A DNA stretch of 52,531 nt, from NCBI GenBank assembly GCA_022564635.1, contig JADFLA010000004.1:1-52531 (forward strand), given 5' to 3'. The notes under the pieces were generated by a model. That model was given only the letters and a program-made list of their open reading frames with translations. It was not told where the DNA came from and did no database searches. Shown one piece after another: positions 1-52,531 of the stretch; position 1 is the first letter of the stretch; every line of letters starts with the position of its first letter. This stretch comes from Nanobdellota archaeon. Its GTDB lineage: Archaea; Nanobdellota; Nanobdellia; Woesearchaeales; GW2011-AR4. The position numbers were made by a program, and so were the translations under genes.

Positions 1-1977
1 TAAAAAACTGCCAATAAAGAAAGCACTCATTCCCAATAAAGTAAATACAATGCTTAAACCTAAAAAGAAAGCTATGGTCATTCCCTTAATGTTCTGTTTA
101 GAGGCTCTAAAGGAATAAGCAATATAGGCTGGAAGTATTGGCAAGGTACAAGGAGAAGCAAAAGAAACAAACCCTGCTATCAGGGCAATAATAATCAACA
201 GTAAAATCGGCCCTTGTAGTTTCTCAAGACCTTCTTCCGAGACATTAAAAGCTTGAGATGTAATTTGATTTTTTACTAATTCATCAACCCAAAAATTTTC
301 CTGTTTATCTTTCTCAAATTCCACAATTTTAATTTTGTTAATTTCATATTCTGATAATAAATTGTTTTCTATAATAAATTGTGCAGCTTTAATGAAATAA
401 TATGCACTATCAAGACCACCAATTTCCCTAATCTTATGACCAATAGTTTTAATTCCGGCATTTAAATACAAAGGCTCATTAGTCTGATCATATAATTTAA
501 GCAACGCAAATGCAATGATCCCATTTTCCTGCATAGGTTTTGATAATAATATGTTATCTCCGAGTGCATATAATTCTGTATCTGGACTATTCCTCTCAAA
601 AAATCCACCACCGTTCCAGTCATATAAATTCTCTAAACTAAAATCCGCAATTTTCCTTGCAACTTCTAAATACTCATCTTTACCCAAAACTTCATAACCC
701 TCAACAAATGCCAATAACAAATAAGAATTATCTAAAAGATTGCCTCTAACTCCTTTCTCCTTATTTTCTTTAAAGTAATGATATGCTCCATTATCACTTA
801 CCATATTTTTAGAAAAAAATTCTAATGATTTTTCTGCTATTAATTTATACTTTTTATTGCTAGTTGTCTGCCATAAATAAAGATACGTTAATATTGCATC
901 TGTGTTCCAATCAGAGTATTTTGTTTTTTCTACCCTTGGCTTGTCTGCTGGTCTTGGATATTTTCCATAGTATTCATCCTCTCCATGCACATCACTATTC
1001 CCATAAAAGCCTCCATTTAAGCTGTCATACCAATTTTTCTCAATAAAATCCAATGTTTTCTCAATTACTTCTTTAGTCAGTTCATCATTAGGTTTAATCT
1101 GCAACAAATGAAAATAAGCTTTCAACAATCTAGCATTATCATAAAGCATCTTTTCATAATGAGGTGGCGTCCATTCCCTCGTTGTACCATATCTATGAAA
1201 TCCACCATCAACAGGATCAAATAAATTATAATTTTCCTCTAACTCATCAACTTTTGTATATTGATTTTTTAATGTATTTTCAACAATTTTCAGAAACTGA
1301 TTATTTCCAGTTAATTCGTATAATTCCAAAGAAAAATCCAAAGTTCTGCCTTGTGGAAACTTCCGCCCTGTACCAAAACCACCATGCTCATTATCATAAG
1401 AGCCTAAAATAGATCCTGCAAGATTATTAATTAAATTATTAAGTTGATTTTGAGTTGGGATTATTGGATTTGATTTCTGATAGTTATACAAAACCTGGCT
1501 AGAAAAACTTTTGGAATTTACAAAATTAACCGCTTGCTGCAGATTAGCGACCATATTTGCAACAGGTCGTGGTCCAGAGTAACCAAACAGTCGTTCTCTA
1601 CTTGGTGCTATAACTGTTGTTGATGGCCAGCCACCTTCTAAGTATTGTCTTGTTAAATCCTGTCTCTTATCTGCATCAACATAAATTGGAATAAATTTTT
1701 CATTAATAATATCAACAACTTGTGGATTAAAAAGAAAATCCTCGCTTTCATATACTTGGCACCAATAACACCAAGATGGTGCTGTCAACAATAAGAAGAT
1801 TGGTTTATTTTCTTCTATAGCATCACTAAAAGCCTCAGGTCCGTAATCATACCAATTAATTAAAGGCTTAAGCTCTTCTGCATGTTCGTATGTATAATGT
1901 GATGTTGCATTAGCTATTCCAGGAAAGAATAATAAAACAAACAATACTAAAACAATATATTTGAGGTAAAGATTCAT
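1..1977 (-). CDS. Secreted thioredoxin-domain YyaL/DUF255 family protein fused to a C-terminal CcdA-type membrane domain (runs off the window edge)
   Basis: Absent from the ORF track; translated by hand from ATG 1977 (in-frame upstream ATGs at 2034/2037). Signal peptide ...FPGIANA, then INWYDYGPEAF..KPIFL..WCYWCQ, GGWPST, GGFG..KFP, DPVDGGFHRY, PHYEKMLYDNA, then ALIAGFVSFASPCTLPILPAY (CcdA). Confidence 0.88.
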   Translation of the reverse strand, partial: MNLYLKYIVLVLFVLLFFPGIANATSHYTYEHAEELKPLINWYDYGPEAFSDAIEENKPIFLLLTAPSWCYWCQVYESEDFLFNPQVVDIINEKFIPIYVDADKRQDLTRQYLEGGWPSTTVIAPSRERLFGYSGPRPVANMVANLQQAVNFVNSKSFSSQVLYNYQKSNPIIPTQNQLNNLINNLAGSILGSYDNEHGGFGTGRKFPQGRTLDFSLELYELTGNNQFLKIVENTLKNQYTKVDELEENYNLFDPVDGGFHRYGTTREWTPPHYEKMLYDNARLLKAYFHLLQIKPNDELTKEVIEKTLDFIEKNWYDSLNGGFYGNSDVHGEDEYYGKYPRPADKPRVEKTKYSDWNTDAILTYLYLWQTTSNKKYKLIAEKSLEFFSKNMVSDNGAYHYFKENKEKGVRGNLLDNSYLLLAFVEGYEVLGKDEYLEVARKIADFSLENLYDWNGGGFFERNSPDTELYALGDNILLSKPMQENGIIAFALLKLYDQTNEPLYLNAGIKTIGHKIREIGGLDSAYYFIKAAQFIIENNLLSEYEINKIKIVEFEKDKQENFWVDELVKNQITSQAFNVSEEGLEKLQGPILLLIIIALIAGFVSFASPCTLPILPAYIAYSFRASKQNIKGMTIAFFLGLSIVFTLLGMSAFFIGSFL

Positions 1978-2023
1978 TTTACTTACTTTATTGTTATCCC
2001 CACAACCTTTTTTTGCTTTTATC

Positions 2024-2515
2024 TCAACATCCATCATTAGCTTTGCATATTAAATTTTCCAAATCTTTTTTATAAACAAAAGATGGATGTATTATTTCAT
2101 CAAAGCCATTGACCTTAAGTATCAATGTTGGAACTCTTATTGCCCCATATTGAATAAATTCCTTCTCACAATTGTCAATATTAAAAAACTCCAGAGAAAA
2201 CAAATTTCCTTTCTCTTTCAACAATTGTTTTAGTATAGGATCTTGTTTTTTGCACCATGCACAAAAATCAGAATAAAAGTATTTTATATTAAAAACCGAT
2301 TCTTTGTTGCCTGCTATTGCATCAGGACACCCTTTTTCTTCTAATTTATTTATTTCGCTGAAATCAAAGCTCACTTCATTACTATTCTGGGTTATTAAAT
2401 TATTTAACTCTGCCTTATATTGATAGATAATAACTGCAATTGATATGTTTACGAATATTGCTATTATTAATATTATAGTTAAAGATGTAGTTCTTTTATT
2501 GCTTTTCTTTGACAT
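2024..2515 (-). CDS. Membrane-anchored thioredoxin-family protein
   Basis: N-terminal TM, FYSDFCAWC, RVPT cis-Pro loop. ATG 2515 preferred over TTG 2533. Confidence 0.85.
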   Translation of the reverse strand: MSKKSNKRTTSLTIILIIAIFVNISIAVIIYQYKAELNNLITQNSNEVSFDFSEINKLEEKGCPDAIAGNKESVFNIKYFYSDFCAWCKKQDPILKQLLKEKGNLFSLEFFNIDNCEKEFIQYGAIRVPTLILKVNGFDEIIHPSFVYKKDLENLICKANDGC

Positions 2516-2516
2516 T

Positions 2517-3221
2517 CTAAACAAAAATCGCAAATGCCCTATTTACAGCGATTTGATAATATATAATATAGCTGCCGGCAATTATTATTACAACAGCAGT
2601 TATAACCCTTACATATGGAAATATCCTAGAGAATTTTTTCATAATAGTAACTTTTGACATAGCAGTTATTACAGAGATGCCAACTACTCCAACAGCAGCT
2701 GCAACTGAATATATTAGGAAGATAAATATTCCATCGATAACACTACCTGTACTTAAAGCGCTTATTATTATAGCCAAAAAAACAGGTAGCGTGCAACTCA
2801 TTACTGCTAAACCATACCCTATCCCAAAAGTGTAAAAACGCAAAAAGCCGTTGTTTATTTTTTTCTTGGGTTGCAAATGAAACGGAAGCGCAAAAGAAAA
2901 ATTCTTATTAAATAACATGAAGAAACCAATAATTATCAAGACAAGCCCAACAACCAGGGTAAAGATTGGAATATAAAATTTTATAAAATTGCCAATATAA
3001 ACTATAATAGCTCCTATAATCATAAAGATGGATATTAGACCAAAAGAAACAAACAAACCATTTTTTAAGCCATTAAATAAATCCTTTTTTACATTTTTTT
3101 CACTTTTTTCCCTTCCAATGTAATAAGAAACATAGGCTGGAAGCATAGCTATGCCACATGGGCTTATGAATGTTACAAACCCTGCTGCTATTGCCACAGA
3201 TATTAAAGCCAGACTAATCAT
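2517..3221 (-). CDS. ccdA: CcdA/DsbD-type transmembrane electron transporter
   Basis: About 6 TM segments with the two conserved Cys motifs FISPCGIAMLPAY and MSCTLP. Confidence 0.9.
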   Translation of the reverse strand: MISLALISVAIAAGFVTFISPCGIAMLPAYVSYYIGREKSEKNVKKDLFNGLKNGLFVSFGLISIFMIIGAIIVYIGNFIKFYIPIFTLVVGLVLIIIGFFMLFNKNFSFALPFHLQPKKKINNGFLRFYTFGIGYGLAVMSCTLPVFLAIIISALSTGSVIDGIFIFLIYSVAAAVGVVGISVITAMSKVTIMKKFSRIFPYVRVITAVVIIIAGSYIIYYQIAVNRAFAIFV

Positions 3222-3232
3222 TTTTAAAATTT

Positions 3233-3805
3233 TTAAGCTGTTAAACCTCTAAATATTGTTTCCCATTGCTCGTCATTTAAAACCCCATAGCCGGAGTAAA
3301 GAATAATACCTTCTCTGCTTACTGCAAATTTAGCTGTTGTTCCCCTAATTCCATAATCCGTTAATACTTCCGGATAACCCGGAGCAAAAATAAAGTCATG
3401 ATTTCTACTAGTTTTATATTGGCTTAATATTTGAGCATTTTCAGTCAAATCAAGATCAATTGCTATAAACTCTACTTGGTCCTTATATTTTGGATAAACT
3501 CTATCTACAACAGCCAAATCCTGTGTACAGTAAGGACACCATGTTGCCATAAAATAAACCAAGACAGGCTTGTTTTGCGCAGTTATCTCGCTTAATTTTA
3601 TTGTATTGCCTTCTGTTGTTGTAACTATAAAGTCTGGTGCTCTAAAGTCTTTACTATTACCAACGGGTATATCCCCTATAGCACTTTGTCCTTGCTGCAC
3701 AGCACTGCTGCTTATATTAACGTTTTTAGCACAACCTGCTATAAATATCAATAAAATAACTGAAATTCCTAATAAATATTTAACAAAAATTGCTTTTAGC
3801 TTCAT
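3233..3805 (-). CDS. TlpA/ResA-like redoxin lipoprotein
   Basis: Lipobox FIAGC, APDF, YFMATWCPYC. Confidence 0.88.
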   Translation of the reverse strand: MKLKAIFVKYLLGISVILLIFIAGCAKNVNISSSAVQQGQSAIGDIPVGNSKDFRAPDFIVTTTEGNTIKLSEITAQNKPVLVYFMATWCPYCTQDLAVVDRVYPKYKDQVEFIAIDLDLTENAQILSQYKTSRNHDFIFAPGYPEVLTDYGIRGTTAKFAVSREGIILYSGYGVLNDEQWETIFRGLTA

Positions 3806-3819
3806 TTTTAATCAATCCA

Positions 3820-4449
3820 TTATTTTTTAGTTATAGTATATCCTAATATTTTGCTTAGTTCACTTTCTAAAGTTTCCAATGATGTTATCCAATTATCTTT
3901 ATATGTAATAAAACCATTTTTGTCTATCATAAATGTAGTTACTGTTTGCTTTACACCATACATTGAAGCAATTTTTGTGTCTTTATCCACTAGATGAATC
4001 CAATTTCCTCCATAAATTTTTACATACTTCTTAAAATCTTCATTGGAATCAAGTTGATAGGTATCGATTGATATAATTATTAAGCTATCTTTGTACTTTT
4101 CTTTTAGTTGCTCAAAAGCGTCTCTTTCATCAAAGGTCATTCCACACCAGGTAGCTGTAAAATCTAAGATAACTACTTTACCATTGAAATCGCTCAAGCT
4201 ATATGAATTACCCTTTATGTCCTCAAAAGAAAAATCAGGTGCTTTTTCTTCAACCTCTAGTACTGGTAAATCCTTATCATAAAGTTCTGGTATTGGCATT
4301 CCTCTAGACTTTACTTTAGCCGCATCTTTTATCAGATTTGAAATAAGTATGTTATCATCTTTACTTTGAGTTTGACAGCCAACAATAAAGAGTAACATAC
4401 CTGCCCCTACTAACAAACATGTTTTACTTAGTAATTTATTAAATGACAT
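3820..4449 (-). CDS. TlpA/ResA-like redoxin lipoprotein with CxxT active site
   Basis: Lipobox FIVGC, APDFSF..SLSDFNGKVVILDFTATWCGMT. Confidence 0.85.
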   Translation of the reverse strand: MSFNKLLSKTCLLVGAGMLLFIVGCQTQSKDDNILISNLIKDAAKVKSRGMPIPELYDKDLPVLEVEEKAPDFSFEDIKGNSYSLSDFNGKVVILDFTATWCGMTFDERDAFEQLKEKYKDSLIIISIDTYQLDSNEDFKKYVKIYGGNWIHLVDKDTKIASMYGVKQTVTTFMIDKNGFITYKDNWITSLETLESELSKILGYTITKK

Positions 4450-4484
4450 TTTATTTTCCTGATTATTTTTTTATATTGATATTT

Positions 4485-5423
4485 TTAATGCTCATGCTCA
4501 TCTCCAAAACCTGCTATTGCATCTTCTATAATATGCTCATAATACAAAGACATTCTTTTAATACTTTCTACCTTTCCATTAACGAAAAATGAAGAAGCGT
4601 TGATACCAATTTTTTCAGCAGTTTTTAAGTTATTAACAATTTCAAAAACATATTCTCTGTTTATTATGCAATTTTCAAATTTTTCAATATCAATGCCAAT
4701 CTCATCAGCATAGCTAACTAAATTTTCCTTACTACCAAAATTTTCTTTATCTTGATTTTTAAATAATAATTTGTGATATTCCCAGAACTTATTTTGCTGT
4801 TGAGCACATCTTGCAGCTAAAGCTAAATTTATAGAGTCAGGATTTGGCGCAAAATCCTTAAAAACATACCTCAATTTCCCATTATCTACAAATTCCTTAA
4901 TTATTTTCGGCTTTATTTTTTCATTAAATTCTTTGCATTCTTTACAATTAAAATCCTCAAAAACAATTAAGGTTGTAGCATCTTTGCTTCCTAATATAGG
5001 ATCTGAACTATCTACAAAATCCTCAGCTTTGAAAACTGGTTTTATTTGAAATTTGTTAAACTCTTCTTCTAATAATATCTCTGCATCATAGTAGCTTGTA
5101 AATATTTTTAAACTAATTATATCTTCTGGATTAATTAAACCAGAAATGTATTTTACTTCAGCGGTTTCAGCTTCAAGGTTGATATTAATTTCTTTAATAC
5201 CTTCTTCCGATAATAATGCTTTTTTTATTGTTGTTACACATGTAGGACAAGTCATTCCCCTTACCTTTAAATATGAAGTTTCAATTGAACCATCAAGGAC
5301 ATCATTAGAAGGTTTAGATTTTATATTATTAAAACTAAGAATAGCATAACTCCCGCCTATCATTAACAAAAGTACGAATATAAGTAAATATGTTTTGGAT
5401 TTAATTTCATTCAATTTAAACAC
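4485..5423 (-). CDS. Membrane-anchored HMA domain + DsbA/BdbD-like fusion
   Basis: TM, GMTCPTC (HMA), then DPILG..VFEDFNCKEC..AARCAQQQNKFWEYHKLLF (DsbA family). Start uncertain (GTG 5423 or TTG 5414). Confidence 0.85.
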   Translation of the reverse strand: MFKLNEIKSKTYLLIFVLLLMIGGSYAILSFNNIKSKPSNDVLDGSIETSYLKVRGMTCPTCVTTIKKALLSEEGIKEININLEAETAEVKYISGLINPEDIISLKIFTSYYDAEILLEEEFNKFQIKPVFKAEDFVDSSDPILGSKDATTLIVFEDFNCKECKEFNEKIKPKIIKEFVDNGKLRYVFKDFAPNPDSINLALAARCAQQQNKFWEYHKLLFKNQDKENFGSKENLVSYADEIGIDIEKFENCIINREYVFEIVNNLKTAEKIGINASSFFVNGKVESIKRMSLYYEHIIEDAIAGFGDEHEH

Positions 5424-6314
5424 CTATCTTACCTGCCAAAAATAAACATACATAAGATAAATCCCAACAACAATTAAAAGAGCGCTGCTTATCTTCTTGA
5501 TAGTGTTGCCAGCTATGCTAAGCTTGTTTAATAATAAATCTTTATATGAAGCGGTCATTGTTGTTACAATAACCATTGATAATCCATTTCCAATCAAAAA
5601 CGCTAAAAATCCAAATAAGCCAATTGCAAATTTTCCCAATATGAACGGTGACAAGATAACAATCAAGAAAATTGGTAATGTACATGCAGTTGAGCCAGCA
5701 GCATAAGCCATGCCAAAAAGATAAATCTTAACCTTGGGGCTCTTGATCTTGCTGGAATTTATTTTTCCCACCATACCTGATGATAATCTCTCAAATCCGA
5801 ACTTAAAATCTTTCTTCAGAAAATAACTTACACCCATAATAATAAAAACAATTCCAACTACTAATATTAAGGAATTAGTTATTGATTGTAATGATGTAGC
5901 TGCTCCAATTAAGAATAAAGGTATAGCAATTAAGACAAAGAAAGTTGACATGCCTAATGCTGCTATGAGACCTTTTCCAGCAGCTTTTCCAAAAGTTTCT
6001 TCTTTATCACCAGTTGTTATATAATATGCCATATAACTTGGGAGTATTGCTATTGAGCAAGGACACGGTGCTGAGAAAACTACTGTTCCAGCCAAAAAAC
6101 TAAATGCTAATGTAAGAATTAAAATTGAGTTATCTATATTATTTATATTGGGCAGTATAAACTTATAGTAACTGAAAATTCCTAGTCCAACTATTCCCAG
6201 AAAGATTAATGTAAGTACTAAAATAGATAGTTTGTCTTTACCAGAGCTTTTGGGCATTTTGTTATTTGCATTAGATGTATTCTTTGCTTTATTTGATTTT
6301 TTTATAATTATCAC
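5424..6314 (-). CDS. ccdA: CcdA-type transmembrane electron transporter with extra N-terminal TM
   Basis: FSAPCPCSIAILPSY and STACTLP motifs, multiple TMs. Start codon uncertain. Confidence 0.85.
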   Translation of the reverse strand: MIIIKKSNKAKNTSNANNKMPKSSGKDKLSILVLTLIFLGIVGLGIFSYYKFILPNINNIDNSILILTLAFSFLAGTVVFSAPCPCSIAILPSYMAYYITTGDKEETFGKAAGKGLIAALGMSTFFVLIAIPLFLIGAATSLQSITNSLILVVGIVFIIMGVSYFLKKDFKFGFERLSSGMVGKINSSKIKSPKVKIYLFGMAYAAGSTACTLPIFLIVILSPFILGKFAIGLFGFLAFLIGNGLSMVIVTTMTASYKDLLLNKLSIAGNTIKKISSALLIVVGIYLMYVYFWQVR

Positions 6315-6315
6315 C

Positions 6316-6855
6316 TTAAGGACCTATTTTAATGCTATTCAGAAAGTTAAGCTGCCCATTAACATCGTCCTCATTCCCGTAGCTTATCAATAATCTGTCA
6401 TTATCTTTAATAATATAATTATCGAAATCATTATTCAACTTTTCATTGACGTAAAACTTTAAATTTTTATCATCATTATTGCAATAACTATTTCCTTTGT
6501 CATCTACGAAACAATTTTCATCAAAACCCATTCCTAAAGTCTCTAAAAAATGTCCTATAGTAATTCCGGTGGCATGCTTATGGATAATTATGCCATCCAA
6601 TCCCTCAATATGTACACGTCTCGCTCTAACCATGTATTCAGGCTTTGAAAGATCAAGTACATTACCATTTATGAATATTAAAAATGCAGTATGCTCATGG
6701 GTAGAATCCCAAGGTCCTATTGATGGATCTTTCAACACATATAAAGGCCTATCAATCGGTCCTCCATGAGGGGTGGGTTGAGGTGCTCTGCAACTGGCTA
6801 AGAAAATTAAACTCAATAAAAATAACATTGATAATAACAATTTTTTATTTTTCAT
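6316..6855 (-). CDS. Histidine-motif lipoprotein of unknown function
   Basis: Lipobox LASC; HEH, VHIE and IHKHA motifs; Cys pair CF..YC. Confidence 0.75.
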   Translation of the reverse strand: MKNKKLLLSMLFLLSLIFLASCRAPQPTPHGGPIDRPLYVLKDPSIGPWDSTHEHTAFLIFINGNVLDLSKPEYMVRARRVHIEGLDGIIIHKHATGITIGHFLETLGMGFDENCFVDDKGNSYCNNDDKNLKFYVNEKLNNDFDNYIIKDNDRLLISYGNEDDVNGQLNFLNSIKIGP

Positions 6856-6880
6856 TTTCTATTTTATAATATTATTATTT

Positions 6881-7891
6881 TTATGGTGCCATAGATTGCA
6901 ACTCATCTAAACTATCTCTTATATCAATAGGAATATCTTTACCATATATTTTTTCTAATACTTCTTTGTGTCTAGGCAAATTCTCATTTACCTCTTTTAA
7001 GACCAAATCAGAAAACAACAAAAGCTGCTTTTTCTCCTTACCTTTTTCCTTGGCAGTTTTTACGAATTTTAAAGTGTTGCTGAGAGAAGCTGTATAAGCA
7101 TCTGACAGAGCTTCTTTATTTTCTTCTATCTTATTAATATTTATTAAAAAGTTCATTTCCTTTATTCTATTGTTAGCCATTAAAAACTGATTTTTGGCTT
7201 TGTAAATGACGGTGGGGGATAAAGAAAATCTAACTTGCTCAGTTTTAATTTTTGCAGGATATATGTAGGTTCCAGGAGTATAAGAAGTACCTAAATTTTC
7301 AATTAAAGATGATAATCTTAACATTAATTTTATTCTCTTTTCATTATTTTCTGGAGTTCCTTCTTTAATTTCTTTGCCTCTGCTTTCAACTTCATCCAAT
7401 AAAGAAATAATTTCATCCATCCCTTCCTTGCTCCTTATTGCAGTTAATATTTTAGCTTCTGCCTTTTGTAATGGCTCTATAGCGTACCTATAATCATAAT
7501 CTAAAACCGGGCTGCTTTCAAATTTAAAATCATCAGCTTCTCCTACTATTTTTTCTTCAACAAATTTAGCAGTATAATATCCAGAAAAAATGTCATGGTT
7601 TAAGATTTCATCTTTGCTTATTACAAAATCATTATAGTTTAAAATTGTATTTCCGGTTTCCAATTCTATAGTAGTATTAATTATACCCGGAGTACCTTCC
7701 AATGAACTTTTTACAACATTTGCGCATGCCTGGCAAACAAGACCTTTAACCTCTAATCTTAATTCTTTTATTTTTCCTTGTGTAGCTTTTTCCTCAGGAG
7801 AATTATATAGTAATAATGAAAATAGAAATATCCCCATAATAAAAACAATTCCAAATCCAATAATAAAATTAGTTATTTTTTTACCTTCCAT
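6881..7891 (-). CDS. Membrane-anchored HMA domain + helical DUF5667-like domain
   Basis: TM, GLVCQAC, then TPGTYIYPAKIKTEQVRFSLS, typical of DUF5667-like helical domains. Confidence 0.7.
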   Translation of the reverse strand: MEGKKITNFIIGFGIVFIMGIFLFSLLLYNSPEEKATQGKIKELRLEVKGLVCQACANVVKSSLEGTPGIINTTIELETGNTILNYNDFVISKDEILNHDIFSGYYTAKFVEEKIVGEADDFKFESSPVLDYDYRYAIEPLQKAEAKILTAIRSKEGMDEIISLLDEVESRGKEIKEGTPENNEKRIKLMLRLSSLIENLGTSYTPGTYIYPAKIKTEQVRFSLSPTVIYKAKNQFLMANNRIKEMNFLININKIEENKEALSDAYTASLSNTLKFVKTAKEKGKEKKQLLLFSDLVLKEVNENLPRHKEVLEKIYGKDIPIDIRDSLDELQSMAP

Positions 7892-7903
7892 TTTTAATCA
7901 TAT

Positions 7904-8881
7904 TTATATCTTTTTGTCTTCCAAAAGTTTTGCAGTGTAGCTCCATTCATATTTGGTATTTTCAGAAAAAATATCATTATTTAGAATGTCATTTTCTATT
8001 GAAGTCAAAGTAGAATCATAAACTATAGCCCCTTTACTATTTTCAAGACTTAAAATAACATCAACCACACCGGGAATATCTTTTATGTTATCTTTAATTA
8101 TTTTAATGCACGCTGGACATGTCATTCCTTTTATTTCGAGAACAGCTAAATTGTACCTTTGATTATCAAATATTTCCTCCATTCTTGAGACTTCCTCCTC
8201 AAAATTAATTTGCTTTACTTTACCATAGACATCATCACTTGTTGCAGAGGCATCTAAACTTAGAGATTTTAAACCTAATTTACTTAATTCCTTAACAAGG
8301 GTTTCATACTCTGTAGAATAAGAATCTCTGTAAGCAATTTTTCCATTTTTATCAATTAAAATTGTTGTGCCTGTAAAAGGGCTTCCATATTTTACGACAA
8401 CATTATCGGTATCGCGGGCATAAATCCAATTATCATAACCTTCTGAATATGCCCTAATAAATCTTTTTATGTCTTCGTTTGTTTCTGTAGGATCTATGTC
8501 TACAGATATAATGCTTACTTTTGGAAAATTATTCAATAATTTTCTAAAGTCATCAGTTTCAGAAATGCAAACACCGCACCATGTAGAAAATATCTCAACA
8601 ATCGCTGGATTTCCTCTAAAATCAGACAGTTTAAAGCTTTTTCCATTTACATCCGTAAGTGCGAAATCAGGAGCTTCTTTTCCAGGAGCGCTTTTAATAC
8701 CACCAGCTGCCTTTGCACTTTCTGCTAAAATAAAAGCTATAGGATCAGATTTTTTAATGTCTGGTTTATTAATATTCGTTATAGTAAAATAAATACCTAT
8801 AATAACAACTAACAAAATAAAACCTGCTGACATTCCTAACAAAAAAGTATTTTTTTCCTTTTTTTCCATCTTTAGTTCCAT
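7904..8881 (-). CDS. Membrane-anchored TlpA-like redoxin + C-terminal HMA fusion
   Basis: TM, APDFAL..FSTWCGVC, then GMTCPAC. Confidence 0.85.
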   Translation of the reverse strand: MELKMEKKEKNTFLLGMSAGFILLVVIIGIYFTITNINKPDIKKSDPIAFILAESAKAAGGIKSAPGKEAPDFALTDVNGKSFKLSDFRGNPAIVEIFSTWCGVCISETDDFRKLLNNFPKVSIISVDIDPTETNEDIKRFIRAYSEGYDNWIYARDTDNVVVKYGSPFTGTTILIDKNGKIAYRDSYSTEYETLVKELSKLGLKSLSLDASATSDDVYGKVKQINFEEEVSRMEEIFDNQRYNLAVLEIKGMTCPACIKIIKDNIKDIPGVVDVILSLENSKGAIVYDSTLTSIENDILNNDIFSENTKYEWSYTAKLLEDKKI

Positions 8882-8916
8882 ATCTACTAAAAATCAATTT
8901 ACTCCATTTCTCTTAA

Positions 8917-9141
8917 TCAGAAACAACCGCCTACTTGGTCTGGTATCTCTGCTTGTATATCAATTACACTTTTTGAGGGACTTGGGCTGCCAGTAGTAAT
9001 TTTTGTCGAGGCACTTCCTATTGAAAAGCCTCCTTCATTAAGACTATTTTTGACATTAATTAACTGTATTGCCTGCACTGTTGCTATAAGCAAAGTCACT
9101 ACAACTAAAATTAAAAGTATTTTCTCCATTTTTAACTCCAT
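8917..9141 (-). CDS. Small membrane/secreted protein ending in PDQVGGCF
   Basis: N-terminal hydrophobic segment, Ser/Thr linker, C-terminal tail shared with the upstream gene; GGAGGTG RBS upstream. Confidence 0.8.
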   Translation of the reverse strand: MELKMEKILLILVVVTLLIATVQAIQLINVKNSLNEGGFSIGSASTKITTGSPSPSKSVIDIQAEIPDQVGGCF

Positions 9142-9159
9142 TTTTGCACCTCCATGAAT

Positions 9160-10029
9160 TTAAAAACATCCACCTACCTGGTCTGGGACAACACTTGATA
9201 TATCCTGTCCTCCTAGAGCTGCTTCTACTCTCAGTTTTCCATTTCTTGAGAAAGTCTGGACATCTATTGGTATTGTTGATGGGTCCAAGCCCTGATCTAA
9301 ATAATACTTTGCCCATTTAACTGCCATACCAGGGAAAAAGTAGGCCATCCATACTCTTAACTCATCTTCTATCTGGTCTTTCGTATAACCTTGTTTTAAC
9401 AATAAGGTTGTTAAACCTCTAATTGTTCCTTTTTTAAAGCAACCACCTGCACCACCCGGGGCATTGCAAAACAAGCAACCACCTACCGCATCTTTAAAAT
9501 TATTTTCTTGAGTTCCATACATTAAATCAGCGTAAATCTTTTGTTGCTCAGAGGTTAAGTCCTTAGGTACATCTTGTCTGCCTCTGCCACCATTAGGCGG
9601 AAAGGGATCAAACTTCATAAGAATATTTCTTTTATCTAAAGTTAATTCAATTGGCTGCCCATTAACTGAAAAAGGTCTTATCTTATCTTCTTCACTTGGT
9701 AAAACCGCTGCAGCAATTTCTTGAATCGAAGCGTCACTTCCTAGATTTATGGTTCTACTAGAAATCCCAATAGAACTGCCAGTAACAGATATTGGTAAGC
9801 TAAATATCATATACTGATTAAAAGCCAGCACAAGAAACACTAAAAACATTATAATCATATACGGTTTATAGTTTACCTCCTCTTTTTTTTCATCCTCTGC
9901 ATGATGTAAAATATTATATGGTTTATGGCTAATTTTTCCCTTTTTTTTATGAAGAACATGGTATATAACCTTATTATACTCAGAACCTAATTCTTCACTT
10001 TTCTCATGATCTTTTTGGGATCCTTCCAT
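9160..10029 (-). CDS. Single-TM Cys-motif protein (CxxC...C) ending in PDQVGGCF
   Basis: His-containing N-terminus, TM, VGGCLFCNAPGGAGGCF motif; GGAGGT RBS. Confidence 0.85.
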   Translation of the reverse strand: MEGSQKDHEKSEELGSEYNKVIYHVLHKKKGKISHKPYNILHHAEDEKKEEVNYKPYMIIMFLVFLVLAFNQYMIFSLPISVTGSSIGISSRTINLGSDASIQEIAAAVLPSEEDKIRPFSVNGQPIELTLDKRNILMKFDPFPPNGGRGRQDVPKDLTSEQQKIYADLMYGTQENNFKDAVGGCLFCNAPGGAGGCFKKGTIRGLTTLLLKQGYTKDQIEDELRVWMAYFFPGMAVKWAKYYLDQGLDPSTIPIDVQTFSRNGKLRVEAALGGQDISSVVPDQVGGCF

Positions 10030-10067
10030 TTTAATTAACCTCCAAATTGAAATTGTTTATCTAGCAA

Positions 10068-11345
10068 TTAAACTTCAATAATATCATTAACCTTATTATT
10101 CGAACTACTATCATAACTCAAATCTTTATAAACAATATTCTTACCCATTGCTTCAAGACTTCTAAAAACATAGCTACCATCATCTTCCACTGTAAAAAAG
10201 TTTCCAAAACTTTTTGCAGAAGGATAATCAGAAAAATCACTTGATAATATTATAGTAGGAACTTTAGTAATAGAATATTTCTCAACTAATTCCTTGCCTT
10301 CGTCATCTGAAATATCGATCTTTTTTTCGCTATTAATATTTATGTTAATCCCTCTAGGATTTGACAAAATTTGCCTATGAATTTCTACATCATAGCAATC
10401 TAAACAACTTTTGTCTGATAGGTAAGTAACATCAACTAATCCCACCACTTTATTTTTATTTAAATCAAAATATGGCGGACTTATTGTTCTAAAAATATAG
10501 CTCCCATCATTTTCAACAGTACCTACTTGCTGCCAATCTTTAGTTATATCTTCATAAGCAGATAAATCTGAAGAAATTATTAAGGAAGGCACTTTGTCTA
10601 AGCTATACTTGGAAATAAGTGAATCTGCATTTTTTATATCAACCACTTTTTCATCTGTAATTGCAACACCTAGTTGCTTTAATTGTCGTACAAAGATTGA
10701 CAAGTCTGTGCAATTTCCACAAGTTGCATCATTTATATAAGTTAAAGAAACTCTTCCCATAATTTCATTAGAAGATGTATCAAAATATGGTGCCTTAATT
10801 CCTGTAAATATCAACGCATCGCTCTCTTTTTTTAAACCAAGATTACCTGATTTTTCTATCTCGCCAAAAACTAAAACTGTAGGAATCCTTTTAATATTGT
10901 ATTTGTTAATTAAATCCTTTGCTTTTGCAGAATTCAAATCTAAAGATTCTTCATTTGTAATTTTTACTTTATTATTTTTTATGGAATTTAGGATTTGGCT
11001 GAGATCAAAACAGTCGGTACATGCAGTGTTCTCTATTACTGTGAGCTGAATCTCTGCAGGTCTTGTTAACTCCTCAGCTTCTTCAATTTTTGCCTTAGCT
11101 GTATTTTTTAAGCCAAATGCCAAAAATAGATTTAATATTAGCAATAGGCTTAAAGCAACTACAAGCAAGTTAATTAATTTAATTCCTTTTAAATTCTCAA
11201 AAAAATTAATTTTTATTTTTTTATCATCTGGAATTTTCTCATGAACACTTTTATTATGGTGTTCATGAACATTATGATGCTTTTCCATCCCATCATGCCT
11301 ATTAGTTTGGTGATGCCCTTTTTCTGTATGGTGTTCTTTTTCCAT
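10068..11345 (-). CDS. His-rich, single-TM protein with three tandem thioredoxin-like domains
   Basis: Repeats CTDC..KRIPT, CGNC..DKVPS and CLDC..TKVPT. Confidence 0.85.
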   Translation of the reverse strand: MEKEHHTEKGHHQTNRHDGMEKHHNVHEHHNKSVHEKIPDDKKIKINFFENLKGIKLINLLVVALSLLLILNLFLAFGLKNTAKAKIEEAEELTRPAEIQLTVIENTACTDCFDLSQILNSIKNNKVKITNEESLDLNSAKAKDLINKYNIKRIPTVLVFGEIEKSGNLGLKKESDALIFTGIKAPYFDTSSNEIMGRVSLTYINDATCGNCTDLSIFVRQLKQLGVAITDEKVVDIKNADSLISKYSLDKVPSLIISSDLSAYEDITKDWQQVGTVENDGSYIFRTISPPYFDLNKNKVVGLVDVTYLSDKSCLDCYDVEIHRQILSNPRGINININSEKKIDISDDEGKELVEKYSITKVPTIILSSDFSDYPSAKSFGNFFTVEDDGSYVFRSLEAMGKNIVYKDLSYDSSSNNKVNDIIEV

Positions 11346-11373
11346 TTTATATTTTTATTTTCTCACACTTAAA

Positions 11374-11808
11374 TTAAATTTTACAACCTGTTAGATCTGC
11401 CAACCTGTTAAATGTCTGTACATTTTCATAATACTTGCCGTTAATTAACCAAGTAGGTGTTATCTTGATATTAGGATCCTCAGTAAAATCCCTGGAGTCA
11501 ATAAACCTCATAGAATTTCCAAACATTCCCTTTTGTGCATGAGTATATTGACATGCAGATGCACCATACATAATAACACCCTTCTCAGTTAAGCATTGTG
11601 CAAAACCATCCAAGGGCGCTGGCTTCAAAGTATTTAAATAACCAAAACCAATACCCACGAAAATCAAAATAATAGCAACTGAAATACTAGAAACAATTAG
11701 AATTTTTTTGTAATTTTTTGGCTTTTCTATTGTACTTTTGTCTATGTTTTGCTCTGTTTTTTGACTTTCATCCCTAATGCTTTCAATTTCATCCTTGCTT
11801 AAAGCCAT
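11374..11808 (-). CDS. Membrane-anchored thioredoxin/glutaredoxin-like protein (CxxT)
   Basis: FAQCLTEKGVIMYGASACQYT..QKGMFG..TPTWLING, resembling VKOR-associated Trx-like domains. Confidence 0.8.
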   Translation of the reverse strand: MALSKDEIESIRDESQKTEQNIDKSTIEKPKNYKKILIVSSISVAIILIFVGIGFGYLNTLKPAPLDGFAQCLTEKGVIMYGASACQYTHAQKGMFGNSMRFIDSRDFTEDPNIKITPTWLINGKYYENVQTFNRLADLTGCKI

Positions 11809-11816
11809 TTTTGAAA

Positions 11817-12035
11817 CTATAGATTACTAGGGACTGAGCCTATGCTAGCTGAACTATCACCCAAATTGTCTACAGGTGCTACTCCGCAACCACCACCTAC
11901 ATAAGGTTGTTGCTGTCCACCCTGACCCTGTTGCGCACTATAGGCTGCATACCCAGTAGAGCTGCTTTTGGTACACCCAGCCACTAACACAATCCCTACC
12001 AACAATACCACAAATAAAATTGTTTTGTACTTCAT
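11817..12035 (-). CDS. Small lipoprotein with YVGGGCGV motif
   Basis: Lipobox LVAGC and Gln/Gly-rich linker; first gene of the redox operon. Confidence 0.75.
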   Translation of the reverse strand: MKYKTILFVVLLVGIVLVAGCTKSSSTGYAAYSAQQGQGGQQQPYVGGGCGVAPVDNLGDSSASIGSVPSNL

Positions 12036-12267
12036 TTTACTGCTGGTAATCCCTCTTTTATTTATAATCGTTTCTATATTCTTACTAATAAATCATATAT
12101 TATATATAATTCATTGCGTCTATACTTAGGGAAAAAATACGTTTTTTGTCCAAAATTAGCATTAAAACGCCTTATTACCGTTCATAAAGCATTATTACCT
12201 CTTATTTAACCAAGAATAGTCCAAAAATACCTTTAAAACCTGATTTTTAAGAAGTTCAAAATAATTA

Positions 12268-12789
12268 TTAAAAATTCTCTGTCAAGAATACCTCATAAGT
12301 TTTCCCTTTTGCTTTTCTTGCTACTAAGTTCTTTTTTTCAAAATCCATAAGAATCTGGCTTACTTTTGCTTTTGATAAATTAGTTCTATACTTTAAAGTG
12401 GATTGTGTTACTCCTTCCTGTTCTTTAACAGACATTAAAACCTTTCTTTCATTCCCATCCAAAGGCCTTAGCAATAAGTTAAACTTATCTTCATCTGTCT
12501 TTTGCATTTTCTCTTCTTGAATTTTCTCTAATGCATCATTATATTTTGACACATCTACCTCACTCTTGTTAAAAAACAATAAATAAAACCCCAATGCAAA
12601 AATAAAAGACAAGACTCCAACTGCTATATGTGAGGTTCCTAATAAAGAATTTACTTGTTGGCATTCCTTGGTTGGATTGCATTGAAGCTGTTGTCCTTGT
12701 AAATTAAGCTGATTCATATAAGAAAACATAATGAAACCTAGAATAATACTCATACCTACAATTAAAAAGCCAAGTTTTTTTGTTTCCAT
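12268..12789 (-). CDS. Membrane-anchored winged-helix (MarR-like) transcription regulator
   Basis: Two TMs around a CNPTKEC loop; C-terminal GVTQSTL..LSKAKVSQILMDFEKKNLV..KGKT wHTH. Confidence 0.85.
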   Translation of the reverse strand: METKKLGFLIVGMSIILGFIMFSYMNQLNLQGQQLQCNPTKECQQVNSLLGTSHIAVGVLSFIFALGFYLLFFNKSEVDVSKYNDALEKIQEEKMQKTDEDKFNLLLRPLDGNERKVLMSVKEQEGVTQSTLKYRTNLSKAKVSQILMDFEKKNLVARKAKGKTYEVFLTENF

Positions 12790-12848
12790 AATCCTTTTTA
12801 ACCCAATCTACAATAAATTTGCAATCTTACTATAAAAACTTTACTAAA

Positions 12849-12896
12849 ATATAGTAGCGGACATATGTTATGCATCATAAATATCCGATACTATAT
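12849..12896. repeat. Short palindromic element ATAGT(A/G)GCGGA...TCCG..ACTAT, degenerate copy
   Basis: atatagta-g-cgga-c-at ... at-a-tccg-a-tactatat; arms match the element at 27690-27734. Confidence 0.6.
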
Positions 12897-12900
12897 ATAT

Positions 12901-12939
12901 AAAACGACATACAAATTGAAATAAAACCTATGTCGTTTT
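12901..12939. promoter_or_regulatory. Perfect 11-bp inverted repeat (operator or terminator candidate)
   Basis: AAAACGACATA-N17-TATGTCGTTTT between thiE and the regulator gene. Confidence 0.45.
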
Positions 12940-13042
12940 CTAATAAACCCATAAAAATTATATGTTGTTTAATGATAAACTCCCATATATAAACCTATTA
13001 CTTATAATTCAATAATAATTTTAAATAATTAAATAATACATC

Positions 13043-13678
13043 CTAAACTGTCTTAATCTTCTTAACTAATTCCCTAGCATCTTCTTTAACGTCATCAGCA
13101 CCAACAACAGCACTAATAACAGCTACACTCTTAACTCCTTGATCTAAAACAGAATCAATATTTTTTTTATTTATCCCACCAATTGCTATCAATGGTTTAT
13201 TAATCTTATTTATAATCTGATTAATAATGTTGGTACCTACTGTATAATCCTTTGACCTTGTTTTGAATATTGGACCTATTGTAATGTAATTAGTACCTTC
13301 TTTATCCGCTTTGATAGCCTGCTCACTACTATGCGTAGACAACCCTATTATTAAATTTTTATATTTTTTATTGGAAATTTCTCTTGCACCTTTAATAGAC
13401 ATATCACTTTGTCCCAAATGAACACCATCCGCATTAATTTCCAAAGCAACATCAACATAATCATTCAAAATAAAAAGAACATTATTTTCTCTGCAAATTT
13501 TTAATAGTTTAATTGCTTCTTCTTTTATTCTATTTTTGTCCCAATTCTTTTCCCTTAATTGAATTATCTCTGCACCGCCTTTTATCGCTTCCTTAACAAT
13601 AAATTCATTGCTCCTATTTTTAGAAATAGTACTTTCTGTTATTACATATAATTTATTGTTAAAATCAAAGTTTTTCAT
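13043..13678 (-). CDS. thiE: Thiamine-phosphate synthase
   Basis: QLREK, ILND, ADGVHLGQSD, GLSTH, GPIFKT, AIGGI. Confidence 0.95.
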   Translation of the reverse strand: MKNFDFNNKLYVITESTISKNRSNEFIVKEAIKGGAEIIQLREKNWDKNRIKEEAIKLLKICRENNVLFILNDYVDVALEINADGVHLGQSDMSIKGAREISNKKYKNLIIGLSTHSSEQAIKADKEGTNYITIGPIFKTRSKDYTVGTNIINQIINKINKPLIAIGGINKKNIDSVLDQGVKSVAVISAVVGADDVKEDARELVKKIKTV

Positions 13679-13779
13679 AATAAAAAGAAATTATTTTTAT
13701 TTTTTATTTGATTATTTTTATTGTTATAATTTTTATTTTAATGGAAAAAATTTATTTGAATATCATTGTACCAAAAATT

Positions 13780-14550
13780 CTATTTAATGACACCTTCTAT
13801 CGGACTGGAAGCACTTGCATACAGTTTCTTTTGAATCCTACCAGCCAAAAAAGCGTCTCTTCCAGACTCTATAGCTGATTTCATTGCCCTTGCCATCCTT
13901 ACAGGATCCTTAGCCAATGCAACTCCAGTGTTAAGCAAAACTCCATCCGCACCCAGCTCCATTGCAATTGTAACATCCGAAGCCGTTCCAACACCAGCAT
14001 CAACAATTATTGGAACATTTGCATTCTCTATAATATTTTTTATATTGTTTGGATTCAAAATACCTTGTCCGGACCCGATTGGACTTCCAAGCGGCATAAC
14101 AGATGTTGCTCCAGCTTCCTCAATTTTCTTAGCATATATAATATCATCATTTGTATAAGCTAGAACAGTAAAACCCTCCTTAACCAAAACCTTTGTAGCC
14201 TTAAGTGTTTCCCCATTATCAGGCATTAATGTTTTTTGGTCTCCTATAACCTCTAATTTAACCCAATCTCCCATTCCTAACTCGCGAGCAAGCCTTGCAG
14301 TTCTGATTGCATCTTCCGCAGTATAACAACCAGCAGTATTCGGCAATATAGTAAGTTTATCTTTATTAATATAATTCAACAAATTTTCTTTTTCATCATC
14401 AAAATTAACCCTTCTTATTGCAACAGTAACAACTTCTGCACCACAAGCCTCATGCGCCTTTTTCATTACCTCAAAATTCTCATACTTCCCAGTACCAATA
14501 ATCAATCTGGAATTAAATTCAAACTTTCCAATTTTTAATTTGTCATCCAT
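13780..14550 (-). CDS. thiG: Thiazole synthase
   Basis: [39 protein letters not shown]. Confidence 0.97.
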
Positions 14551-14553
14551 ATA

Positions 14554-14751
14554 TTAACCACCACCTACAATAGTAACTATTTCTAATTTGTCATCATTTT
14601 TTAATATTGTATTATTAAAATTTTGTCTATGAACAATGTTTTTATTTAACTCAATAGCAACGGTATCCATTTTAAGGTTAAGAGAATTTAACAAATCTGA
14701 AATTTTTTCACATTCTAAATTCTTTTCTTCTCCATTGATTATTAATTTCAT
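14554..14751 (-). CDS. thiS: Sulfur carrier protein ThiS
   Basis: 65-aa beta-grasp protein ending VGGG, directly upstream of thiG. Confidence 0.95.
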   Translation of the reverse strand: MKLIINGEEKNLECEKISDLLNSLNLKMDTVAIELNKNIVHRQNFNNTILKNDDKLEIVTIVGGG

Positions 14752-14802
14752 TTCTACCCCTTGGAATATAAGAAGTACTGTTAATTTAAAAAGATTTTTA
14801 TT

Positions 14803-15021
14803 GTTAAGAAAAAAGTTAGGTCGGAGTAGAAGCTATGCTTCGTTACGTAGCCGTATAAAGCTGATGCTTTATGCGATGAAATGGGACTTAAGTTCTCGGT
14901 TTAACTGTTGTTATGTTTGTTTTTGTGAACTAAAATCTCGAAGAGATTAAATTGTGAGCAAAAACCGAAAAATTTAACTCAATTTATTGAGATTAAATTT
15001 TTTGAGTTAAAAGAAAGACCC
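14803..15021. repeat. Cluster of hairpins including a degenerate attC-like arm
   Basis: Hairpins GCTATG/CGTAGC, CGTATAAAGC-tgat-GCTTTATGCG, GTTTTTG..CAAAAAC and AAAAATTTAACTCAAT/ATTGAGATTAAATTTTT. On the minus strand ACATAAC-aacag-TTAAACC. Confidence 0.5.
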
Positions 15022-15027
15022 GTCTAT

Positions 15028-15303
15028 TTAACTAGAGCTCTGTTTTTTCCGATTCTTCCATATCGTAAGATAAATAATAATTCCACTAAGTAATGGCAGT
15101 AATACATACAGTAAAATACCTGGATTTGTTAAATCATCACAATAAATTAACCACTTCGATTTAAAAACAGAGGTAGGAATTATTGTTTTTCCTATTTTTC
15201 CACAGAATAGAAAAACTGAAATAAGATATTCAACTACGATTAGAATCAAAAATATTACTGGAGATAAAATAATTCTTATTGTAATATCGACAGATTTTTT
15301 CAT
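15028..15303 (-). CDS. Orphan two-TM membrane protein, cassette-like
   Basis: ATG 15303 (MKKSVDITIR) preferred over TTG 15366; two hydrophobic segments with a Cys pair between them. Confidence 0.6.
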   Translation of the reverse strand: MKKSVDITIRIILSPVIFLILIVVEYLISVFLFCGKIGKTIIPTSVFKSKWLIYCDDLTNPGILLYVLLPLLSGIIIYLTIWKNRKKQSSS

Positions 15304-15370
15304 TTTTATTTTATTGTATTCCTTACCATATAAATATTTTTGTATTTTATTGGGTCTTTCTTTCAATTAA

Positions 15371-15623
15371 ACATAACACAGTTAAACCCTTGTTTCTTGA
15401 AGAGCACCTAATATTATTAGGCAAAAATACCAACAACAAGGATGAGAACTGACTGGAGAGGGAAAATCCATACGCAAGTGTGGATTTTTCCTTTCGGAAT
15501 AGGGCGTGCGAAGCACGACCGTGTTCGAATCCATTGTTGTTGTTGGGATTTTTGTTTCTGTTTTCTTTGTATGGAAATGGAAATGCTCATCAAGAAACTT
15601 TGAGTTAACGAAAAGGGTTGTAA
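15371..15623. repeat. ~250-nt nested inverted-repeat element, attC-like or structured RNA
   Basis: Nested arms GTTTCTTGA.GAGCA/TGCTC.TCAAGAAAC and CAAAAATACCAACAACAA/TTGTTGTTGGGATTTTTG; inner GCAA-loop and CGTGC-gaa-GCACG hairpins; ends ACATAAC and GTTGTAA. Confidence 0.65.
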
Positions 15624-15760
15624 AAAAAACGTCACATAATGGGAAATTAGACGAACTCTCATCTTTTAATTTTATACCACCACTTCTTTTCCATATAGAA
15701 AATAATTTTAAATATAATTTTAGTTAAATTTTTAAACACCAAATAATAAACTAATGATAC

Positions 15761-17269
15761 ATGACTTTAGTCTCTAGCTTTAACAAAACATTCCAAACTT
15801 ATAAAAATAAGGTTGCAATAGAATTTAATGATAAAGAGGTTACTTTTGACAACATAAATAAAACCTCAAACAAAATAGCAAATGCTTTAAGAAATATTTC
15901 TGTAAATAAAGGGGATAGAGTTGCTTTATTTCATGCCAACAGCTTAGAATTAATTAATTTCTTTAATGGTACCATCAAAAATGGTTCCATTGTAGTTCCA
16001 ATGAACACCTATTTTAAGGAAATTGAAGCAAAACATATGCTCAATGATTCTGGAGCAAAAGTAATTTTAACAGATAAGGAAAGACTACCAATAATAAAAA
16101 AAATATTATCAGAACTTAACTTTTTAAAGCATGTCATTACAGTAGACAGCAACGAATTCATCGATTTTAATGATTTTATTAAAGATGCATCTGATAAAAA
16201 TCCTGATGTAGAAATTAATGATGATGATGGTTCTATAATATTTTATACTTCCGGAACAACAGGAAGATGCAAGGGAGCATTATTAAGCCATAAAAACATG
16301 GAATCTGATTTAGAAGCTCTAAAACAAACATGGCATCTAACAGATAAAGATAAATTACTCTTAACACTGCCGCTATACCATATTCATGGCTTAGGTGTAG
16401 CATTATGCAGCTCTTTTTATAACGGTTATAGCTCTCTTTTAAGAAAAAGGTTTGATCCAGAAGAAGTTTTAAAGTTAATAGAAGATAAAAAAACTACTTT
16501 ATTTATGGGAGTTCCTACAATGTATATTAAAATCTTGGAAGTAAAAGATAAAGAAAAGTATGATATTAGCAGCATGAGATTATTTATTTCTGGCTCAGCA
16601 GCTTTATCAGCAGAGACATTTAAGGAATTTAAAGATGTTTTTGGACATGAGGTTTTAGAACGGGCAGGAATGTCAGAAACAAACATGAATTTTTCCAATC
16701 CTTATAATGGAAAAAGAAAGCCAGGCACAGTAGGATTACCATTGCCATGTGTTCAAGTAAAAATTGTTGACAAAAACTTTAATGAAGTTTCGCAAGGAAA
16801 AGAAGGTGAAATTTTACTTAAAGGTCCTAATGTCTTCAAAGGTTATTGGAATTGTGAGGAAAAAACTAAAGCATCCTTCCATGATGGATGGTTTATAACT
16901 GGAGACATAGGAAAATTTGACGAAGATGGTTATATAACCTTCTTGGGCAGAAGCAAAGACCTAATAATTTCTGGTGGTTTAAATATTTATCCTGTAGAGG
17001 TTGAAGAGGTTATTAATTCACATCCTGAAGTTCAAGAAAGTGCCGTTGTTGGTGTACCAGACAAATGTTTCGGAGAAGCAGTTAAAGCCTTTGTCGTTCT
17101 AAAAGATGGTATTAAGATAAATGACAATGAAATAATTGCATACTGCAAACAAAAGGTAGCAAGCTATAAAAAGCCCAAATATGTCGAATTTATTGATGCC
17201 TTGCCAAGAAACACAATGGGAAAAGTCCAGAAAAATATTTTGAGAGAAAGATTAAATTTAGTATCTTAA
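15761..17269 (+). CDS. AMP-forming acyl-CoA synthetase, MatB/malonyl-CoA synthetase-like
   Basis: YTSGTTGRCKG, LPLYHIHGL, FMGVPTMY, SGSA, ERAGMSET, TGD, GRSKDLIISGG, PRNTMGKVQK. Confidence 0.9.
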   Translation: MTLVSSFNKTFQTYKNKVAIEFNDKEVTFDNINKTSNKIANALRNISVNKGDRVALFHANSLELINFFNGTIKNGSIVVPMNTYFKEIEAKHMLNDSGAKVILTDKERLPIIKKILSELNFLKHVITVDSNEFIDFNDFIKDASDKNPDVEINDDDGSIIFYTSGTTGRCKGALLSHKNMESDLEALKQTWHLTDKDKLLLTLPLYHIHGLGVALCSSFYNGYSSLLRKRFDPEEVLKLIEDKKTTLFMGVPTMYIKILEVKDKEKYDISSMRLFISGSAALSAETFKEFKDVFGHEVLERAGMSETNMNFSNPYNGKRKPGTVGLPLPCVQVKIVDKNFNEVSQGKEGEILLKGPNVFKGYWNCEEKTKASFHDGWFITGDIGKFDEDGYITFLGRSKDLIISGGLNIYPVEVEEVINSHPEVQESAVVGVPDKCFGEAVKAFVVLKDGIKINDNEIIAYCKQKVASYKKPKYVEFIDALPRNTMGKVQKNILRERLNLVS

Positions 17270-17464
17270 ATAATTCTAATGGTTCTAAAAGTAATGATAT
17301 CTAATCTCGCAATTATTGCCTGCGAGTCCTTAACGTTGTATATAGCAATAGATGGCGAGCGTATTGGCGAGCCCTAGAATTCCAAGGAATAATTATAATA
17401 TAAAAAAGTAAAAATAATGAATTTAGAAATTTCAATAATATCAATTTAAATAATAATATCCTTT

Positions 17465-18676
17465 TTATTCATATCTTAACGCATCCACAGGCTTTAATTT
17501 AGAAGCCCTATAAGCAGGCAAAGATCCAGATGCAGCTCCTACAAAAAATGCGAATAGAATACTCCCGATAGTGAGCCAAATAGGGAAAGAAGGTTGTAAA
17601 AATGAAAAGCCGGCTTGTGCGGCAATTTTGCCGCCTGTACTTGAAATAAGGAAACCAAGAATTACCCCAATAAGGCCGCCAATTGCTCCTAAGATTCCTG
17701 ATTCTATTACAAAAATTGACAAGATATCTCTATTCCTAGCGCCAACAGCCTTCATTATTCCTATCTCTTTTGTCCTTTCCACAACAGCAGTGTACATTGT
17801 GTTCATTGTGTTTACAGAAGCAACAATTAAAGAAACTAAAGCAATTAAAACTAAAATTCCACTCAAAATCAATATAATATTATTGAAAGTTTGTAATGCA
17901 TCCTCAAACGTCTGCACAAAAAAATCCTCTTTACCTTCTTCTTGACCCTTATGCTTTCTTAACTTGTCTGTTATCCTTTCAGCAAGCAAAGAAGGATCAA
18001 CATTTCTGTTAGCCTTAACCATTACAAACCCAAACTGATCCTTATCATCAGGAAACAACGATTCAAAAGTATCATATGTAAAAAAAACATTAGAATCATC
18101 TTGAGGATTCCCAATTTTTTCATAAAAGCCAATAACCTCGAATACTTCATCATTAATCTCTATTTTTTCCCCTAAAGCTACAGATTTTTTGAAAATTTTA
18201 TCCTCAAGCTGATAATTATGTCCCAATACAACTTTATCAAAATCCCCTTTTTTCAGCTGCCTACCTTTTTCAACACCTACAGTAAATGCTTCCTCAACAA
18301 AGTCTATTTTACTGGGATCAATGCCAGATCCAAATACAAATTTAAGTTGTCTGTTCTTTTTAACTTCAACAGTTTTAAAGTAAATTCCAGAAATCTCTTG
18401 AATGCCATTGATTTTTTCCACAAAATCAATATCATCTCTTAAAATCCTAAAGTTTTCATCTGTGCCTGGAGCGCCTATACCTCTGCTTTGTATGAACAGC
18501 TTGTCAATACCAGCTTGCTCAGCAATAACATTGACATAATTCTGCAGCCCAACACCAAAACTTATTAGAGCATAAATAGCAGTTACTCCTATTAGGATGG
18601 ACAGTATTGTTAGACCACTCCTTAGCTTTCTTTTTTTCACATTTAGGAATGCATATTTAATTAATTCTAGGTTCAT
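17465..18676 (-). CDS. ABC transporter permease, MacB/FtsX family
   Basis: RKLRSGLT, NTMYTAVVERTKEIGIMKAVGA, PAYRASKLKPVDALRYE. Confidence 0.95.
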   Translation of the reverse strand: MNLELIKYAFLNVKKRKLRSGLTILSILIGVTAIYALISFGVGLQNYVNVIAEQAGIDKLFIQSRGIGAPGTDENFRILRDDIDFVEKINGIQEISGIYFKTVEVKKNRQLKFVFGSGIDPSKIDFVEEAFTVGVEKGRQLKKGDFDKVVLGHNYQLEDKIFKKSVALGEKIEINDEVFEVIGFYEKIGNPQDDSNVFFTYDTFESLFPDDKDQFGFVMVKANRNVDPSLLAERITDKLRKHKGQEEGKEDFFVQTFEDALQTFNNIILILSGILVLIALVSLIVASVNTMNTMYTAVVERTKEIGIMKAVGARNRDILSIFVIESGILGAIGGLIGVILGFLISSTGGKIAAQAGFSFLQPSFPIWLTIGSILFAFFVGAASGSLPAYRASKLKPVDALRYE

Positions 18677-19896
18677 TTTGTAAACCGCAAGGAATCAACT
18701 GGATTTTTCTTAGAGGCTTGATAAGCAGGAACAGTACCTGCAATTAACCCAACTAAAAAGGAAAAGAGTAAAGCACCTAGTACTAGCTCAATACTAATAT
18801 CTGCCCTAATTAGTTCAGATCCAAGAGCCAGCCTTCCCATAAAAGCAAGTCCATGTGAAAGTACAAATCCAAATATTATTCCAACAACCCCACCAACAAT
18901 ACCCAACAAACCAGATTCAATGAAGAATAATGTGAATATAGTTTGATTAGTTGCACCTATTGATTTCATAATACCAATTTCTTTAGTTCTTTCTAAAACA
19001 GCTGTATACATAGTATTTGTAATTCCAATGCCACCAACTATTATAGAAATAAAGGCAATTATTGAAATAAATAATTGTACACCAAATAAAGTTTGATCAA
19101 GACTTTGCAAAGCATTTTGTGGACTTTGAACAGTAAAGTCTTCTTCTCCTTCCTTTACATTTCGTTCTTTTCTTAGGAGCTGCTCAATATCTCTTTGCAC
19201 ATTACCTATAGTTTTCAAATCTTTAACTTTGACAGCTATGACGTTTACTGAATTATCATCACGAAATTCATTCACTAGAACATCTTCATTCATAATAACT
19301 GCTGTATCGAAAATAAAACTTCCCTTTTTTTCTAAAATTCCAACAACATCAAATAGTTGTCCATTGAATAACACTTTATTACCAACTTTAATTTCCTTTC
19401 CAAACCTATCTTCATCAGTGAAGCTATCACCAAGAACAACCTTAAACTTGTCTCCATCTTTTAATAAGCGCCCTTCCCTAACTTTTAGATTAATCATATC
19501 CTCAAATATATTGCGATCTTTTCCTTCTGGTACATTCCATGCAAAAACAATATCTTGCTTGTCATTAAATTCAAATGTTCCAGACTCGATGAACCTGTTG
19601 ATAGCAGCATCAACCCCAGGAATTCTTTCAATTTTATCTGCTAAATCATCTGTTAGAGGATTTACAACAGCTTGTCCAGGAGGCCCAGCAAAATTTATCC
19701 CAGATGCTTGTACACCCAAAACATCTGGTCCAAGAAAACCAAACTGGCCTGTTATAGCGCCTCTTAAACCCTCTCCTAGGCCCATTAAAGCAACTACAGC
19801 TGCAATCCCGATAAAAATGCCAATCATAGTCAGCCAAGAACGAAGCTTTCGCTGCGTGAGACTTTTCAAAGCAATGATAATATAATCAATTCGCAT
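18673..19896 (-). CDS. ABC transporter permease, MacB/FtsX family
   Basis: RKLRSWLT, NTMYTAVLERTKEIGIMKSIGA; paralog of the neighbouring gene. Confidence 0.95.
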   Translation of the reverse strand: MRIDYIIIALKSLTQRKLRSWLTMIGIFIGIAAVVALMGLGEGLRGAITGQFGFLGPDVLGVQASGINFAGPPGQAVVNPLTDDLADKIERIPGVDAAINRFIESGTFEFNDKQDIVFAWNVPEGKDRNIFEDMINLKVREGRLLKDGDKFKVVLGDSFTDEDRFGKEIKVGNKVLFNGQLFDVVGILEKKGSFIFDTAVIMNEDVLVNEFRDDNSVNVIAVKVKDLKTIGNVQRDIEQLLRKERNVKEGEEDFTVQSPQNALQSLDQTLFGVQLFISIIAFISIIVGGIGITNTMYTAVLERTKEIGIMKSIGATNQTIFTLFFIESGLLGIVGGVVGIIFGFVLSHGLAFMGRLALGSELIRADISIELVLGALLFSFLVGLIAGTVPAYQASKKNPVDSLRFTK

Positions 19897-19897
19897 C

Positions 19898-21217
19898 CTA
19901 AGATTTTTTTCTCATCTTTCTTCTTTTCCTATAGTACCAAAGCCCTGCAACTACAATTACGATAATTATAAGTGCCCCCATAAATCTATTACCTTGCTTT
20001 AAGCCTAGTTTTTTTGCTTCAGAAGCCGTATACAGATTAAGTTTTAGCTCAATTTTGTCACTAAAATCATTATTATTAGCGTCCTTGTACTCGAGTACCA
20101 AAGGCAATGTTATTTGCTTGCTTCTTGTTTTATCAACAAACAATTTAAATTCAGCAGTCTCGAAATCATCAGATTCTATATTGCCCAAATATTTATCTTC
20201 ATTTGACAGTATTCTATAATCTTCGCTTGACAACAATTTCATATTAACAAACTTGATGTTTATTACCCCTTTATTTACAACTTTGATAACAATTTCTCCA
20301 GATTTCCCAGCCTCATATATATCTGAATCGTCTAAGGTGACGCTTAAATCAGGTATCGCTCCTATTACAATGCCTATAGTGCCATTAGTAACATAACCCT
20401 TTCCCAATTCATCTGAATATGCAATTTTCAACGGAACCTGGTAAACTCCGCTTTCAGCTTCCGGATTTGCTAAGATCTTAAAGTTAAATTCATAGTCTTC
20501 TTTCGCATCTATCTGATAAATACTTTTTTCATTAGTAGAGCCTAAAGGAACAAATAGTGACTTGTCTATGTCAAGTGTTACTTTTATATCCTTCAAAACC
20601 GAATCGGCTTTATTTGAAAGCATTATTTTTATATTTCCGCTTGATCCAGGTTCCAATGTTTTTTTATCTAAAGAAACAGAATCAACTGCTAGAATTGCAT
20701 CATGTGTTTGTATATCCACAAAAAATTCTTCCAGTTTTATCCAAACACCCTTATCAATCCTGTACCTGACTCTTAACTCATTTTCTCCTTCTACAGCATT
20801 TTTATCTACTCTTAACTTATACTTTACTATGACACCTACATCACCCTTTTGCCTGCTCTGCAGTATGCCTATATTCCTTACCGCATGTCTTCCAGGATCT
20901 AATGATAATGGATATTCCGGCAGTATTTCAACATCAACATCCCTTGCTTCCCCTGTACCGTTATTATCGAACTTGATTCTGACATCAACATACTTTCCTG
21001 GCTCTGCAGGATCTGGTTCCTGGTTAATCAAGGTTACAGCTATGTCTTGTATGTTTGATGGTCTTTGTGTGCTTTGCTTTGTTTGTCCGCCTACATAAAT
21101 AGTAAGCAAAATCATTATTATACTATAAACAATTAACATATTTAATATATTTTTTTTAATTAATTTTTTCATTGGTTTAAATTTATTTAAACCTTGAAAA
21201 TTTCTTTTAATTTTCAT
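19898..21217 (-). CDS. COG1361-like S-layer/Ig-fold protein associated with the ABC exporter
   Basis: QEPDPAEPG, repeated NxG Ig-like strands, YLGNIESDDFETAEF, C-terminal TM plus basic tail. Confidence 0.85.
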   Translation of the reverse strand: MKIKRNFQGLNKFKPMKKLIKKNILNMLIVYSIIMILLTIYVGGQTKQSTQRPSNIQDIAVTLINQEPDPAEPGKYVDVRIKFDNNGTGEARDVDVEILPEYPLSLDPGRHAVRNIGILQSRQKGDVGVIVKYKLRVDKNAVEGENELRVRYRIDKGVWIKLEEFFVDIQTHDAILAVDSVSLDKKTLEPGSSGNIKIMLSNKADSVLKDIKVTLDIDKSLFVPLGSTNEKSIYQIDAKEDYEFNFKILANPEAESGVYQVPLKIAYSDELGKGYVTNGTIGIVIGAIPDLSVTLDDSDIYEAGKSGEIVIKVVNKGVINIKFVNMKLLSSEDYRILSNEDKYLGNIESDDFETAEFKLFVDKTRSKQITLPLVLEYKDANNNDFSDKIELKLNLYTASEAKKLGLKQGNRFMGALIIIVIVVAGLWYYRKRRKMRKKS

Positions 21218-21909
21218 TGAGTACCACCTTTAGTTCTTTTTACTATTTTTCCGTCTTTAAGGAATTCAATTCTATGAGCATGTTTTGCAACATTTGCATC
21301 ATGCGTCACCACTATTATTGTCTTGCCATCCTTGTTAAGATTTTCCAAGAACTTTATGACAACTTCTCCTGTTTTTGAATCTAAATTCCCAGTAGGCTCA
21401 TCTGCTAAAACAACTTCTGGATCATTAGCTAGGCTTCTTGCAATTGCTACACGCTGCTGTTCACCACCACTTAATTCTGTCGGCTTATGGTAAATTCTTT
21501 CTTGTAATCCAACTCTCTCCAAAAGTTTTTTTCCAATTTCTAATCTTTCATCTCTTTCTATACCCTGAAATACCATTGGTAAAGCAACATTTTCCAGCGC
21601 ACTTAACGTGTTTATCAAATTGAATTGCTGGAATATAAATCCAATTTTTTTGCCTCTTATTTGTGCTAAATCAGACTCTGATAGCTTTGAAATGTCATGC
21701 TTCTCAAGATAAACCTTGCCTTTACTTGGAATATCCAATGCACCAACCATATTTACAGCAGTTGATTTTCCTGACCCAGATGGGCCCATTATAGCAACAA
21801 ACTCCCCTTTCTTAATTTCTAAGTCTAATCCTCTGAGAGCATTTACCTTAACCTCTCCCATTTGGTAGGTTTTCCATACATTATCCAGTTTGATTATTGT
21901 GTCTTTCAT
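21214..21909 (-). CDS. ABC transporter ATP-binding protein, LolD/MacB type
   Basis: GPSGSGKS, LSGGEQQRVAIAR, LADEPTGNLD, VTHD. Confidence 0.96.
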   Translation of the reverse strand: MKDTIIKLDNVWKTYQMGEVKVNALRGLDLEIKKGEFVAIMGPSGSGKSTAVNMVGALDIPSKGKVYLEKHDISKLSESDLAQIRGKKIGFIFQQFNLINTLSALENVALPMVFQGIERDERLEIGKKLLERVGLQERIYHKPTELSGGEQQRVAIARSLANDPEVVLADEPTGNLDSKTGEVVIKFLENLNKDGKTIIVVTHDANVAKHAHRIEFLKDGKIVKRTKGGTQ

Positions 21910-21910
21910 C

Positions 21911-22102
21911 TTATTTCAAAACCCATAAGTTAACACCTACTTTTTTTATCCTCCTGAATTTATTATCTAAAGTTAGCTCTAGAAGGTACTTTTCTGCAGT
22001 ATTCCAGGAAATCTCAAATTTATTAGCGATTTCTGTAGTAGTTATAACTCCATCTTCCTTAGCAAAATCCAGAATTTTATCTTTTAAATTATGTGATTTC
22101 AT
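21911..22102 (-). CDS. Small winged-helix DNA-binding protein heading the ABC operon
   Basis: MKSHNLKDKIL..TTTEIANKFEISWNTAEKYLLEL HTH; ATG 22102 preferred. Confidence 0.75.
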   Translation of the reverse strand: MKSHNLKDKILDFAKEDGVITTTEIANKFEISWNTAEKYLLELTLDNKFRRIKKVGVNLWVLK

Positions 22103-22110
22103 AAGTAAAT

Positions 22111-22152
22111 ACCTATTTTTATACCTATGTATAAACCTATGTAATAACATAT
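22111..22152. promoter_or_regulatory. Four phased AC(C/A)TAT direct repeats, candidate operator
   Basis: ACCTAT at 22111, 22123 and 22135, ACATAT at 22147 (12-bp period), between a minus-strand TTTAAATA box (22152-22159) and the HTH start. Confidence 0.5.
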
Positions 22153-22214
22153 ATTTAAATTTTGTGTTTAGTAATAAAAACATTTATATTAAATAAAAAC
22201 AAATTCATATTATA

Positions 22215-23636
22215 ATGTTAAATTGGAAAATATTATCACATTTAAACTCAAAAAAAATAAAACTCTTGCAAGAAAAAAAAATAAGATATTTTATACAGCA
22301 TAAAATCCCATTTAGTCCTTATTACAACAAATTGTTCAAAAAAAATAAAATAAAATTCTCCGATATAAAAACATTAGAAGATTTAAGGAGAATTCCTTTT
22401 ACAACAAAAAAAGACATCGTTCCAACAAAAAAAGAGAAAAAACATATTAATTTCATATTAAAACCTGATAAAGAATTAATTAAAAAATATTCTTCAAAAT
22501 TTGACTTATTGAAATACTCTTTAAATAAAAATTCTGCTTTTAAAGAATTTAATCCAACACACATACACTTTACCACAGGTAGAACAGCAAATACAGTTCC
22601 ATTTCTTTATACACCTTATGATTTGGAAAAGTTAAGAGAGGCAGGAAGAAGAATGATGGACATTTTTAATATAGATAAAAGTGATAGACTTGTGAACGCC
22701 TTTCCTTATGCTCCGCATTTAGCTTTCTGGGCCACATTTTTTGCAGCAGAGGCCTCTGGTTTATTTGCAGTACACACAGGAGGTGGAAAAATTTTGGGTA
22801 CAGATAAGATAATAAAAACTATTGAGAACACAAAAGCAAGCTTATTATCCTTTATTCCTGGCTATGCATATCATTTGTTAAGAGAAGCAAAAAACAAGAA
22901 GGCAAATTTTAGTAATGTTAAAAAAATATTTTTTGGTGGTGAAAGAGTCTCTAAAGGATTAAGGTATAAAATAAAAATCATGCTTAAAAGCTTAGGAAGC
23001 AAAAATCCAGAAATATTTGCAACTTACGCTTTTACAGAAGGAAAGGTTGCATGGGCAGAATGCAAAGAAAATTCCGGTTATCATCTTTATCCTGATATGG
23101 AATTTATTGAAATAGTAGATAAGAATAATGAAAATGTTGGAGAAAATGAAAAAGGAGAAATTGTTTACACAGCACTAGATTTTAGAGGAACTATTGTCTT
23201 AAGATACAAAACAGGTGATATTGGAAGCATAACAAATGAAAAATGCAGCTGTGGAAGAACAGTACCAAGAATAAGCTCTAAAATAGAAAGAAGTTCCGAA
23301 ATTAAAGAATTTAATCTGACAAAGGTAAAAGGTACATTGGTTAATTTAAATACATTTTTTGAAATATTAAACATAAAGGAAATAGAGGAATGGCAAGTTG
23401 AGATAAGGAAAAAGAATAATGATCCTTACGATTTGGATGAATTAATAGTTTATATCTCACCCAAAAAAAATATTGATTTTATTAAACTAAAATCTAAACT
23501 GAAAAATATATTGAAAGATCAATTGGAAATCACTCCTCAAATCATTAAAATAGACTTAAATAAATTATTAGACAAATTAGGAATGGAAACGGAGTTAAAG
23601 GAAAAGAGAATTATTGATAAAAGGACTAAAATTTGA
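22215..23636 (+). CDS. Phenylacetate-CoA ligase (PaaK)-like adenylating enzyme
   Basis: SPYY..IPFTTKKD, FTTGRT, GGE, YAFTEG, GEIVYT, LRYKTGD, CSCGR. Confidence 0.85.
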   Translation: MLNWKILSHLNSKKIKLLQEKKIRYFIQHKIPFSPYYNKLFKKNKIKFSDIKTLEDLRRIPFTTKKDIVPTKKEKKHINFILKPDKELIKKYSSKFDLLKYSLNKNSAFKEFNPTHIHFTTGRTANTVPFLYTPYDLEKLREAGRRMMDIFNIDKSDRLVNAFPYAPHLAFWATFFAAEASGLFAVHTGGGKILGTDKIIKTIENTKASLLSFIPGYAYHLLREAKNKKANFSNVKKIFFGGERVSKGLRYKIKIMLKSLGSKNPEIFATYAFTEGKVAWAECKENSGYHLYPDMEFIEIVDKNNENVGENEKGEIVYTALDFRGTIVLRYKTGDIGSITNEKCSCGRTVPRISSKIERSSEIKEFNLTKVKGTLVNLNTFFEILNIKEIEEWQVEIRKKNNDPYDLDELIVYISPKKNIDFIKLKSKLKNILKDQLEITPQIIKIDLNKLLDKLGMETELKEKRIIDKRTKI

Positions 23637-24249
23637 CTAATACCGCCCTAATAGGGCTTGCATCACCATCTTTAACTTTTAATGGTAACCCAATAAAGAA
23701 ATATCTTCCCGACTTTATCTTGGACAATTCAAGACCTTCAAATATAATTATGCCCTTACCAAGCAGAGACTTGTGTGTGTCATAGCTAGGTTGGCTCCTT
23801 TCTATGCCCAATGCATTAATTCCAACACTTTTGATTTTTTTTGACGCAAGAAATTTTGCGCCAGATGCAGCTAAATAAACAAAGTTAAAATCAAATGTTT
23901 TTTTGTACTCATTTGAAGTCTTCAAAATAACAATATCATCTTTCCTTATTTTAGCTTTAATAAGGTCTACTTTTTCTATACCGCGATTTTTTATATCAGT
24001 TAAATCAATAACAACACATTCTCCTAAAAATTTTTCAGCTGAAACCTTATCAATCTTTTTCCCATTCTGAAGAAAATGAAATGGAGCATCGACATGAGTT
24101 CCTGTATGCGCATCAAGATGAAACCTGGATTCATTGGCATTACCTGTTCTGGTTGTAGAAGTGATCTCTATCTTAGGTCTTTTATCATCCTTGTCTTTCC
24201 AGACTCCCATGCCCTCATTTATCTCCATAGAAATATCAAAGATTTTCAT
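23626..24249 (-). CDS. Cyclase family (kynurenine formamidase-like) metallohydrolase
   Basis: HTGTHVDAPFH, H.SLLG..IIFEGL, PLK..DASPIRA. Confidence 0.92.
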   Translation of the reverse strand: MKIFDISMEINEGMGVWKDKDDKRPKIEITSTTRTGNANESRFHLDAHTGTHVDAPFHFLQNGKKIDKVSAEKFLGECVVIDLTDIKNRGIEKVDLIKAKIRKDDIVILKTSNEYKKTFDFNFVYLAASGAKFLASKKIKSVGINALGIERSQPSYDTHKSLLGKGIIIFEGLELSKIKSGRYFFIGLPLKVKDGDASPIRAVLVKF

Positions 24250-24323
24250 TTTTCCAATTTTTAAATTAATAATTATTTTATTAAAAAATATTTCATTGAA
24301 TTTGATTATTATTGTATTTATTT

Positions 24324-25847
24324 TTATTGTGTTGTTGAGTTTTGTAGTAATGTCGAATAAATAGATTTTTGGGGCTTATACCATTTCCTTTTGTCTTTCT
24401 CAATCAAAACATCTGCTTCCTTAGGTCCCCAGCTTCCTGCATTATAACTAGTAACCTTTCCATTCTTCCACGCTTTTGATATCTTATCAACAATCTTCCA
24501 AGAATGTTCCACCATATCCCAGCTTGTAAATAAAGTTTGATCACCAATCATTACATCATAAAGCAATCTTTCATAAGCATCTGGAGTATTAGGGCCAAAC
24601 TTACATTCATGGCAGAAATCCATCCTTACATTATCAACTATCATTTTTTTGCCAGGAATCTTTGCAGAAAATTGTAAGGAAATTCCTTCTTCTGGCTGTA
24701 TCCTGACAATTAACATATTTGGTTCTATGTTTTTGACATGCTCATTGAACAAAATTCCTGGATTTTGCTTAAAAACAATATTTATCTCAGCAACCCTTTC
24801 CTTTAGCCTTTTTCCTGTTCTTAAATAAAAGGGAACATTTAACCATCTCCAATTATCGATATTAAGTTTTAATGCAGCAAAAGTCTCAGTATTTGAATTT
24901 TTTTCAATTTTATCCTCCTCCCTGTAAGCCTTTACTCTTTTGTTATTTATTGTTCCAGATCCATACTGACCGCGTACTGCTATTTTACTAACCTCTTTTA
25001 ACGTAAATGCTCTTATCGATCTTAAAACTTTTACTTTTTCCTCTCTTACATCATCTGCATCTAAACTAACTGGAGGTTCCATCGCTGTCAGCACAATAAG
25101 TTGCATCATATGGTTCTGTATAATATCCTTTAGAGCTCCAGACTTATCATAATAATTCCCTCTAGTTTCAACACCTAGATCTTCTGCAACAGTAATCTGT
25201 ACATGATCTATATATTTCTTGTTCCATATAGGATCAAAAATACTGTTTGCAAATCTAAGAACCAGCAAATTTTGCACAAGCTCTTTTCCTAAGTAATGAT
25301 CAATTCTGTATATTTCATTTTCCTTGAAAGCCTTTTTTATTGCCTTGTTAAGTTTTTTTGCTGACTTTAAGTCGTGACCAAATGGTTTTTCAAAAACAAC
25401 TCTGCTCCATGATTTTTCACTTATAGCAAGGCCGCTTTTCTTCAAATTATTTATTATCACCTCAAAGAAAGATGGGGGCGCTGCAAGGTAAAAGATTCTG
25501 TTGCATTTTCCGGAAGATTTTGAGCATATTTTTTTTATCAAATTCTTAAGTTTATTATAACCTTTAATATCTTGAAACTCGGACTGATGGTAAACAATTT
25601 TATTTGATAACCTCTTCCAAACTTCGTTATTTACTTTAAATTTTGAAAAATTTTTTATCGCTTTTAATGATTCTTTTCTAAACTGTTCATTATCTTTTGA
25701 TTTCCTTGCAAATGCAATTATTTTAGATTCCTTATGCAGAAGACTCTCAAATTCAAGCTTATACAGAGCTGGCAACAATTTCCTATTTGTTAAGTCCCCG
25801 GTTGCCCCAAAAATAATTATTATACAAGGATCAATATTTTTTTCCAT
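24324..25847 (-). CDS. zwf: Glucose-6-phosphate 1-dehydrogenase, bacterial type
   Basis: FGATGDL, EKPFG, YRIDHYLGKE, QNHMMQ, PFYLRTGK, AYERLL. Confidence 0.97.
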   Translation of the reverse strand: MEKNIDPCIIIIFGATGDLTNRKLLPALYKLEFESLLHKESKIIAFARKSKDNEQFRKESLKAIKNFSKFKVNNEVWKRLSNKIVYHQSEFQDIKGYNKLKNLIKKICSKSSGKCNRIFYLAAPPSFFEVIINNLKKSGLAISEKSWSRVVFEKPFGHDLKSAKKLNKAIKKAFKENEIYRIDHYLGKELVQNLLVLRFANSIFDPIWNKKYIDHVQITVAEDLGVETRGNYYDKSGALKDIIQNHMMQLIVLTAMEPPVSLDADDVREEKVKVLRSIRAFTLKEVSKIAVRGQYGSGTINNKRVKAYREEDKIEKNSNTETFAALKLNIDNWRWLNVPFYLRTGKRLKERVAEINIVFKQNPGILFNEHVKNIEPNMLIVRIQPEEGISLQFSAKIPGKKMIVDNVRMDFCHECKFGPNTPDAYERLLYDVMIGDQTLFTSWDMVEHSWKIVDKISKAWKNGKVTSYNAGSWGPKEADVLIEKDKRKWYKPQKSIYSTLLQNSTTQ

Positions 25848-25915
25848 TTTTTATATTATTATTTAAGTTTTTATTATTATTGAGTTTTATTTTATATTGG
25901 AATTTTTAAATGTGC

Positions 25916-26809
25916 TTAATTTTTCTTCTTTACAGCATGCCCCCCAAACTCTCTCCTTGTAGCAGCTATTACCTTTTTTCCCAAAATAAACTTCTTACTT
26001 TTATCCTGCCTTATTTTTGTAGCAATTTCAAAAGCAGGAGCATACCCTTTAATCGATTTTGCTGTTTTCTTGAGCTCGTCAATTGTAACACTACCAATTT
26101 TTGGACTAATATTATTAAAATCTGGTCTTTTAAGTGCTATATTTGTAAGGTCAAGTAACCAACTATTTACCACACTTGCTGGCCTCCACACAGAAGTTGC
26201 TTTAACAATATCTATCGGCTGTTTAAACTTACTGAGTAACTCTACACCTTCTGCTAAACCTTGCAAATATACATACTCAACTATGTTATGCACACTTTTG
26301 ACAAAATGTCCTGCTCCGGCATTTCCAAAATAACCATAACCTCCTTTAGCAGAAAGAGCTCTGCAAATAGGTTCTATATACCTAAATTTTTTCTTAGGTC
26401 CACCAATCATTAAAGTGTATCCATTTTTTAGGCCCCAAATACCTCCTGATACACCGCAATCAAAAAAATAAATGCCATATTTTTTACACCATTTGTCATG
26501 TTTTTCTGCATTTTTATAGAAATCATTTGCCCCATCTATTATAATATCCCCTTTCTTTAATAACCGTAGTATTTTTTTCATCATATGATCAGTAGCTTTG
26601 CCTGCCGGTAACATCAACCAAACAATTTTCTTCCCAGGCAGCTTCTCAATTAACTCCTCAACACTGTAAGCAGGAATAGCACCTTTCCTAGCAATTTTCG
26701 TGACTTTTTCAGGGCTTCTATTATATGCAACAACATTAATTTTATACTTAAGAAGTCTCTCAACCATATGAAAACCCATTCTCCCTAAACCAATAAAACC
26801 CAGTTTCAT
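25916..26809 (-). CDS. gnd: 6-phosphogluconate dehydrogenase (decarboxylating), short type
   Basis: GLGRMG, WLMLPAG, DCGVSGG, GAGHFVKSVHNIVEY, SWLLDL, REFGGH. Confidence 0.92.
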   Translation of the reverse strand: MKLGFIGLGRMGFHMVERLLKYKINVVAYNRSPEKVTKIARKGAIPAYSVEELIEKLPGKKIVWLMLPAGKATDHMMKKILRLLKKGDIIIDGANDFYKNAEKHDKWCKKYGIYFFDCGVSGGIWGLKNGYTLMIGGPKKKFRYIEPICRALSAKGGYGYFGNAGAGHFVKSVHNIVEYVYLQGLAEGVELLSKFKQPIDIVKATSVWRPASVVNSWLLDLTNIALKRPDFNNISPKIGSVTIDELKKTAKSIKGYAPAFEIATKIRQDKSKKFILGKKVIAATRREFGGHAVKKKN

Positions 26810-27032
26810 ATTAAAATCACCAATTTTTTATTTTGATTGTTATTTTTTATTGCAATATTCATATTTTTTATATTATTAATTATTTTATTTTTAATTATTA
26901 TTATTAATTTATTGAAATTTTATTGTATTCTTTATTATTGCACCTTTTTTATTATTGAAGTTAATTTTTATTTAATAATTGAATTGAATAAGTAGTATTT
27001 AAATAATATGCCTTTAACCCTATAAAAATATA

Positions 27033-27584
27033 ATGAAATCTATAATATTATTGCTATTAACCATTATTATATTGCTTCTAGTTTCAGCATGTAAAACAAT
27101 AGAAGAACCTAAAGAAAAAGTTGTAGAATTCGGAAAAACTATTACATTTGACTATGCAGCAGGGTTTGACAATGGAACTTTGTTCGATACTTCTTTTGAA
27201 GTAGCTGCAAGAGAAGCAGGTATTTACGATCCCGACAGAATTTATGAACCAGTTACTATCGTGTATGGTCAAGGCACATTTTTTCCTGGCTTAGAGCAGG
27301 CATTACTTGGGATGAAAGAAGAAGAAACAAAAAATATAAGAATCCCTCCTGATAAAGCTTATGGCACAAAAATAGAAAACTCTACAAGAGTTTTGCCAAA
27401 AACTACAATTGATAATTACGAAAATCTAAAAATTGATGATGTAGTCACAATAGTCGATCGCGATGGAAATAAAATTAATACTTATGTAAAAGAAATAGAA
27501 GAGGAAAACATTATTGTTGATTTGAATCATCCTCTTGCTGGACAATATATTCAATTTGCGATAATATTAAGGAGCATAGAATAA
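27033..27584 (+). CDS. FKBP-type peptidyl-prolyl isomerase (SlyD-like) with lipoprotein signal
   Basis: LVSAC lipobox, FDTS, GLEQALLGM, IPPDKAYG, VDLNHPLAG. Confidence 0.9.
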   Translation: MKSIILLLLTIIILLLVSACKTIEEPKEKVVEFGKTITFDYAAGFDNGTLFDTSFEVAAREAGIYDPDRIYEPVTIVYGQGTFFPGLEQALLGMKEEETKNIRIPPDKAYGTKIENSTRVLPKTTIDNYENLKIDDVVTIVDRDGNKINTYVKEIEEENIIVDLNHPLAGQYIQFAIILRSIE

Positions 27585-27689
27585 ATTTTAATTATTATTT
27601 CTTTATACCCTTTCTAAATTTTTATTTTTTTAATTTAACAATTTTAATATTTTTTATTATTGATTTATTGTATTGAATTTTGTCAATGT

Positions 27690-27776
27690 ATAGTGGCGGA
27701 ACTAAATAATTGAGCAATATTATTCCGCCACTATGTTAGAGAACACAAACTATTTTGCTCAATTATTTGTGTTCTC
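27690..27776. repeat. Two tandem hairpins with mutually complementary loop regions, between convergent genes
   Basis: ATAGTGGCGGAA/TTCCGCCACTAT (27690-27734) and GAGAACACAAA/TTTGTGTTCTC (27739-27776). Confidence 0.8.
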
Positions 27777-27778
27777 CG

Positions 27779-29272
27779 TTATACATATGTTTTAATAGGA
27801 TCTAATTCCTTAACCTCAACTTTACCAACCAAACTCCTCAACATATGACCAGATATTTCCAAATCATAAAATTTCTTCAACTCTAATCTTCCTTTTACTC
27901 CGACAATTAATGGATAAGTTCCAAATTGTCTGCAAAATGTAGTATTGCCGTCATAGATCTCTGCATAACAATTCCTAAGTACAGTACCTTTTGGAATGAT
28001 TCTTTGTAACATTGGCCAATCAATCTTCTGTCTTATCTCATTTCTCCATTTCCAATAATATTTTTTATTTTTCTTCAAAAATTTATCTTTGCCTTCATCA
28101 AATAAAGAAGTTCCTTCAAATATAGCAACCTGCCTTATATTAATTCTTCTTAACATTAAACCATCATTATATATTTTCTTAAGCCATTTCATATTTTCTT
28201 CATGAGTTTTTTTACTTTCCCCCCTTAACCCAAAAATTATGTTGATGCCTGGCAAGAACCTTGGCATTCCATCTTCCCCCCTTTCTGCTCCATATTTATT
28301 TAGAATCTTTACAGCTTCATAAGCAATATTAGGAGAACTATTAAGAGTGTTTTCCTTGCAAACTTCTTTATCAAAACTCTCTACTCCAAAAGCAGCTATA
28401 TTACCTGAAGTGCAATACTTAACAATAGCCTTTGTTATTTCATGGTTTTTGTCCATAATAACCTTAACTGGATTTACATTATCAAGATGTAAAACCCTAA
28501 TATCCTTACAATTTTCCCTTATTTCCTTTAACAATTCAATAGCATAAGGTAATGTGTAAAAACAAGTTTGCTTTCCCAATCTAAAATATTTACAACCAAG
28601 TTTATAAAACTCAACAACCTCTTTTAAAACATCTTCCTTATCTCTAAATTCAACTTTATTTTTTATTGGTTCTGTGCAAAAACTGCATTTTCCTATATCA
28701 CAACCATGTCCCGTCTCAATTTCTATCATTCTGTAATCCGGAATCTGTTTAATAATTTTTACACCACCAATTGCATAATCCTTAACCTTATCATATTTAA
28801 AATTAAACATAGAATAATCAACCTTATCAAATATTGATTTGTCATATTTCTCAAAGAATTTTCCCCCATAAAGCTGGGTTCCAAATACTGCCGGACCTGT
28901 AAGTATTTTTTTGCATTTAAGATCCCTAATTAATGGAATAACCTCATTTAAAGTCCCAGGCACTGCAGAAAGATATTTCCCAGGAACATGAACACCTAAA
29001 ACAATAATTAATACATCAGTTTCTTCCAATATTTTATTAATATTTTTATAATTAATTGTTAAATTGTAAGTTGTAATGTTTGTTTTTTGAGATGGTTTAG
29101 GATGTCGTACTTCTGAATTATTTTTCTTGTATAGTCTTAAATCATCTATTGTCAAATAATTTACATCTTCATTCAAATAACCTGCTATATACCTTGGATA
29201 TGTCCCCAGATAAGGTGGAACACCTAATCCTGCTGGCTCATCAGTATAGCAATCCAAAATTGTATATGTCAT
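27779..29272 (-). CDS. Archaeal radical SAM protein (COG1031-like) with C-terminal TRAM-like segment
   Basis: YTDEPAGLGVPPY, VPGKYL, ETGHGCDIGKCSFCTEP, LHLDNVNP, RRINIRQV, RQFGTYP. Confidence 0.85.
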   Translation of the reverse strand: MTYTILDCYTDEPAGLGVPPYLGTYPRYIAGYLNEDVNYLTIDDLRLYKKNNSEVRHPKPSQKTNITTYNLTINYKNINKILEETDVLIIVLGVHVPGKYLSAVPGTLNEVIPLIRDLKCKKILTGPAVFGTQLYGGKFFEKYDKSIFDKVDYSMFNFKYDKVKDYAIGGVKIIKQIPDYRMIEIETGHGCDIGKCSFCTEPIKNKVEFRDKEDVLKEVVEFYKLGCKYFRLGKQTCFYTLPYAIELLKEIRENCKDIRVLHLDNVNPVKVIMDKNHEITKAIVKYCTSGNIAAFGVESFDKEVCKENTLNSSPNIAYEAVKILNKYGAERGEDGMPRFLPGINIIFGLRGESKKTHEENMKWLKKIYNDGLMLRRINIRQVAIFEGTSLFDEGKDKFLKKNKKYYWKWRNEIRQKIDWPMLQRIIPKGTVLRNCYAEIYDGNTTFCRQFGTYPLIVGVKGRLELKKFYDLEISGHMLRSLVGKVEVKELDPIKTYV

Positions 29273-29373
29273 AGATATTAGTAATTTTTATGCTATTAAA
29301 AAGGTTTTTATTTAAATAAACATATAATAAAACATAAAAACATTTATATTACCTAAATTGAACATAAATTATT

Positions 29374-29988
29374 ATGGGGGCACTATTAATATCAATAATC
29401 GTTGTAGTTTTGATTATTGTTTTGTTCTTATTAAATTTCTACAGAGATCCTGAAAGAAAAATACCAATAGGCAACAATATAGTAAGCCCTGCAGATGGTC
29501 GCGTTTTAAAAATTTTAAAAACTAATAATAACAAAATAAAGATAAATAAAGGCTCTCTTGGAAAAATAGAAACCCTTACAAGGGATATAGCAAAAGAGTG
29601 CTATGTTATCTCGATTTTTATGTCTCCTTTTGATGTCCATGTTAACAGAGCTCCAATAGAAGGCGAAATAGGTTCTATAAAGTATAAAAAAGGAAAGTAT
29701 TTTGCTGCATATAATCTAAAAAAATCTTTAATGAACGAGAAAAATGAGATAATAATAAAAAATAAAATTATAGGAAAAATAAAGATGATACAGATTGCTG
29801 GTTTTCTTGCTAGAAGAATTATTTGCTCAGTAAATATTAATGATAAAGTTAATAAAGGACAGAGGATAGGCAAGATTGTACTTGGTTCACAAGTTACCTT
29901 AATATTACCATCAAAGAAAATAAAGCTTAAGATTAAAAAAAATCAAAAAGTGGTTGGGGGTGAAACAGTAGTTGCTATTTTAAGATGA
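29374..29988 (+). CDS. psd: Phosphatidylserine/archaetidylserine decarboxylase proenzyme
   Basis: FYRDPER, SPADG, IFMSPFDVHVNRAP, NEKN, QIAG..ARRI, LGS self-cleavage site. Confidence 0.93.
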   Translation: MGALLISIIVVVLIIVLFLLNFYRDPERKIPIGNNIVSPADGRVLKILKTNNNKIKINKGSLGKIETLTRDIAKECYVISIFMSPFDVHVNRAPIEGEIGSIKYKKGKYFAAYNLKKSLMNEKNEIIIKNKIIGKIKMIQIAGFLARRIICSVNINDKVNKGQRIGKIVLGSQVTLILPSKKIKLKIKKNQKVVGGETVVAILR

Positions 29989-30548
29989 ATTCCAAACTAG
30001 TATTTTTTTCTAATTTTCTTAAAAAACCAAAAGAAGTTGCAGCTGTTACTCCTAGTTCGAAATATGTAATCAATAAAATAACCAAAAATATTGATTTTAA
30101 CAAATCAAAATGCATTATTGAATATGGTCCGGGTGTTGGAACAATAACAAAAGAGATATTAAAGAACCTAAATCAAGATGCAAAATTAATCTGTTTTGAG
30201 TCAAACAAAAAATTTTGTAAATTCCTTAATCAAGATCTAGAAGATCCACGTTTAATAATTATAAATGATTCAGCTGAAAAACTCAATTTTTATCTTGAAA
30301 AACTTAATATAAATAATATTGATTACATATTATCCGGAATACCTTTTTCTTTGATTAAAAAGGAAATCAAAAAAGAAATTATAAAAAAAACAAGAGACAA
30401 CTTAAGAATAGGTGGAAAATTTATTATTTATCAACAATATAACTGGCATTTAAAAAAATATCTTGATATTTATTTCAAAAAAATTTCAACAAAAGTAGAG
30501 CTTAGAAATATACCTCCTACCTTGTTATATATATGTGAAAGAACATGA
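29985..30548 (+). CDS. Phospholipid N-methyltransferase (PmtA/COG3963-like)
   Basis: FLKKPKEVAAVTPSS, EYGPGVG, ILSGIPF, RNIPP; ATGA-coupled to psd. Confidence 0.8.
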   Translation: MNSKLVFFSNFLKKPKEVAAVTPSSKYVINKITKNIDFNKSKCIIEYGPGVGTITKEILKNLNQDAKLICFESNKKFCKFLNQDLEDPRLIIINDSAEKLNFYLEKLNINNIDYILSGIPFSLIKKEIKKEIIKKTRDNLRIGGKFIIYQQYNWHLKKYLDIYFKKISTKVELRNIPPTLLYICERT

Positions 30549-31579
30549 AAATAAGAATCAAGGAAAAAAAAATTTCTATAACAATAAGCTTATTTAGATT
30601 ATTCTCGGCATTTATATTATTTTTTATTATTGTTTCTGGAAAACAAGACATAGCTGTTTTTCTTTTTATTGTAACAGCATTTTGGTCTTTCTTTGAGCAT
30701 TTTATATACAAAAAACAGAAATCACAGTTGAGGTCTATAGTCGATTTATTGGCTGATAAACTGTTGGTAAACCTTACTGGAGTAGCTTTGGTAATAACAG
30801 ATTTACTTCCACTTTGGGCCATGTTAGTTTTTCTAGGCCGTGACCTACTAACAATAATAGGTGGCTCTTATTTATTTTATAAAGATATTAGGAGAGAATT
30901 TAAAGCTACTTTTATAGGAAAAATAACATTATTCTTCCAGATAATAGCATTGGTCCCTGCCATCCTAGGAGAGATAGACTGGGTTTTGATGTGGACAGCA
31001 ATAACATTAACAGTAATATCGGCAATAGAGTTATTCTTTAAATCAGAATTTAGATTAACAAGAAGAACAGATATAAGTGAATTTAGAATATCGAAGTTAT
31101 TGAAAATTTCGGATATTTTTACTTTGGCAAACATTATTTTTGGCTTAACCGCAATATTTTTTGCAATAAATAGGAACTATAATTATATGATAATTTCACT
31201 TTTCTTGGCTGTCTTAGCCGATTATACAGACGGAAAATTAGCAAAAAAACTTAAACAGCAAAATATTTTTGGAAAAGAACTGGATTCTTTAGCAGATACA
31301 GTATCTTTTGGTGTAGCTCCGGCAATTTTTGGTTTTTCTTTAATCCAAACACCTTTGGCAATAGTTTCCTTCACAATTTTTTTATTTTGCGGCGTCTTGA
31401 GATTAGCCCGGTATAATATCATGGACATGCAAGACAGCTATGCAGGAATGCCTATAACCCTAAATGGAATTATTATTCCAATAGTTTACCTTGCTAAAGT
31501 ACCTTTTGATTATTATCCATATATATACATTTTACTAGGTATTCTTATGGTGTCATCTTTAGGAATTAGAAAATTATAA
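30545..31579 (+). CDS. pssA: Fusion: degenerate PgsA-like domain + phosphatidylserine synthase (PssA-type)
   Basis: C-terminal domain has DYTDGKLAK..FGKELDSLADTVSFGVAPA, LRLARYN, GMP. N-terminal domain retains DLLADK and GRD but lacks DxxDGxxAR. Confidence 0.85.
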   Translation: MKIRIKEKKISITISLFRLFSAFILFFIIVSGKQDIAVFLFIVTAFWSFFEHFIYKKQKSQLRSIVDLLADKLLVNLTGVALVITDLLPLWAMLVFLGRDLLTIIGGSYLFYKDIRREFKATFIGKITLFFQIIALVPAILGEIDWVLMWTAITLTVISAIELFFKSEFRLTRRTDISEFRISKLLKISDIFTLANIIFGLTAIFFAINRNYNYMIISLFLAVLADYTDGKLAKKLKQQNIFGKELDSLADTVSFGVAPAIFGFSLIQTPLAIVSFTIFLFCGVLRLARYNIMDMQDSYAGMPITLNGIIIPIVYLAKVPFDYYPYIYILLGILMVSSLGIRKL

Positions 31580-31586
31580 CTTAAAA

Positions 31587-32027
31587 TCAAGAAACAATAT
31601 AACTAAAAATCGCAGAAATAAAACCTATAATCAAACCAACAAGCACTTGCATAGGGGTGTGACCTAAAGAATAATGAAATTTACTTATTTTTATATTTTC
31701 ATATTTAACAATTTTTTCAATTATTTTTCCTTCCTCACCAACACTTCTTCTTACACCCATTGCATCCCTTAGAACAATCAAAGAAAAAGTAAAAACTACA
31801 AAAAATAGCGGGCTTAGACCTTGATTTAACCATATTATAGTTGTAAGCGAACTTACTAAAGCAGAGTGTGTACTTGGCATTCCTCCTGTTATAATCAAAT
31901 CCTTAAAATGAAATTTTTGTTTGTGTTTTAACGTAATGATTAATATTTTTGCTAATTGAGCTATAACCCCTGCTAATAAGATAGATAGAAAAATATTATT
32001 TGCGAATAAATCAGCTATAATGGGCAT
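31587..32027 (-). CDS. Divergent PAP2 / DUF212 membrane protein
   Basis: AQLAK, TGGMPSTHSA, DAMGVRR, LGHTP.QV; ATG 32027 preferred. Confidence 0.9.
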   Translation of the reverse strand: MPIIADLFANNIFLSILLAGVIAQLAKILIITLKHKQKFHFKDLIITGGMPSTHSALVSSLTTIIWLNQGLSPLFFVVFTFSLIVLRDAMGVRRSVGEEGKIIEKIVKYENIKISKFHYSLGHTPMQVLVGLIIGFISAIFSYIVS

Positions 32028-32072
32028 ATTAAAAAAGCTTAAATAATAGTTTATAAATATTTCTAAAGTCAA

Positions 32073-32783
32073 ATGAAACAAAAGCACCATACTACATTTT
32101 ATATATTAACTGTAATAATAATTGTAATTTTTTTCTTATCCTTGAAATTCGGATATATAGACAAATTAGACCTAAGTCCATCTAAAATAAAAGATGAACT
32201 ATTGGAATTTGGGATATTTGCGCCACTAATATTAATTGCAATTCAATTTTTGTTAGCGATTATATCTATTTTACCAAGTGCATTATTTGTTATAGCAGGA
32301 GGTTACTTATTTGGACCGTTCTTTGGCACCTTATACAGCCTAATAGGCATGTTAATAGGATCTTTAGTAGTCTTCTCAATTGCAAAGAGATTTGGAAGAA
32401 ATTTTGTTGAAAGATTTGTAGATAAAAGGGAGTTACACCATTTTGATTTATTCTTTAAAAAGAAAGGGAAATTGGTTTTTATTTTTGCAAGTTACCTATC
32501 AATTTTTCCTAGAGATACTATAAGTCTCTGTGCTGGATTAACAAAGATTAAAAAATTGGAATTCATTATGATTTCAATAATGGCATTTATTCCTCACCTA
32601 TTAATACTTACTTATTTTGGCTCTCAATTATCCAAAAATATTTTTGACTATAGGATAATATTAGCTGGAATAATTATAATTGTCTCGCTAATTTTATATT
32701 ATTTTAGACACAAAATTAAAGGTTTAATAGTAAAAGAAATAAAAATATTTGAAGAAGAGTATAAAAAGAAAAAGTTTTTTTAA
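32073..32783 (+). CDS. DedA/TVP38/VTT family membrane protein
   Basis: P....IAGGYLFG..G..YS..G...GS...F.IAKRFGR. Confidence 0.9.
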   Translation: MKQKHHTTFYILTVIIIVIFFLSLKFGYIDKLDLSPSKIKDELLEFGIFAPLILIAIQFLLAIISILPSALFVIAGGYLFGPFFGTLYSLIGMLIGSLVVFSIAKRFGRNFVERFVDKRELHHFDLFFKKKGKLVFIFASYLSIFPRDTISLCAGLTKIKKLEFIMISIMAFIPHLLILTYFGSQLSKNIFDYRIILAGIIIIVSLILYYFRHKIKGLIVKEIKIFEEEYKKKKFF

Positions 32784-32804
32784 AAAAGAGGAGTTAATTA
32801 TAGC

Positions 32805-32882
32805 ATGGTAAGACTAATTGTTTATAATATAGAATATTGTGAGGGTATGACAGGTTTATGGTGGGAATATTTTAAAATTTGA
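32805..32882 (+). pseudogene. 25-codon N-terminal remnant, resembling an endonuclease/exonuclease/phosphatase (EEP) family start
   Basis: GAGGAG RBS, then MVRLIVYNIEYCEGMTGLWWEYFKI-TGA; hydrophobic-YNI is the typical first EEP strand. Confidence 0.45.
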
Positions 32883-32929
32883 TTTGCGTAAATAAAACCA
32901 ATATAGAAATGATCTTGAGTGATGCATAG

Positions 32930-33490
32930 CTAGATATTTGATAATATTTCCTTTCTATGCCAGAGTAAGAAATTTAATGCGTAACCAAGGGATATAATTG
33001 TCATAATCAAAGTTAAATAAAAAACTAAAGTATTATTGAAAAGAAATATTATTTTATCTGAATATGTAAGGTATAAAAAAATCTGTATATAGAGTACTAC
33101 AATTGTTTGCATAAAAAGTTTACTTTTTCCCATCCAATTTGCACCAACAACTTTCTTTGGAGTAGAGCAAAACTGTCTAATTCCAGTAACTAGCAATTCT
33201 CTAAATAAAATTAACAGTGCCATCCATAATGGAATCAGATCTAAATCTACAAAAATAAAAAACATTGTAAGAATTAGCATTTTGTCAATAAGGGGGTCAA
33301 AGAATGTACCAAATGCAGATTTTTGGTTGTGATGCCTTGCAATAAACCCATCAGCCCAATCAGTCAAAGAAGCAATAATAAAAAATATTGTGCTTAACAA
33401 TATATAATTTGGATTATCTGAGTAGAGAAGAAATGCTATAGTTGGAATTAAGAAAAATCTAATGAGTGTTAACAGATTTGGTATTTTCAT
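32930..33490 (-). CDS. pgsA: CDP-alcohol phosphatidyltransferase, PgsA-like
   Basis: MKIPNLLTLIR, TDWADGFIAR..FGTFFDPLIDK, RELLVTGIR, GKSK..Q; ATG 33490 preferred. Confidence 0.88.
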   Translation of the reverse strand: MKIPNLLTLIRFFLIPTIAFLLYSDNPNYILLSTIFFIIASLTDWADGFIARHHNQKSAFGTFFDPLIDKMLILTMFFIFVDLDLIPLWMALLILFRELLVTGIRQFCSTPKKVVGANWMGKSKLFMQTIVVLYIQIFLYLTYSDKIIFLFNNTLVFYLTLIMTIISLGYALNFLLWHRKEILSNI

Positions 33491-33567
33491 ATAAGATGAA
33501 GAATTAAAGTCTTTGCTTTTTATATCTTTCGTAAAATTTATTAACACATTATAAATATCTCCCGTCA

Positions 33568-34782
33568 ATGAATTTTCATAAGGAAAATAAGGAATTGCAA
33601 AGTTTATTGGATAATAGCTCGTCAGAGAGTACTTATCTGAATAATTTAAATATTCATGTAGGGAATAATGAACATGAAAATATAGTCAAGGCTATGAGAA
33701 AATTTGGAGAAAGAGTTCTTTTTTGCACTGGAAATAGGGCAATGAGGCATTATGGATTCTTAGACATCTATTTAAAATTGTTTAGCAAATTTAATTTTAG
33801 AGTAGTGTATTATGATAATATTTCAGTAAACCCAACCTTAAAACAGATGGAAGAAGGTCTTACTGTAGCAAAAGAGTTTAATCCTGATTTTATTTTTGCA
33901 TTAGGCGGCGGCTCAGTTATTGATACAGCAAAAGTAATAAGTGTTGGATTATTTGGAGATATTTGGGACTTTGTTGAAAAAAAGCAGGAGATTAAAAAAG
34001 CAATTCCAATCGTAGCAAGCGCAACTACGTCAGGAACTGGTAGTCATGTAACCCCTTATGCAGTTATTACTAATACAGATACATTACAAAAAAAAACATT
34101 AAAGCACGATCTACTGTTGCCTAAGATGTCGATTAATGACTTAGATATAATAAAATATATGCCAAAGTACATTATAGCAACAACTGGTTTTGATGTTTTA
34201 TGTCATGCGACTGAAGTATTTACCCGAAATGAATGTACAAACATAGCAGAAAATTTTTGTATCAAATCATGTAAGTCGATAAGAGAGAATCTCGTTAGCT
34301 CTTATAATCAGGATTCTGTTAAGAACAAATTGGGTATGATTTATGCTGACATATATGCAGGAATTGCTTTAGCATTAATTGGTACACATGTTCCTCATGC
34401 TATATCACATCCAATATCAGCAAGATTCCAAAATATTAATCATGGGCATTCATTGGCTTATATTACAGCTGAAACTGCAAAAAAACTTATAGAGAAAAAG
34501 AATTCCAATTTAAATAACAAATTTAGGTTTTTATCAGATATATTGGGTGGTAGTTCTGATTTTGTTAGAGCAGTTAATAATTATAAACAATTATTAGGGT
34601 TAAATAGCATCCACACTTTTAATGATATGGATTGTCAATTAATATACGAAGACACTCTAGGTTACAGGAGGGATAGTGTTGATAGAAGTCCTGTTGTATT
34701 ATTGGATGAAGATATAAAAGATATTATTTTTCATTCCCTAAAAAATGATAATGCTAAAATTAATAAAGGTCATCATTTATAA
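33568..34782 (+). CDS. Iron-containing alcohol dehydrogenase family protein
   Basis: NPT, LGGGSVIDTAK, TTSGTGS, D.LCHATE, HAISH, HG metal ligands. Confidence 0.9.
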   Translation: MNFHKENKELQSLLDNSSSESTYLNNLNIHVGNNEHENIVKAMRKFGERVLFCTGNRAMRHYGFLDIYLKLFSKFNFRVVYYDNISVNPTLKQMEEGLTVAKEFNPDFIFALGGGSVIDTAKVISVGLFGDIWDFVEKKQEIKKAIPIVASATTSGTGSHVTPYAVITNTDTLQKKTLKHDLLLPKMSINDLDIIKYMPKYIIATTGFDVLCHATEVFTRNECTNIAENFCIKSCKSIRENLVSSYNQDSVKNKLGMIYADIYAGIALALIGTHVPHAISHPISARFQNINHGHSLAYITAETAKKLIEKKNSNLNNKFRFLSDILGGSSDFVRAVNNYKQLLGLNSIHTFNDMDCQLIYEDTLGYRRDSVDRSPVVLLDEDIKDIIFHSLKNDNAKINKGHHL

Positions 34783-35811
34783 TTTCACAGATTTAAACGA
34801 CCCACTTGATAAAATTATATACCTAAACATAGACAAATATAATAAAATAAATGTTATAATTAATATTTGTTCTTTGTAAATAAAATTTATTAATATTGCA
34901 ATGATTGCAAAATAAATAATACCTACAGAAATTTTTGCAATAGGTGTTACAAGCATTTTTCTATATTTTTTTAGAAGAACAATTTTTGACAGTGGAATAA
35001 ATATAGCTGGCAAAATTAATAACAGTATCCAGATTAAATCTATATGACCCTTGATAGTTAAAAGAAGAAAGCTTGTTAATATTAATAATCCGTCTGTAAA
35101 AGAATCAAATATCCTTCCGAATTCAGTCGTTTGATTCATAATTCTAGCTGAAATTCCATCAAGCTTATCACTTATTACGATTATGGCAAAAATGAGTAAG
35201 GAATAATTTAATTTTGAATTAATTATTGTAACTGCAAATAAAGGTAATAGCCCAAAACGCATAAAAGTAATAATATTTGGTATATTTAGAATTTTTATAT
35301 CTAATATATTCCTTATTTTAATTATATACCCAAGTCCAGAAACAACTGTAAAAATAACCGCTACTAACATGAAATACCAATTGAATGGAAAATTTACGAT
35401 AACAGCTAATATTGCTATTGTTTGGGTAATTGTTTTGATTTTTCCTAATCTTCCAGCTGGAATAATCTGTCTGTGTACAACAATGAGTCTTAGAAACGTA
35501 ATAACCCACTCCCTTGCTATTATTACAATTGCCATCCATGCTGGCACACCTTTACCAATTAAGAAAATAAGAGCTGCAGAAATAAGAAGTTTATCTGCAA
35601 TAGGGTCTATTATCTTCCCTATCCCAGTTATCTGCTGTTTTTTTCTTGCAATATATCCGTCAAGAGCATCAGATAAAGACAATACAATAAAAATAAAAGC
35701 TGCAATATAATCTCTATAAGGTATATCCATTAAAAGAAAAATTATAAATACTGGAATTAGAAGAATCCTAATGTAAGTTATCTGGTTTGGAATTGATAAA
35801 AGATCTTTCAT
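34777..35811 (-). CDS. Tandem two-domain CDP-alcohol phosphatidyltransferase
   Basis: IPNQIT..SDALDGYIAR..GKIIDPIADK and IPNIIT..SDKLDGISAR..GRIFDSFTD. Confidence 0.9.
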   Translation of the reverse strand: MKDLLSIPNQITYIRILLIPVFIIFLLMDIPYRDYIAAFIFIVLSLSDALDGYIARKKQQITGIGKIIDPIADKLLISAALIFLIGKGVPAWMAIVIIAREWVITFLRLIVVHRQIIPAGRLGKIKTITQTIAILAVIVNFPFNWYFMLVAVIFTVVSGLGYIIKIRNILDIKILNIPNIITFMRFGLLPLFAVTIINSKLNYSLLIFAIIVISDKLDGISARIMNQTTEFGRIFDSFTDGLLILTSFLLLTIKGHIDLIWILLLILPAIFIPLSKIVLLKKYRKMLVTPIAKISVGIIYFAIIAILINFIYKEQILIITFILLYLSMFRYIILSSGSFKSVKL

Positions 35812-35896
35812 TTTGCTATATAATATTAAAAATCATAAAATTTATAACCCTTATATATTTTTCCTTTTACTTTAAGAACTTTAATTTATACGCAAA

Positions 35897-36523
35897 ATGG
35901 TTTATCCTATTTTCAAAAGAGCAGTTTTGTTGCCTTTAAGATTATTCTTAAAAAAGATTAGAGGTATACAAAACATACCAAAAAATGGACCTTTTATTAT
36001 AACTTCTAACTACGAAAGCTATGTAGATCCATGGTTAATAGCATCAGTGATAATACCTCTAAAAAATAAAAAAATACATTATCTTGCAAAGAAAGGTCGT
36101 TTTTGGGATTTTTTTGGTGACACTATATCGGGAAAATGGATGGGGTGTGTTTGTGCAGATCAAGCAAAGGAAAAGGTCTTTGAAGAACTTTTGTCTTTAT
36201 TAAAAAGAAATGATATTGTGGGAATTATGATAGAGGGCCAAAGAACCTCAGGTGGAAAACTAAACAGAGGGAAAATAGGTGTTGTGAAATTGGCTCTTAA
36301 AGCCCATGTACCTATCCTTCCAATAGGACTTATTGGAACATACAACATAGCTCCAGGAAAAAAATTAATACCAAAACCAAGAAGAGCAAAATTGCATATA
36401 GGTAAACCAATATACCTGGATAAATACTACAAAAATAATATAAATGGGAAGCTATTAAGAAAATTAACCGATGATGTAATGCATGTTATATCAGAACTTA
36501 CAGGAAAGCCTTACAACTATTGA
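35897..36523 (+). CDS. PlsC-like lysophospholipid acyltransferase, catalytic His replaced by Tyr
   Basis: G.QNIPKNGPFIITSNYESYVD, YLAK, IEGQRT, VPILP.G..GT, IGKPI. Confidence 0.85.
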   Translation: MVYPIFKRAVLLPLRLFLKKIRGIQNIPKNGPFIITSNYESYVDPWLIASVIIPLKNKKIHYLAKKGRFWDFFGDTISGKWMGCVCADQAKEKVFEELLSLLKRNDIVGIMIEGQRTSGGKLNRGKIGVVKLALKAHVPILPIGLIGTYNIAPGKKLIPKPRRAKLHIGKPIYLDKYYKNNINGKLLRKLTDDVMHVISELTGKPYNY

Positions 36524-36545
36524 ATATCATAAAAATTAATTTAAA

Positions 36546-37223
36546 ATGAAATACGACTTACACAATCATACGTATTATTCTTCATGTAGCAATTTAAAAC
36601 CCGAAATACTCCTCAAGCTTATAAAAAAGAAAGGCATGAAAGGCATAGCTGTTACGGACCATAATACCATAAAAGGTGCACTTAAAGTAAAAAAACTAAA
36701 CAAAGATAAAGATTTTGAGGTTATTATAGGAGAAGAAGTGGACACAAATTATGGGGATGTTCTTACTTACTATTTGAAAAAAGAAATAAAAACTCATGAT
36801 TTTTTTTCTGTTGTTGATGAAGTAAAAAAACAAAATGGCTTAATCGTAATTCCCCATCCTTTTAGATTATCCATAAATCCAAAGCATAAATTCAAATATC
36901 CAATAAAGAAGTTAAAAAACAAAATTGATGCTATCGAGTGTTTTAATTCTAGAATGCTTCCAGGTAATAATGAAAAAGCGCAGGAACTGGCAAAAAAGCT
37001 TAAAATTCCTGGAATTGGAGGTTCAGATGCACATTTTAGATTTGACATAGGCAGAGCATATACAATTTTTGACGATAATCTAAACTTAAGAAAAGCCATA
37101 AAACAGAACAAAACAAGCTATGAAGGCACAATCATCTACGGCTCTCTTAGCGGATTGTCAAGTTTTCTGAGAAAAAGAATTTACAATAAGATCCCTGGAC
37201 TAAACACCGTTCCTATGAAATAA
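36546..37223 (+). CDS. PHP-domain metal-dependent phosphoesterase
   Basis: DLHNHT, AVTDHNT, GEE, PHPF, GGSDAH. Confidence 0.92.
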   Translation: MKYDLHNHTYYSSCSNLKPEILLKLIKKKGMKGIAVTDHNTIKGALKVKKLNKDKDFEVIIGEEVDTNYGDVLTYYLKKEIKTHDFFSVVDEVKKQNGLIVIPHPFRLSINPKHKFKYPIKKLKNKIDAIECFNSRMLPGNNEKAQELAKKLKIPGIGGSDAHFRFDIGRAYTIFDDNLNLRKAIKQNKTSYEGTIIYGSLSGLSSFLRKRIYNKIPGLNTVPMK

Positions 37224-38001
37224 AATATATGGGGTTTTTTGATATTTTAACTGTAACTTTCTGCCCTGCTTTGAATTTATGCTCTTTGCTCAAAGAATCA
37301 GCTATCAAAATACCATTTCCAACCTCAAAAATAATCTCTATTTTCTCATTTTTGTTTAAAACATTATTGACTAGAGTACATTTTGCGGAAATTTTTCCGC
37401 AGTAAGGCTCTCTAACAAGATATTCAAATTTATAAGAATTTAAAGACAAAATTTTTCCACCAGCACTTTTTATCCATGCATTGCTGCCTGCAGGAGTTGC
37501 AATTAAAACACCGCTGCTCTTCTGCCTTTCCTTCTTGCCCCTTACATTAAGAAAATACCTTGCTGTATGGTACTCCTTTTCCGATGCTATATAGAATTCG
37601 TTCAATGCCAGCTCTTTAACCCTTTTATTATTTATATAAGCCTCTAACCTTTGAAATTTTTTTATTTTATAATTTCCTCTTAAAAGTTCTTTAAATTTTT
37701 GTTCAAAGTTTTTTTTGTCAGCTACCATAAAAAAGCCTTCCTTGTATTTTGGATCAGAATTAACACCTAGAACTGGAGTTTTGTCAAAAATAAAATGAGA
37801 AGTACGCAAGAAAGTACCATCCCCACCAACAGCAATTATCAAATCCTTATTTTGAAATAATTTTTTGTTTAACTTTCTCCTATGAGATATTTTATAATTA
37901 ATATTGTATTTTTTCAATATATTTTTGACTATTCCTAATGTTGATTTTTCTACTTTACTTGTTGGTTTGGCATAGACTATTAAGATATTATTTAATTTCA
38001 T
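37213..38001 (-). CDS. nadK: NAD kinase
   Basis: GGDGTFL, ALNE, SSGVLIATPAGS.AW..SAGG. Confidence 0.9.
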   Translation of the reverse strand: MKLNNILIVYAKPTSKVEKSTLGIVKNILKKYNINYKISHRRKLNKKLFQNKDLIIAVGGDGTFLRTSHFIFDKTPVLGVNSDPKYKEGFFMVADKKNFEQKFKELLRGNYKIKKFQRLEAYINNKRVKELALNEFYIASEKEYHTARYFLNVRGKKERQKSSGVLIATPAGSNAWIKSAGGKILSLNSYKFEYLVREPYCGKISAKCTLVNNVLNKNEKIEIIFEVGNGILIADSLSKEHKFKAGQKVTVKISKNPIYFIS

Positions 38002-38049
38002 AGTTAATTTAAAATTTAATATTGTTTATATGTTTTATTGTTTTCAGAA

Positions 38050-38946
38050 TTATTTCTTATTTAAATTCAAATTCTCCATCCCCTTAATAATCATAACTAA
38101 ACCTTCATTAACAGGACACTTAATTCCATATTTCTTTCCTAACTCAACAACGGCCCCATTTAAATAATCAATTTCTGTTTTTTTGCCTTTAATTATGTCC
38201 TGGTACATTGAAGATAAGTTTTTAGAACCTTTATATCCAAATATCATTTTTTTAATAAAATCATCTTCAATCTGAATACCCTCCTTTTCTGCTACTTTAA
38301 TGCATTCATCTACAATTAGTTTTTTTAAAGGATTGAGCCTTTCATCAGCAATTCCTTTATTCTCAATTCTTAATATTGCGGTAATAGGATTAATCATGCA
38401 ATTCAATATTAATTTTTTCCACATATCAATCTTAATGTTTTCAGAAACATAAGCTTGTAATCCACATTTATCAAAATTCTCAGCTAAATTCTTGCTTATT
38501 TTATTATTCTCAATCGCAGTATAGCTTAAATTGTTATATTGAACTATTCCTGGCTCCAAGAAAGTAGTGCCGCAAGCAGTAACTCCACGCAAAACAAGGC
38601 ATTTGTCCCTAATAATTTCTTTTACAATATTTTCATTATAAAGACCATTCTGTAAACATAATATTATAGTATTTTTTTTAATTAAGTTTTTAATATTATT
38701 TATTGATTTTTCATTATCATAAACTTTTGTTGTAAGCAATATTAGTGTATCATCTTCAATTTTTTTAATTTCTGTTATCGCCTTTAATTTATATGTCTTA
38801 TTTTCCTCACCAGTAATCTTTAACCCATCCTTATTTATCTTATCAACATGCTCTTGCCTACCAACTAATGTAACATCATTTAGCTTTGATAATTTTGCTC
38901 CATAAAGACTTCCAATTGCCCCTGCTCCCAATACAACAATTTTCAT
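38050..38946 (-). CDS. panE: 2-dehydropantoate 2-reductase
   Basis: GAGAIG, LQNGL, WKKLILNC..NP, SSMYQD..TEIDYLNG. Confidence 0.92.
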   Translation of the reverse strand: MKIVVLGAGAIGSLYGAKLSKLNDVTLVGRQEHVDKINKDGLKITGEENKTYKLKAITEIKKIEDDTLILLTTKVYDNEKSINNIKNLIKKNTIILCLQNGLYNENIVKEIIRDKCLVLRGVTACGTTFLEPGIVQYNNLSYTAIENNKISKNLAENFDKCGLQAYVSENIKIDMWKKLILNCMINPITAILRIENKGIADERLNPLKKLIVDECIKVAEKEGIQIEDDFIKKMIFGYKGSKNLSSMYQDIIKGKKTEIDYLNGAVVELGKKYGIKCPVNEGLVMIIKGMENLNLNKK

Positions 38947-39098
38947 TTTTATTAATTATAATTATTTTTTATATTGTCATGGAAATTTTTTCTAGGACAC
39001 CAAAAATTGCAATACAATTTTTGCGTGTATTTTCATTAATTTATAATTTTTTTTATTTTTGTTTATTAATTATTGAAATATTATTTATTGTAAGAAAA

Positions 39099-41786
39099 CT
39101 ATTCAATCAAAATAGCAACTTTGCCGGGCATTGCCTGTTTTGCTTTTGGCTCTTCACTTTTCCCATCAATAATCTCAACATCACAATCAAATTCTTGTTT
39201 AAAAACGTCTAATGAATTTTTTAAGTAATCTATTTCTTTGTTTCTACCAACAACTACTTTTGGCATTTTAGTTTCATCCTTAACAAGTTTAGGAACCATT
39301 TTTGAAATTTCCTTAATATAAATATCCAAATCACTTTTAGCAAAACTCTTTATTATTTCTCCAACATTCCTTGTTTTTTCTATCTTTTTCTTTAATTTTC
39401 TAATAAAATCATATTTCCATGCTTCAGCAACAAATATTCTTATTTTACTTGGCTTATCTATTTTTGCAAGTTCTATAACAGAATAAATATCCTTTTTTGT
39501 TCTATCCAAACTATCCTCAAGAGCCTCTGCTTCTTCATCAATCTTGCTTTCATCATAGCTAGGCCATTTTTGCAAAGAAGCAAATCCTTTTAATTTCAGT
39601 TTATTCCATAATTCTTCAGAAATATGCGGTGTAAAAGGACTCAGCAACAATATAAGATTTTTGATACATTCTCCAAAAACCTTCTTATTTTTTTCATTAT
39701 ATTTTTGAAGTGCATTTACAAATTCCATTATACTGCCTATTGCAATATTATACTTAAAGTTATTAATATTCTCTGTAACATTCTTTATGGTAATATGCAT
39801 TTTATTCAAAATAAATTTGTCTTTTTCGTTCAAACTTTTATATTTGGAATCTATTTTAATATCTTTAAGATTTTCATTAACCAGATTGTAAACTCTATTC
39901 AAGAACCTGAAAGCACCACTTACACCTTTATCGTTCCAATCCAGTTCCTTTTCAGGCATAGCAGCAAATAAAATAAATAATCTTCCAGTATCAGGTCCAT
40001 ATTTTCCTGTTATTTCTGTAGGATCAACTACATTGCCAATACTTTTGCTCATTTTTGCTCCATCCTTAATGACCATGCCTTGCGTCATAAGTCTAGTAAA
40101 AGGTTCATCAACATCCACTAAACCCAAATCCCTCAACGCTTTTGTAAAGAATCTGGCATAAAGTAAGTGCAAAATAGCATGTTCTATGCCGCCAATATAT
40201 TGGTTAACAGGCATCCAATAATTCGCAATTTTTTTGTCAAAAGGACCTTTGTTATATTTTGGACTGCAATACCTTATGAAATACCATGAACTGTCAACAA
40301 AAGTATCCATTGTATCTGTTTCCCTTCTTGCTTTGCTTTTACATTCAGGACATTTTGCTTCAACAAATTTCTTAGAGGTCTCTAAAGGATTTCCAGAACC
40401 TGTGAACTTAACATTCTTTGGGAGTTTAACTGGTAATCTCTCATATGGCACAGGAACAACACCACATTTATCACAATAAATCATTGGAATAGGTGTTCCC
40501 CAATATCTTTGTCTAGAAATTAACCAATCTCTTAATTTATATTGCACTGTTCTTTTTCCATAATTATTTTTCTCCATCCATTTTGATATTGGTTCAATAG
40601 CTTCTCTATTGTTCATACCAGAAAATCTTCCAGAATCAAATAGTATTCCGTCCTCTGTATAAGCTCGGCTTGCCTTATCCGCATCTATTTTGCTTCCGTC
40701 TTCAGAAATCACAAATTTTAATGGAATTTTATATTTTCTCGCAAATTCAAAATCCCTTTGGTCATGAGCATCAGCCATTACTATTCCAGTCCCATATTCC
40801 ATTATGACAAAATTCGCAAGATATATGGGAATTTCTTCTCCATTAACAGGATTTATTGTATATTTGCCAACAAAACATCCTATCTTATCCTTTCCTTCTG
40901 GAGTAGTCCTTTCCGCTAATGATTGCTTTTTGATTTTTTTTATTGTCTCTAAGACTTCTTTTTCATATTTCGTTCCTTTAACCCATTCCAAAACCAATGG
41001 ATGCTCGGGTGAAATAACAATAAATGTTACACTATAAATTGTATCTGGTCTTGTTGTAAAAGTTGGAATTACTTGTCCACTATCTTTTAATTTAAAGAAA
41101 ATGTCAACACCATAACTTTTCCCAATCCAATTCCGCTGCATTACTTTAACTCTTTCTGGCCAGTGCTCCAACTTATCCAAATCCTCTAAAAGCTGGTCAG
41201 CATATTTTGTTATCTTAAAAAACCATTGCTCAAGCTCTTTTTCTCCAACATCATTTTTGCATCTCCAGCATTTACCATCCTCAACCTGCTCGTTTGCCAG
41301 CACTGTAGTGCAGGAATTACACCAGTTCACAACTGCATTCTTTCTGTAAGCAAGTCCTTTTTCATAAAATTTTAAGAAAATCCATTGGTTCCACTTGTAA
41401 TAATCTTCTGTGCAGCTCTGTATCTGTCTGCTCCAGTCATAACTAAAACCTAGGCTTTGTTGCTGTTTTTTTATCTGATTAATATTATCCCAAGTCCACT
41501 TTTCCGGATCAACTTTATTTTTTATTGCAGCGTTTTCCGCTGGTAATCCAAAAGCATCATAACCCATTGGATAAAGAACATTATAACCATTCATTCTTTT
41601 AAATCTTGCAAGAGCATCACCTAAAGAATAATTTCGCAAATGACCCATATGTAATGTATTGCTTGGGTAGGGATACATTTCTAAACAATAGAACTTCTTC
41701 TTTTTCTTATCCTCTTTAACCTTAAATATATTCTTATCTTCCCACTTCTTCTGCCATTTCTTAGCTATTTTGTTGAAGTCTACCAT
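39099..41786 (-). CDS. leuS: Leucine--tRNA ligase (bacterial-type core, archaeal-type C-terminus)
   Basis: [57 protein letters not shown]; ends [14 protein letters not shown]. Confidence 0.96.
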
Positions 41787-41825
41787 AGTAAGAAAAAATA
41801 AGAATTAGTTTAAATTGTTTATGGT

Positions 41826-42023
41826 TTAAAACTTCTTGAACTGCGCTGTAGTATCTATTAAATCTACATGCCCCATGAATATTGCTCTGCAACAGTATCT
41901 TTCCAAGCCTAGTTCATCTAGTGCTTTCTTGCGGTCTTCGCCTTTCTCTAGTCTAGCATTAAAATCTTCCCACAAATGTCCTATTGGCTTACCACATGAC
42001 CAACACCTTATCGGAATAATCAT
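41826..42023 (-). CDS. rpoN: DNA-directed RNA polymerase subunit N (Rpo10)
   Basis: MIIPIRCWSCG..RYCCR. Confidence 0.97.
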   Translation of the reverse strand: MIIPIRCWSCGKPIGHLWEDFNARLEKGEDRKKALDELGLERYCCRAIFMGHVDLIDTTAQFKKF

Positions 42024-42047
42024 TTTTGTTCACCTTGTTTAATATTT

Positions 42048-42449
42048 TTATCGGTACGACTTTTGTCTTTTAGCTCTAGCCTGTCCATGCCTATTTGGCT
42101 TAGATGATTCTTTAAACCTTGAATCTGCAACCAAAAGATTTCTATCATAATTCAAAAAATCCTCTTTTAGCTTATCGCTTTTCGAAAACTCAACCAAACC
42201 TTTTGCGATAGCTAGCCTTGATGCATCTGCCTGGCTGGAAATTCCGCCACCAAAAACATTTACATTAATATTTACCTTATTTATTAGGTCTCCTGCAATA
42301 ATTAAAGGTTCCTTTATCTTTAATCTAGAGAGCTTTGGCTCATAAAAATCCAGAATTAAATTGTTTACTTTTACAATGCCCTTTCCCTGCCTTATTGTGG
42401 CTCTTGCAATGGCACTCTTTCTCTTTCCAGCAGCAGTTACGATTTTCAT
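42048..42449 (-). CDS. rps9: 30S ribosomal protein S9
   Basis: GKRKSAIARA, GGG..SQA, ARAKRQKSYR. Confidence 0.97.
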   Translation of the reverse strand: MKIVTAAGKRKSAIARATIRQGKGIVKVNNLILDFYEPKLSRLKIKEPLIIAGDLINKVNINVNVFGGGISSQADASRLAIAKGLVEFSKSDKLKEDFLNYDRNLLVADSRFKESSKPNRHGQARAKRQKSYR

Positions 42450-42862
42450 ATTTTAGCTCCTATATGCTTACAAACTTCCTTTACTGTAATATATTTAAGG
42501 TTTGGAACCTTTTCAACATTCGCTTCTTTTAAAACATCAAATTTTTGATTTTTAAAATTTTCAGGAATACCCATATGGCACTTTATGTTTTTGAAAGCTA
42601 TCCTTCCTCTTTCTTTTTTATATGGTAGCATCCCCCTTATAGCCCTCTTAACAAACCTGTCAGGCATTCTTCTGATAAAAGGTCCCTTAGCCGGTATGCC
42701 TCTTTTCAAAAAATTATCATAATCTTTAAAAATATTAGCCCTATCGCCTGTAATAACAGAGTTTTCACAATTAACAATATCTATTTTTTCCCCTAACAAC
42801 GCTTTCTTTGCTACATATGTTCCAAGCCTTCCTAATATTAAATTATTTGCATCAATTATCAT
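42446..42862 (-). CDS. rpl13: 50S ribosomal protein L13
   Basis: IDA..ILGRL, GP...R.P, IRGMLP. Confidence 0.97.
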   Translation of the reverse strand: MIIDANNLILGRLGTYVAKKALLGEKIDIVNCENSVITGDRANIFKDYDNFLKRGIPAKGPFIRRMPDRFVKRAIRGMLPYKKERGRIAFKNIKCHMGIPENFKNQKFDVLKEANVEKVPNLKYITVKEVCKHIGAKI

Positions 42863-42936
42863 TTTGCCATTATTTGATTTTTAATTATTGTTTTATTTTT
42901 TATTGAATTTTTGATTATTGAATTATTTAATTGTCT

Positions 42937-43299
42937 TTAACCAATTATCCTTATCTTTTTACCATTAGGTTTATCTTTACTTAATTCTAATAAAGGAATT
43001 ATTTTTGCATTGGCTTTCTCTATCTTATCCTTTGCCTGCTCTGAAAATTGATATGCACTTATTGTCAATTTATGATTTAACATCCCAGAACCTAAAACCT
43101 TGCCCGGAACAACTATAATTTCATTCTCTTTTGTATGCCTATTTATTCTGGACAAATTTACAGCTCTTCTATTCCTAGTAGGCCTTTCTAAATCCGAAGC
43201 AATTCTTTTCCATAAATTTACAGACTGCTCATTACTTCTTTTCTTCAATTCCCCAATTAAATCTTGCAACAATGGATTTGTTGGTCCTGTTCGTTTCAT
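42937..43299 (-). CDS. rpl18e: 50S ribosomal protein L18e
   Basis: VNLSRINR, VVPGKVLGSG. Confidence 0.97.
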   Translation of the reverse strand: MKRTGPTNPLLQDLIGELKKRSNEQSVNLWKRIASDLERPTRNRRAVNLSRINRHTKENEIIVVPGKVLGSGMLNHKLTISAYQFSEQAKDKIEKANAKIIPLLELSKDKPNGKKIRIIG

Positions 43300-43455
43300 T
43301 TTTATAATTATTATTTTAATTTGATTTTTTAATTCATTATTTTTAATTTTAATTATTTTTTATTGAATTTTTATTATTGTATAAAAAGTATGAAATACTT
43401 TTTATGCTTGAAAAAATTCTTATTTTTTCATTGTAATTAATTTTTAATCATGGTA

Positions 43456-44250
43456 TCATTTTGCCTTCTTTACTGCCTCATTAAACTCATCAAAAGTTTC
43501 ATCAAAAATTTTCAAAGCCTGATTCAAAATTTCCTTGCAGCTTAATTGTCCCCATGATTCCATGTAAAAAATAATATCCTTGTCATACTTTACCTTGACT
43601 TCTCCATTTGATACTTCTTCAACTATACCTGCAAGATCATACTTAAACAAATTGTCTTTTATAACCTCGAGCTTTCCATTCTTTATCTCAAAAATATTTC
43701 CATGTGTTTTCTCCACAACTTCTTCTGGATTTTTTACATTTCCTATTTCTATGATTGGTTTGTGTTTGTAAAAAGCAAGACAAGGACTCCATTTAGTGTG
43801 TTCTTTTCCCTTACCCAAAACAGCAGTTGCTTCTAACTCCAAAGACTGGCCTTTTAACAGCTTTACAATAGGCATTTTTGGATATACGGGCTTTACAGCA
43901 GAATCTTTACTTTTAAGCTCAGAAGCATAAATAATGCCAGAACCTTTTGATGCTTTCAAGGTAAGCTTAAGCTGGCATCTTGCACAACCTTCTCCCTTAC
44001 ACTTGCATTTCTCTGGTAAATTATACGATTTTAGATCTGTTGTTAATGGTATCAAACCAATCCTATGTGCAACAATCTCATCATACAAAATTGAATTATT
44101 TTTCCTGAATTCTATATCCTCAATAGCCATTGTGGGAACTTCATCTACCATAATCCTCCTTAATGTATTTGCAAAAGCCGGAGTTGTATCTTTCATAATA
44201 AATGAAAGCTTCCTTTCATCTTTGTTGTTTGACAATACTCTTATTTCCAT
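43456..44250 (-). CDS. rpoD: DNA-directed RNA polymerase subunit D (Rpo3)
   Basis: ANTLRR, VPTMAIE, DEIVAHRIGLIPL, GKEHTKWSP. Confidence 0.97.
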   Translation of the reverse strand: MEIRVLSNNKDERKLSFIMKDTTPAFANTLRRIMVDEVPTMAIEDIEFRKNNSILYDEIVAHRIGLIPLTTDLKSYNLPEKCKCKGEGCARCQLKLTLKASKGSGIIYASELKSKDSAVKPVYPKMPIVKLLKGQSLELEATAVLGKGKEHTKWSPCLAFYKHKPIIEIGNVKNPEEVVEKTHGNIFEIKNGKLEVIKDNLFKYDLAGIVEEVSNGEVKVKYDKDIIFYMESWGQLSCKEILNQALKIFDETFDEFNEAVKKAK

Positions 44251-44264
44251 TTTTCACACCCCAT

Positions 44265-44660
44265 CTAAACTCTTCTACCCCTCCTACCGCCCTTCTTTCT
44301 GCAACCATCATGTGGCAAAGGAGTAACATCTTCTATTAAACCTATCCTCAAACCCATTCTTGATAATGCCCTTATAGCAGCTTGCGCTCCTGGTCCAGGG
44401 CCTACAGGATCATTATGGCCTCCAGGTGCCCTTATCTTAACATGAATTGCATTTATTCCCTTTTCTATAGCTCCTTCAGCAGCTCTTTTAGCTGCAACCA
44501 TTGCAGCCGTGGGACTAGATTCCATTCTGTCACTCTTAACAACCATGCCTCCAGATGCCTTGCTTATTGTTTCTGTTCCAGTAATATCTGTTATATGTAT
44601 TATTGTATTATTATAGGATGCGTAAATGTGTGCAATCCCCCATCTTTCTTGTCTTGCCAT
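44265..44660 (-). CDS. rps11: 30S ribosomal protein S11
   Basis: [31 protein letters not shown]. Confidence 0.97.
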
Positions 44661-44662
44661 TT

Positions 44663-45481
44663 TTATTTTTCCTTAGTTTTTTTATCTTCTTGTTTTTCTT
44701 CAACACCAGTTTTATTTTTTTTTCTTTTTGTTTTTTTCAAATCATGAGCAGTTGGAACTTCTTTTTTCTTTCCAACGGAGTTGGTGCCGGAAACCACATC
44801 AGTGGTACCGGAAGCTTTGCTTCCATGTATCTCTGATTCCCCAGTATCTTTGGATCTTTCTTCTACTTTTATTTCTTTTTCCACTTTCTTTTCTTCTGCC
44901 CTAACTTCTTTATCTGGTTCTTTTTTTTCAGCTTTCTCTTTAGTCTTTTTCTGCATTTTCATGTCCTTAATTACCGTTCTAATTGGATGACTTGTATTAG
45001 TAAGAATAGAACCTTGAGCAAATTGTATGCTATTTTCATCATCTAATGGAACAATATATGATGGCGCTGTAATCGTTTTGTTTCCTAAAGAAACATGCTC
45101 ATGAACAATAAACTGCCTTGCTTGCTTAATGCTGCTAGCTAAATCTTTCCTGTAAACCAAAGTTTGCAATCTCCTTTCCATAACATCTTTTAATGTTAAG
45201 GACAATACATCCTCTATCTTTGCATCCTTGCCTGTTAAACCCAGGGAAAAAAGCTTTGTCAAGAGCTGGTTTCTTTCTTTTTCTACCTGAGGATTTCCAG
45301 TAGTAATGAGATTTTTTGCTTGTCTGGTGAAGTTCTTTAGAATAGAGTTCATCTTCCATATTTCATATTTCCTGTTCAATCCATATGCTTTAAGCAGTTC
45401 TTTCTCTGCCAAAATCCTTTCCTTTTGCCATGGATGTGATGGCTTTGAGAATTTTTTTCTTTGCCTTTTTGGACTTCCCAT
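44663..45481 (-). CDS. rps4: 30S ribosomal protein S4 with long charged C-terminal extension
   Basis: [24 protein letters not shown]. Confidence 0.96.
44771..44831 (-). repeat. In-frame palindromic element inside the rps4 tail
   Basis: Minus strand GGAAGC-aaa-GCTTCC, ACCAC-tgat-GTGGT and CCAAC-tcc-GTTGG; shares GTTTCCGGCACCAA.TCC with the rps13 element. Confidence 0.7.
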
Positions 45482-45545
45482 TTTTATTAATTTTTCCCAA
45501 TTATTATTTTTAATTTTTTCATTGAATTTTGAATTATGGACGCAC

Positions 45546-46085
45546 TCAAACTCTACCCGCTTTTGCTTCTGTTTTTTTTGCCACTCCTAATGATACTTTA
45601 CCTTTGTTTTTCCTGAAATTTGATTTTGTTCTTTGACCCCTGACAGGTAAACCAATACCATGTCTTACTCCCCTGTAGGATCTGATTTTTTTCATTCTCT
45701 TAACATCATTTTCCTCTGCAAAAGATAAGTTTCCTGTAACAAGATGATAGTCTTTTCCGTCTTCATAATTTCTTCTTCTATTTAGCATCCAAGTAGGAAC
45801 ATTATAATTTGATAAATTATTCAAAACATCATCAAGTTTTTTAACCTGCTCATCACTCAAGTAGCCAGTTTTTGTTGCTTTATCTACACCTGCAAGGTGG
45901 CATATCATACTAGAGAACATAAAACTAACACCTTTAATTTTTCTAAAAGCATTGGCTATCTGCTTATTCCCATCTAAATCCGTATTTGCAATTCTAACAA
46001 AATACTTGAAATCTTTACCTATGGAATTGGTGCCGGAAACTTGTTTCCGAGCATCTTCTGCAGCTTGAGCTTTTTGTTCTACCAT
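45546..46085 (-). CDS. rps13: 30S ribosomal protein S13 with N-terminal extension
   Basis: VRIANTDLDG, WMLNRR, SYRGVRH..GLPVRGQRT. Confidence 0.97.
   Translation of the reverse strand: MVEQKAQAAEDARKQVSGTNSIGKDFKYFVRIANTDLDGNKQIANAFRKIKGVSFMFSSMICHLAGVDKATKTGYLSDEQVKKLDDVLNNLSNYNVPTWMLNRRRNYEDGKDYHLVTGNLSFAEENDVKRMKKIRSYRGVRHGIGLPVRGQRTKSNFRKNKGKVSLGVAKKTEAKAGRV
46018..46055 (-). repeat. In-frame palindromic element inside the rps13 N-terminus
   Basis: Minus strand gaTGCtCGGAAAC-aa-GTTTCCGGCAccaattcc, encoding DARKQVSGTNS. Confidence 0.7.
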
Positions 46086-46252
46086 TCTAAAAACATACTC
46101 ACTTCACTTCGTTTCGTTCGTAGCATCAAACAAACAAATTAATACTATTTCATATACTGTTTATTTGATATATAACCGAGAATATAGCACTTTATATAAC
46201 CCTAAAAGCGCTCTATATGAACTCGGGCATAGGAGAAGGGAAATAAGGTTGG

Positions 46253-46260
46253 TTTATAAA
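46253..46260 (-). promoter_or_regulatory. TATA box of the rps13 operon (candidate)
   Basis: TTTATAAA about 170 nt upstream of rps13, followed by a structured leader. Confidence 0.5.
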
Positions 46261-46360
46261 TATTACGCTTGTCGGTAGTGTTGCGAGAACGGTTGGTTTA
46301 GGGTAAAATTAGTAGTTTGTTGCGTTATGGTTGGTATTCAGAATTTTGGCTATAAAGTGG

Positions 46361-46588
46361 CTACCCAATCCAGAAAGTATTGATAGCCCAAATTACATAA
46401 ATACTTACTGCAACCACTAAAACCCAACTCCATTTTTCTGCTTTTAAAAACTTAGAAATGATTGCACATATTAGCGTAATTGTGCCCAGTACAAGATGGT
46501 ACTGAAATATTCCAATTAGTCCAACTATTGCTCCAATCAAAACAAAGGTATCTTTTTTCTCAAATCTAAATATTCCAAATTGTATCAT
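46361..46588 (-). CDS. Small orphan membrane protein
   Basis: Three hydrophobic segments; GGTGAAGGGG RBS-like sequence upstream. Confidence 0.7.
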   Translation of the reverse strand: MIQFGIFRFEKKDTFVLIGAIVGLIGIFQYHLVLGTITLICAIISKFLKAEKWSWVLVVAVSIYVIWAINTFWIG

Positions 46589-46622
46589 TTCCCCTTCACC
46601 TTCCCAATGATAAGTCCGATTT

Positions 46623-47468
46623 TCATTTTTTCTTGGTTCTTGTTACTATATAACCCATTTTTTTGAATAGCCAAGACACTAATAGTCCCAACAAAACTGC
46701 ATAGACAATCACTGAGATTATTAAGGTACTTGTCTTAAAATTATTCAATACTTCATGATTTTCGTATAAAATTAACACAGGAAGTGCAATTATGAGCAAT
46801 ATAATCCATCTACCTACTTTCCACAAATCTTTATCTGTAGCTTTTGCGAAATATTTCCTGTACATTGGTCTTCCTAATAACCCAAGAATTATAATTATAG
46901 ATAAATAGAAAGCAATTTCTCCAAGTACGTATCCAACGTAAAGAGCAATTGGAGTAATAAAACTAAATGAAAATATTATAAACACAAGAATTTTAACACT
47001 TTTTTTTGCTTCAACTCCTTTAACTATTTTTAGAGTGTAATAGTTACTCTTCTTTTTCTTTCCTTTTGATTTCTCCCATTCTCGTTCTCTTATTACACTC
47101 AATCTATAATAATGTATTAATATGAAAAATGGGGGTGAAAACATACCGAGAAAATATACTATTAGTAAAAATATAACCATAAATTTAGTATGGTCAAAAT
47201 TATCTAAATGTAACTCCACTAAAGCCCTTAACAAAATATAAAATACAAGCCACGTGAAAAATGATGCTAAAATACCCATCTTTCCTTTCTGCATTAATCG
47301 AACTGAGAAATATTGTAGAAATAAAGTAATAATGGTTAATATAATCATGCCTGTATGACTCAACAACCAAAGCTTACCCGGATAAAACAATAAGAGTATA
47401 GCTAAAATTGGAATAACAATATTTAATGGCTTATTTTTTAACCCTTGCCACCAAGTTTTGAGTATCAT
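46623..47468 (-). CDS. Orphan polytopic membrane protein
   Basis: 281-aa ORF with about 8 TMs; ATGA-coupled to the upstream gene. Confidence 0.75.
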   Translation of the reverse strand: MILKTWWQGLKNKPLNIVIPILAILLLFYPGKLWLLSHTGMIILTIITLFLQYFSVRLMQKGKMGILASFFTWLVFYILLRALVELHLDNFDHTKFMVIFLLIVYFLGMFSPPFFILIHYYRLSVIREREWEKSKGKKKKSNYYTLKIVKGVEAKKSVKILVFIIFSFSFITPIALYVGYVLGEIAFYLSIIIILGLLGRPMYRKYFAKATDKDLWKVGRWIILLIIALPVLILYENHEVLNNFKTSTLIISVIVYAVLLGLLVSWLFKKMGYIVTRTKKK

Positions 47469-47800
47469 ATTTTTCTTATAAAATCTACTCCACCTTTTGT
47501 CTGATTTATAGCTGTAAATCCCCTTCTTTTCAATGCAGGAAAGAGTTCTTCATTTGACCATCTAAATAATATTTCTTGACATCCTTTAGGCTTTGCCAAT
47601 TTTTCTATTAACAAGTTTAGAAAGCCCTCCCCATACCCTTTTCTACGCATTTTTAAATCATATATTTCCATCTCAAAAATCTCAAATATTTTTTCTCCGC
47701 AACTTATTTCTGCCCAGCCTATAGGTTCAGAATGATTTGTAAAAAACAACCCATATCTTTTTCTAAACTTATTTATTAATTTAATTTCTAAATTTTTCAT
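47465..47800 (-). CDS. Small GNAT-like protein
   Basis: MRRKGYG (R/QxxGxG acetyl-CoA motif) and RRGF near the C-terminus. Confidence 0.55.
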   Translation of the reverse strand: MKNLEIKLINKFRKRYGLFFTNHSEPIGWAEISCGEKIFEIFEMEIYDLKMRRKGYGEGFLNLLIEKLAKPKGCQEILFRWSNEELFPALKRRGFTAINQTKGGVDFIRKI

Positions 47801-47822
47801 ATATCCAATAAGAATTAGAGGA

Positions 47823-47836
47823 ATTTAAAAGCTTTT
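47823..47836 (-). promoter_or_regulatory. BRE/TATA promoter, probably leaderless
   Basis: AAAAGCTTTTAAAT ending about 23 nt before ATG 47800. Confidence 0.5.
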
Positions 47837-47887
47837 CTTCAACAAAGCCATCCACCTATTGCCTTCCATCTCAACACCAATTCTTTC

Positions 47888-48142
47888 TCAATAAGCCTTG
47901 GGTCTTTTTTCAATATCAGAAATAAATACTGAATTTCCTTCATAATGGACGGTGTATTATATCCTGTAATCACCAACCCTTAATCTGAATATCTTTTCCT
48001 TTCTGTTTACTACTCTCTTAACATCGCTTGGAAACGGTTCTATGTTTAATTTTTCTATTTTGTCAATTATCCTCTTTGCAAGTTCTTTGCCGGCTTTCTT
48101 GAGAAATCTTTTAGCATGAGAAGAAAACTCAATATTAAACAT
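47888..48142 (-). pseudogene. relE: RelE/ParE family toxin with an internal nonsense codon
   Basis: FRLRVGDYRI-TAA(47957-47959)-YTVHYEGNSVFISDIEKRPKAY-TGA; the frame continues to a normal RelE C-terminus. Confidence 0.85.
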
Positions 48143-48143
48143 T

Positions 48144-48347
48144 TTACAATCCCAATTCTTTTTTAAGTTCAGAAAGTGGTGTTGTTTTTCCTTCTTTAAA
48201 CTCTTTCATGCTTTCTTCAAATCTCTTGCTTTCTTCTGTAGTCATTATAGTATCAGGATCAAACATGTGCTTTTTGATGAATGTAACATCTTTTTTTAGT
48301 CCTTTAAGTTCATCATAAATTTTTTGTATTGTAGTTGTTTCTGCCAT
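48144..48347 (-). CDS. Putative RelB-type antitoxin
   Basis: 67 aa ending EGKTTPLSELKKELGL, immediately upstream of the toxin. Confidence 0.85.
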   Translation of the reverse strand: MAETTTIQKIYDELKGLKKDVTFIKKHMFDPDTIMTTEESKRFEESMKEFKEGKTTPLSELKKELGL

Positions 48348-48407
48348 AGTAGAGTATATAGCATATTAGAATATTTAAATCTTATGGAATATATCAGAAT
48401 TCAATCC

Positions 48408-50309
48408 CTAATAATTAACCAAAATCTCAACATCCTTACCAAATATACTCTTCAAATCCTCAAATATTGGCTCTTTAATGAAAACTTTGGGAGGTATCTT
48501 AACTTTTGCTAGTGCTTTTTCCAGCTCTTCTAAAGAACTTTTCTGCGTAGTTCCTAAACTGCCATCTTCTTTTATCTTTGCTTTGCTTAATTCCTTTTCT
48601 TCATGATCTATGTCATGTATTATAAAAGCCTCTTTTCCCAACAAAATAACTTCTCCATACCTGTTACCATGTTTAACCCTTATCTTTGCCCTTTCTATTT
48701 CTCTTCCTCTTTTTCTTTGAATATACTCAACTAAAAATTTTATGAATTCATTAGAATCCTTCTTTACCTTTTCCACTTCGATTCTTGTTAACTTTTTATC
48801 ATCATAATCTTTCTTAGCCTTTATTATCTCATTTAAGATCCTCAGAAATTTTACAGGTAATTTTCCCTGGCTTATTAGCTTGTCCTCAAATAATTTAACG
48901 ATTTCCTCATCTTCCACTTTCTCTATACCTTCAATCCTCAGCACGTCCCTAATGATTGTAACAATTGTTTCATAAACCTTTAACATATCCTCTTCTTCCT
49001 TAATTTTCTCTATCTGGGTAAACAATCTTTTTATTCTTTTGAGGTATTTATCGCTTTCTCCTAATAACTCATCAATCTCTTTTCCGGTTATTTCTTTCTT
49101 TTCCCCATGCTCAATTGACTTTCTTGTGTCTATTATCTTTTCCAGGATTTTTATGTACTTTTCCTCTAACAATTTTTCCTTTTGAACAAAAATTTCTCTC
49201 ATTAAAGTAGCAGTTTCCTTTGGAGCAGGAGGTGGAATTCCATGCAGCATCAATGCGGCTTGTGAAGGGGTTAAAATCGCATAATAAATATCTTCCATTC
49301 CTATATCCTTAAGCTTTAACGCTACGCGTTTAAGCATCTGCTCACCAGAGCCCATAAACATGTCAATGGCTTCTGCGCTTGGCTTTATTTTTCCCATCTT
49401 AAGCAGCTGCTTCCATGCCATAAATATACCCCGGTCATAGAAAGGAACACCATCCCTAAGCAAAGTAAATATTATTGGGTTTGCTTCCCTTAGGCTGTCC
49501 CAGAAATCCGTCAAAATATAAACCTGAATATTCAATTTATTCTTAATTCCAGTTAACTCCCCTGCTTCAATACCCATTCCAATTATTATAGCCCTTAACT
49601 TGTCTTTCAGCTCTGCCCTAGTCATTTTTTTAACATCAGTGTCATCAATCACAATCCAGACATCAATATCTGATGTAGGTGTTGCTCTGCCCTGAACCAA
49701 GCTTCCTGCAAGGACGTAGCTAACAATATACTTCTCAAACTTTTTAAGAACCATAGTCTTGTGAACTTCAGCTATTTTAATTGCTGCCAACATTCCCCTG
49801 TCAAAAATCGGGGCAGATAAAGATATTAACTGCAGCATCTCGCTTTTGCCATCATAGCAGTTCTGCCATAGCTCGGATAAAATTAGAGCTTGCGGTGTAA
49901 GATTCTTATCAATTTCCCGCGCAATATTCTTCATTATAGAAGTTAATTTATCCTTTAACTCAAACTTGGACATCTTCCTGCTGTCAGAATCATCAACTAG
50001 AACAAGGACATTTATCTTGTCCTTATCTACAGGTTGCTTTTGAACTTCTGTATGTTGCTGAACTGCTGGTTGCTTTTGATCAGGTTTTGGTGGCGGTAAT
50101 AAAGTCATCCCCATGATATATTTATCAAATTTTTCCAAAACTCTTTTCTGGAATTTATCCAGCTTTGTCTTTATGCTCTTTAATTTCTCCTGCACATCTT
50201 TGGGAAGTTTTTCCAAAGCTACTTTTTCCCTTAAAGCTGCAGAACTTTCCTTCATATCAGGTTTTTCCACAGGACCTTTCTTATCATATTTTTTAGTTTT
50301 TTTAGCCAT
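48408..50309 (-). CDS. Tandem nucleotidyltransferase-domain + HEPN-domain protein
   Basis: Degenerate first NTase (INVLVLVDD), intact second (GSLVQG..SDIDVWIVIDD), then HEPN-like YYAILTPSQAAL..RKSIEH. Confidence 0.85.
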   Translation of the reverse strand: MAKKTKKYDKKGPVEKPDMKESSAALREKVALEKLPKDVQEKLKSIKTKLDKFQKRVLEKFDKYIMGMTLLPPPKPDQKQPAVQQHTEVQKQPVDKDKINVLVLVDDSDSRKMSKFELKDKLTSIMKNIAREIDKNLTPQALILSELWQNCYDGKSEMLQLISLSAPIFDRGMLAAIKIAEVHKTMVLKKFEKYIVSYVLAGSLVQGRATPTSDIDVWIVIDDTDVKKMTRAELKDKLRAIIIGMGIEAGELTGIKNKLNIQVYILTDFWDSLREANPIIFTLLRDGVPFYDRGIFMAWKQLLKMGKIKPSAEAIDMFMGSGEQMLKRVALKLKDIGMEDIYYAILTPSQAALMLHGIPPPAPKETATLMREIFVQKEKLLEEKYIKILEKIIDTRKSIEHGEKKEITGKEIDELLGESDKYLKRIKRLFTQIEKIKEEEDMLKVYETIVTIIRDVLRIEGIEKVEDEEIVKLFEDKLISQGKLPVKFLRILNEIIKAKKDYDDKKLTRIEVEKVKKDSNEFIKFLVEYIQRKRGREIERAKIRVKHGNRYGEVILLGKEAFIIHDIDHEEKELSKAKIKEDGSLGTTQKSSLEELEKALAKVKIPPKVFIKEPIFEDLKSIFGKDVEILVNY

Positions 50310-50336
50310 AATGCAGAACTTTGTGTTTTTTCATCC

Positions 50337-50350
50337 TATATAAAGGTTTT
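50337..50350 (-). promoter_or_regulatory. BRE/TATA promoter, near-leaderless
   Basis: AAAACCTTTATATA about 28 nt upstream of ATG 50309. Confidence 0.55.
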
Positions 50351-50431
50351 GATGTCCTAGTAGACGACATTAATTTTAAAACCAAAAATTTAAATATTAT
50401 TAATGAAGATATTAAGAATGAAGAGGTGATT

Positions 50432-50626
50432 ATGTTGGTAACATCATCAGCATACAAAATTACTGGACTTGTTGTTTTAATGGTAGGAGCATTATTCTTT
50501 CTAAGGGATCTGGGGGTTAACTATATAGGCAATACAAGCGGCTGGACAATAATAATTGTTTTAGTTGGTGCTGCATTATTAGCCGGAGATTTTGAATTAA
50601 ACAAGCTTAAACAAAAGAAAAAATAA
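50432..50626 (+). CDS. Small two-TM membrane protein
   Basis: GAGGTGA RBS before ATG 50432 (MLVTSSAYK..). Confidence 0.7.
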   Translation: MLVTSSAYKITGLVVLMVGALFFLRDLGVNYIGNTSGWTIIIVLVGAALLAGDFELNKLKQKKK

Positions 50627-50629
50627 TTT

Positions 50630-52384
50630 TTACTTTTTTTGCTTTCTATAAGTCTCTTTAATCATATCTAGGGTAGTTGCATCGTCTGGTGGTTTTTCCA
50701 TTGAGCGTAATCGTATAACTCTTGGAAAGCGCAAAGCGAAACCGCTACTATAAGTAGGACTTTTTTGTATCTCTTCGTATCCTACTTCTATTACAATCTT
50801 TGGTCTTAATATAACTTCCTTCCCTTCTTCTTTCTTTATTAAAGGCTTAAGCAAATCTGTCATTTCTGCAAAACTTAAACCCTCTTCTCTTTTTTCCTTA
50901 AGGCCTGTGCTTGCTTTGCCTACCTCAACAAACTTATCCTTGTCTCTGCATGCAAGTGTATAGCTGCTCAACCATCTTGATCGTTTGCCCTCACCCCATT
51001 CTGCTTTTACAACAACCAAATCAAGATTTTCTTTCGTTTCTTTAAGTTTACACATGAAACCAACCCGTGCACCTGGTTTGTATGGTGCATCAAGCTTTTT
51101 GATCATTAAGCCCTCATTTCCGGAATCAACAGCTTCTTTGTGAAAATCCTGAACCTCTTTTTTATTTGAGGTTACAATACTTTTTGCAACCTTGATTTTT
51201 TTTGAAACATTCTTTATTATTTTATCAATAATTTTTTTTCTTTCCTCAAAAGGCTCATTAATAACACTTTTGCCCTTATAGTTTATTATATCAAAGACAT
51301 TTACCTCAACTGGAAACTGCTCAGACATCTTTTCAATATCATATTTTCTTTTTATTCTCCGGGATATGTTCTGGAAAGGAAGATATTTTCCAGTTTTTTT
51401 ATCGAAACCAACAGCCTCCGAATCAAGAATAACCTTGTTTTCCTTAACATACTTTTTTACGCAATCCACAACCTCTGGAAACTGATTAGTAACATTCTCC
51501 AATCTTCTCGTAAATATTTTAATTTCATTATCATTTTTATGTATCTGCATTCTCATACCATCATATTTAAACTCAAATTCTGCTGGTTTTCCACATCTTT
51601 CAAAGCCCTCCTCAATATCATCAACCTTAATGGCAAGCATAACCTTTAAAGGAATGCCTACGCTCATTATCATTTCTCCAAGTCCTTTTAGACCTTGTTT
51701 TTTTGCTGCCTCTGCTACCGTAGCAAAATCATTTGTAATATCATAAGCTCTTTGTAAAGCATCAATATATTGATTATATTTTTCCCTATCTTCTATCTCA
51801 ATATTATTTTCTTCTTTATTGTAATGAACCTTCAATTCTTTGCCAAAAAAAGCCCATACAATCGCATCCCTTATACTTCCTTCTCCAACACCTATACGCA
51901 TATCATTAAGGATTGTCCTGACAATATATTTTGCCTCATTTGGTTTTGCTGATGTTAATAGCTCTGCAACCAAAGATATTTTCTTGTCAACAGAACCTTG
52001 GCCTTCTATTGTAGCAAGCTTCCTTAGATTTTTCAAAACCTTTTTTACAGTAAGCTCATGAGATCCTAATGTATGCTGCTTTTTTTTCTTGATCAAATTA
52101 TATGAGACCGTTCCTAAATCACCTGTTTTTTTCCACTCCTTATTTATCCTTTCTTTTGACTCACCGGAAGCCACACCAATAGCCTTAAGCATCATCTTTG
52201 ATGCCATTCCTATCTCCCTTTCATCCCACCTTGGAAAAATCCTGCCCTCCAATAATAAAATGGTTGTACCTAATTCCTCTACACTTACATTTTTAAGAAA
52301 CTCAGAAATAATGTATACATGATGCAATCTTTTCGTTGTACTTTCTAGTTTTTCATAAATTTCCACAAGCTTTGAGTATTGCAT
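50630..52384 (-). CDS. lig: ATP-dependent DNA ligase, archaeal type
   Basis: EFKYDG.RMQIH, EGLMIK, Y.PG.R, LDLVVV..EWGEGKR, ALRFPR. Confidence 0.97.
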   Translation of the reverse strand: MQYSKLVEIYEKLESTTKRLHHVYIISEFLKNVSVEELGTTILLLEGRIFPRWDEREIGMASKMMLKAIGVASGESKERINKEWKKTGDLGTVSYNLIKKKKQHTLGSHELTVKKVLKNLRKLATIEGQGSVDKKISLVAELLTSAKPNEAKYIVRTILNDMRIGVGEGSIRDAIVWAFFGKELKVHYNKEENNIEIEDREKYNQYIDALQRAYDITNDFATVAEAAKKQGLKGLGEMIMSVGIPLKVMLAIKVDDIEEGFERCGKPAEFEFKYDGMRMQIHKNDNEIKIFTRRLENVTNQFPEVVDCVKKYVKENKVILDSEAVGFDKKTGKYLPFQNISRRIKRKYDIEKMSEQFPVEVNVFDIINYKGKSVINEPFEERKKIIDKIIKNVSKKIKVAKSIVTSNKKEVQDFHKEAVDSGNEGLMIKKLDAPYKPGARVGFMCKLKETKENLDLVVVKAEWGEGKRSRWLSSYTLACRDKDKFVEVGKASTGLKEKREEGLSFAEMTDLLKPLIKKEEGKEVILRPKIVIEVGYEEIQKSPTYSSGFALRFPRVIRLRSMEKPPDDATTLDMIKETYRKQKK

Positions 52385-52531
52385 ATCAAAATATAATTGT
52401 AAGAAGTTTAAAAATATATCTATGTAATAGTATAAGACAAAAGAAACGCATATATACTAGTACTTCTTTTATCCCTTTATGTTAACCATAAAAGAACGAA
52501 AATTGATTCTACAATGGAATCATAATGGAAA

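Follow-up and report, generated by a model that had tools for sequence, protein, structure and literature searches.

Why does a small archaeon of marine sediments carry 16 adjacent genes that encode cysteine-rich surface proteins? The genes (G01 to G16, Table 1) lie within positions 1 to 12789 of the window, that is, the whole stretch of 52,531 nucleotides analysed, which starts at base 1 of contig C67 and leaves the cluster cut inside G16, with an open 3′ side. The gene calls place all of them, tightly packed, on the minus strand, where they overlap or are separated by 38 nt or less throughout, with the exception of the 232 nt between G02 and G01. A sequence-only reading had counted 15 genes here, preceded by a TM-anchored wHTH regulator; the packed minus-strand cluster that it described is real, and the open reading frames number 16. 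The same reading had every product embedded in the membrane, lipid-anchored or secreted, and we indeed found an anchor, a signal or a lipobox in 16 of 16, since a Kyte-Doolittle scan gives each protein at least one hydrophobic segment and G02, G09, G12 and G13 carry a lipobox in addition. Its domain census was also borne out: three CcdA-type proteins, nine thioredoxin folds supported by Pfam (the three repeats of G04, plus G07, G11, G12, G13, G15 and G16), three HMA domains and a membrane-tethered wHTH protein, together with His-rich segments, located at the N-termini of G04 and G05, and Gly-Gly-Cys motifs, located in G02, G05 and G06. Because the HMA domains above the Pfam cut-off (G07, G08 and G11) are three of the four HMA matches of the whole assembly, and three of its at least seven CcdA-like genes accompany them in 0.9% of its length, the cluster exceeds what chance would give.

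Table 1. Features of the cluster, with coordinates in the window and profile or sequence matches.
Feature	Position	Strand	Description	Matches
G01	12268..12789	-	putative membrane-tethered one-component regulator: TM1 (residues 6-24), outward loop with Cys pair, TM2 (49-67), cytoplasmic wHTH	Pfam DUF7343 E 2.1e-7, MarR E 1.1e-5
G01-G02 intergenic	12036..12267	-	candidate operator/promoter; 21-nt direct repeat in three copies (family D1; 12148-12168, 12219-12239, 12254-12274; 76-100% identity)	
G02	11817..12035	-	small lipoprotein, lipobox at residue 18, internal Gly-Gly-Gly-Cys	no Pfam match
G03	11374..11808	-	TM-anchored small domain, CxxT replacing CxxC	no real Pfam family match
G04	10068..11345	-	His-rich cytoplasmic N-terminus (12 His in the protein), one TM, three thioredoxin-like CxxC repeats	thioredoxin families E about 6e-8
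G05	9160..10029	-	His-rich N-terminus, TM, putative CcmH-like helical domain, three invariant Cys, C-terminal Gly-Gly-Cys-Phe tail	no Pfam or NCBIfam match (profile searches)
G06	8917..9141	-	74-aa TM-anchored peptide, C-terminal tail motif as in G05	
G07	7904..8881	-	TM, TlpA/redoxin (CxxC), HMA (CxxC)	AhpC-TSA E 8.3e-18, HMA E 4.9e-9
G08	6881..7891	-	TM, HMA (CxxC), helical domain	HMA 26.7 bits (above cut-off), DUF5667 26.1 bits (slightly below cut-off)
G09	6316..6855	-	lipoprotein, conserved HxH...H...HxH and Cys pair	no Pfam match
G10	5424..6314	-	CcdA-like, six TMs, Cys in TM1 and TM4	phmmer to G14 4.8e-19; no Pfam match at E<=0.01
G11	4485..5423	-	TM, HMA (CxxC), DsbA/ScsC-type Thioredoxin_4 (CxxC)	PF13462 (Thioredoxin_4) E 2.3e-26, HMA E 2.7e-11
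G12	3820..4449	-	TlpA-like lipoprotein with CxxT	AhpC-TSA E 4.3e-19
G13	3233..3805	-	TlpA-like lipoprotein with CxxC	AhpC-TSA E 1.7e-13, Thioredoxin E 4.7e-9
G14	2517..3221	-	CcdA (DsbD_2)	PF13386 E 1.7e-8
G15	2024..2533	-	TM-anchored thioredoxin (CxxC)	PF00085 E 8.5e-6
G16	1..2037	-	signal, DUF255 thioredoxin-like (CxxC), alpha/alpha-barrel-like region, fused CcdA; cut by contig end	PF03190 (DUF255) E 1e-20; C-terminus to G14 1.1e-6

Three cysteines of G05 (C185, C188 and C197) are invariant in an alignment of 30 family members, 26 of which also have the C-terminal cysteine. When models of G05 (AF2, pLDDT 76.6) and of a distant member (88.1, with 80-84 in the tail), built from different alignments, were searched against 48,161 chains, the top match was in both cases Pseudomonas aeruginosa CcmH (2hl7_A), with Z 6.1 and rmsd 3.0 over 80 of 82 residues for G05 (next row 3.9) and Z 6.2 and rmsd 2.8 over 75 of 82 for the second (next row 4.8), although the fold tool itself notes that a Z of about 6 is below the safe level for helical matches. 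Foldseek searches of the family models returned nothing at E≤0.001. Taken together, the two models suggest a CcmH-like fold. According to PMC3884852, P. aeruginosa CcmH has a single TM and a periplasmic three-helix bundle, in which the loop joining helix 1 to helix 2 bears the redox CxxC. The invariant cysteine pair of G05 falls on the CxxC of Escherichia coli CcmH by hhalign, in a weak alignment (E 0.0071, probability 5.5%), and Pfam CcmH matches stay below threshold in three of ten distant family members (E 0.003-0.02). Beyond what CcmH has, G05 carries extra invariant Cys, a Cys tail at the C-terminus and a further subdomain at the N-terminus. The G05 of the window represents a rare, divergent branch, with three cysteines plus that of the tail where the common type has five cysteines and a histidine; its close relatives amount to only 19 proteins and 22 representative clusters, and a genome of the same genus gave no match to the family profile.

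The C-terminal motif of G05 recurs in the assembly in G06 only. Tail peptides of the G06 type are present in 21 of the 22 loci compared (20 of 21 without the window's own), and in 20 of the 21 other loci the G05-like gene has next to it one to three small ORFs that end in this C-terminus; alignments show, moreover, that where the TM helix ends the tail peptides and the G05-like proteins have a polar motif in common. Homologues of G02 bearing its motif occur in L033 and L045, and phmmer matches in six of 24 short loci.

How conserved is this arrangement? The G05-family profile, run on a sample of 401 genomes of the phylum, found G05-like genes in 24. Homologues of G01 occur in 16 of the 22 loci, and both cysteines of its loop are conserved in 16 of 17 aligned sequences. 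By sequence comparison, G01, G05 and G06 constitute a conserved DPANN module, whose recurrence across the phylum supports the idea of a membrane sensor belonging to the cluster itself. Other proteins accompany this core less regularly. G03, which adjoins G04 also in L032, L033 and L045 and has a further homologue in L035, keeps C-x-Y-T in the four sequences aligned (the L035 homologue is not among them); judged by this motif, it would be thioredoxin-like and the tenth such fold of the cluster. G04/G09 are present in nine of the 22 loci and are fused in L006, where the G09 domain is part of the G04 protein; the internal CxxC repeats of G04 score z 15-22 against shuffles. G09, which has a paralogue at C29:12031-12537 and only unnamed archaeal clusters as atlas neighbours, keeps five histidines in its alignment, and longer relatives add a Cys-x2-Cys-Gly-Met segment.

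In the relatives, the core adjoins copper genes. Of 20 relatives, 18 have heavy-metal ATPases above the TIGR01525 cut-off (19 genes, as a rule a single one in each genome), and in 12 of the 20 one lies 10 kb or less from the G05-like gene (a thirteenth is at 10.6 kb), where a window of ±10 kb covers by chance about 2-4% of genomes of 0.5-1.6 Mb. All ten linked ATPases tested also score above cut-off for TIGR01511, the copper subfamily. A DUF411/CopG cluster occurs in eight loci (E 8.2e-25 for the one representative scanned), ArsR and Met-rich protein clusters in six each; four loci have a PadR cluster whose C-terminus is rich in Cys. CcdA and TlpA genes stand beside the core in only three of 20 relatives. 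These islands share with CopA/CopZ/CopG islands an HMA-bearing ATPase of the copper type, DUF411/CopG and ArsR-type regulators, whereas the window has a large set of thiol reductases instead of ATPase and CopG, and its HMA domains are predicted to face outward and not the cytoplasm.

This comparison changes how the absences in the assembly are to be read, which is 87% complete, so that the missing 13% and the contig end limit them. Matches to PF00122 are limited to C30 and a weak one on C66; the C30 ATPase has no CPC motif, a fragment on C44 is of the same type, and neither a P1B ATPase nor DUF411 or a Met-rich protein was found. The sequence-only reading had noted that c-type cytochromes, CcsA, ResB, MsrA/B and any P-type ATPase were lacking in the window; the whole assembly likewise shows no c-type cytochrome, CcsA/CcmC, ResB or P1B ATPase, and a PMSR (MsrA) match is seen only on C26, outside the cluster. 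Its conclusion that the usual clients are missing stands for this assembly and fails for the system: the relatives carry the copA-type neighbourhood that is absent here, and which that reading had itself named as evidence that would refute it, so that the gap belongs to this genome, or to its assembly. The metal-handling role that it proposed, on the other hand, is supported by that neighbourhood.

The second layer of the cluster resembles Scs (ScsABCD of Salmonella, Proteus and Caulobacter), which, according to the abstract of PMC10907172, consists of Cu-induced proteins of the DsbD-like, DsbA-like and membrane TlpA-like kinds that bind Cu(I), a DsbD/CcdA-kind conduit feeding a DsbA-like Thioredoxin_4 protein and an anchored TlpA-like reductase. 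By domain content, not by orthology to ScsB or ScsA, these roles are filled by G11, G07/G13 and G10/G14/G16. The cluster differs in being archaeal, in having three CcdA genes versus one ScsB and HMA fusions on three proteins, and in adding the Gly-Gly-Cys proteins G05, G06 and G02, G09 and a membrane wHTH protein, absent from the descriptions of Scs consulted. An earlier suggestion that the system is undescribed consequently applies to the G05, G06 and G01 families and not to the CcdA-TlpA-DsbA layer. G07 and G14 have orthologues in L006 (E 1.7e-81 and 5.2e-63). Profile searches found no VKOR over cut-off, and a DsbA-like G11 lacking this oxidant fits a reductive, ScsC-like role; nor did a thioredoxin reductase, a candidate electron source for the relay, exceed its cut-off.

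We consider it somewhat better than an even chance that the cluster serves, outside the cytoplasm, to capture copper (as a thiophilic metal) and to repair thiols, an island in which a Scs-like CcdA-to-thioredoxin relay is joined with tethered Cys-tail peptides and a new Cys-cluster protein resembling CcmH. Some observations run against this reading: the markers of the relatives (P1B ATPase, DUF411, Met-rich protein) are lacking in this assembly, as is a thioredoxin reductase above its cut-off, HMA domains and Cys tails would equally bind Hg, Cd or Zn, and the window combines a divergent G05 with CcdA and TlpA genes that few relatives keep beside the core.

Might the cluster instead serve general Dsb-like oxidative folding, isomerisation and damage repair of an episymbiont's surface proteome, without metal specificity, its HMA and Gly-Gly-Cys elements being redox modules or substrates? 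CcdA-thioredoxin lipoprotein systems reportedly serve oxidative-stress repair, the genome's CcdA-like genes would suit such a role, as would its numerous TlpA paralogues away from the cluster and an assembly lacking copper ATPase, CopG and Met-rich protein; but the concentration of HMA domains, the His-rich tails of G04 and G05, the conserved histidines of G09, the location of MsrA on C26 and the copper ATPases linked to the core in relatives make this unlikely, if still worth serious consideration. A less probable variant keeps the architecture and changes the metal in this genome to another soft one (Hg, Cd, Zn or As), held by MerP/MerT-like thiol ligands without reduction. In Mer transport, outward HMA CxxC domains and Cys-pair membrane proteins pass a soft metal by thiol exchange, and both kinds of element are seen here; a MerC fusion (E 8.8e-8) occurs in one distant relative of G05, the Gly-Met-Thr-Cys-x-x-Cys form of the HMA motifs in G07 and G11 is common to MerP and CopZ, the DNA was found in marine sediment metagenomes, and the assembly yielded no copper ATPase. 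Against this, no cluster protein matches MerC or MerT, no MerA in the genome exceeds the cut-off of 454 bits, and the tested ATPases of the relatives are copper-type, with CopG nearby. The two matches to the MerA profile (369 and 358 bits) are generic class-I disulfide oxidoreductases.

Slightly more doubtful again is a system of peptide maturation or anchoring, where G05-like proteins would recognise the Gly-Gly-Cys C-terminus of the one to three small peptides and act on them by modification, cross-linking or attachment, one conceivable product being a secreted or tethered copper-binding peptide. The small ORFs that accompany G05-like genes, the polar motif they share with them and a family without known function all agree with it; yet G05 itself bears the tail, its fold match is a thiol oxidoreductase, and the islands examined have in common neither a protease nor an exporter nor any enzyme known for such modification. 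As for cytochrome c maturation, of whose thioreduction branch, running from CcdA through a CcmG-like TlpA to a CcmH-like G05, the cluster could be a remnant or a variant, the components invite the comparison, since CcdA proteins, TlpA/CcmG-type redoxins and the CcmH-like fold of G05 are at hand. The heme-handling side of System I is nevertheless missing: PF01578 (the CcsA/CcmC/CcmF family) and ResB were found nowhere in the assembly, Pfam CcmH matched nothing in the profile search, and the eleven ORFs with CxxCH genome-wide have one motif each, none of them looking cytochrome-like and several having contexts that resemble zinc-ribbon or HNH-type sites. The relatives, moreover, keep the family in copper islands, and we regard this origin as highly improbable.

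Returning to the copper-capture and thiol-repair island, a model with two layers can be proposed. In the conserved DPANN module (G01, G05 and G06, with G02; G03, G04 and G09 accompany it), G06 through its TM and G02 as a lipoprotein would present a Gly-Gly-Cys thiol tethered at the surface, while G05 would hold a flexible C-terminal Gly-Gly-Cys tail beside its CcmH-like three-Cys domain. In the Scs-like reducing relay, the CcdA-type G10, G14 and G16 would carry electrons outward to the TlpA-, thioredoxin- and DsbA-type G07, G11, G12, G13 and G15. The HMA CxxC sites and Gly-Gly-Cys thiols, held reduced by this relay, would bind Cu(I) at the cell surface, and the metal may be passed between tethered thiolates and the Cys cluster of G05, or sequestered there. 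Wrong disulfides arising from copper catalysis would be resolved by the same oxidoreductases, and G01, sensing metal or oxidation with its outward Cys pair, would control the operon. The G05 family, around which the cluster is built, is widespread and without a name, with at least 2,319 proteins in database matches, the named ones all "hypothetical", and the Gly-Gly-Cys proteins, whose standing the sequence-only reading missed, make up the cluster's conserved centre.

The minus-strand cluster at 1-12789 consists of sixteen consecutive open reading frames (ORFs), G01 to G16 in the order of transcription, which overlap or lie no more than 38 nt apart, save for a gap of 232 nt after G01. The last of them, G16, leaves the contig at its start and the cluster is therefore truncated. 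The contig (C67) is the entire window and belongs to an assembly of 1.43 Mb in 74 contigs that is 87% complete. Every one of the sixteen products has at least one hydrophobic segment and four carry a lipobox. The sequence-only reading had listed CcdA, thioredoxin-fold and HMA domains behind a membrane-anchored wHTH regulator, and this inventory proved correct, since the ORF listing, the Pfam scans and phmmer agree on it (see the table). HMA domains (PF00403, cut-off 24.8) were scored at 36.9 bits in G07, 26.7 in G08 and 44.1 in G11, with a CxxC motif in each. Five products, namely G02, G03, G05, G06 and G09, belong to no Pfam family, and NCBIfam gave no match for the set scanned, which comprised G03, G05, G09, G10 and four neighbour families.

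Features of the cluster and other loci discussed in the text, with positions on C67 unless another contig is named
Feature	Position (strand)	Assignment	Basis
G01	12268-12789 (-)	wHTH (DUF7343/MarR)	Pfam scan
G04		thioredoxin families; three CxxC repeats, z 15-22 vs shuffles	Pfam scan and repeat test
G07		redoxin + HMA; redoxin/AhpC-TSA type with CxxC	Pfam scan
G08		HMA	Pfam scan
G11		HMA + Thioredoxin_4/DSBA (PF13462, E 2.3e-26)	Pfam scan
G12		redoxin	Pfam scan
G13		redoxin/AhpC-TSA with CxxC	Pfam scan
G14		DsbD_2 (PF13386, E 1.7e-8, 35.1 bits vs cut-off 24.9)	Pfam scan
G15		thioredoxin	Pfam scan
G16	1-2037 (-)	DUF255; C-terminus CcdA-like	Pfam scan; phmmer to G14
21-nt direct repeat	12148-12274	three copies in the G01-G02 gap; may be an operator
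Genes just upstream of G01	13043-14751 (-)	putative thiamine synthesis (ThiE-, ThiG-, ThiS-like)	sequence reading
Leucyl-tRNA synthetase	39099-41786 (-)	bacterial type	TIGR00396, TIGR00395
Ribosomal protein S4	44663-45481 (-)	272 aa	archaeal uS4 models
Second metal/thiol locus (L062)	C44, ~4900-8900
Third CcdA locus (L063)	C45, 2381-6926
Pyridine-nucleotide disulfide oxidoreductase	C21, 17163-18584	class I
Pyridine-nucleotide disulfide oxidoreductase	C17, 20505-21863	class I

Because the window encodes archaeal-type S9, L13, L18e, S11, S4 and S13 together with RNA polymerase subunit D, the host is an archaeon. Two of its translation genes deserve a separate comment. The leucyl-tRNA synthetase scores 1026.8 bits against the bacterial model (cut-off 548) and 300.6 bits, under the cut-off of 648, against the archaeal one; a bacterial-type enzyme in an archaeal genome suggests gene transfer. 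The archaeal uS4 models span residues 1-176 only of S4, which thus has a C-terminal extension of about 95 residues. Window DNA was found in two DNA runs of one marine sediment metagenome study (0.97 and 0.81 of the sampled words), which may be the source sample, and the sequencing-run search returned no RNA run with window sequence.

Proteins of the CcdA/DsbD type cross the membrane with about six helices, each half of the protein containing one conserved Cys, and receive their electrons from cytoplasmic thioredoxin and thioredoxin reductase. Besides G14, the cluster has CcdA-like sequences in G10 (E 4.8e-19 by phmmer to G14) and in the C-terminus of G16 (E 1.1e-6), neither of which has a Pfam match at E≤0.01. 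Six hydrophobic segments are found in both G10 and G14, with a Cys in the first and the fourth, and the contig ends after two helices of the CcdA part of G16. In the 87%-complete assembly no match to the low-molecular-weight thioredoxin reductase (TIGR01292) passed the cut-off, and the highest score was 57 bits; the genome encodes two class-I pyridine-nucleotide disulfide oxidoreductases, and no VKOR was found over the cut-off in the assembly. CcdA-like genes number at least seven across the genome. The C44 locus has two of them, one being a DsbD_TM protein, along with a 90-aa CopZ-like HMA protein, two genes of the ArsR type and a membrane protein of the MauE family that has a Cys motif at its N-terminus; the C45 locus encodes a thioredoxin, a CcdA, a TlpA with a C-terminal Thioredoxin_10 domain, another TlpA and a DUF3179 protein. 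By domain content the cluster resembles an Scs (suppressor of copper sensitivity) locus, with a DsbA-like protein (G11), TlpA-like proteins with CxxC (G07 and G13) and CcdA-like proteins (G10, G14 and G16). In the bacterial Scs system, as outlined in PMC10907172, a DsbD-type protein supplies two partners under copper stress, of which one is DsbA-like and binds Cu(I) and the other is a TlpA-like reductase of the membrane. The reductase layer of the cluster parallels this arrangement, the likeness being one of domain content, whereas the outward domain fused to the CcdA part of G16 is DUF255, a different one from that of ScsB.

The most distinctive products are G05, a Cys protein of 289 aa, and G06, an anchored peptide of 74 aa, which have in common a nine-residue C-terminal motif with Cys as the penultimate residue; a third occurrence of this motif was not found in the assembly. 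The branch of the family to which G05 belongs is rare: close relatives number 19 among 5.8 billion proteins, and 22 representative clusters among 1.84 billion were matched at E≤0.001. It was through distant relatives that a much larger family became accessible. With a threshold of E≤1e-5, a profile of the common type collects no fewer than 2,319 proteins, all named ones being "hypothetical", and the named members of the family place in Woesearchaeota, Aenigmarchaeota and Nanoarchaeota. Across 30 aligned members the cysteines C185, C188 and C197 (G05 numbering) are invariant and 26 have a Gly-Gly-Cys-type tail; the Cys cluster comprises five Cys and a His in the common type and three Cys in the branch of the window. 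One distant relative of 344 aa (P0027) has an N-terminal MerC fusion (PF03203, 33.1 bits; cut-off 27.6). Pfam searches at E≤10 with all 14 members of a G05 alignment (A1) returned scattered single matches only. In the protein atlas G05 fell among unnamed clusters only, with scores up to 0.83 that serve as no more than a lead, and G09 among unnamed archaeal clusters only. Among the titles listed in literature searches none dealt with this family or with a DPANN CcdA system, and the papers found for the tail motif were unrelated.

What fold does this family adopt? AlphaFold was run on G05 (pLDDT 76.6) and on a member 23% identical to it (pLDDT 88.1), with a different alignment for each, and both models were aligned to 48,161 PDB representatives. 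The top match of both was 2hl7_A, the periplasmic domain of Pseudomonas aeruginosa CcmH, with a Z of 6.1 for G05 (rmsd 3.0, 80/82 residues; next row 3.9) and of 6.2 for the second model (rmsd 2.8, 75/82 residues; next rows at most 4.8, on the transmembrane helix), values around 6 being modest for a helical domain and below 8. Foldseek gave nothing at E≤0.001 against the PDB for either model, and the A1 HMM found one chance-level match among PDB sequences (E 1.2). None of the 14 A1 members matches the CcmH family (PF03918) at E≤10; among the distant relatives 3 of 10 do so at E 0.003-0.02 with 14-17 bits, under the cut-off of 25. In hhalign the invariant Cys pair falls on the CcmH CxxC, weakly (E 0.0071, probability 5.5%). 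CcmH is described in PMC3884852 as a thiol oxidoreductase with a single transmembrane segment, whose three-helix bundle has its CxxC in the loop after helix 1. Because CcmH is the best fold match, but the Pfam scores are sub-threshold, the hhalign match weak, Foldseek empty and Z modest, we call G05 CcmH-like in its predicted fold, short of membership in the CcmH family.

Of 401 genomes sampled across the phylum, 24 had a match to the G05-family profile, and the same-genus genome had none. The surroundings of 20 of these matches, about 18 kb each, together with the window and with L006, the sole metagenome locus with a close G05 (53% identity), made up a set of 22 loci, which are kin and not independent samples. 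Small ORFs ending in the G05/G06 motif occur in 21 of the 22, one to three in each, and homologues of G01 in 16, of G04/G09 in nine and of G03 in four. A pair of cysteines in the outward loop is kept in 16 of 17 G01 sequences. L006, whose arrangement is that of L005, encodes two CcdA proteins, a small thioredoxin, G05, G06, a G04-G09 fusion, G07 (TlpA + HMA) and a G14-type CcdA, so that the divergent G05 branch and a CcdA/TlpA-HMA relay are found together once outside the genome studied here. Since the scans of genome contigs and of metagenome contigs each gave a single related locus, this neighbourhood of the close subtype rests on L005/L006 and the window. L006, which is near-identical to L005, also has an archaeal-type bifunctional PGI/PMI over the cut-off (TIGR02128) and a VanW/PG_binding_4/G5 protein.

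The remaining neighbours that are conserved among the 20 relatives are genes for metal handling. ATPase genes over the TIGR01525 cut-off number 19, in 18 of the genomes and usually one apiece; in 12 of the 20 such a gene is found within 10 kb of the G05-like gene, and in a thirteenth at 10.6 kb. Ten of the linked ATPases were scanned, and every one of them scores over the cut-off of TIGR01511, the copper subfamily. The neighbour families are BLAST clusters, for each of which a single representative was scanned with Pfam. Among them a DUF411/CopG cluster occurs at 8 loci (E 8.2e-25 for its representative), ArsR, DUF5676 and Met-rich secreted protein clusters at 6 each, and a cluster of PadR regulators with a Cys-rich C-terminus at 4. 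Five His are kept in G09, and its longer relatives add a Cys-x2-Cys-Gly-Met segment. The same islands (L032-L051) also encode further unannotated families with paired-Cys motifs: four are membrane proteins (c4, c5, c16 and c25), one is soluble and has Cys-Cys at its end (c7), and one is small and contains Cys and His (c15). Those that were scanned matched neither Pfam nor NCBIfam.

We favour reading the cluster as an extracytoplasmic island for copper (soft-metal) capture and thiol repair. Its conserved layer is new and joins a CcmH-like protein, which has a Cys cluster and a Cys tail, to tethered peptides that carry this thiol as well and to a wHTH regulator in the membrane whose cysteines face outward. 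In the mechanism that we propose, the CcdA proteins would pass electrons outward and the thioredoxin-fold proteins would hold the thiols of the HMA and Gly-Gly-Cys motifs reduced; Cu(I) would bind to these thiols and be exchanged between them and the cluster of G05, and G01 would sense the metal or the oxidation.

Other explanations have to be weighed against this one. With a CcmH-like protein in it, the cluster might be a remnant of cytochrome c maturation. CcmH works with CcmF/heme lyase on CxxCH apocytochromes, whereas the genome studied here lacks the partners and the substrates in an assembly that covers all but 13% of it, the cluster itself ending at a contig edge: no member of the CcsA/CcmC/CcmF family (PF01578), no ResB and, at E≤1, no CcmH profile match was detected, and 11 ORFs have one CxxCH each, none of them cytochrome-like when the sequence around the motif is read; in several it looks like a zinc-ribbon or HNH-type site. 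On these grounds cytochrome c maturation as such was rejected. The sequence-only reading had seen no such clients in the window, and the genome-wide check for CxxCH proteins, CcsA and CopA bears this out.

The reductase layer could also serve a Dsb-like repair system that is independent of metal; against this stand the HMA domains of the cluster and the ATPase genes linked to the family in relatives. MsrA is encoded in this genome on C26. The metal might be a soft metal other than copper. The linked ATPases of the relatives are of the copper subfamily; in the genome studied here no copper P1B-1 ATPase (TIGR01511) was found in window or assembly, and CopG was not found in the assembly. Its sole complete P-type ATPase, on C30, has DKTGT and is without the CPC motif and the HMA domain, and C44 begins with a fragment of an ATPase of this type. 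A canonical mer system was considered and rejected, the best MerA (TIGR02053) score being 369 bits against a cut-off of 454, and no cluster protein matched MerC or MerT. G05 might instead have a role in peptide maturation. Complex prediction for G05 (residues 50-289) with G06 gave no answer, at a score of 0.02, which speaks neither for nor against binding.

Within the reading as a copper-capture and thiol-repair island, a more specific proposal can be put forward, tentatively and with the odds against it. G05-like proteins and tethered Gly-Gly-Cys peptides may form a new extracytoplasmic metallochaperone device specific to DPANN archaea and a few other lineages, in which Cu(I), or else some other soft metal, would be exchanged between a CcmH-derived Cys-cluster domain and "fishing-line" peptides, each holding out one C-terminal thiolate at the surface of the membrane, under a membrane wHTH regulator that reads the same chemistry by its outward Cys pair. 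Here the device would be joined to a threefold CcdA relay and may take the place of a copper-exporting ATPase, none having been found.

DPANN archaea, which live on other cells, make do with tiny genomes, and the genes that they retain are therefore informative. The present analysis points to a family of no fewer than 2,319 unannotated proteins that comes with partner peptides and its own membrane regulator; in 12 of the 20 relatives a usually single-copy copper ATPase lies beside the G05-like gene, which gives the family a role in metal homeostasis that can be tested. The analysis also suggests that organisms without cytochromes have put the CcmH fold, which is known from cytochrome c maturation, to a second use, and it offers an archaeal counterpart to the link between copper stress and envelope thiol repair that Scs represents in bacteria. 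If the tail peptides are indeed tethered single-thiolate ligands, they would represent a new mode of handling metals at the cell surface.

What the first reader, a model, noticed from the sequence alone, without database searches (positions are those of the whole stretch)
29374..37223. Bacterial-style phospholipid head-group and remodelling island in a DPANN-like archaeon
Seen: a translationally coupled psd - PmtA-like - PssA operon, plus PgsA-like genes (five CDP-alcohol phosphotransferase domains in total), DUF212/PAP2-like, DedA, PlsC-like acyltransferase, Fe-ADH and PHP esterase. Known: PssA, Psd and PmtA form the PS to PE to methyl-PE/PC route; DedA proteins act in lipid flipping; PlsC makes ester bonds, not archaeal ethers; many DPANN lack lipid backbone synthesis. 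No CdsA/CarS, GGGPS or G1PDH is evident here. Inference: a kit to re-head or re-acylate lipids taken from a host, perhaps a bacterial one, which bears on the lipid divide.
Basis: partly seen in the sequence, partly recalled or inferred. Interest (0 to 1): 0.75.

Follow-up and report, generated by a model that had tools for sequence, protein, structure and literature searches.

The report
Archaeon with bacterial-style membrane lipid genes
A small marine-sediment archaeon (Woesearchaeota) lacks the genes for normal archaeal membrane lipids but keeps a conserved gene set that looks able to build bacterial-style phospholipids from scavenged fatty acids, and this island holds its head-group genes.

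Summary
Window 29374-37223 holds psd, a PmtA/OlsG-like methyltransferase and a PssA-containing gene joined by ATGA overlaps. It also holds PgsA, a second CDP-alcohol transferase gene (five domains in all), DUF212, DedA, Fe-ADH, a PlsC-family gene and a PHP esterase. The contig also carries archaeal ribosomal genes.

The genome (87% complete) has CarS on another contig and a GpsA plus two-acyltransferase operon between archaeal core genes. I found no G1PDH, GGGPS, UbiA prenyltransferase, polyprenyl synthase, HMG-CoA reductase, PlsY, bacterial CdsA or ketoacyl synthase.

The same pattern holds across the family:
- GpsA in 20 of 24 other genomes, always beside an acyltransferase.
- No convincing GGGPS or G1PDH in 41 genomes.
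- In relatives, CarS, a PlsC-type acyltransferase, PHP, both tandem transferases and Psd form one cluster.

So the island is most likely the head-group half of a lineage-wide pathway that assembles G3P-acyl phospholipids from scavenged fatty acids, with CarS doing the CdsA step. That step is inferred and conflicts with known CarS specificity.

New details: one transferase half is a conserved pseudo-enzyme, and the island's acyltransferase has Tyr in place of the catalytic His. GpsA and PlsC in DPANN are already in print; the integrated pathway is not.

The parts
27779..29272 (-). Radical-SAM protein (497 aa), a conserved neighbour of the cluster; role unknown
   Evidence: PF04055 39.6 bits. 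A homologous radical-SAM gene of 501 or 487 aa lies at the cluster edge in L029 and in G033. There is no sequence link to solved tetraether synthases; the only hit is 26 bits to 9ccb.
29374..29988 (+). Phosphatidylserine (or archaetidylserine) decarboxylase, Psd
   Evidence: PF02666 158 bits and NF003685 199.8 bits against cut-off 183. An LGS self-cleavage site is present in the sequence printed. Its stop overlaps the next start (ATGA).
29985..30548 (+). SAM-dependent methyltransferase, putative PE N-methyltransferase (PmtA/OlsG-like)
   Evidence: OlsG model 107 bits and PmtA model 60 bits, both under their cut-offs. A GxGxG SAM-binding motif is present. ATGA overlaps lie on both sides. The nearest homologues outside Woesearchaeota are bacterial, at about 40-45% identity, and JGI labels many of them phospholipid N-methyltransferase. 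The gene is also beside fusion 1 in same-genus G001, but is absent between psd and fusion 1 in L029, L030 and G015.
30545..31579 (+). Tandem CDP-alcohol transferase 'fusion 1': a conserved pseudo-enzyme N-half plus a PssA C-half
   Evidence: Two PF01066 stretches. C-half: pssA TIGR00473 113.7 against cut-off 107, with an intact motif carrying R->K. The N-half lacks D-x2-D-G-x2-A-R, and the replacement sequence is conserved in 120 homologues. All 120 best hits are 279-378 aa, and every name given is Woesearchaeota or Nanoarchaeota.
31587..32090 (-). DUF212, divergent PAP2-type putative lipid phosphatase
   Evidence: PF02681 123 bits. The real start is probably the Met at residue 22, because the Pfam match begins at residue 30 and the called start overlaps DedA. 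The gene is absent from this position in same-genus G001.
32073..32783 (+). DedA/VTT-family membrane protein, putative lipid or polyprenyl-phosphate scramblase
   Evidence: PF09335 87.6 bits. The UptA model scores only 41.8 against cut-off 250.
32930..33568 (-). Single-domain PgsA-type CDP-alcohol transferase
   Evidence: TIGR00560 132 against cut-off 109. Canonical motif DWADGFIAR...G...D...D. The likely true start is near 33490 (domain match 32996-33490).
33568..34782 (+). Iron-type alcohol dehydrogenase, probably a passenger rather than a G1PDH
   Evidence: PF00465 140 bits; the G1PDH model scores 26.9 against cut-off 413. It is not part of the cluster in the relatives examined. A paralogue is fused to a cytidylyltransferase on C57.
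34777..35811 (-). Tandem CDP-alcohol transferase 'fusion 2': two intact PgsA/Cls-like halves
   Evidence: PF01066 217 bits in two stretches; pgsA TIGR00560 178.6 bits; ClsA model 114.5 against cut-off 240. Both halves carry the canonical motif. By my reading of the coordinates, at least one tandem CDP-OH fusion of either kind is present in 21 of the 24 other family genomes.
35897..36523 (+). PlsC-family acyltransferase paralogue lacking the catalytic His
   Evidence: PF01553 64 bits. It reads NYESYVD where 14 of 14 compared relatives read NH....D. The Tyr codon is TAC and is covered by an X1 unitig with no differences. Its best match is 46% identity to a GpsA-adjacent acyltransferase.
36546..37223 (+). 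PHP-family metal-dependent phosphoesterase, candidate phosphatidylglycerophosphate phosphatase
   Evidence: PF02811 and PF13263. A PHP gene lies inside the lipid cluster in G015, G018, G020, G033 and G002. The start of a second copy is at the end of contig C12. The phosphatase role is inferred.
37213..38001 (-). NAD-kinase-family protein, a conserved neighbour of the cluster
   Evidence: Weak NADK Pfam matches. All 23 PDB matches are NAD(H) kinases or kinases of that fold. The GGDG motif is present and there is a paralogue on C17. It lies next to the cluster in G001 and G002 too.
15761..17269 (+). AMP-forming acyl-CoA ligase, possible fatty-acid activation (peripheral, substrate uncertain)
   Evidence: The long-chain-fatty-acid-CoA ligase subfamily NF004837 scores 500.2 against cut-off 476. 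The top score, however, is malonyl-CoA synthase at 556.8 against cut-off 558.

Best explanation
The island is the head-group-diversification half of a genome-wide phospholipid pathway that is conserved in this Woesearchaeota family. The backbone half of that pathway is bacterial in type.

Proposed route:
1. GpsA reduces DHAP to sn-glycerol-3-phosphate.
2. Fatty acids are taken from outside, because no fatty-acid synthase is present. They are activated by AMP-forming ligases, including a ligase-carrier-acyltransferase fusion on contig C44.
3. The two PlsC-family acyltransferases co-operonic with GpsA make lyso-PA and then PA.
4. The only CTP:lipid cytidylyltransferase in the genome, a CarS homologue, makes the CDP-activated lipid.
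5. The island then makes:
   - PS (C-half of fusion 1), PE (Psd) and N-methyl-PE (the methyltransferase).
   - PGP (PgsA and/or fusion 2), PG (PHP esterase or DUF212 phosphatase) and possibly cardiolipin (one half of fusion 2).
   - DedA may help move lipids across the membrane.

Shown: the gene content, the motifs, the operon structure, the synteny and the lineage-wide presence/absence pattern.

Inferred: every substrate assignment. The weakest are that CarS accepts a diacyl substrate, that one of the PlsC-type enzymes acylates G3P itself, and which protein is the PGP phosphatase.
For: 1. Backbone genes in this genome.
- GpsA: PF07479 191 bits; NCBIfam subfamily NF000942 399.5 against cut-off 257.
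- It stands in an operon with two acyltransferases that carry HTSYMD and HASYYD.
- The operon lies between archaeal uS2 and RadA/RPA, so it is not a contaminant.
- PF07479 and PF01553 ring in 10 bacterial control genomes and in none of the 4 archaeal controls.

2. Lineage conservation.
- GpsA is found in 27 of 41 genomes, and in 20 of the 24 other family genomes.
- In all 21 family genomes with GpsA, counting G000, an acyltransferase lies within about 1.3 kb on the same contig. The same holds in G033 of another family (coordinates).

3. The archaeal backbone route was not found.
- This genome: GGGPS 0, UbiA 0, polyprenyl synthase 0, HMG-CoA reductase 0, best G1PDH score 39 against cut-off 413.
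- tblastn with relatives' own polyprenyl synthases and UbiA proteins gave nothing better than E 0.9.
- Relatives: GGGPS has only partial matches of 24 bits or less in 41 genomes.
- Relatives: G1PDH is over the cut-off in 0 of 41. The three 45-62-bit hits I sampled, out of about a dozen such ~365-395-aa proteins, are all AroB.

4. CarS is tied to the acyl and head-group genes.
- L029 holds, in one cluster, radical SAM, Psd, fusion 1, fusion 2, an acyltransferase, GT2 and CarS.
- G018 and G020 hold fusion 2, PHP, an acyltransferase and CarS. G015 holds CarS, an acyltransferase, PHP, PgsA, fusion 1 and Psd.
- No bacterial CdsA was found in 41 genomes. The best match outside the CarS loci is 49.7 bits, on a 153-aa frame.
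- CarS homologues are 61-93% identical across the 119 best hits other than the protein itself.

5. Other acyl-lipid genes.
- A ligase-carrier-acyltransferase fusion on C44.
- A fatty-acid-desaturase-family gene about 1 kb from the GpsA operon here, and adjacent to it in G015, G017 and G019.
- A FabG-type reductase.

6. No ketoacyl synthase in this genome; one over the cut-off in only 1 of 41 genomes.

7. The head-group enzymes are intact: canonical motifs in four of the five CDP-OH domains, and an LGS site in Psd.
Against: - Characterised CarS enzymes select strongly for digeranylgeranylglyceryl phosphate over phosphatidic acid, and A. fulgidus CarS cannot replace E. coli CdsA (review PMC9385802, passages).
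- This CarS passes the curated CDP-archaeol synthase equivalog, 152.6 against cut-off 148, and aligns end to end with A. pernix CarS. Nothing in the sequence shows a changed specificity.
- The acyltransferases score under the curated LPAAT cut-off: 88.9 and 61.6 against 103. No PlsB, PlsX or PlsY-type G3P acyltransferase was identified (PlsY 0; PlsB and PlsX were not searched).
- GpsA could serve only to supply G3P as the head-group acceptor for PgsA.
- The genome has terminal MEP enzymes: IspH, IspG and Dxr. Half of the other family genomes (12 of 24) have a polyprenyl synthase, and 9 of 24 a UbiA match (7 over the cut-off). Isoprenoid lipids are therefore not excluded for the lineage.
- The genome is 87% complete, and a second PHP gene is cut off at a contig end. 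Absences here are not proof.
- The window's acyl-CoA ligase scores highest as malonyl-CoA synthase.
- Coleman et al. 2019 (PMC6431249, section 10 read) judged archaeal PlsC homologues unlikely to act in membrane synthesis.
- There is no lipid or expression evidence.
Confidence: 0.5

Rival explanations
1. The organism assembles no lipids of its own. It takes whole phospholipids or lyso-lipids from a host, bacterial or archaeal, and only swaps head groups and acyl chains. Lipid phosphatases strip the heads, CarS re-activates the lipid, the CDP-alcohol transferases, Psd and the methyltransferase put on new heads, and PlsC-type enzymes re-acylate lyso-lipids.
For: - No chain synthesis of either kind was found.
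- Lipid-phosphatase candidates (DUF212, PHP) and DedA lie in the island.
- The ligase-carrier-acyltransferase fusion on C44 resembles Aas-type enzymes, which re-acylate lysophospholipids.
- The acyltransferases are of the LPAAT type, not recognised G3P acyltransferases.
- DPANN lipid scavenging and possible modification of bacterial host lipids by Woesearchaeia have been proposed in print (PMC11868695, passages).
Against: - A GpsA gene fused into an operon with two acyltransferases, conserved in all 21 family genomes that have GpsA, is hard to explain if no new glycerol backbone is acylated.
- No phospholipase was sought or found.
- The island's own acyltransferase lacks the catalytic His.
Confidence: 0.27
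2. Ordinary archaeal head-group synthesis on isoprenoid ether lipids. CarS acts on its canonical substrate, and the island makes archaetidylserine, -ethanolamine and -glycerol. The ether core is either scavenged from an archaeal host or made by enzymes that are unrecognised or lie in unassembled DNA. GpsA and the acyltransferases serve something else.
For: - CarS passes the CDP-archaeol synthase equivalog cut-off and matches the A. pernix CarS structure.
- Psd and PssA score about as well on archaeal as on bacterial models.
- IspH, IspG and Dxr are present.
- Some family members have polyprenyl synthase beside IspH, plus UbiA genes. Castelle et al. 2021 noted this (PMC8204110, passages).
- The genome is 87% complete.
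- An isoprenoid-alcohol-kinase-like protein on C20 is a lead only.
Against: - No convincing GGGPS and no G1PDH over the cut-off in 41 genomes, 19 of which are at least 90% complete.
- In this genus only 3 of 12 other genomes have a polyprenyl synthase, and 1 of 12 a real UbiA match.
- In this lineage CarS is clustered with PlsC-type acyltransferases.
- Characterised CarS prefers unsaturated DGGGP over saturated archaetidic acid (review passages), which also makes recycling of mature host archaeol lipids awkward.
Confidence: 0.18
3. Artefact: the bacterial-looking lipid genes are contamination or a chimeric assembly in a metagenome bin.
For: - The genome is a 74-contig bin.
- Contig C12 carries fragments that duplicate IspG and PHP, so some strain mixing or fragmentation exists.
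Against: - The island is on the same 52.5-kb contig as seven archaeal ribosomal and RNA-polymerase genes, with even G+C.
- The GpsA operon lies between uS2 and RadA.
- The same linkages recur in about 20 related genomes and in two named Woesearchaeota contigs.
- Unitigs of two samples match the region.
- Estimated contamination is 0.7%.
Confidence: 0.02

Closest known systems
Bacterial CDP-diacylglycerol (Kennedy-type) phospholipid pathway: GpsA, PlsB/PlsY, PlsC, CdsA, PssA, Psd, PmtA, PgsA, Pgp, Cls
   Same: The logic and most enzyme families are the same: GpsA, PlsC-family acyltransferases, type II PssA, Psd, a PmtA-like methyltransferase, PgsA, and candidate PGP phosphatases of the PAP2 kind.
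   Different: - No CdsA; the only cytidylyltransferase is an archaeal CarS.
- No PlsY. PlsB and PlsX were not searched.
- No fatty-acid synthase marker.
- The CDP-alcohol transferases are tandem fusions, one with a dead half.
- The host is an archaeon.
Archaeal polar-lipid head-group pathway: CarS, archaetidylserine synthase, Asd, archaetidylglycerophosphate synthase
   Same: CarS passes its curated cut-off. PssA, Psd and PgsA homologues follow it, and CarS is clustered with CDP-alcohol transferases in 14 of the 29 CarS-bearing genomes (coordinates).
   Different: - The upstream enzymes that define archaeal lipids (G1PDH, GGGPS, DGGGPS, GGPP synthase, the mevalonate pathway) were not found.
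- CarS sits beside PlsC-type acyltransferases.
- The archaetidylserine synthase models are not passed: 114 against 240, and 106 against 200.
Reports of bacterial-type lipid genes in uncultured archaea: Coleman et al. 2019, PMC6431249; Castelle et al. 2021, PMC8204110; Villanueva et al. 2017, cited there but not read
   Same: - GpsA in Woesearchaeota and PlsC in DPANN bins were reported.
- The MEP pathway and bacterial G3P dehydrogenase in a Woesearchaeota clade were reported. This genome belongs to that MEP-bearing kind.
   Different: - Those papers list single genes. Coleman et al. concluded that the PlsC homologues probably do not act in membrane synthesis.
- They do not describe the conserved GpsA-acyltransferase operon, the cluster of CarS, acyltransferase, PHP, CDP-OH fusions and Psd, the tandem fusions, or the methyltransferase, as far as the passages I read and searches show.
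E. coli Aas (acyl-ACP synthetase / 2-acyl-GPE acyltransferase)
   Same: The C44 protein combines an AMP-forming ligase and a PlsC-family acyltransferase with HX4D, and it hits the Aas-type NCBIfam models.
   Different: The domain order is ligase, carrier, acyltransferase, with a built-in phosphopantetheine-binding domain. Scores are far under the Aas cut-offs. The protein lies outside the window.

Membership tests
CDP-alcohol phosphatidyltransferase (PF01066 / PROSITE PS00379) | Profile match over the curated cut-off | tested here: met
   Five domain matches of 45.7-143.6 bits against cut-off 22, all in the island.
CDP-alcohol phosphatidyltransferase (PF01066 / PROSITE PS00379) | Catalytic motif D-x2-D-G-x2-A-R-x7-8-G-x3-D-x3-D, as quoted in review PMC9385802 | tested here: inconclusive
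   The motif is met in PgsA and in both halves of fusion 2. It is met with R->K in the C-half of fusion 1. It is not met in the N-half of fusion 1, which reads FWSFFEHFIYK...DLLAD, and that loss is conserved in 120 homologues.
Phosphatidylserine synthase, type II (TIGR00473 pssA) | Equivalog score over the cut-off | tested here: met
   113.7 against cut-off 107, on residues 193-338.
Archaetidylserine synthase (NF038087, TIGR04217) | Score over the cut-off | tested here: not met
   114.3 against 240, and 106.2 against 200.
Phosphatidylserine decarboxylase (PF02666; NF003685) | Score over the cut-off and a Gly-Ser self-cleavage site | tested here: met
   158 bits; 199.8 against 183. LGS is present near the C-terminus (sequence printed). 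That G-S is the cleavage site is recalled knowledge.
Phospholipid N-methyltransferase PmtA (NF045881) / ornithine-lipid N-methyltransferase OlsG (NF041658) | Equivalog score over the cut-off | tested here: not met
   PmtA 60.1 against 250; OlsG 107.3 against 350. It works like one by context, with ATGA coupling between psd and pssA, but membership is not shown.
PlsC / LPLAT acyltransferases (PF01553) | Profile match over the cut-off | tested here: met
   Island copy 64-65 bits; C21 copies 93.8 and 83.5; C44 fusion 54.9; cut-off 23.
PlsC / LPLAT acyltransferases (PF01553) | Catalytic HX4D motif (the role of this motif is recalled knowledge) | tested here: not met
   The island copy reads YESYVD. 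The two C21 copies, the C44 fusion and the 12 acyltransferases from other genomes keep the His. For the C21 copies the feature is met.
1-acylglycerol-3-phosphate O-acyltransferase (TIGR00530) | Score over the cut-off | tested here: not met
   57.5 (island), 88.9 and 61.6 (C21), against cut-off 102.95.
CDP-archaeol synthase CarS (PF01864; NF003114) | Score over the curated cut-offs | tested here: met
   129-130 bits against 22; 152.6 against 148. Full-length alignment to 5GUF, E 1e-11.
CDP-archaeol synthase CarS (PF01864; NF003114) | Substrate is digeranylgeranylglyceryl phosphate rather than phosphatidic acid | not testable with these tools
   This needs an enzyme assay or complementation. It is the key open step.
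Bacterial CDP-diacylglycerol synthase CdsA (PF01148; NF008635) | Full-length match over the cut-off that is not CarS | tested here: not met
   In G000 the only matches are the CarS locus (37.7 bits, partial) and a ~200-aa C20 protein: 24.2 bits in the genome scan (cut-off 24) and 22.1 bits as a protein. In 41 genomes the best match outside CarS is 49.7 bits, partial.
NAD(P)H-dependent glycerol-3-phosphate dehydrogenase GpsA | N- and C-terminal domains and a subfamily score over the cut-off | tested here: met
   PF01210 171.7, PF07479 189.4, PF20618 68.8. NF000942 399.5 against 257.
Canonical archaeal ether-lipid backbone pathway | G1PDH, GGGPS and DGGGPS (UbiA) are present | tested here: not met
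   - G000: 39 bits against cut-off 413; 0 matches; 0 matches.
- 41 genomes: G1PDH 0 over the cut-off; GGGPS only partial matches of 24 bits or less.
- UbiA is over the cut-off in 12 of 41 genomes, but in only 1 of the 12 other genomes of this genus.
- The genome is 87% complete.

The most novel reading that the evidence does not exclude
A whole family of Woesearchaeota lives with a bacterial-type membrane. It builds sn-glycerol-3-phosphate diacyl phospholipids (PS, PE, N-methyl-PE, PG and perhaps cardiolipin) from scavenged fatty acids. An archaeal CarS has been re-purposed as the CDP-diacylglycerol synthase, and covalently fused CDP-alcohol transferase 'dimers' do the head-group steps. That would be a natural archaeal lineage on the bacterial side of the lipid divide, and a natural example of the CarS/CdsA specificity barrier being crossed. 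A bolder variant applies to sister genera that keep MEP, polyprenyl synthase and UbiA: they might make mixed acyl/prenyl G3P lipids.
Probability: 0.35. Interest if true: 0.9.

Novelty: new variant of a known kind. Interest (0 to 1): 0.68.

Why it matters
The lipid divide, ether-linked isoprenoids on G1P in archaea against ester-linked fatty acids on G3P in bacteria, is central to theories of early cell evolution and of how eukaryotes, with an archaeal host, came to have bacterial-type membranes.

So far archaeal homologues of GpsA and PlsC have been treated as scattered, probably non-membrane genes (Coleman et al. 2019, section read). Here they form a conserved operon inside archaeal core genes, in a family that shows none of the archaeal backbone enzymes. 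CarS is physically clustered with acyltransferases and head-group enzymes.

This turns a general speculation into three cheap, decisive experiments: CarS substrate assays or cdsA complementation, plsB/plsC complementation with the GpsA-linked acyltransferases, and lipidomics of this lineage in marine sediment.

It also matters for organic geochemistry. If abundant sediment Woesearchaeota carry fatty-acid phospholipids, they are invisible to archaeal lipid biomarkers and are counted as bacteria.

The tandem CDP-alcohol transferases with a conserved inactive half are a new architecture for a well-studied enzyme family.

Tried and rejected
- **Expression.** No RNA holder is listed for the island. 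The one metatranscriptome laid (X5) gave only two tiny, partly fitting pieces. This says nothing about expression.
- **Radical-SAM gene as a tetraether or membrane-spanning-lipid synthase.** phmmer against the PDB found only a 26-bit hit to an unnamed radical-SAM protein, 9ccb. No link was shown, and its role is left open.
- **'NAD kinase' as a hidden diacylglycerol kinase.** All 23 PDB matches are NAD(H) kinases or kinases of that fold, and GGDG is present. Rejected.
- **Fe-ADH genes as divergent G1PDH.** The island copy scores 26.9, and the C57 copy 39-46, on the G1PDH model, but 140-213 on Fe-ADH and lactaldehyde reductase models. Rejected.
- **Relatives' 45-62-bit 'G1PDH' matches.** The 3 sampled, out of about a dozen such ~365-395-aa proteins, are all AroB. 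Only G036, in another family, has a G1PDH-like protein, at 140 bits.
- **C20 protein as a CdsA.** It scores 22-24 bits on PF01148, has no NCBIfam hit, and its nearest atlas cluster is auto-named phytol kinase. More likely an isoprenoid-alcohol kinase; a lead only.
- **The 155-aa gene next to CarS and the 471-aa gene next to IspH.** No family was found.
- **tRNA and Rfam scans of the window.** Nothing.
- **Earlier scan notes.** Nothing bearing on this.
- **One family scan** failed on a mistyped frame and was repeated without that item.
- **Not attempted.** Per-gene phylogenies with named outgroups, because the tools gave few named distant homologues. Structure prediction of CarS or of the fusions, judged not decisive for substrate choice.

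Full report
**1. What is in the window**

On the plus strand, psd (29374-29988), a small SAM-dependent methyltransferase (29985-30548) and a 344-aa protein with two CDP-alcohol phosphatidyltransferase domains (30545-31579) are joined by ATGA start/stop overlaps at both junctions.

The rest of the island follows:
- DUF212, a divergent PAP2 family (31587-32090, minus strand).
- DedA/VTT (32073-32783).
- A single-domain PgsA (32930-33568, minus strand).
- An iron-type alcohol dehydrogenase (33568-34782).
- A second 344-aa two-domain CDP-alcohol transferase (34777-35811, minus strand).
- A PF01553 acyltransferase (35897-36523).
- A PHP phosphoesterase (36546-37223).

A genome-wide search finds exactly five CDP-alcohol transferase domains, all in this island.

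The contig is archaeal. uS9, uL13, eL18, RpoD, uS11, uS4 and uS13 at 42048-46085 all pass archaeal equivalog cut-offs. The nearest homologues that carry names are Candidatus Woesearchaeota or Nanoarchaeota.

G+C is even across the window. Unitigs of two marine-sediment DNA runs match the region. X1, which may be the source sample, tiles 29719-38857 with 0-1 differences. X2 holds pieces of both the island and the ribosomal-protein region. I see no sign of mis-assembly.

**2.

Alignment of the five transferase domains shows canonical D-x2-D-G-x2-A-R...G-x3-D-x3-D motifs in PgsA and in both halves of the second fusion. The PssA half of the first fusion has the motif with R->K. The N-terminal half of the first fusion reads FWSFFEHFIYK...DLLAD, so it has lost the metal-binding signature.

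This is not decay. In 120 homologues, all 279-378 aa and therefore nearly all fused, with only Woesearchaeota or Nanoarchaeota names, the replacement sequence is itself conserved, and the C-half stays canonical. A crude hydropathy count gives 6+6 hydrophobic segments for fusion 2 and 6+5 for fusion 1. That fits two six-helix halves facing the same way. My inference is that these are covalent versions of the usual transferase dimer, one of them with a dead partner. That solved members of this family are dimers is recalled knowledge, not tested here.

The island's 'PlsC-like' protein reads NYESYVD where all 14 other acyltransferases compared read NH....D. Those 14 are the two on contig C21, seven others from relatives, mostly GpsA-linked, and five short ones from G001, G015, G018, G020 and L029, of which those of G015, G018 and G020 lie directly beside CarS. 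The codon is TAC and is covered by an X1 unitig with no differences. The protein is closest (46% identity) to a GpsA-linked acyltransferase. It is most likely a recent paralogue with an altered or lost activity.

**3.

The genome is 1.43 Mb in 74 contigs, 87.45% complete, with 0.7% contamination.

Present:
- CarS on C66: 129 bits; equivalog NF003114 152.6 against cut-off 148.
- GpsA on C21: 191 bits; NF000942 399.5 against cut-off 257.
- Four PF01553 acyltransferases.
- IspH, IspG and Dxr of the MEP pathway.
- A fatty-acid-desaturase-family gene and a FabG-type reductase.

Not found:
- G1PDH: best score 39 bits against cut-off 413.
- GGGPS, UbiA-family prenyltransferases, polyprenyl synthase, HMG-CoA reductase and PlsY.
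- A bacterial CdsA and ketoacyl synthase.
- tblastn with relatives' own polyprenyl synthases and UbiA proteins also found nothing better than E 0.9.

The positive controls behave as expected. The archaeal markers ring in the four archaeal control genomes. GpsA and PF01553 ring only in the bacterial controls.

**4. A second and a third lipid locus**

On C21, GpsA and two acyltransferases with intact HX4D (HTSYMD, HASYYD) lie head to tail on one strand. They sit between the archaeal ribosomal protein uS2 on one side and RadA and RPA on the other. The desaturase-family gene and the FabG-type gene are just upstream.

On C44 there is a 789-aa fusion of an AMP-forming ligase, a phosphopantetheine-binding domain and an acyltransferase, resembling Aas.

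CarS on C66 is followed by a 155-aa Woesearchaeota-specific gene and RpiB.

**5. The pattern is a property of the lineage**

I searched G000 plus 40 relatives: 24 from the same family and 16 from other families of the order. G005 is an unpublished genome. It is included in all tallies below, and leaving it out lowers each count it contributes to by one.

| Marker | Genomes with a match (of 41) | Other family genomes (of 24) |
|---|---|---|
| GpsA | 27 | 20 |
| PF01553 acyltransferase | 35 | 22 |
| CarS | 29 | 21 |
| CDP-alcohol transferase | 33 | 23 |
| IspH | 27 | 22 |
| GGGPS | 7 weak partial matches of 24 bits or less | 4, all under the cut-off |
| G1PDH | 0 over the cut-off | 0 over the cut-off |
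| Ketoacyl synthase | 1 over the cut-off | 1 over the cut-off |
| Polyprenyl synthase | 20 | 12 |
| UbiA | 12 over the cut-off | 7 over the cut-off |

Further points:
- **G1PDH.** The three 45-62-bit matches I sampled, out of about a dozen such ~365-395-aa proteins, are all AroB. Only G036, in another family, has a G1PDH-like protein, at 140 bits.
- **CdsA.** PF01148 matches are the CarS loci plus a weak ~200-aa protein. The best match outside CarS is 49.7 bits, partial.
- **Polyprenyl synthase and UbiA in this genus.** Only 3 of the 12 other genomes of the genus have a polyprenyl synthase, and 1 of 12 a real UbiA match.
- **GpsA linkage.** Reading the coordinates together, all 21 family genomes with GpsA (counting G000), and G033 of another family, have an acyltransferase within about 1.3 kb of GpsA. 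Most have two.
- **Tandem fusions.** At least one is present in 21 of the 24 other family genomes, and in none of the 16 genomes outside the family (my reading).

**6. CarS is clustered with acyltransferase and head-group genes**

- L029, a named groundwater Woesearchaeota contig: radical SAM, Psd, fusion 1, fusion 2, acyltransferase, GT2, CarS.
- G018: fusion 2, PHP, acyltransferase, CarS, unknown, RpiB.
- G020: fusion 1, fusion 2, PHP, acyltransferase, CarS, unknown, RpiB.
- G015: RpiB, unknown, CarS, acyltransferase, PHP, PgsA, fusion 1, Psd.
- G033: CarS, PHP, acyltransferase, PgsA, GT2, radical SAM.
- Same-genus G001: methyltransferase, fusion 1, fusion 2, acyltransferase, NAD kinase, a SLOG-family gene, PanE (all).

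So the ancestral arrangement is one supercluster. In this genus it has been split from CarS. In G000 it has gained DUF212, DedA, PgsA and Fe-ADH between the two fusions.

CarS lies within about 1.5 kb of a CDP-alcohol transferase or an acyltransferase in 9 of the 12 family genomes outside this genus.

The methyltransferase sits between psd and fusion 1 only in this genus, among the loci I examined. Its nearest relatives outside Woesearchaeota are bacterial (Balneolales, Rhodothermaceae) at about 40-45% identity, and JGI labels many of them phospholipid N-methyltransferase.

**7. How it most likely works**

According to the review PMC9385802 (passages read), CDP-alcohol transferases, Psd and Pgp accept both archaeal and bacterial lipids. 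CarS and CdsA are the enzymes that discriminate.

The island therefore cannot tell us the lipid type by itself. The supply side can. That side offers G3P (GpsA), acyltransferases, fatty-acid-handling enzymes and no recognisable ether pathway.

My best reading, at about 50%, has three parts:
- **Backbone:** phosphatidic acid is assembled from self-made G3P and scavenged fatty acids.
- **Activation:** CarS activates it.
- **Head groups:** the island converts it to PS, PE, N-methyl-PE, PG and perhaps cardiolipin. PHP and/or DUF212 would act as the PGP phosphatase, and DedA would help transbilayer movement.

The weak link is CarS. Characterised CarS enzymes prefer DGGGP to PA and cannot replace E. 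coli CdsA, and this CarS looks canonical by sequence. Against that stand its conserved clustering with PlsC-type acyltransferases and the lack of any CdsA in 41 genomes.

**8. Rivals**

This fits the lack of chain synthesis, the phosphatase candidates and the Aas-like fusion. It does not explain the conserved GpsA-acyltransferase operon.
- **Ordinary archaeal head-group synthesis on scavenged or cryptically made ether cores (about 18%).** This fits the canonical CarS, the MEP genes and the polyprenyl synthase and UbiA genes of sister genera. It is hard to square with the absence of GGGPS and G1PDH across 41 genomes.
- **Contamination or chimera (about 2%).** This is contradicted by the linkage to archaeal core genes and by the recurrence in about 20 genomes.

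**9. What is known and what is new**

Already in print:
- GpsA in Woesearchaeota and PlsC in DPANN bins. The authors concluded these are unlikely to act in membrane synthesis (Coleman et al. 2019, PMC6431249: passages and section 10 read).
- The MEP pathway, a nearby UbiA and bacterial G3P dehydrogenase in a Woesearchaeota clade (Castelle et al. 2021, PMC8204110: passages).
- FabG, FabI, FabZ and cyclopropane-fatty-acid synthase genes in ODZ DPANN (Zhang et al. 2024, PMC10936187: passages).
- The suggestion that Woesearchaeia may modify lipids from a bacterial host (PMC11868695: passages).
- Liu et al. 2018 (PMC5994134: term search only) says nothing on lipids.

Not found in the held library:
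- The GpsA-acyltransferase operon.
- The cluster of CarS, acyltransferase, PHP, the fusions and Psd.
- The tandem transferases with a conserved dead half.
- The PmtA-like gene in DPANN.

I did not open the supplementary tables of those papers, and they may list some of these genes.

I rate the finding a new variant of a known kind, with interest 0.68.

**10. Caveats**

- All functional assignments are by homology and context.
- The genome is incomplete, and one lipid-gene neighbourhood is cut at a contig end.
- Related genomes are not independent samples.
- Counts of linkage are my reading of coordinates, not a tool output.
- PlsB, PlsX and phospholipases were not searched.

Noticed in passing
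window 1-11345: A long minus-strand run of about a dozen genes for thioredoxin-fold, DsbD/DsbE/ResA-like and CopZ/MerTP-like heavy-metal-binding proteins. Several hit families that NCBI describes as (seleno)proteins: TsoB-like, Rcas_1661, UxxU metal-binding, WAxxUGC. This is an unusually large extracytoplasmic thiol-redox and metal-handling cluster for a small archaeon.
   Followed up: no
window 39099-41786 (-): The leucyl-tRNA synthetase is of the bacterial type: leuS_bact 1026.8 bits against cut-off 548, while leuS_arch scores 300.6 against cut-off 648. It lies right beside archaeal ribosomal genes.
   Followed up: no
window 24324-26809 (-): Glucose-6-phosphate dehydrogenase (zwf, 659 bits) and 6-phosphogluconate dehydrogenase stand side by side. 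This is an oxidative pentose-phosphate branch, which to my recollection is uncommon in archaea.
   Followed up: no
window 17465-23636: A MacB/LolCDE-like ABC exporter (ATPase, two FtsX-type permeases and a 439-aa protein with no family) is flanked by two AMP-forming ligases, one FadD/MatB-like and one PaaK/FlxY-like. It could be related to lipid or acyl traffic. This is speculation.
   Followed up: no
G000 contig C57:2991-4574 (L020, minus strand): A 527-aa fusion of a cytidylyltransferase-like domain (a TagD-like G3P cytidylyltransferase model scores 58.7 bits) with an Fe-type alcohol dehydrogenase, next to an NTP-transferase gene and a HIT-domain gene. It could make a CDP-alcohol donor for one of the CDP-alcohol transferases.
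   Followed up: partly
G000 contigs C62:603-1526, C74:10684-11703 and neighbour: IspH, IspG and Dxr of the bacterial MEP pathway are present, but no polyprenyl synthase was found. In sister genera that synthase sits directly beside IspH; here the neighbour is a 471-aa protein with no family. What the isoprenoid precursors are used for in this genus is unexplained.
   Followed up: partly
G000 contig C12:3-146 and C12:9529-9705: Both ends of this 9.7-kb contig carry fragments that duplicate genes found elsewhere: an IspG N-terminus and the first 59 codons of a second PHP esterase. The PHP fragment is 86% identical to the island copy, 93% to a stand-alone PHP copy of G002 (L043:100-753) and 76% to the cluster-type PHP of G020. 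This is either a second lipid-gene neighbourhood lost at a contig break, or strain mixing in the bin.
   Followed up: partly
G000 contig C21:21741-22745 (L016:5742-6746): A membrane fatty-acid-desaturase-family gene (117 bits) lies about 1 kb from the GpsA operon. It is adjacent to that operon in G015, G017 and G019, but was not found in the other 12 genomes of this genus. An oxygen-dependent acyl desaturase would be odd in a sediment archaeon.
   Followed up: partly
G000 contig C20:31738-32331 (L019:4739-5332): A ~200-aa membrane protein matches the CdsA/dolichol-kinase superfamily weakly (22-24 bits) and is conserved across the family. Its nearest atlas cluster is auto-named 'phytol kinase family'. 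It could phosphorylate scavenged polyprenols.
   Followed up: partly
window 44663-45481 (-): The uS4 gene is called at 272 aa, but the archaeal uS4 models cover only residues 1-176. It either has a C-terminal extension of about 95 residues or the ORF call is too long.
   Followed up: no
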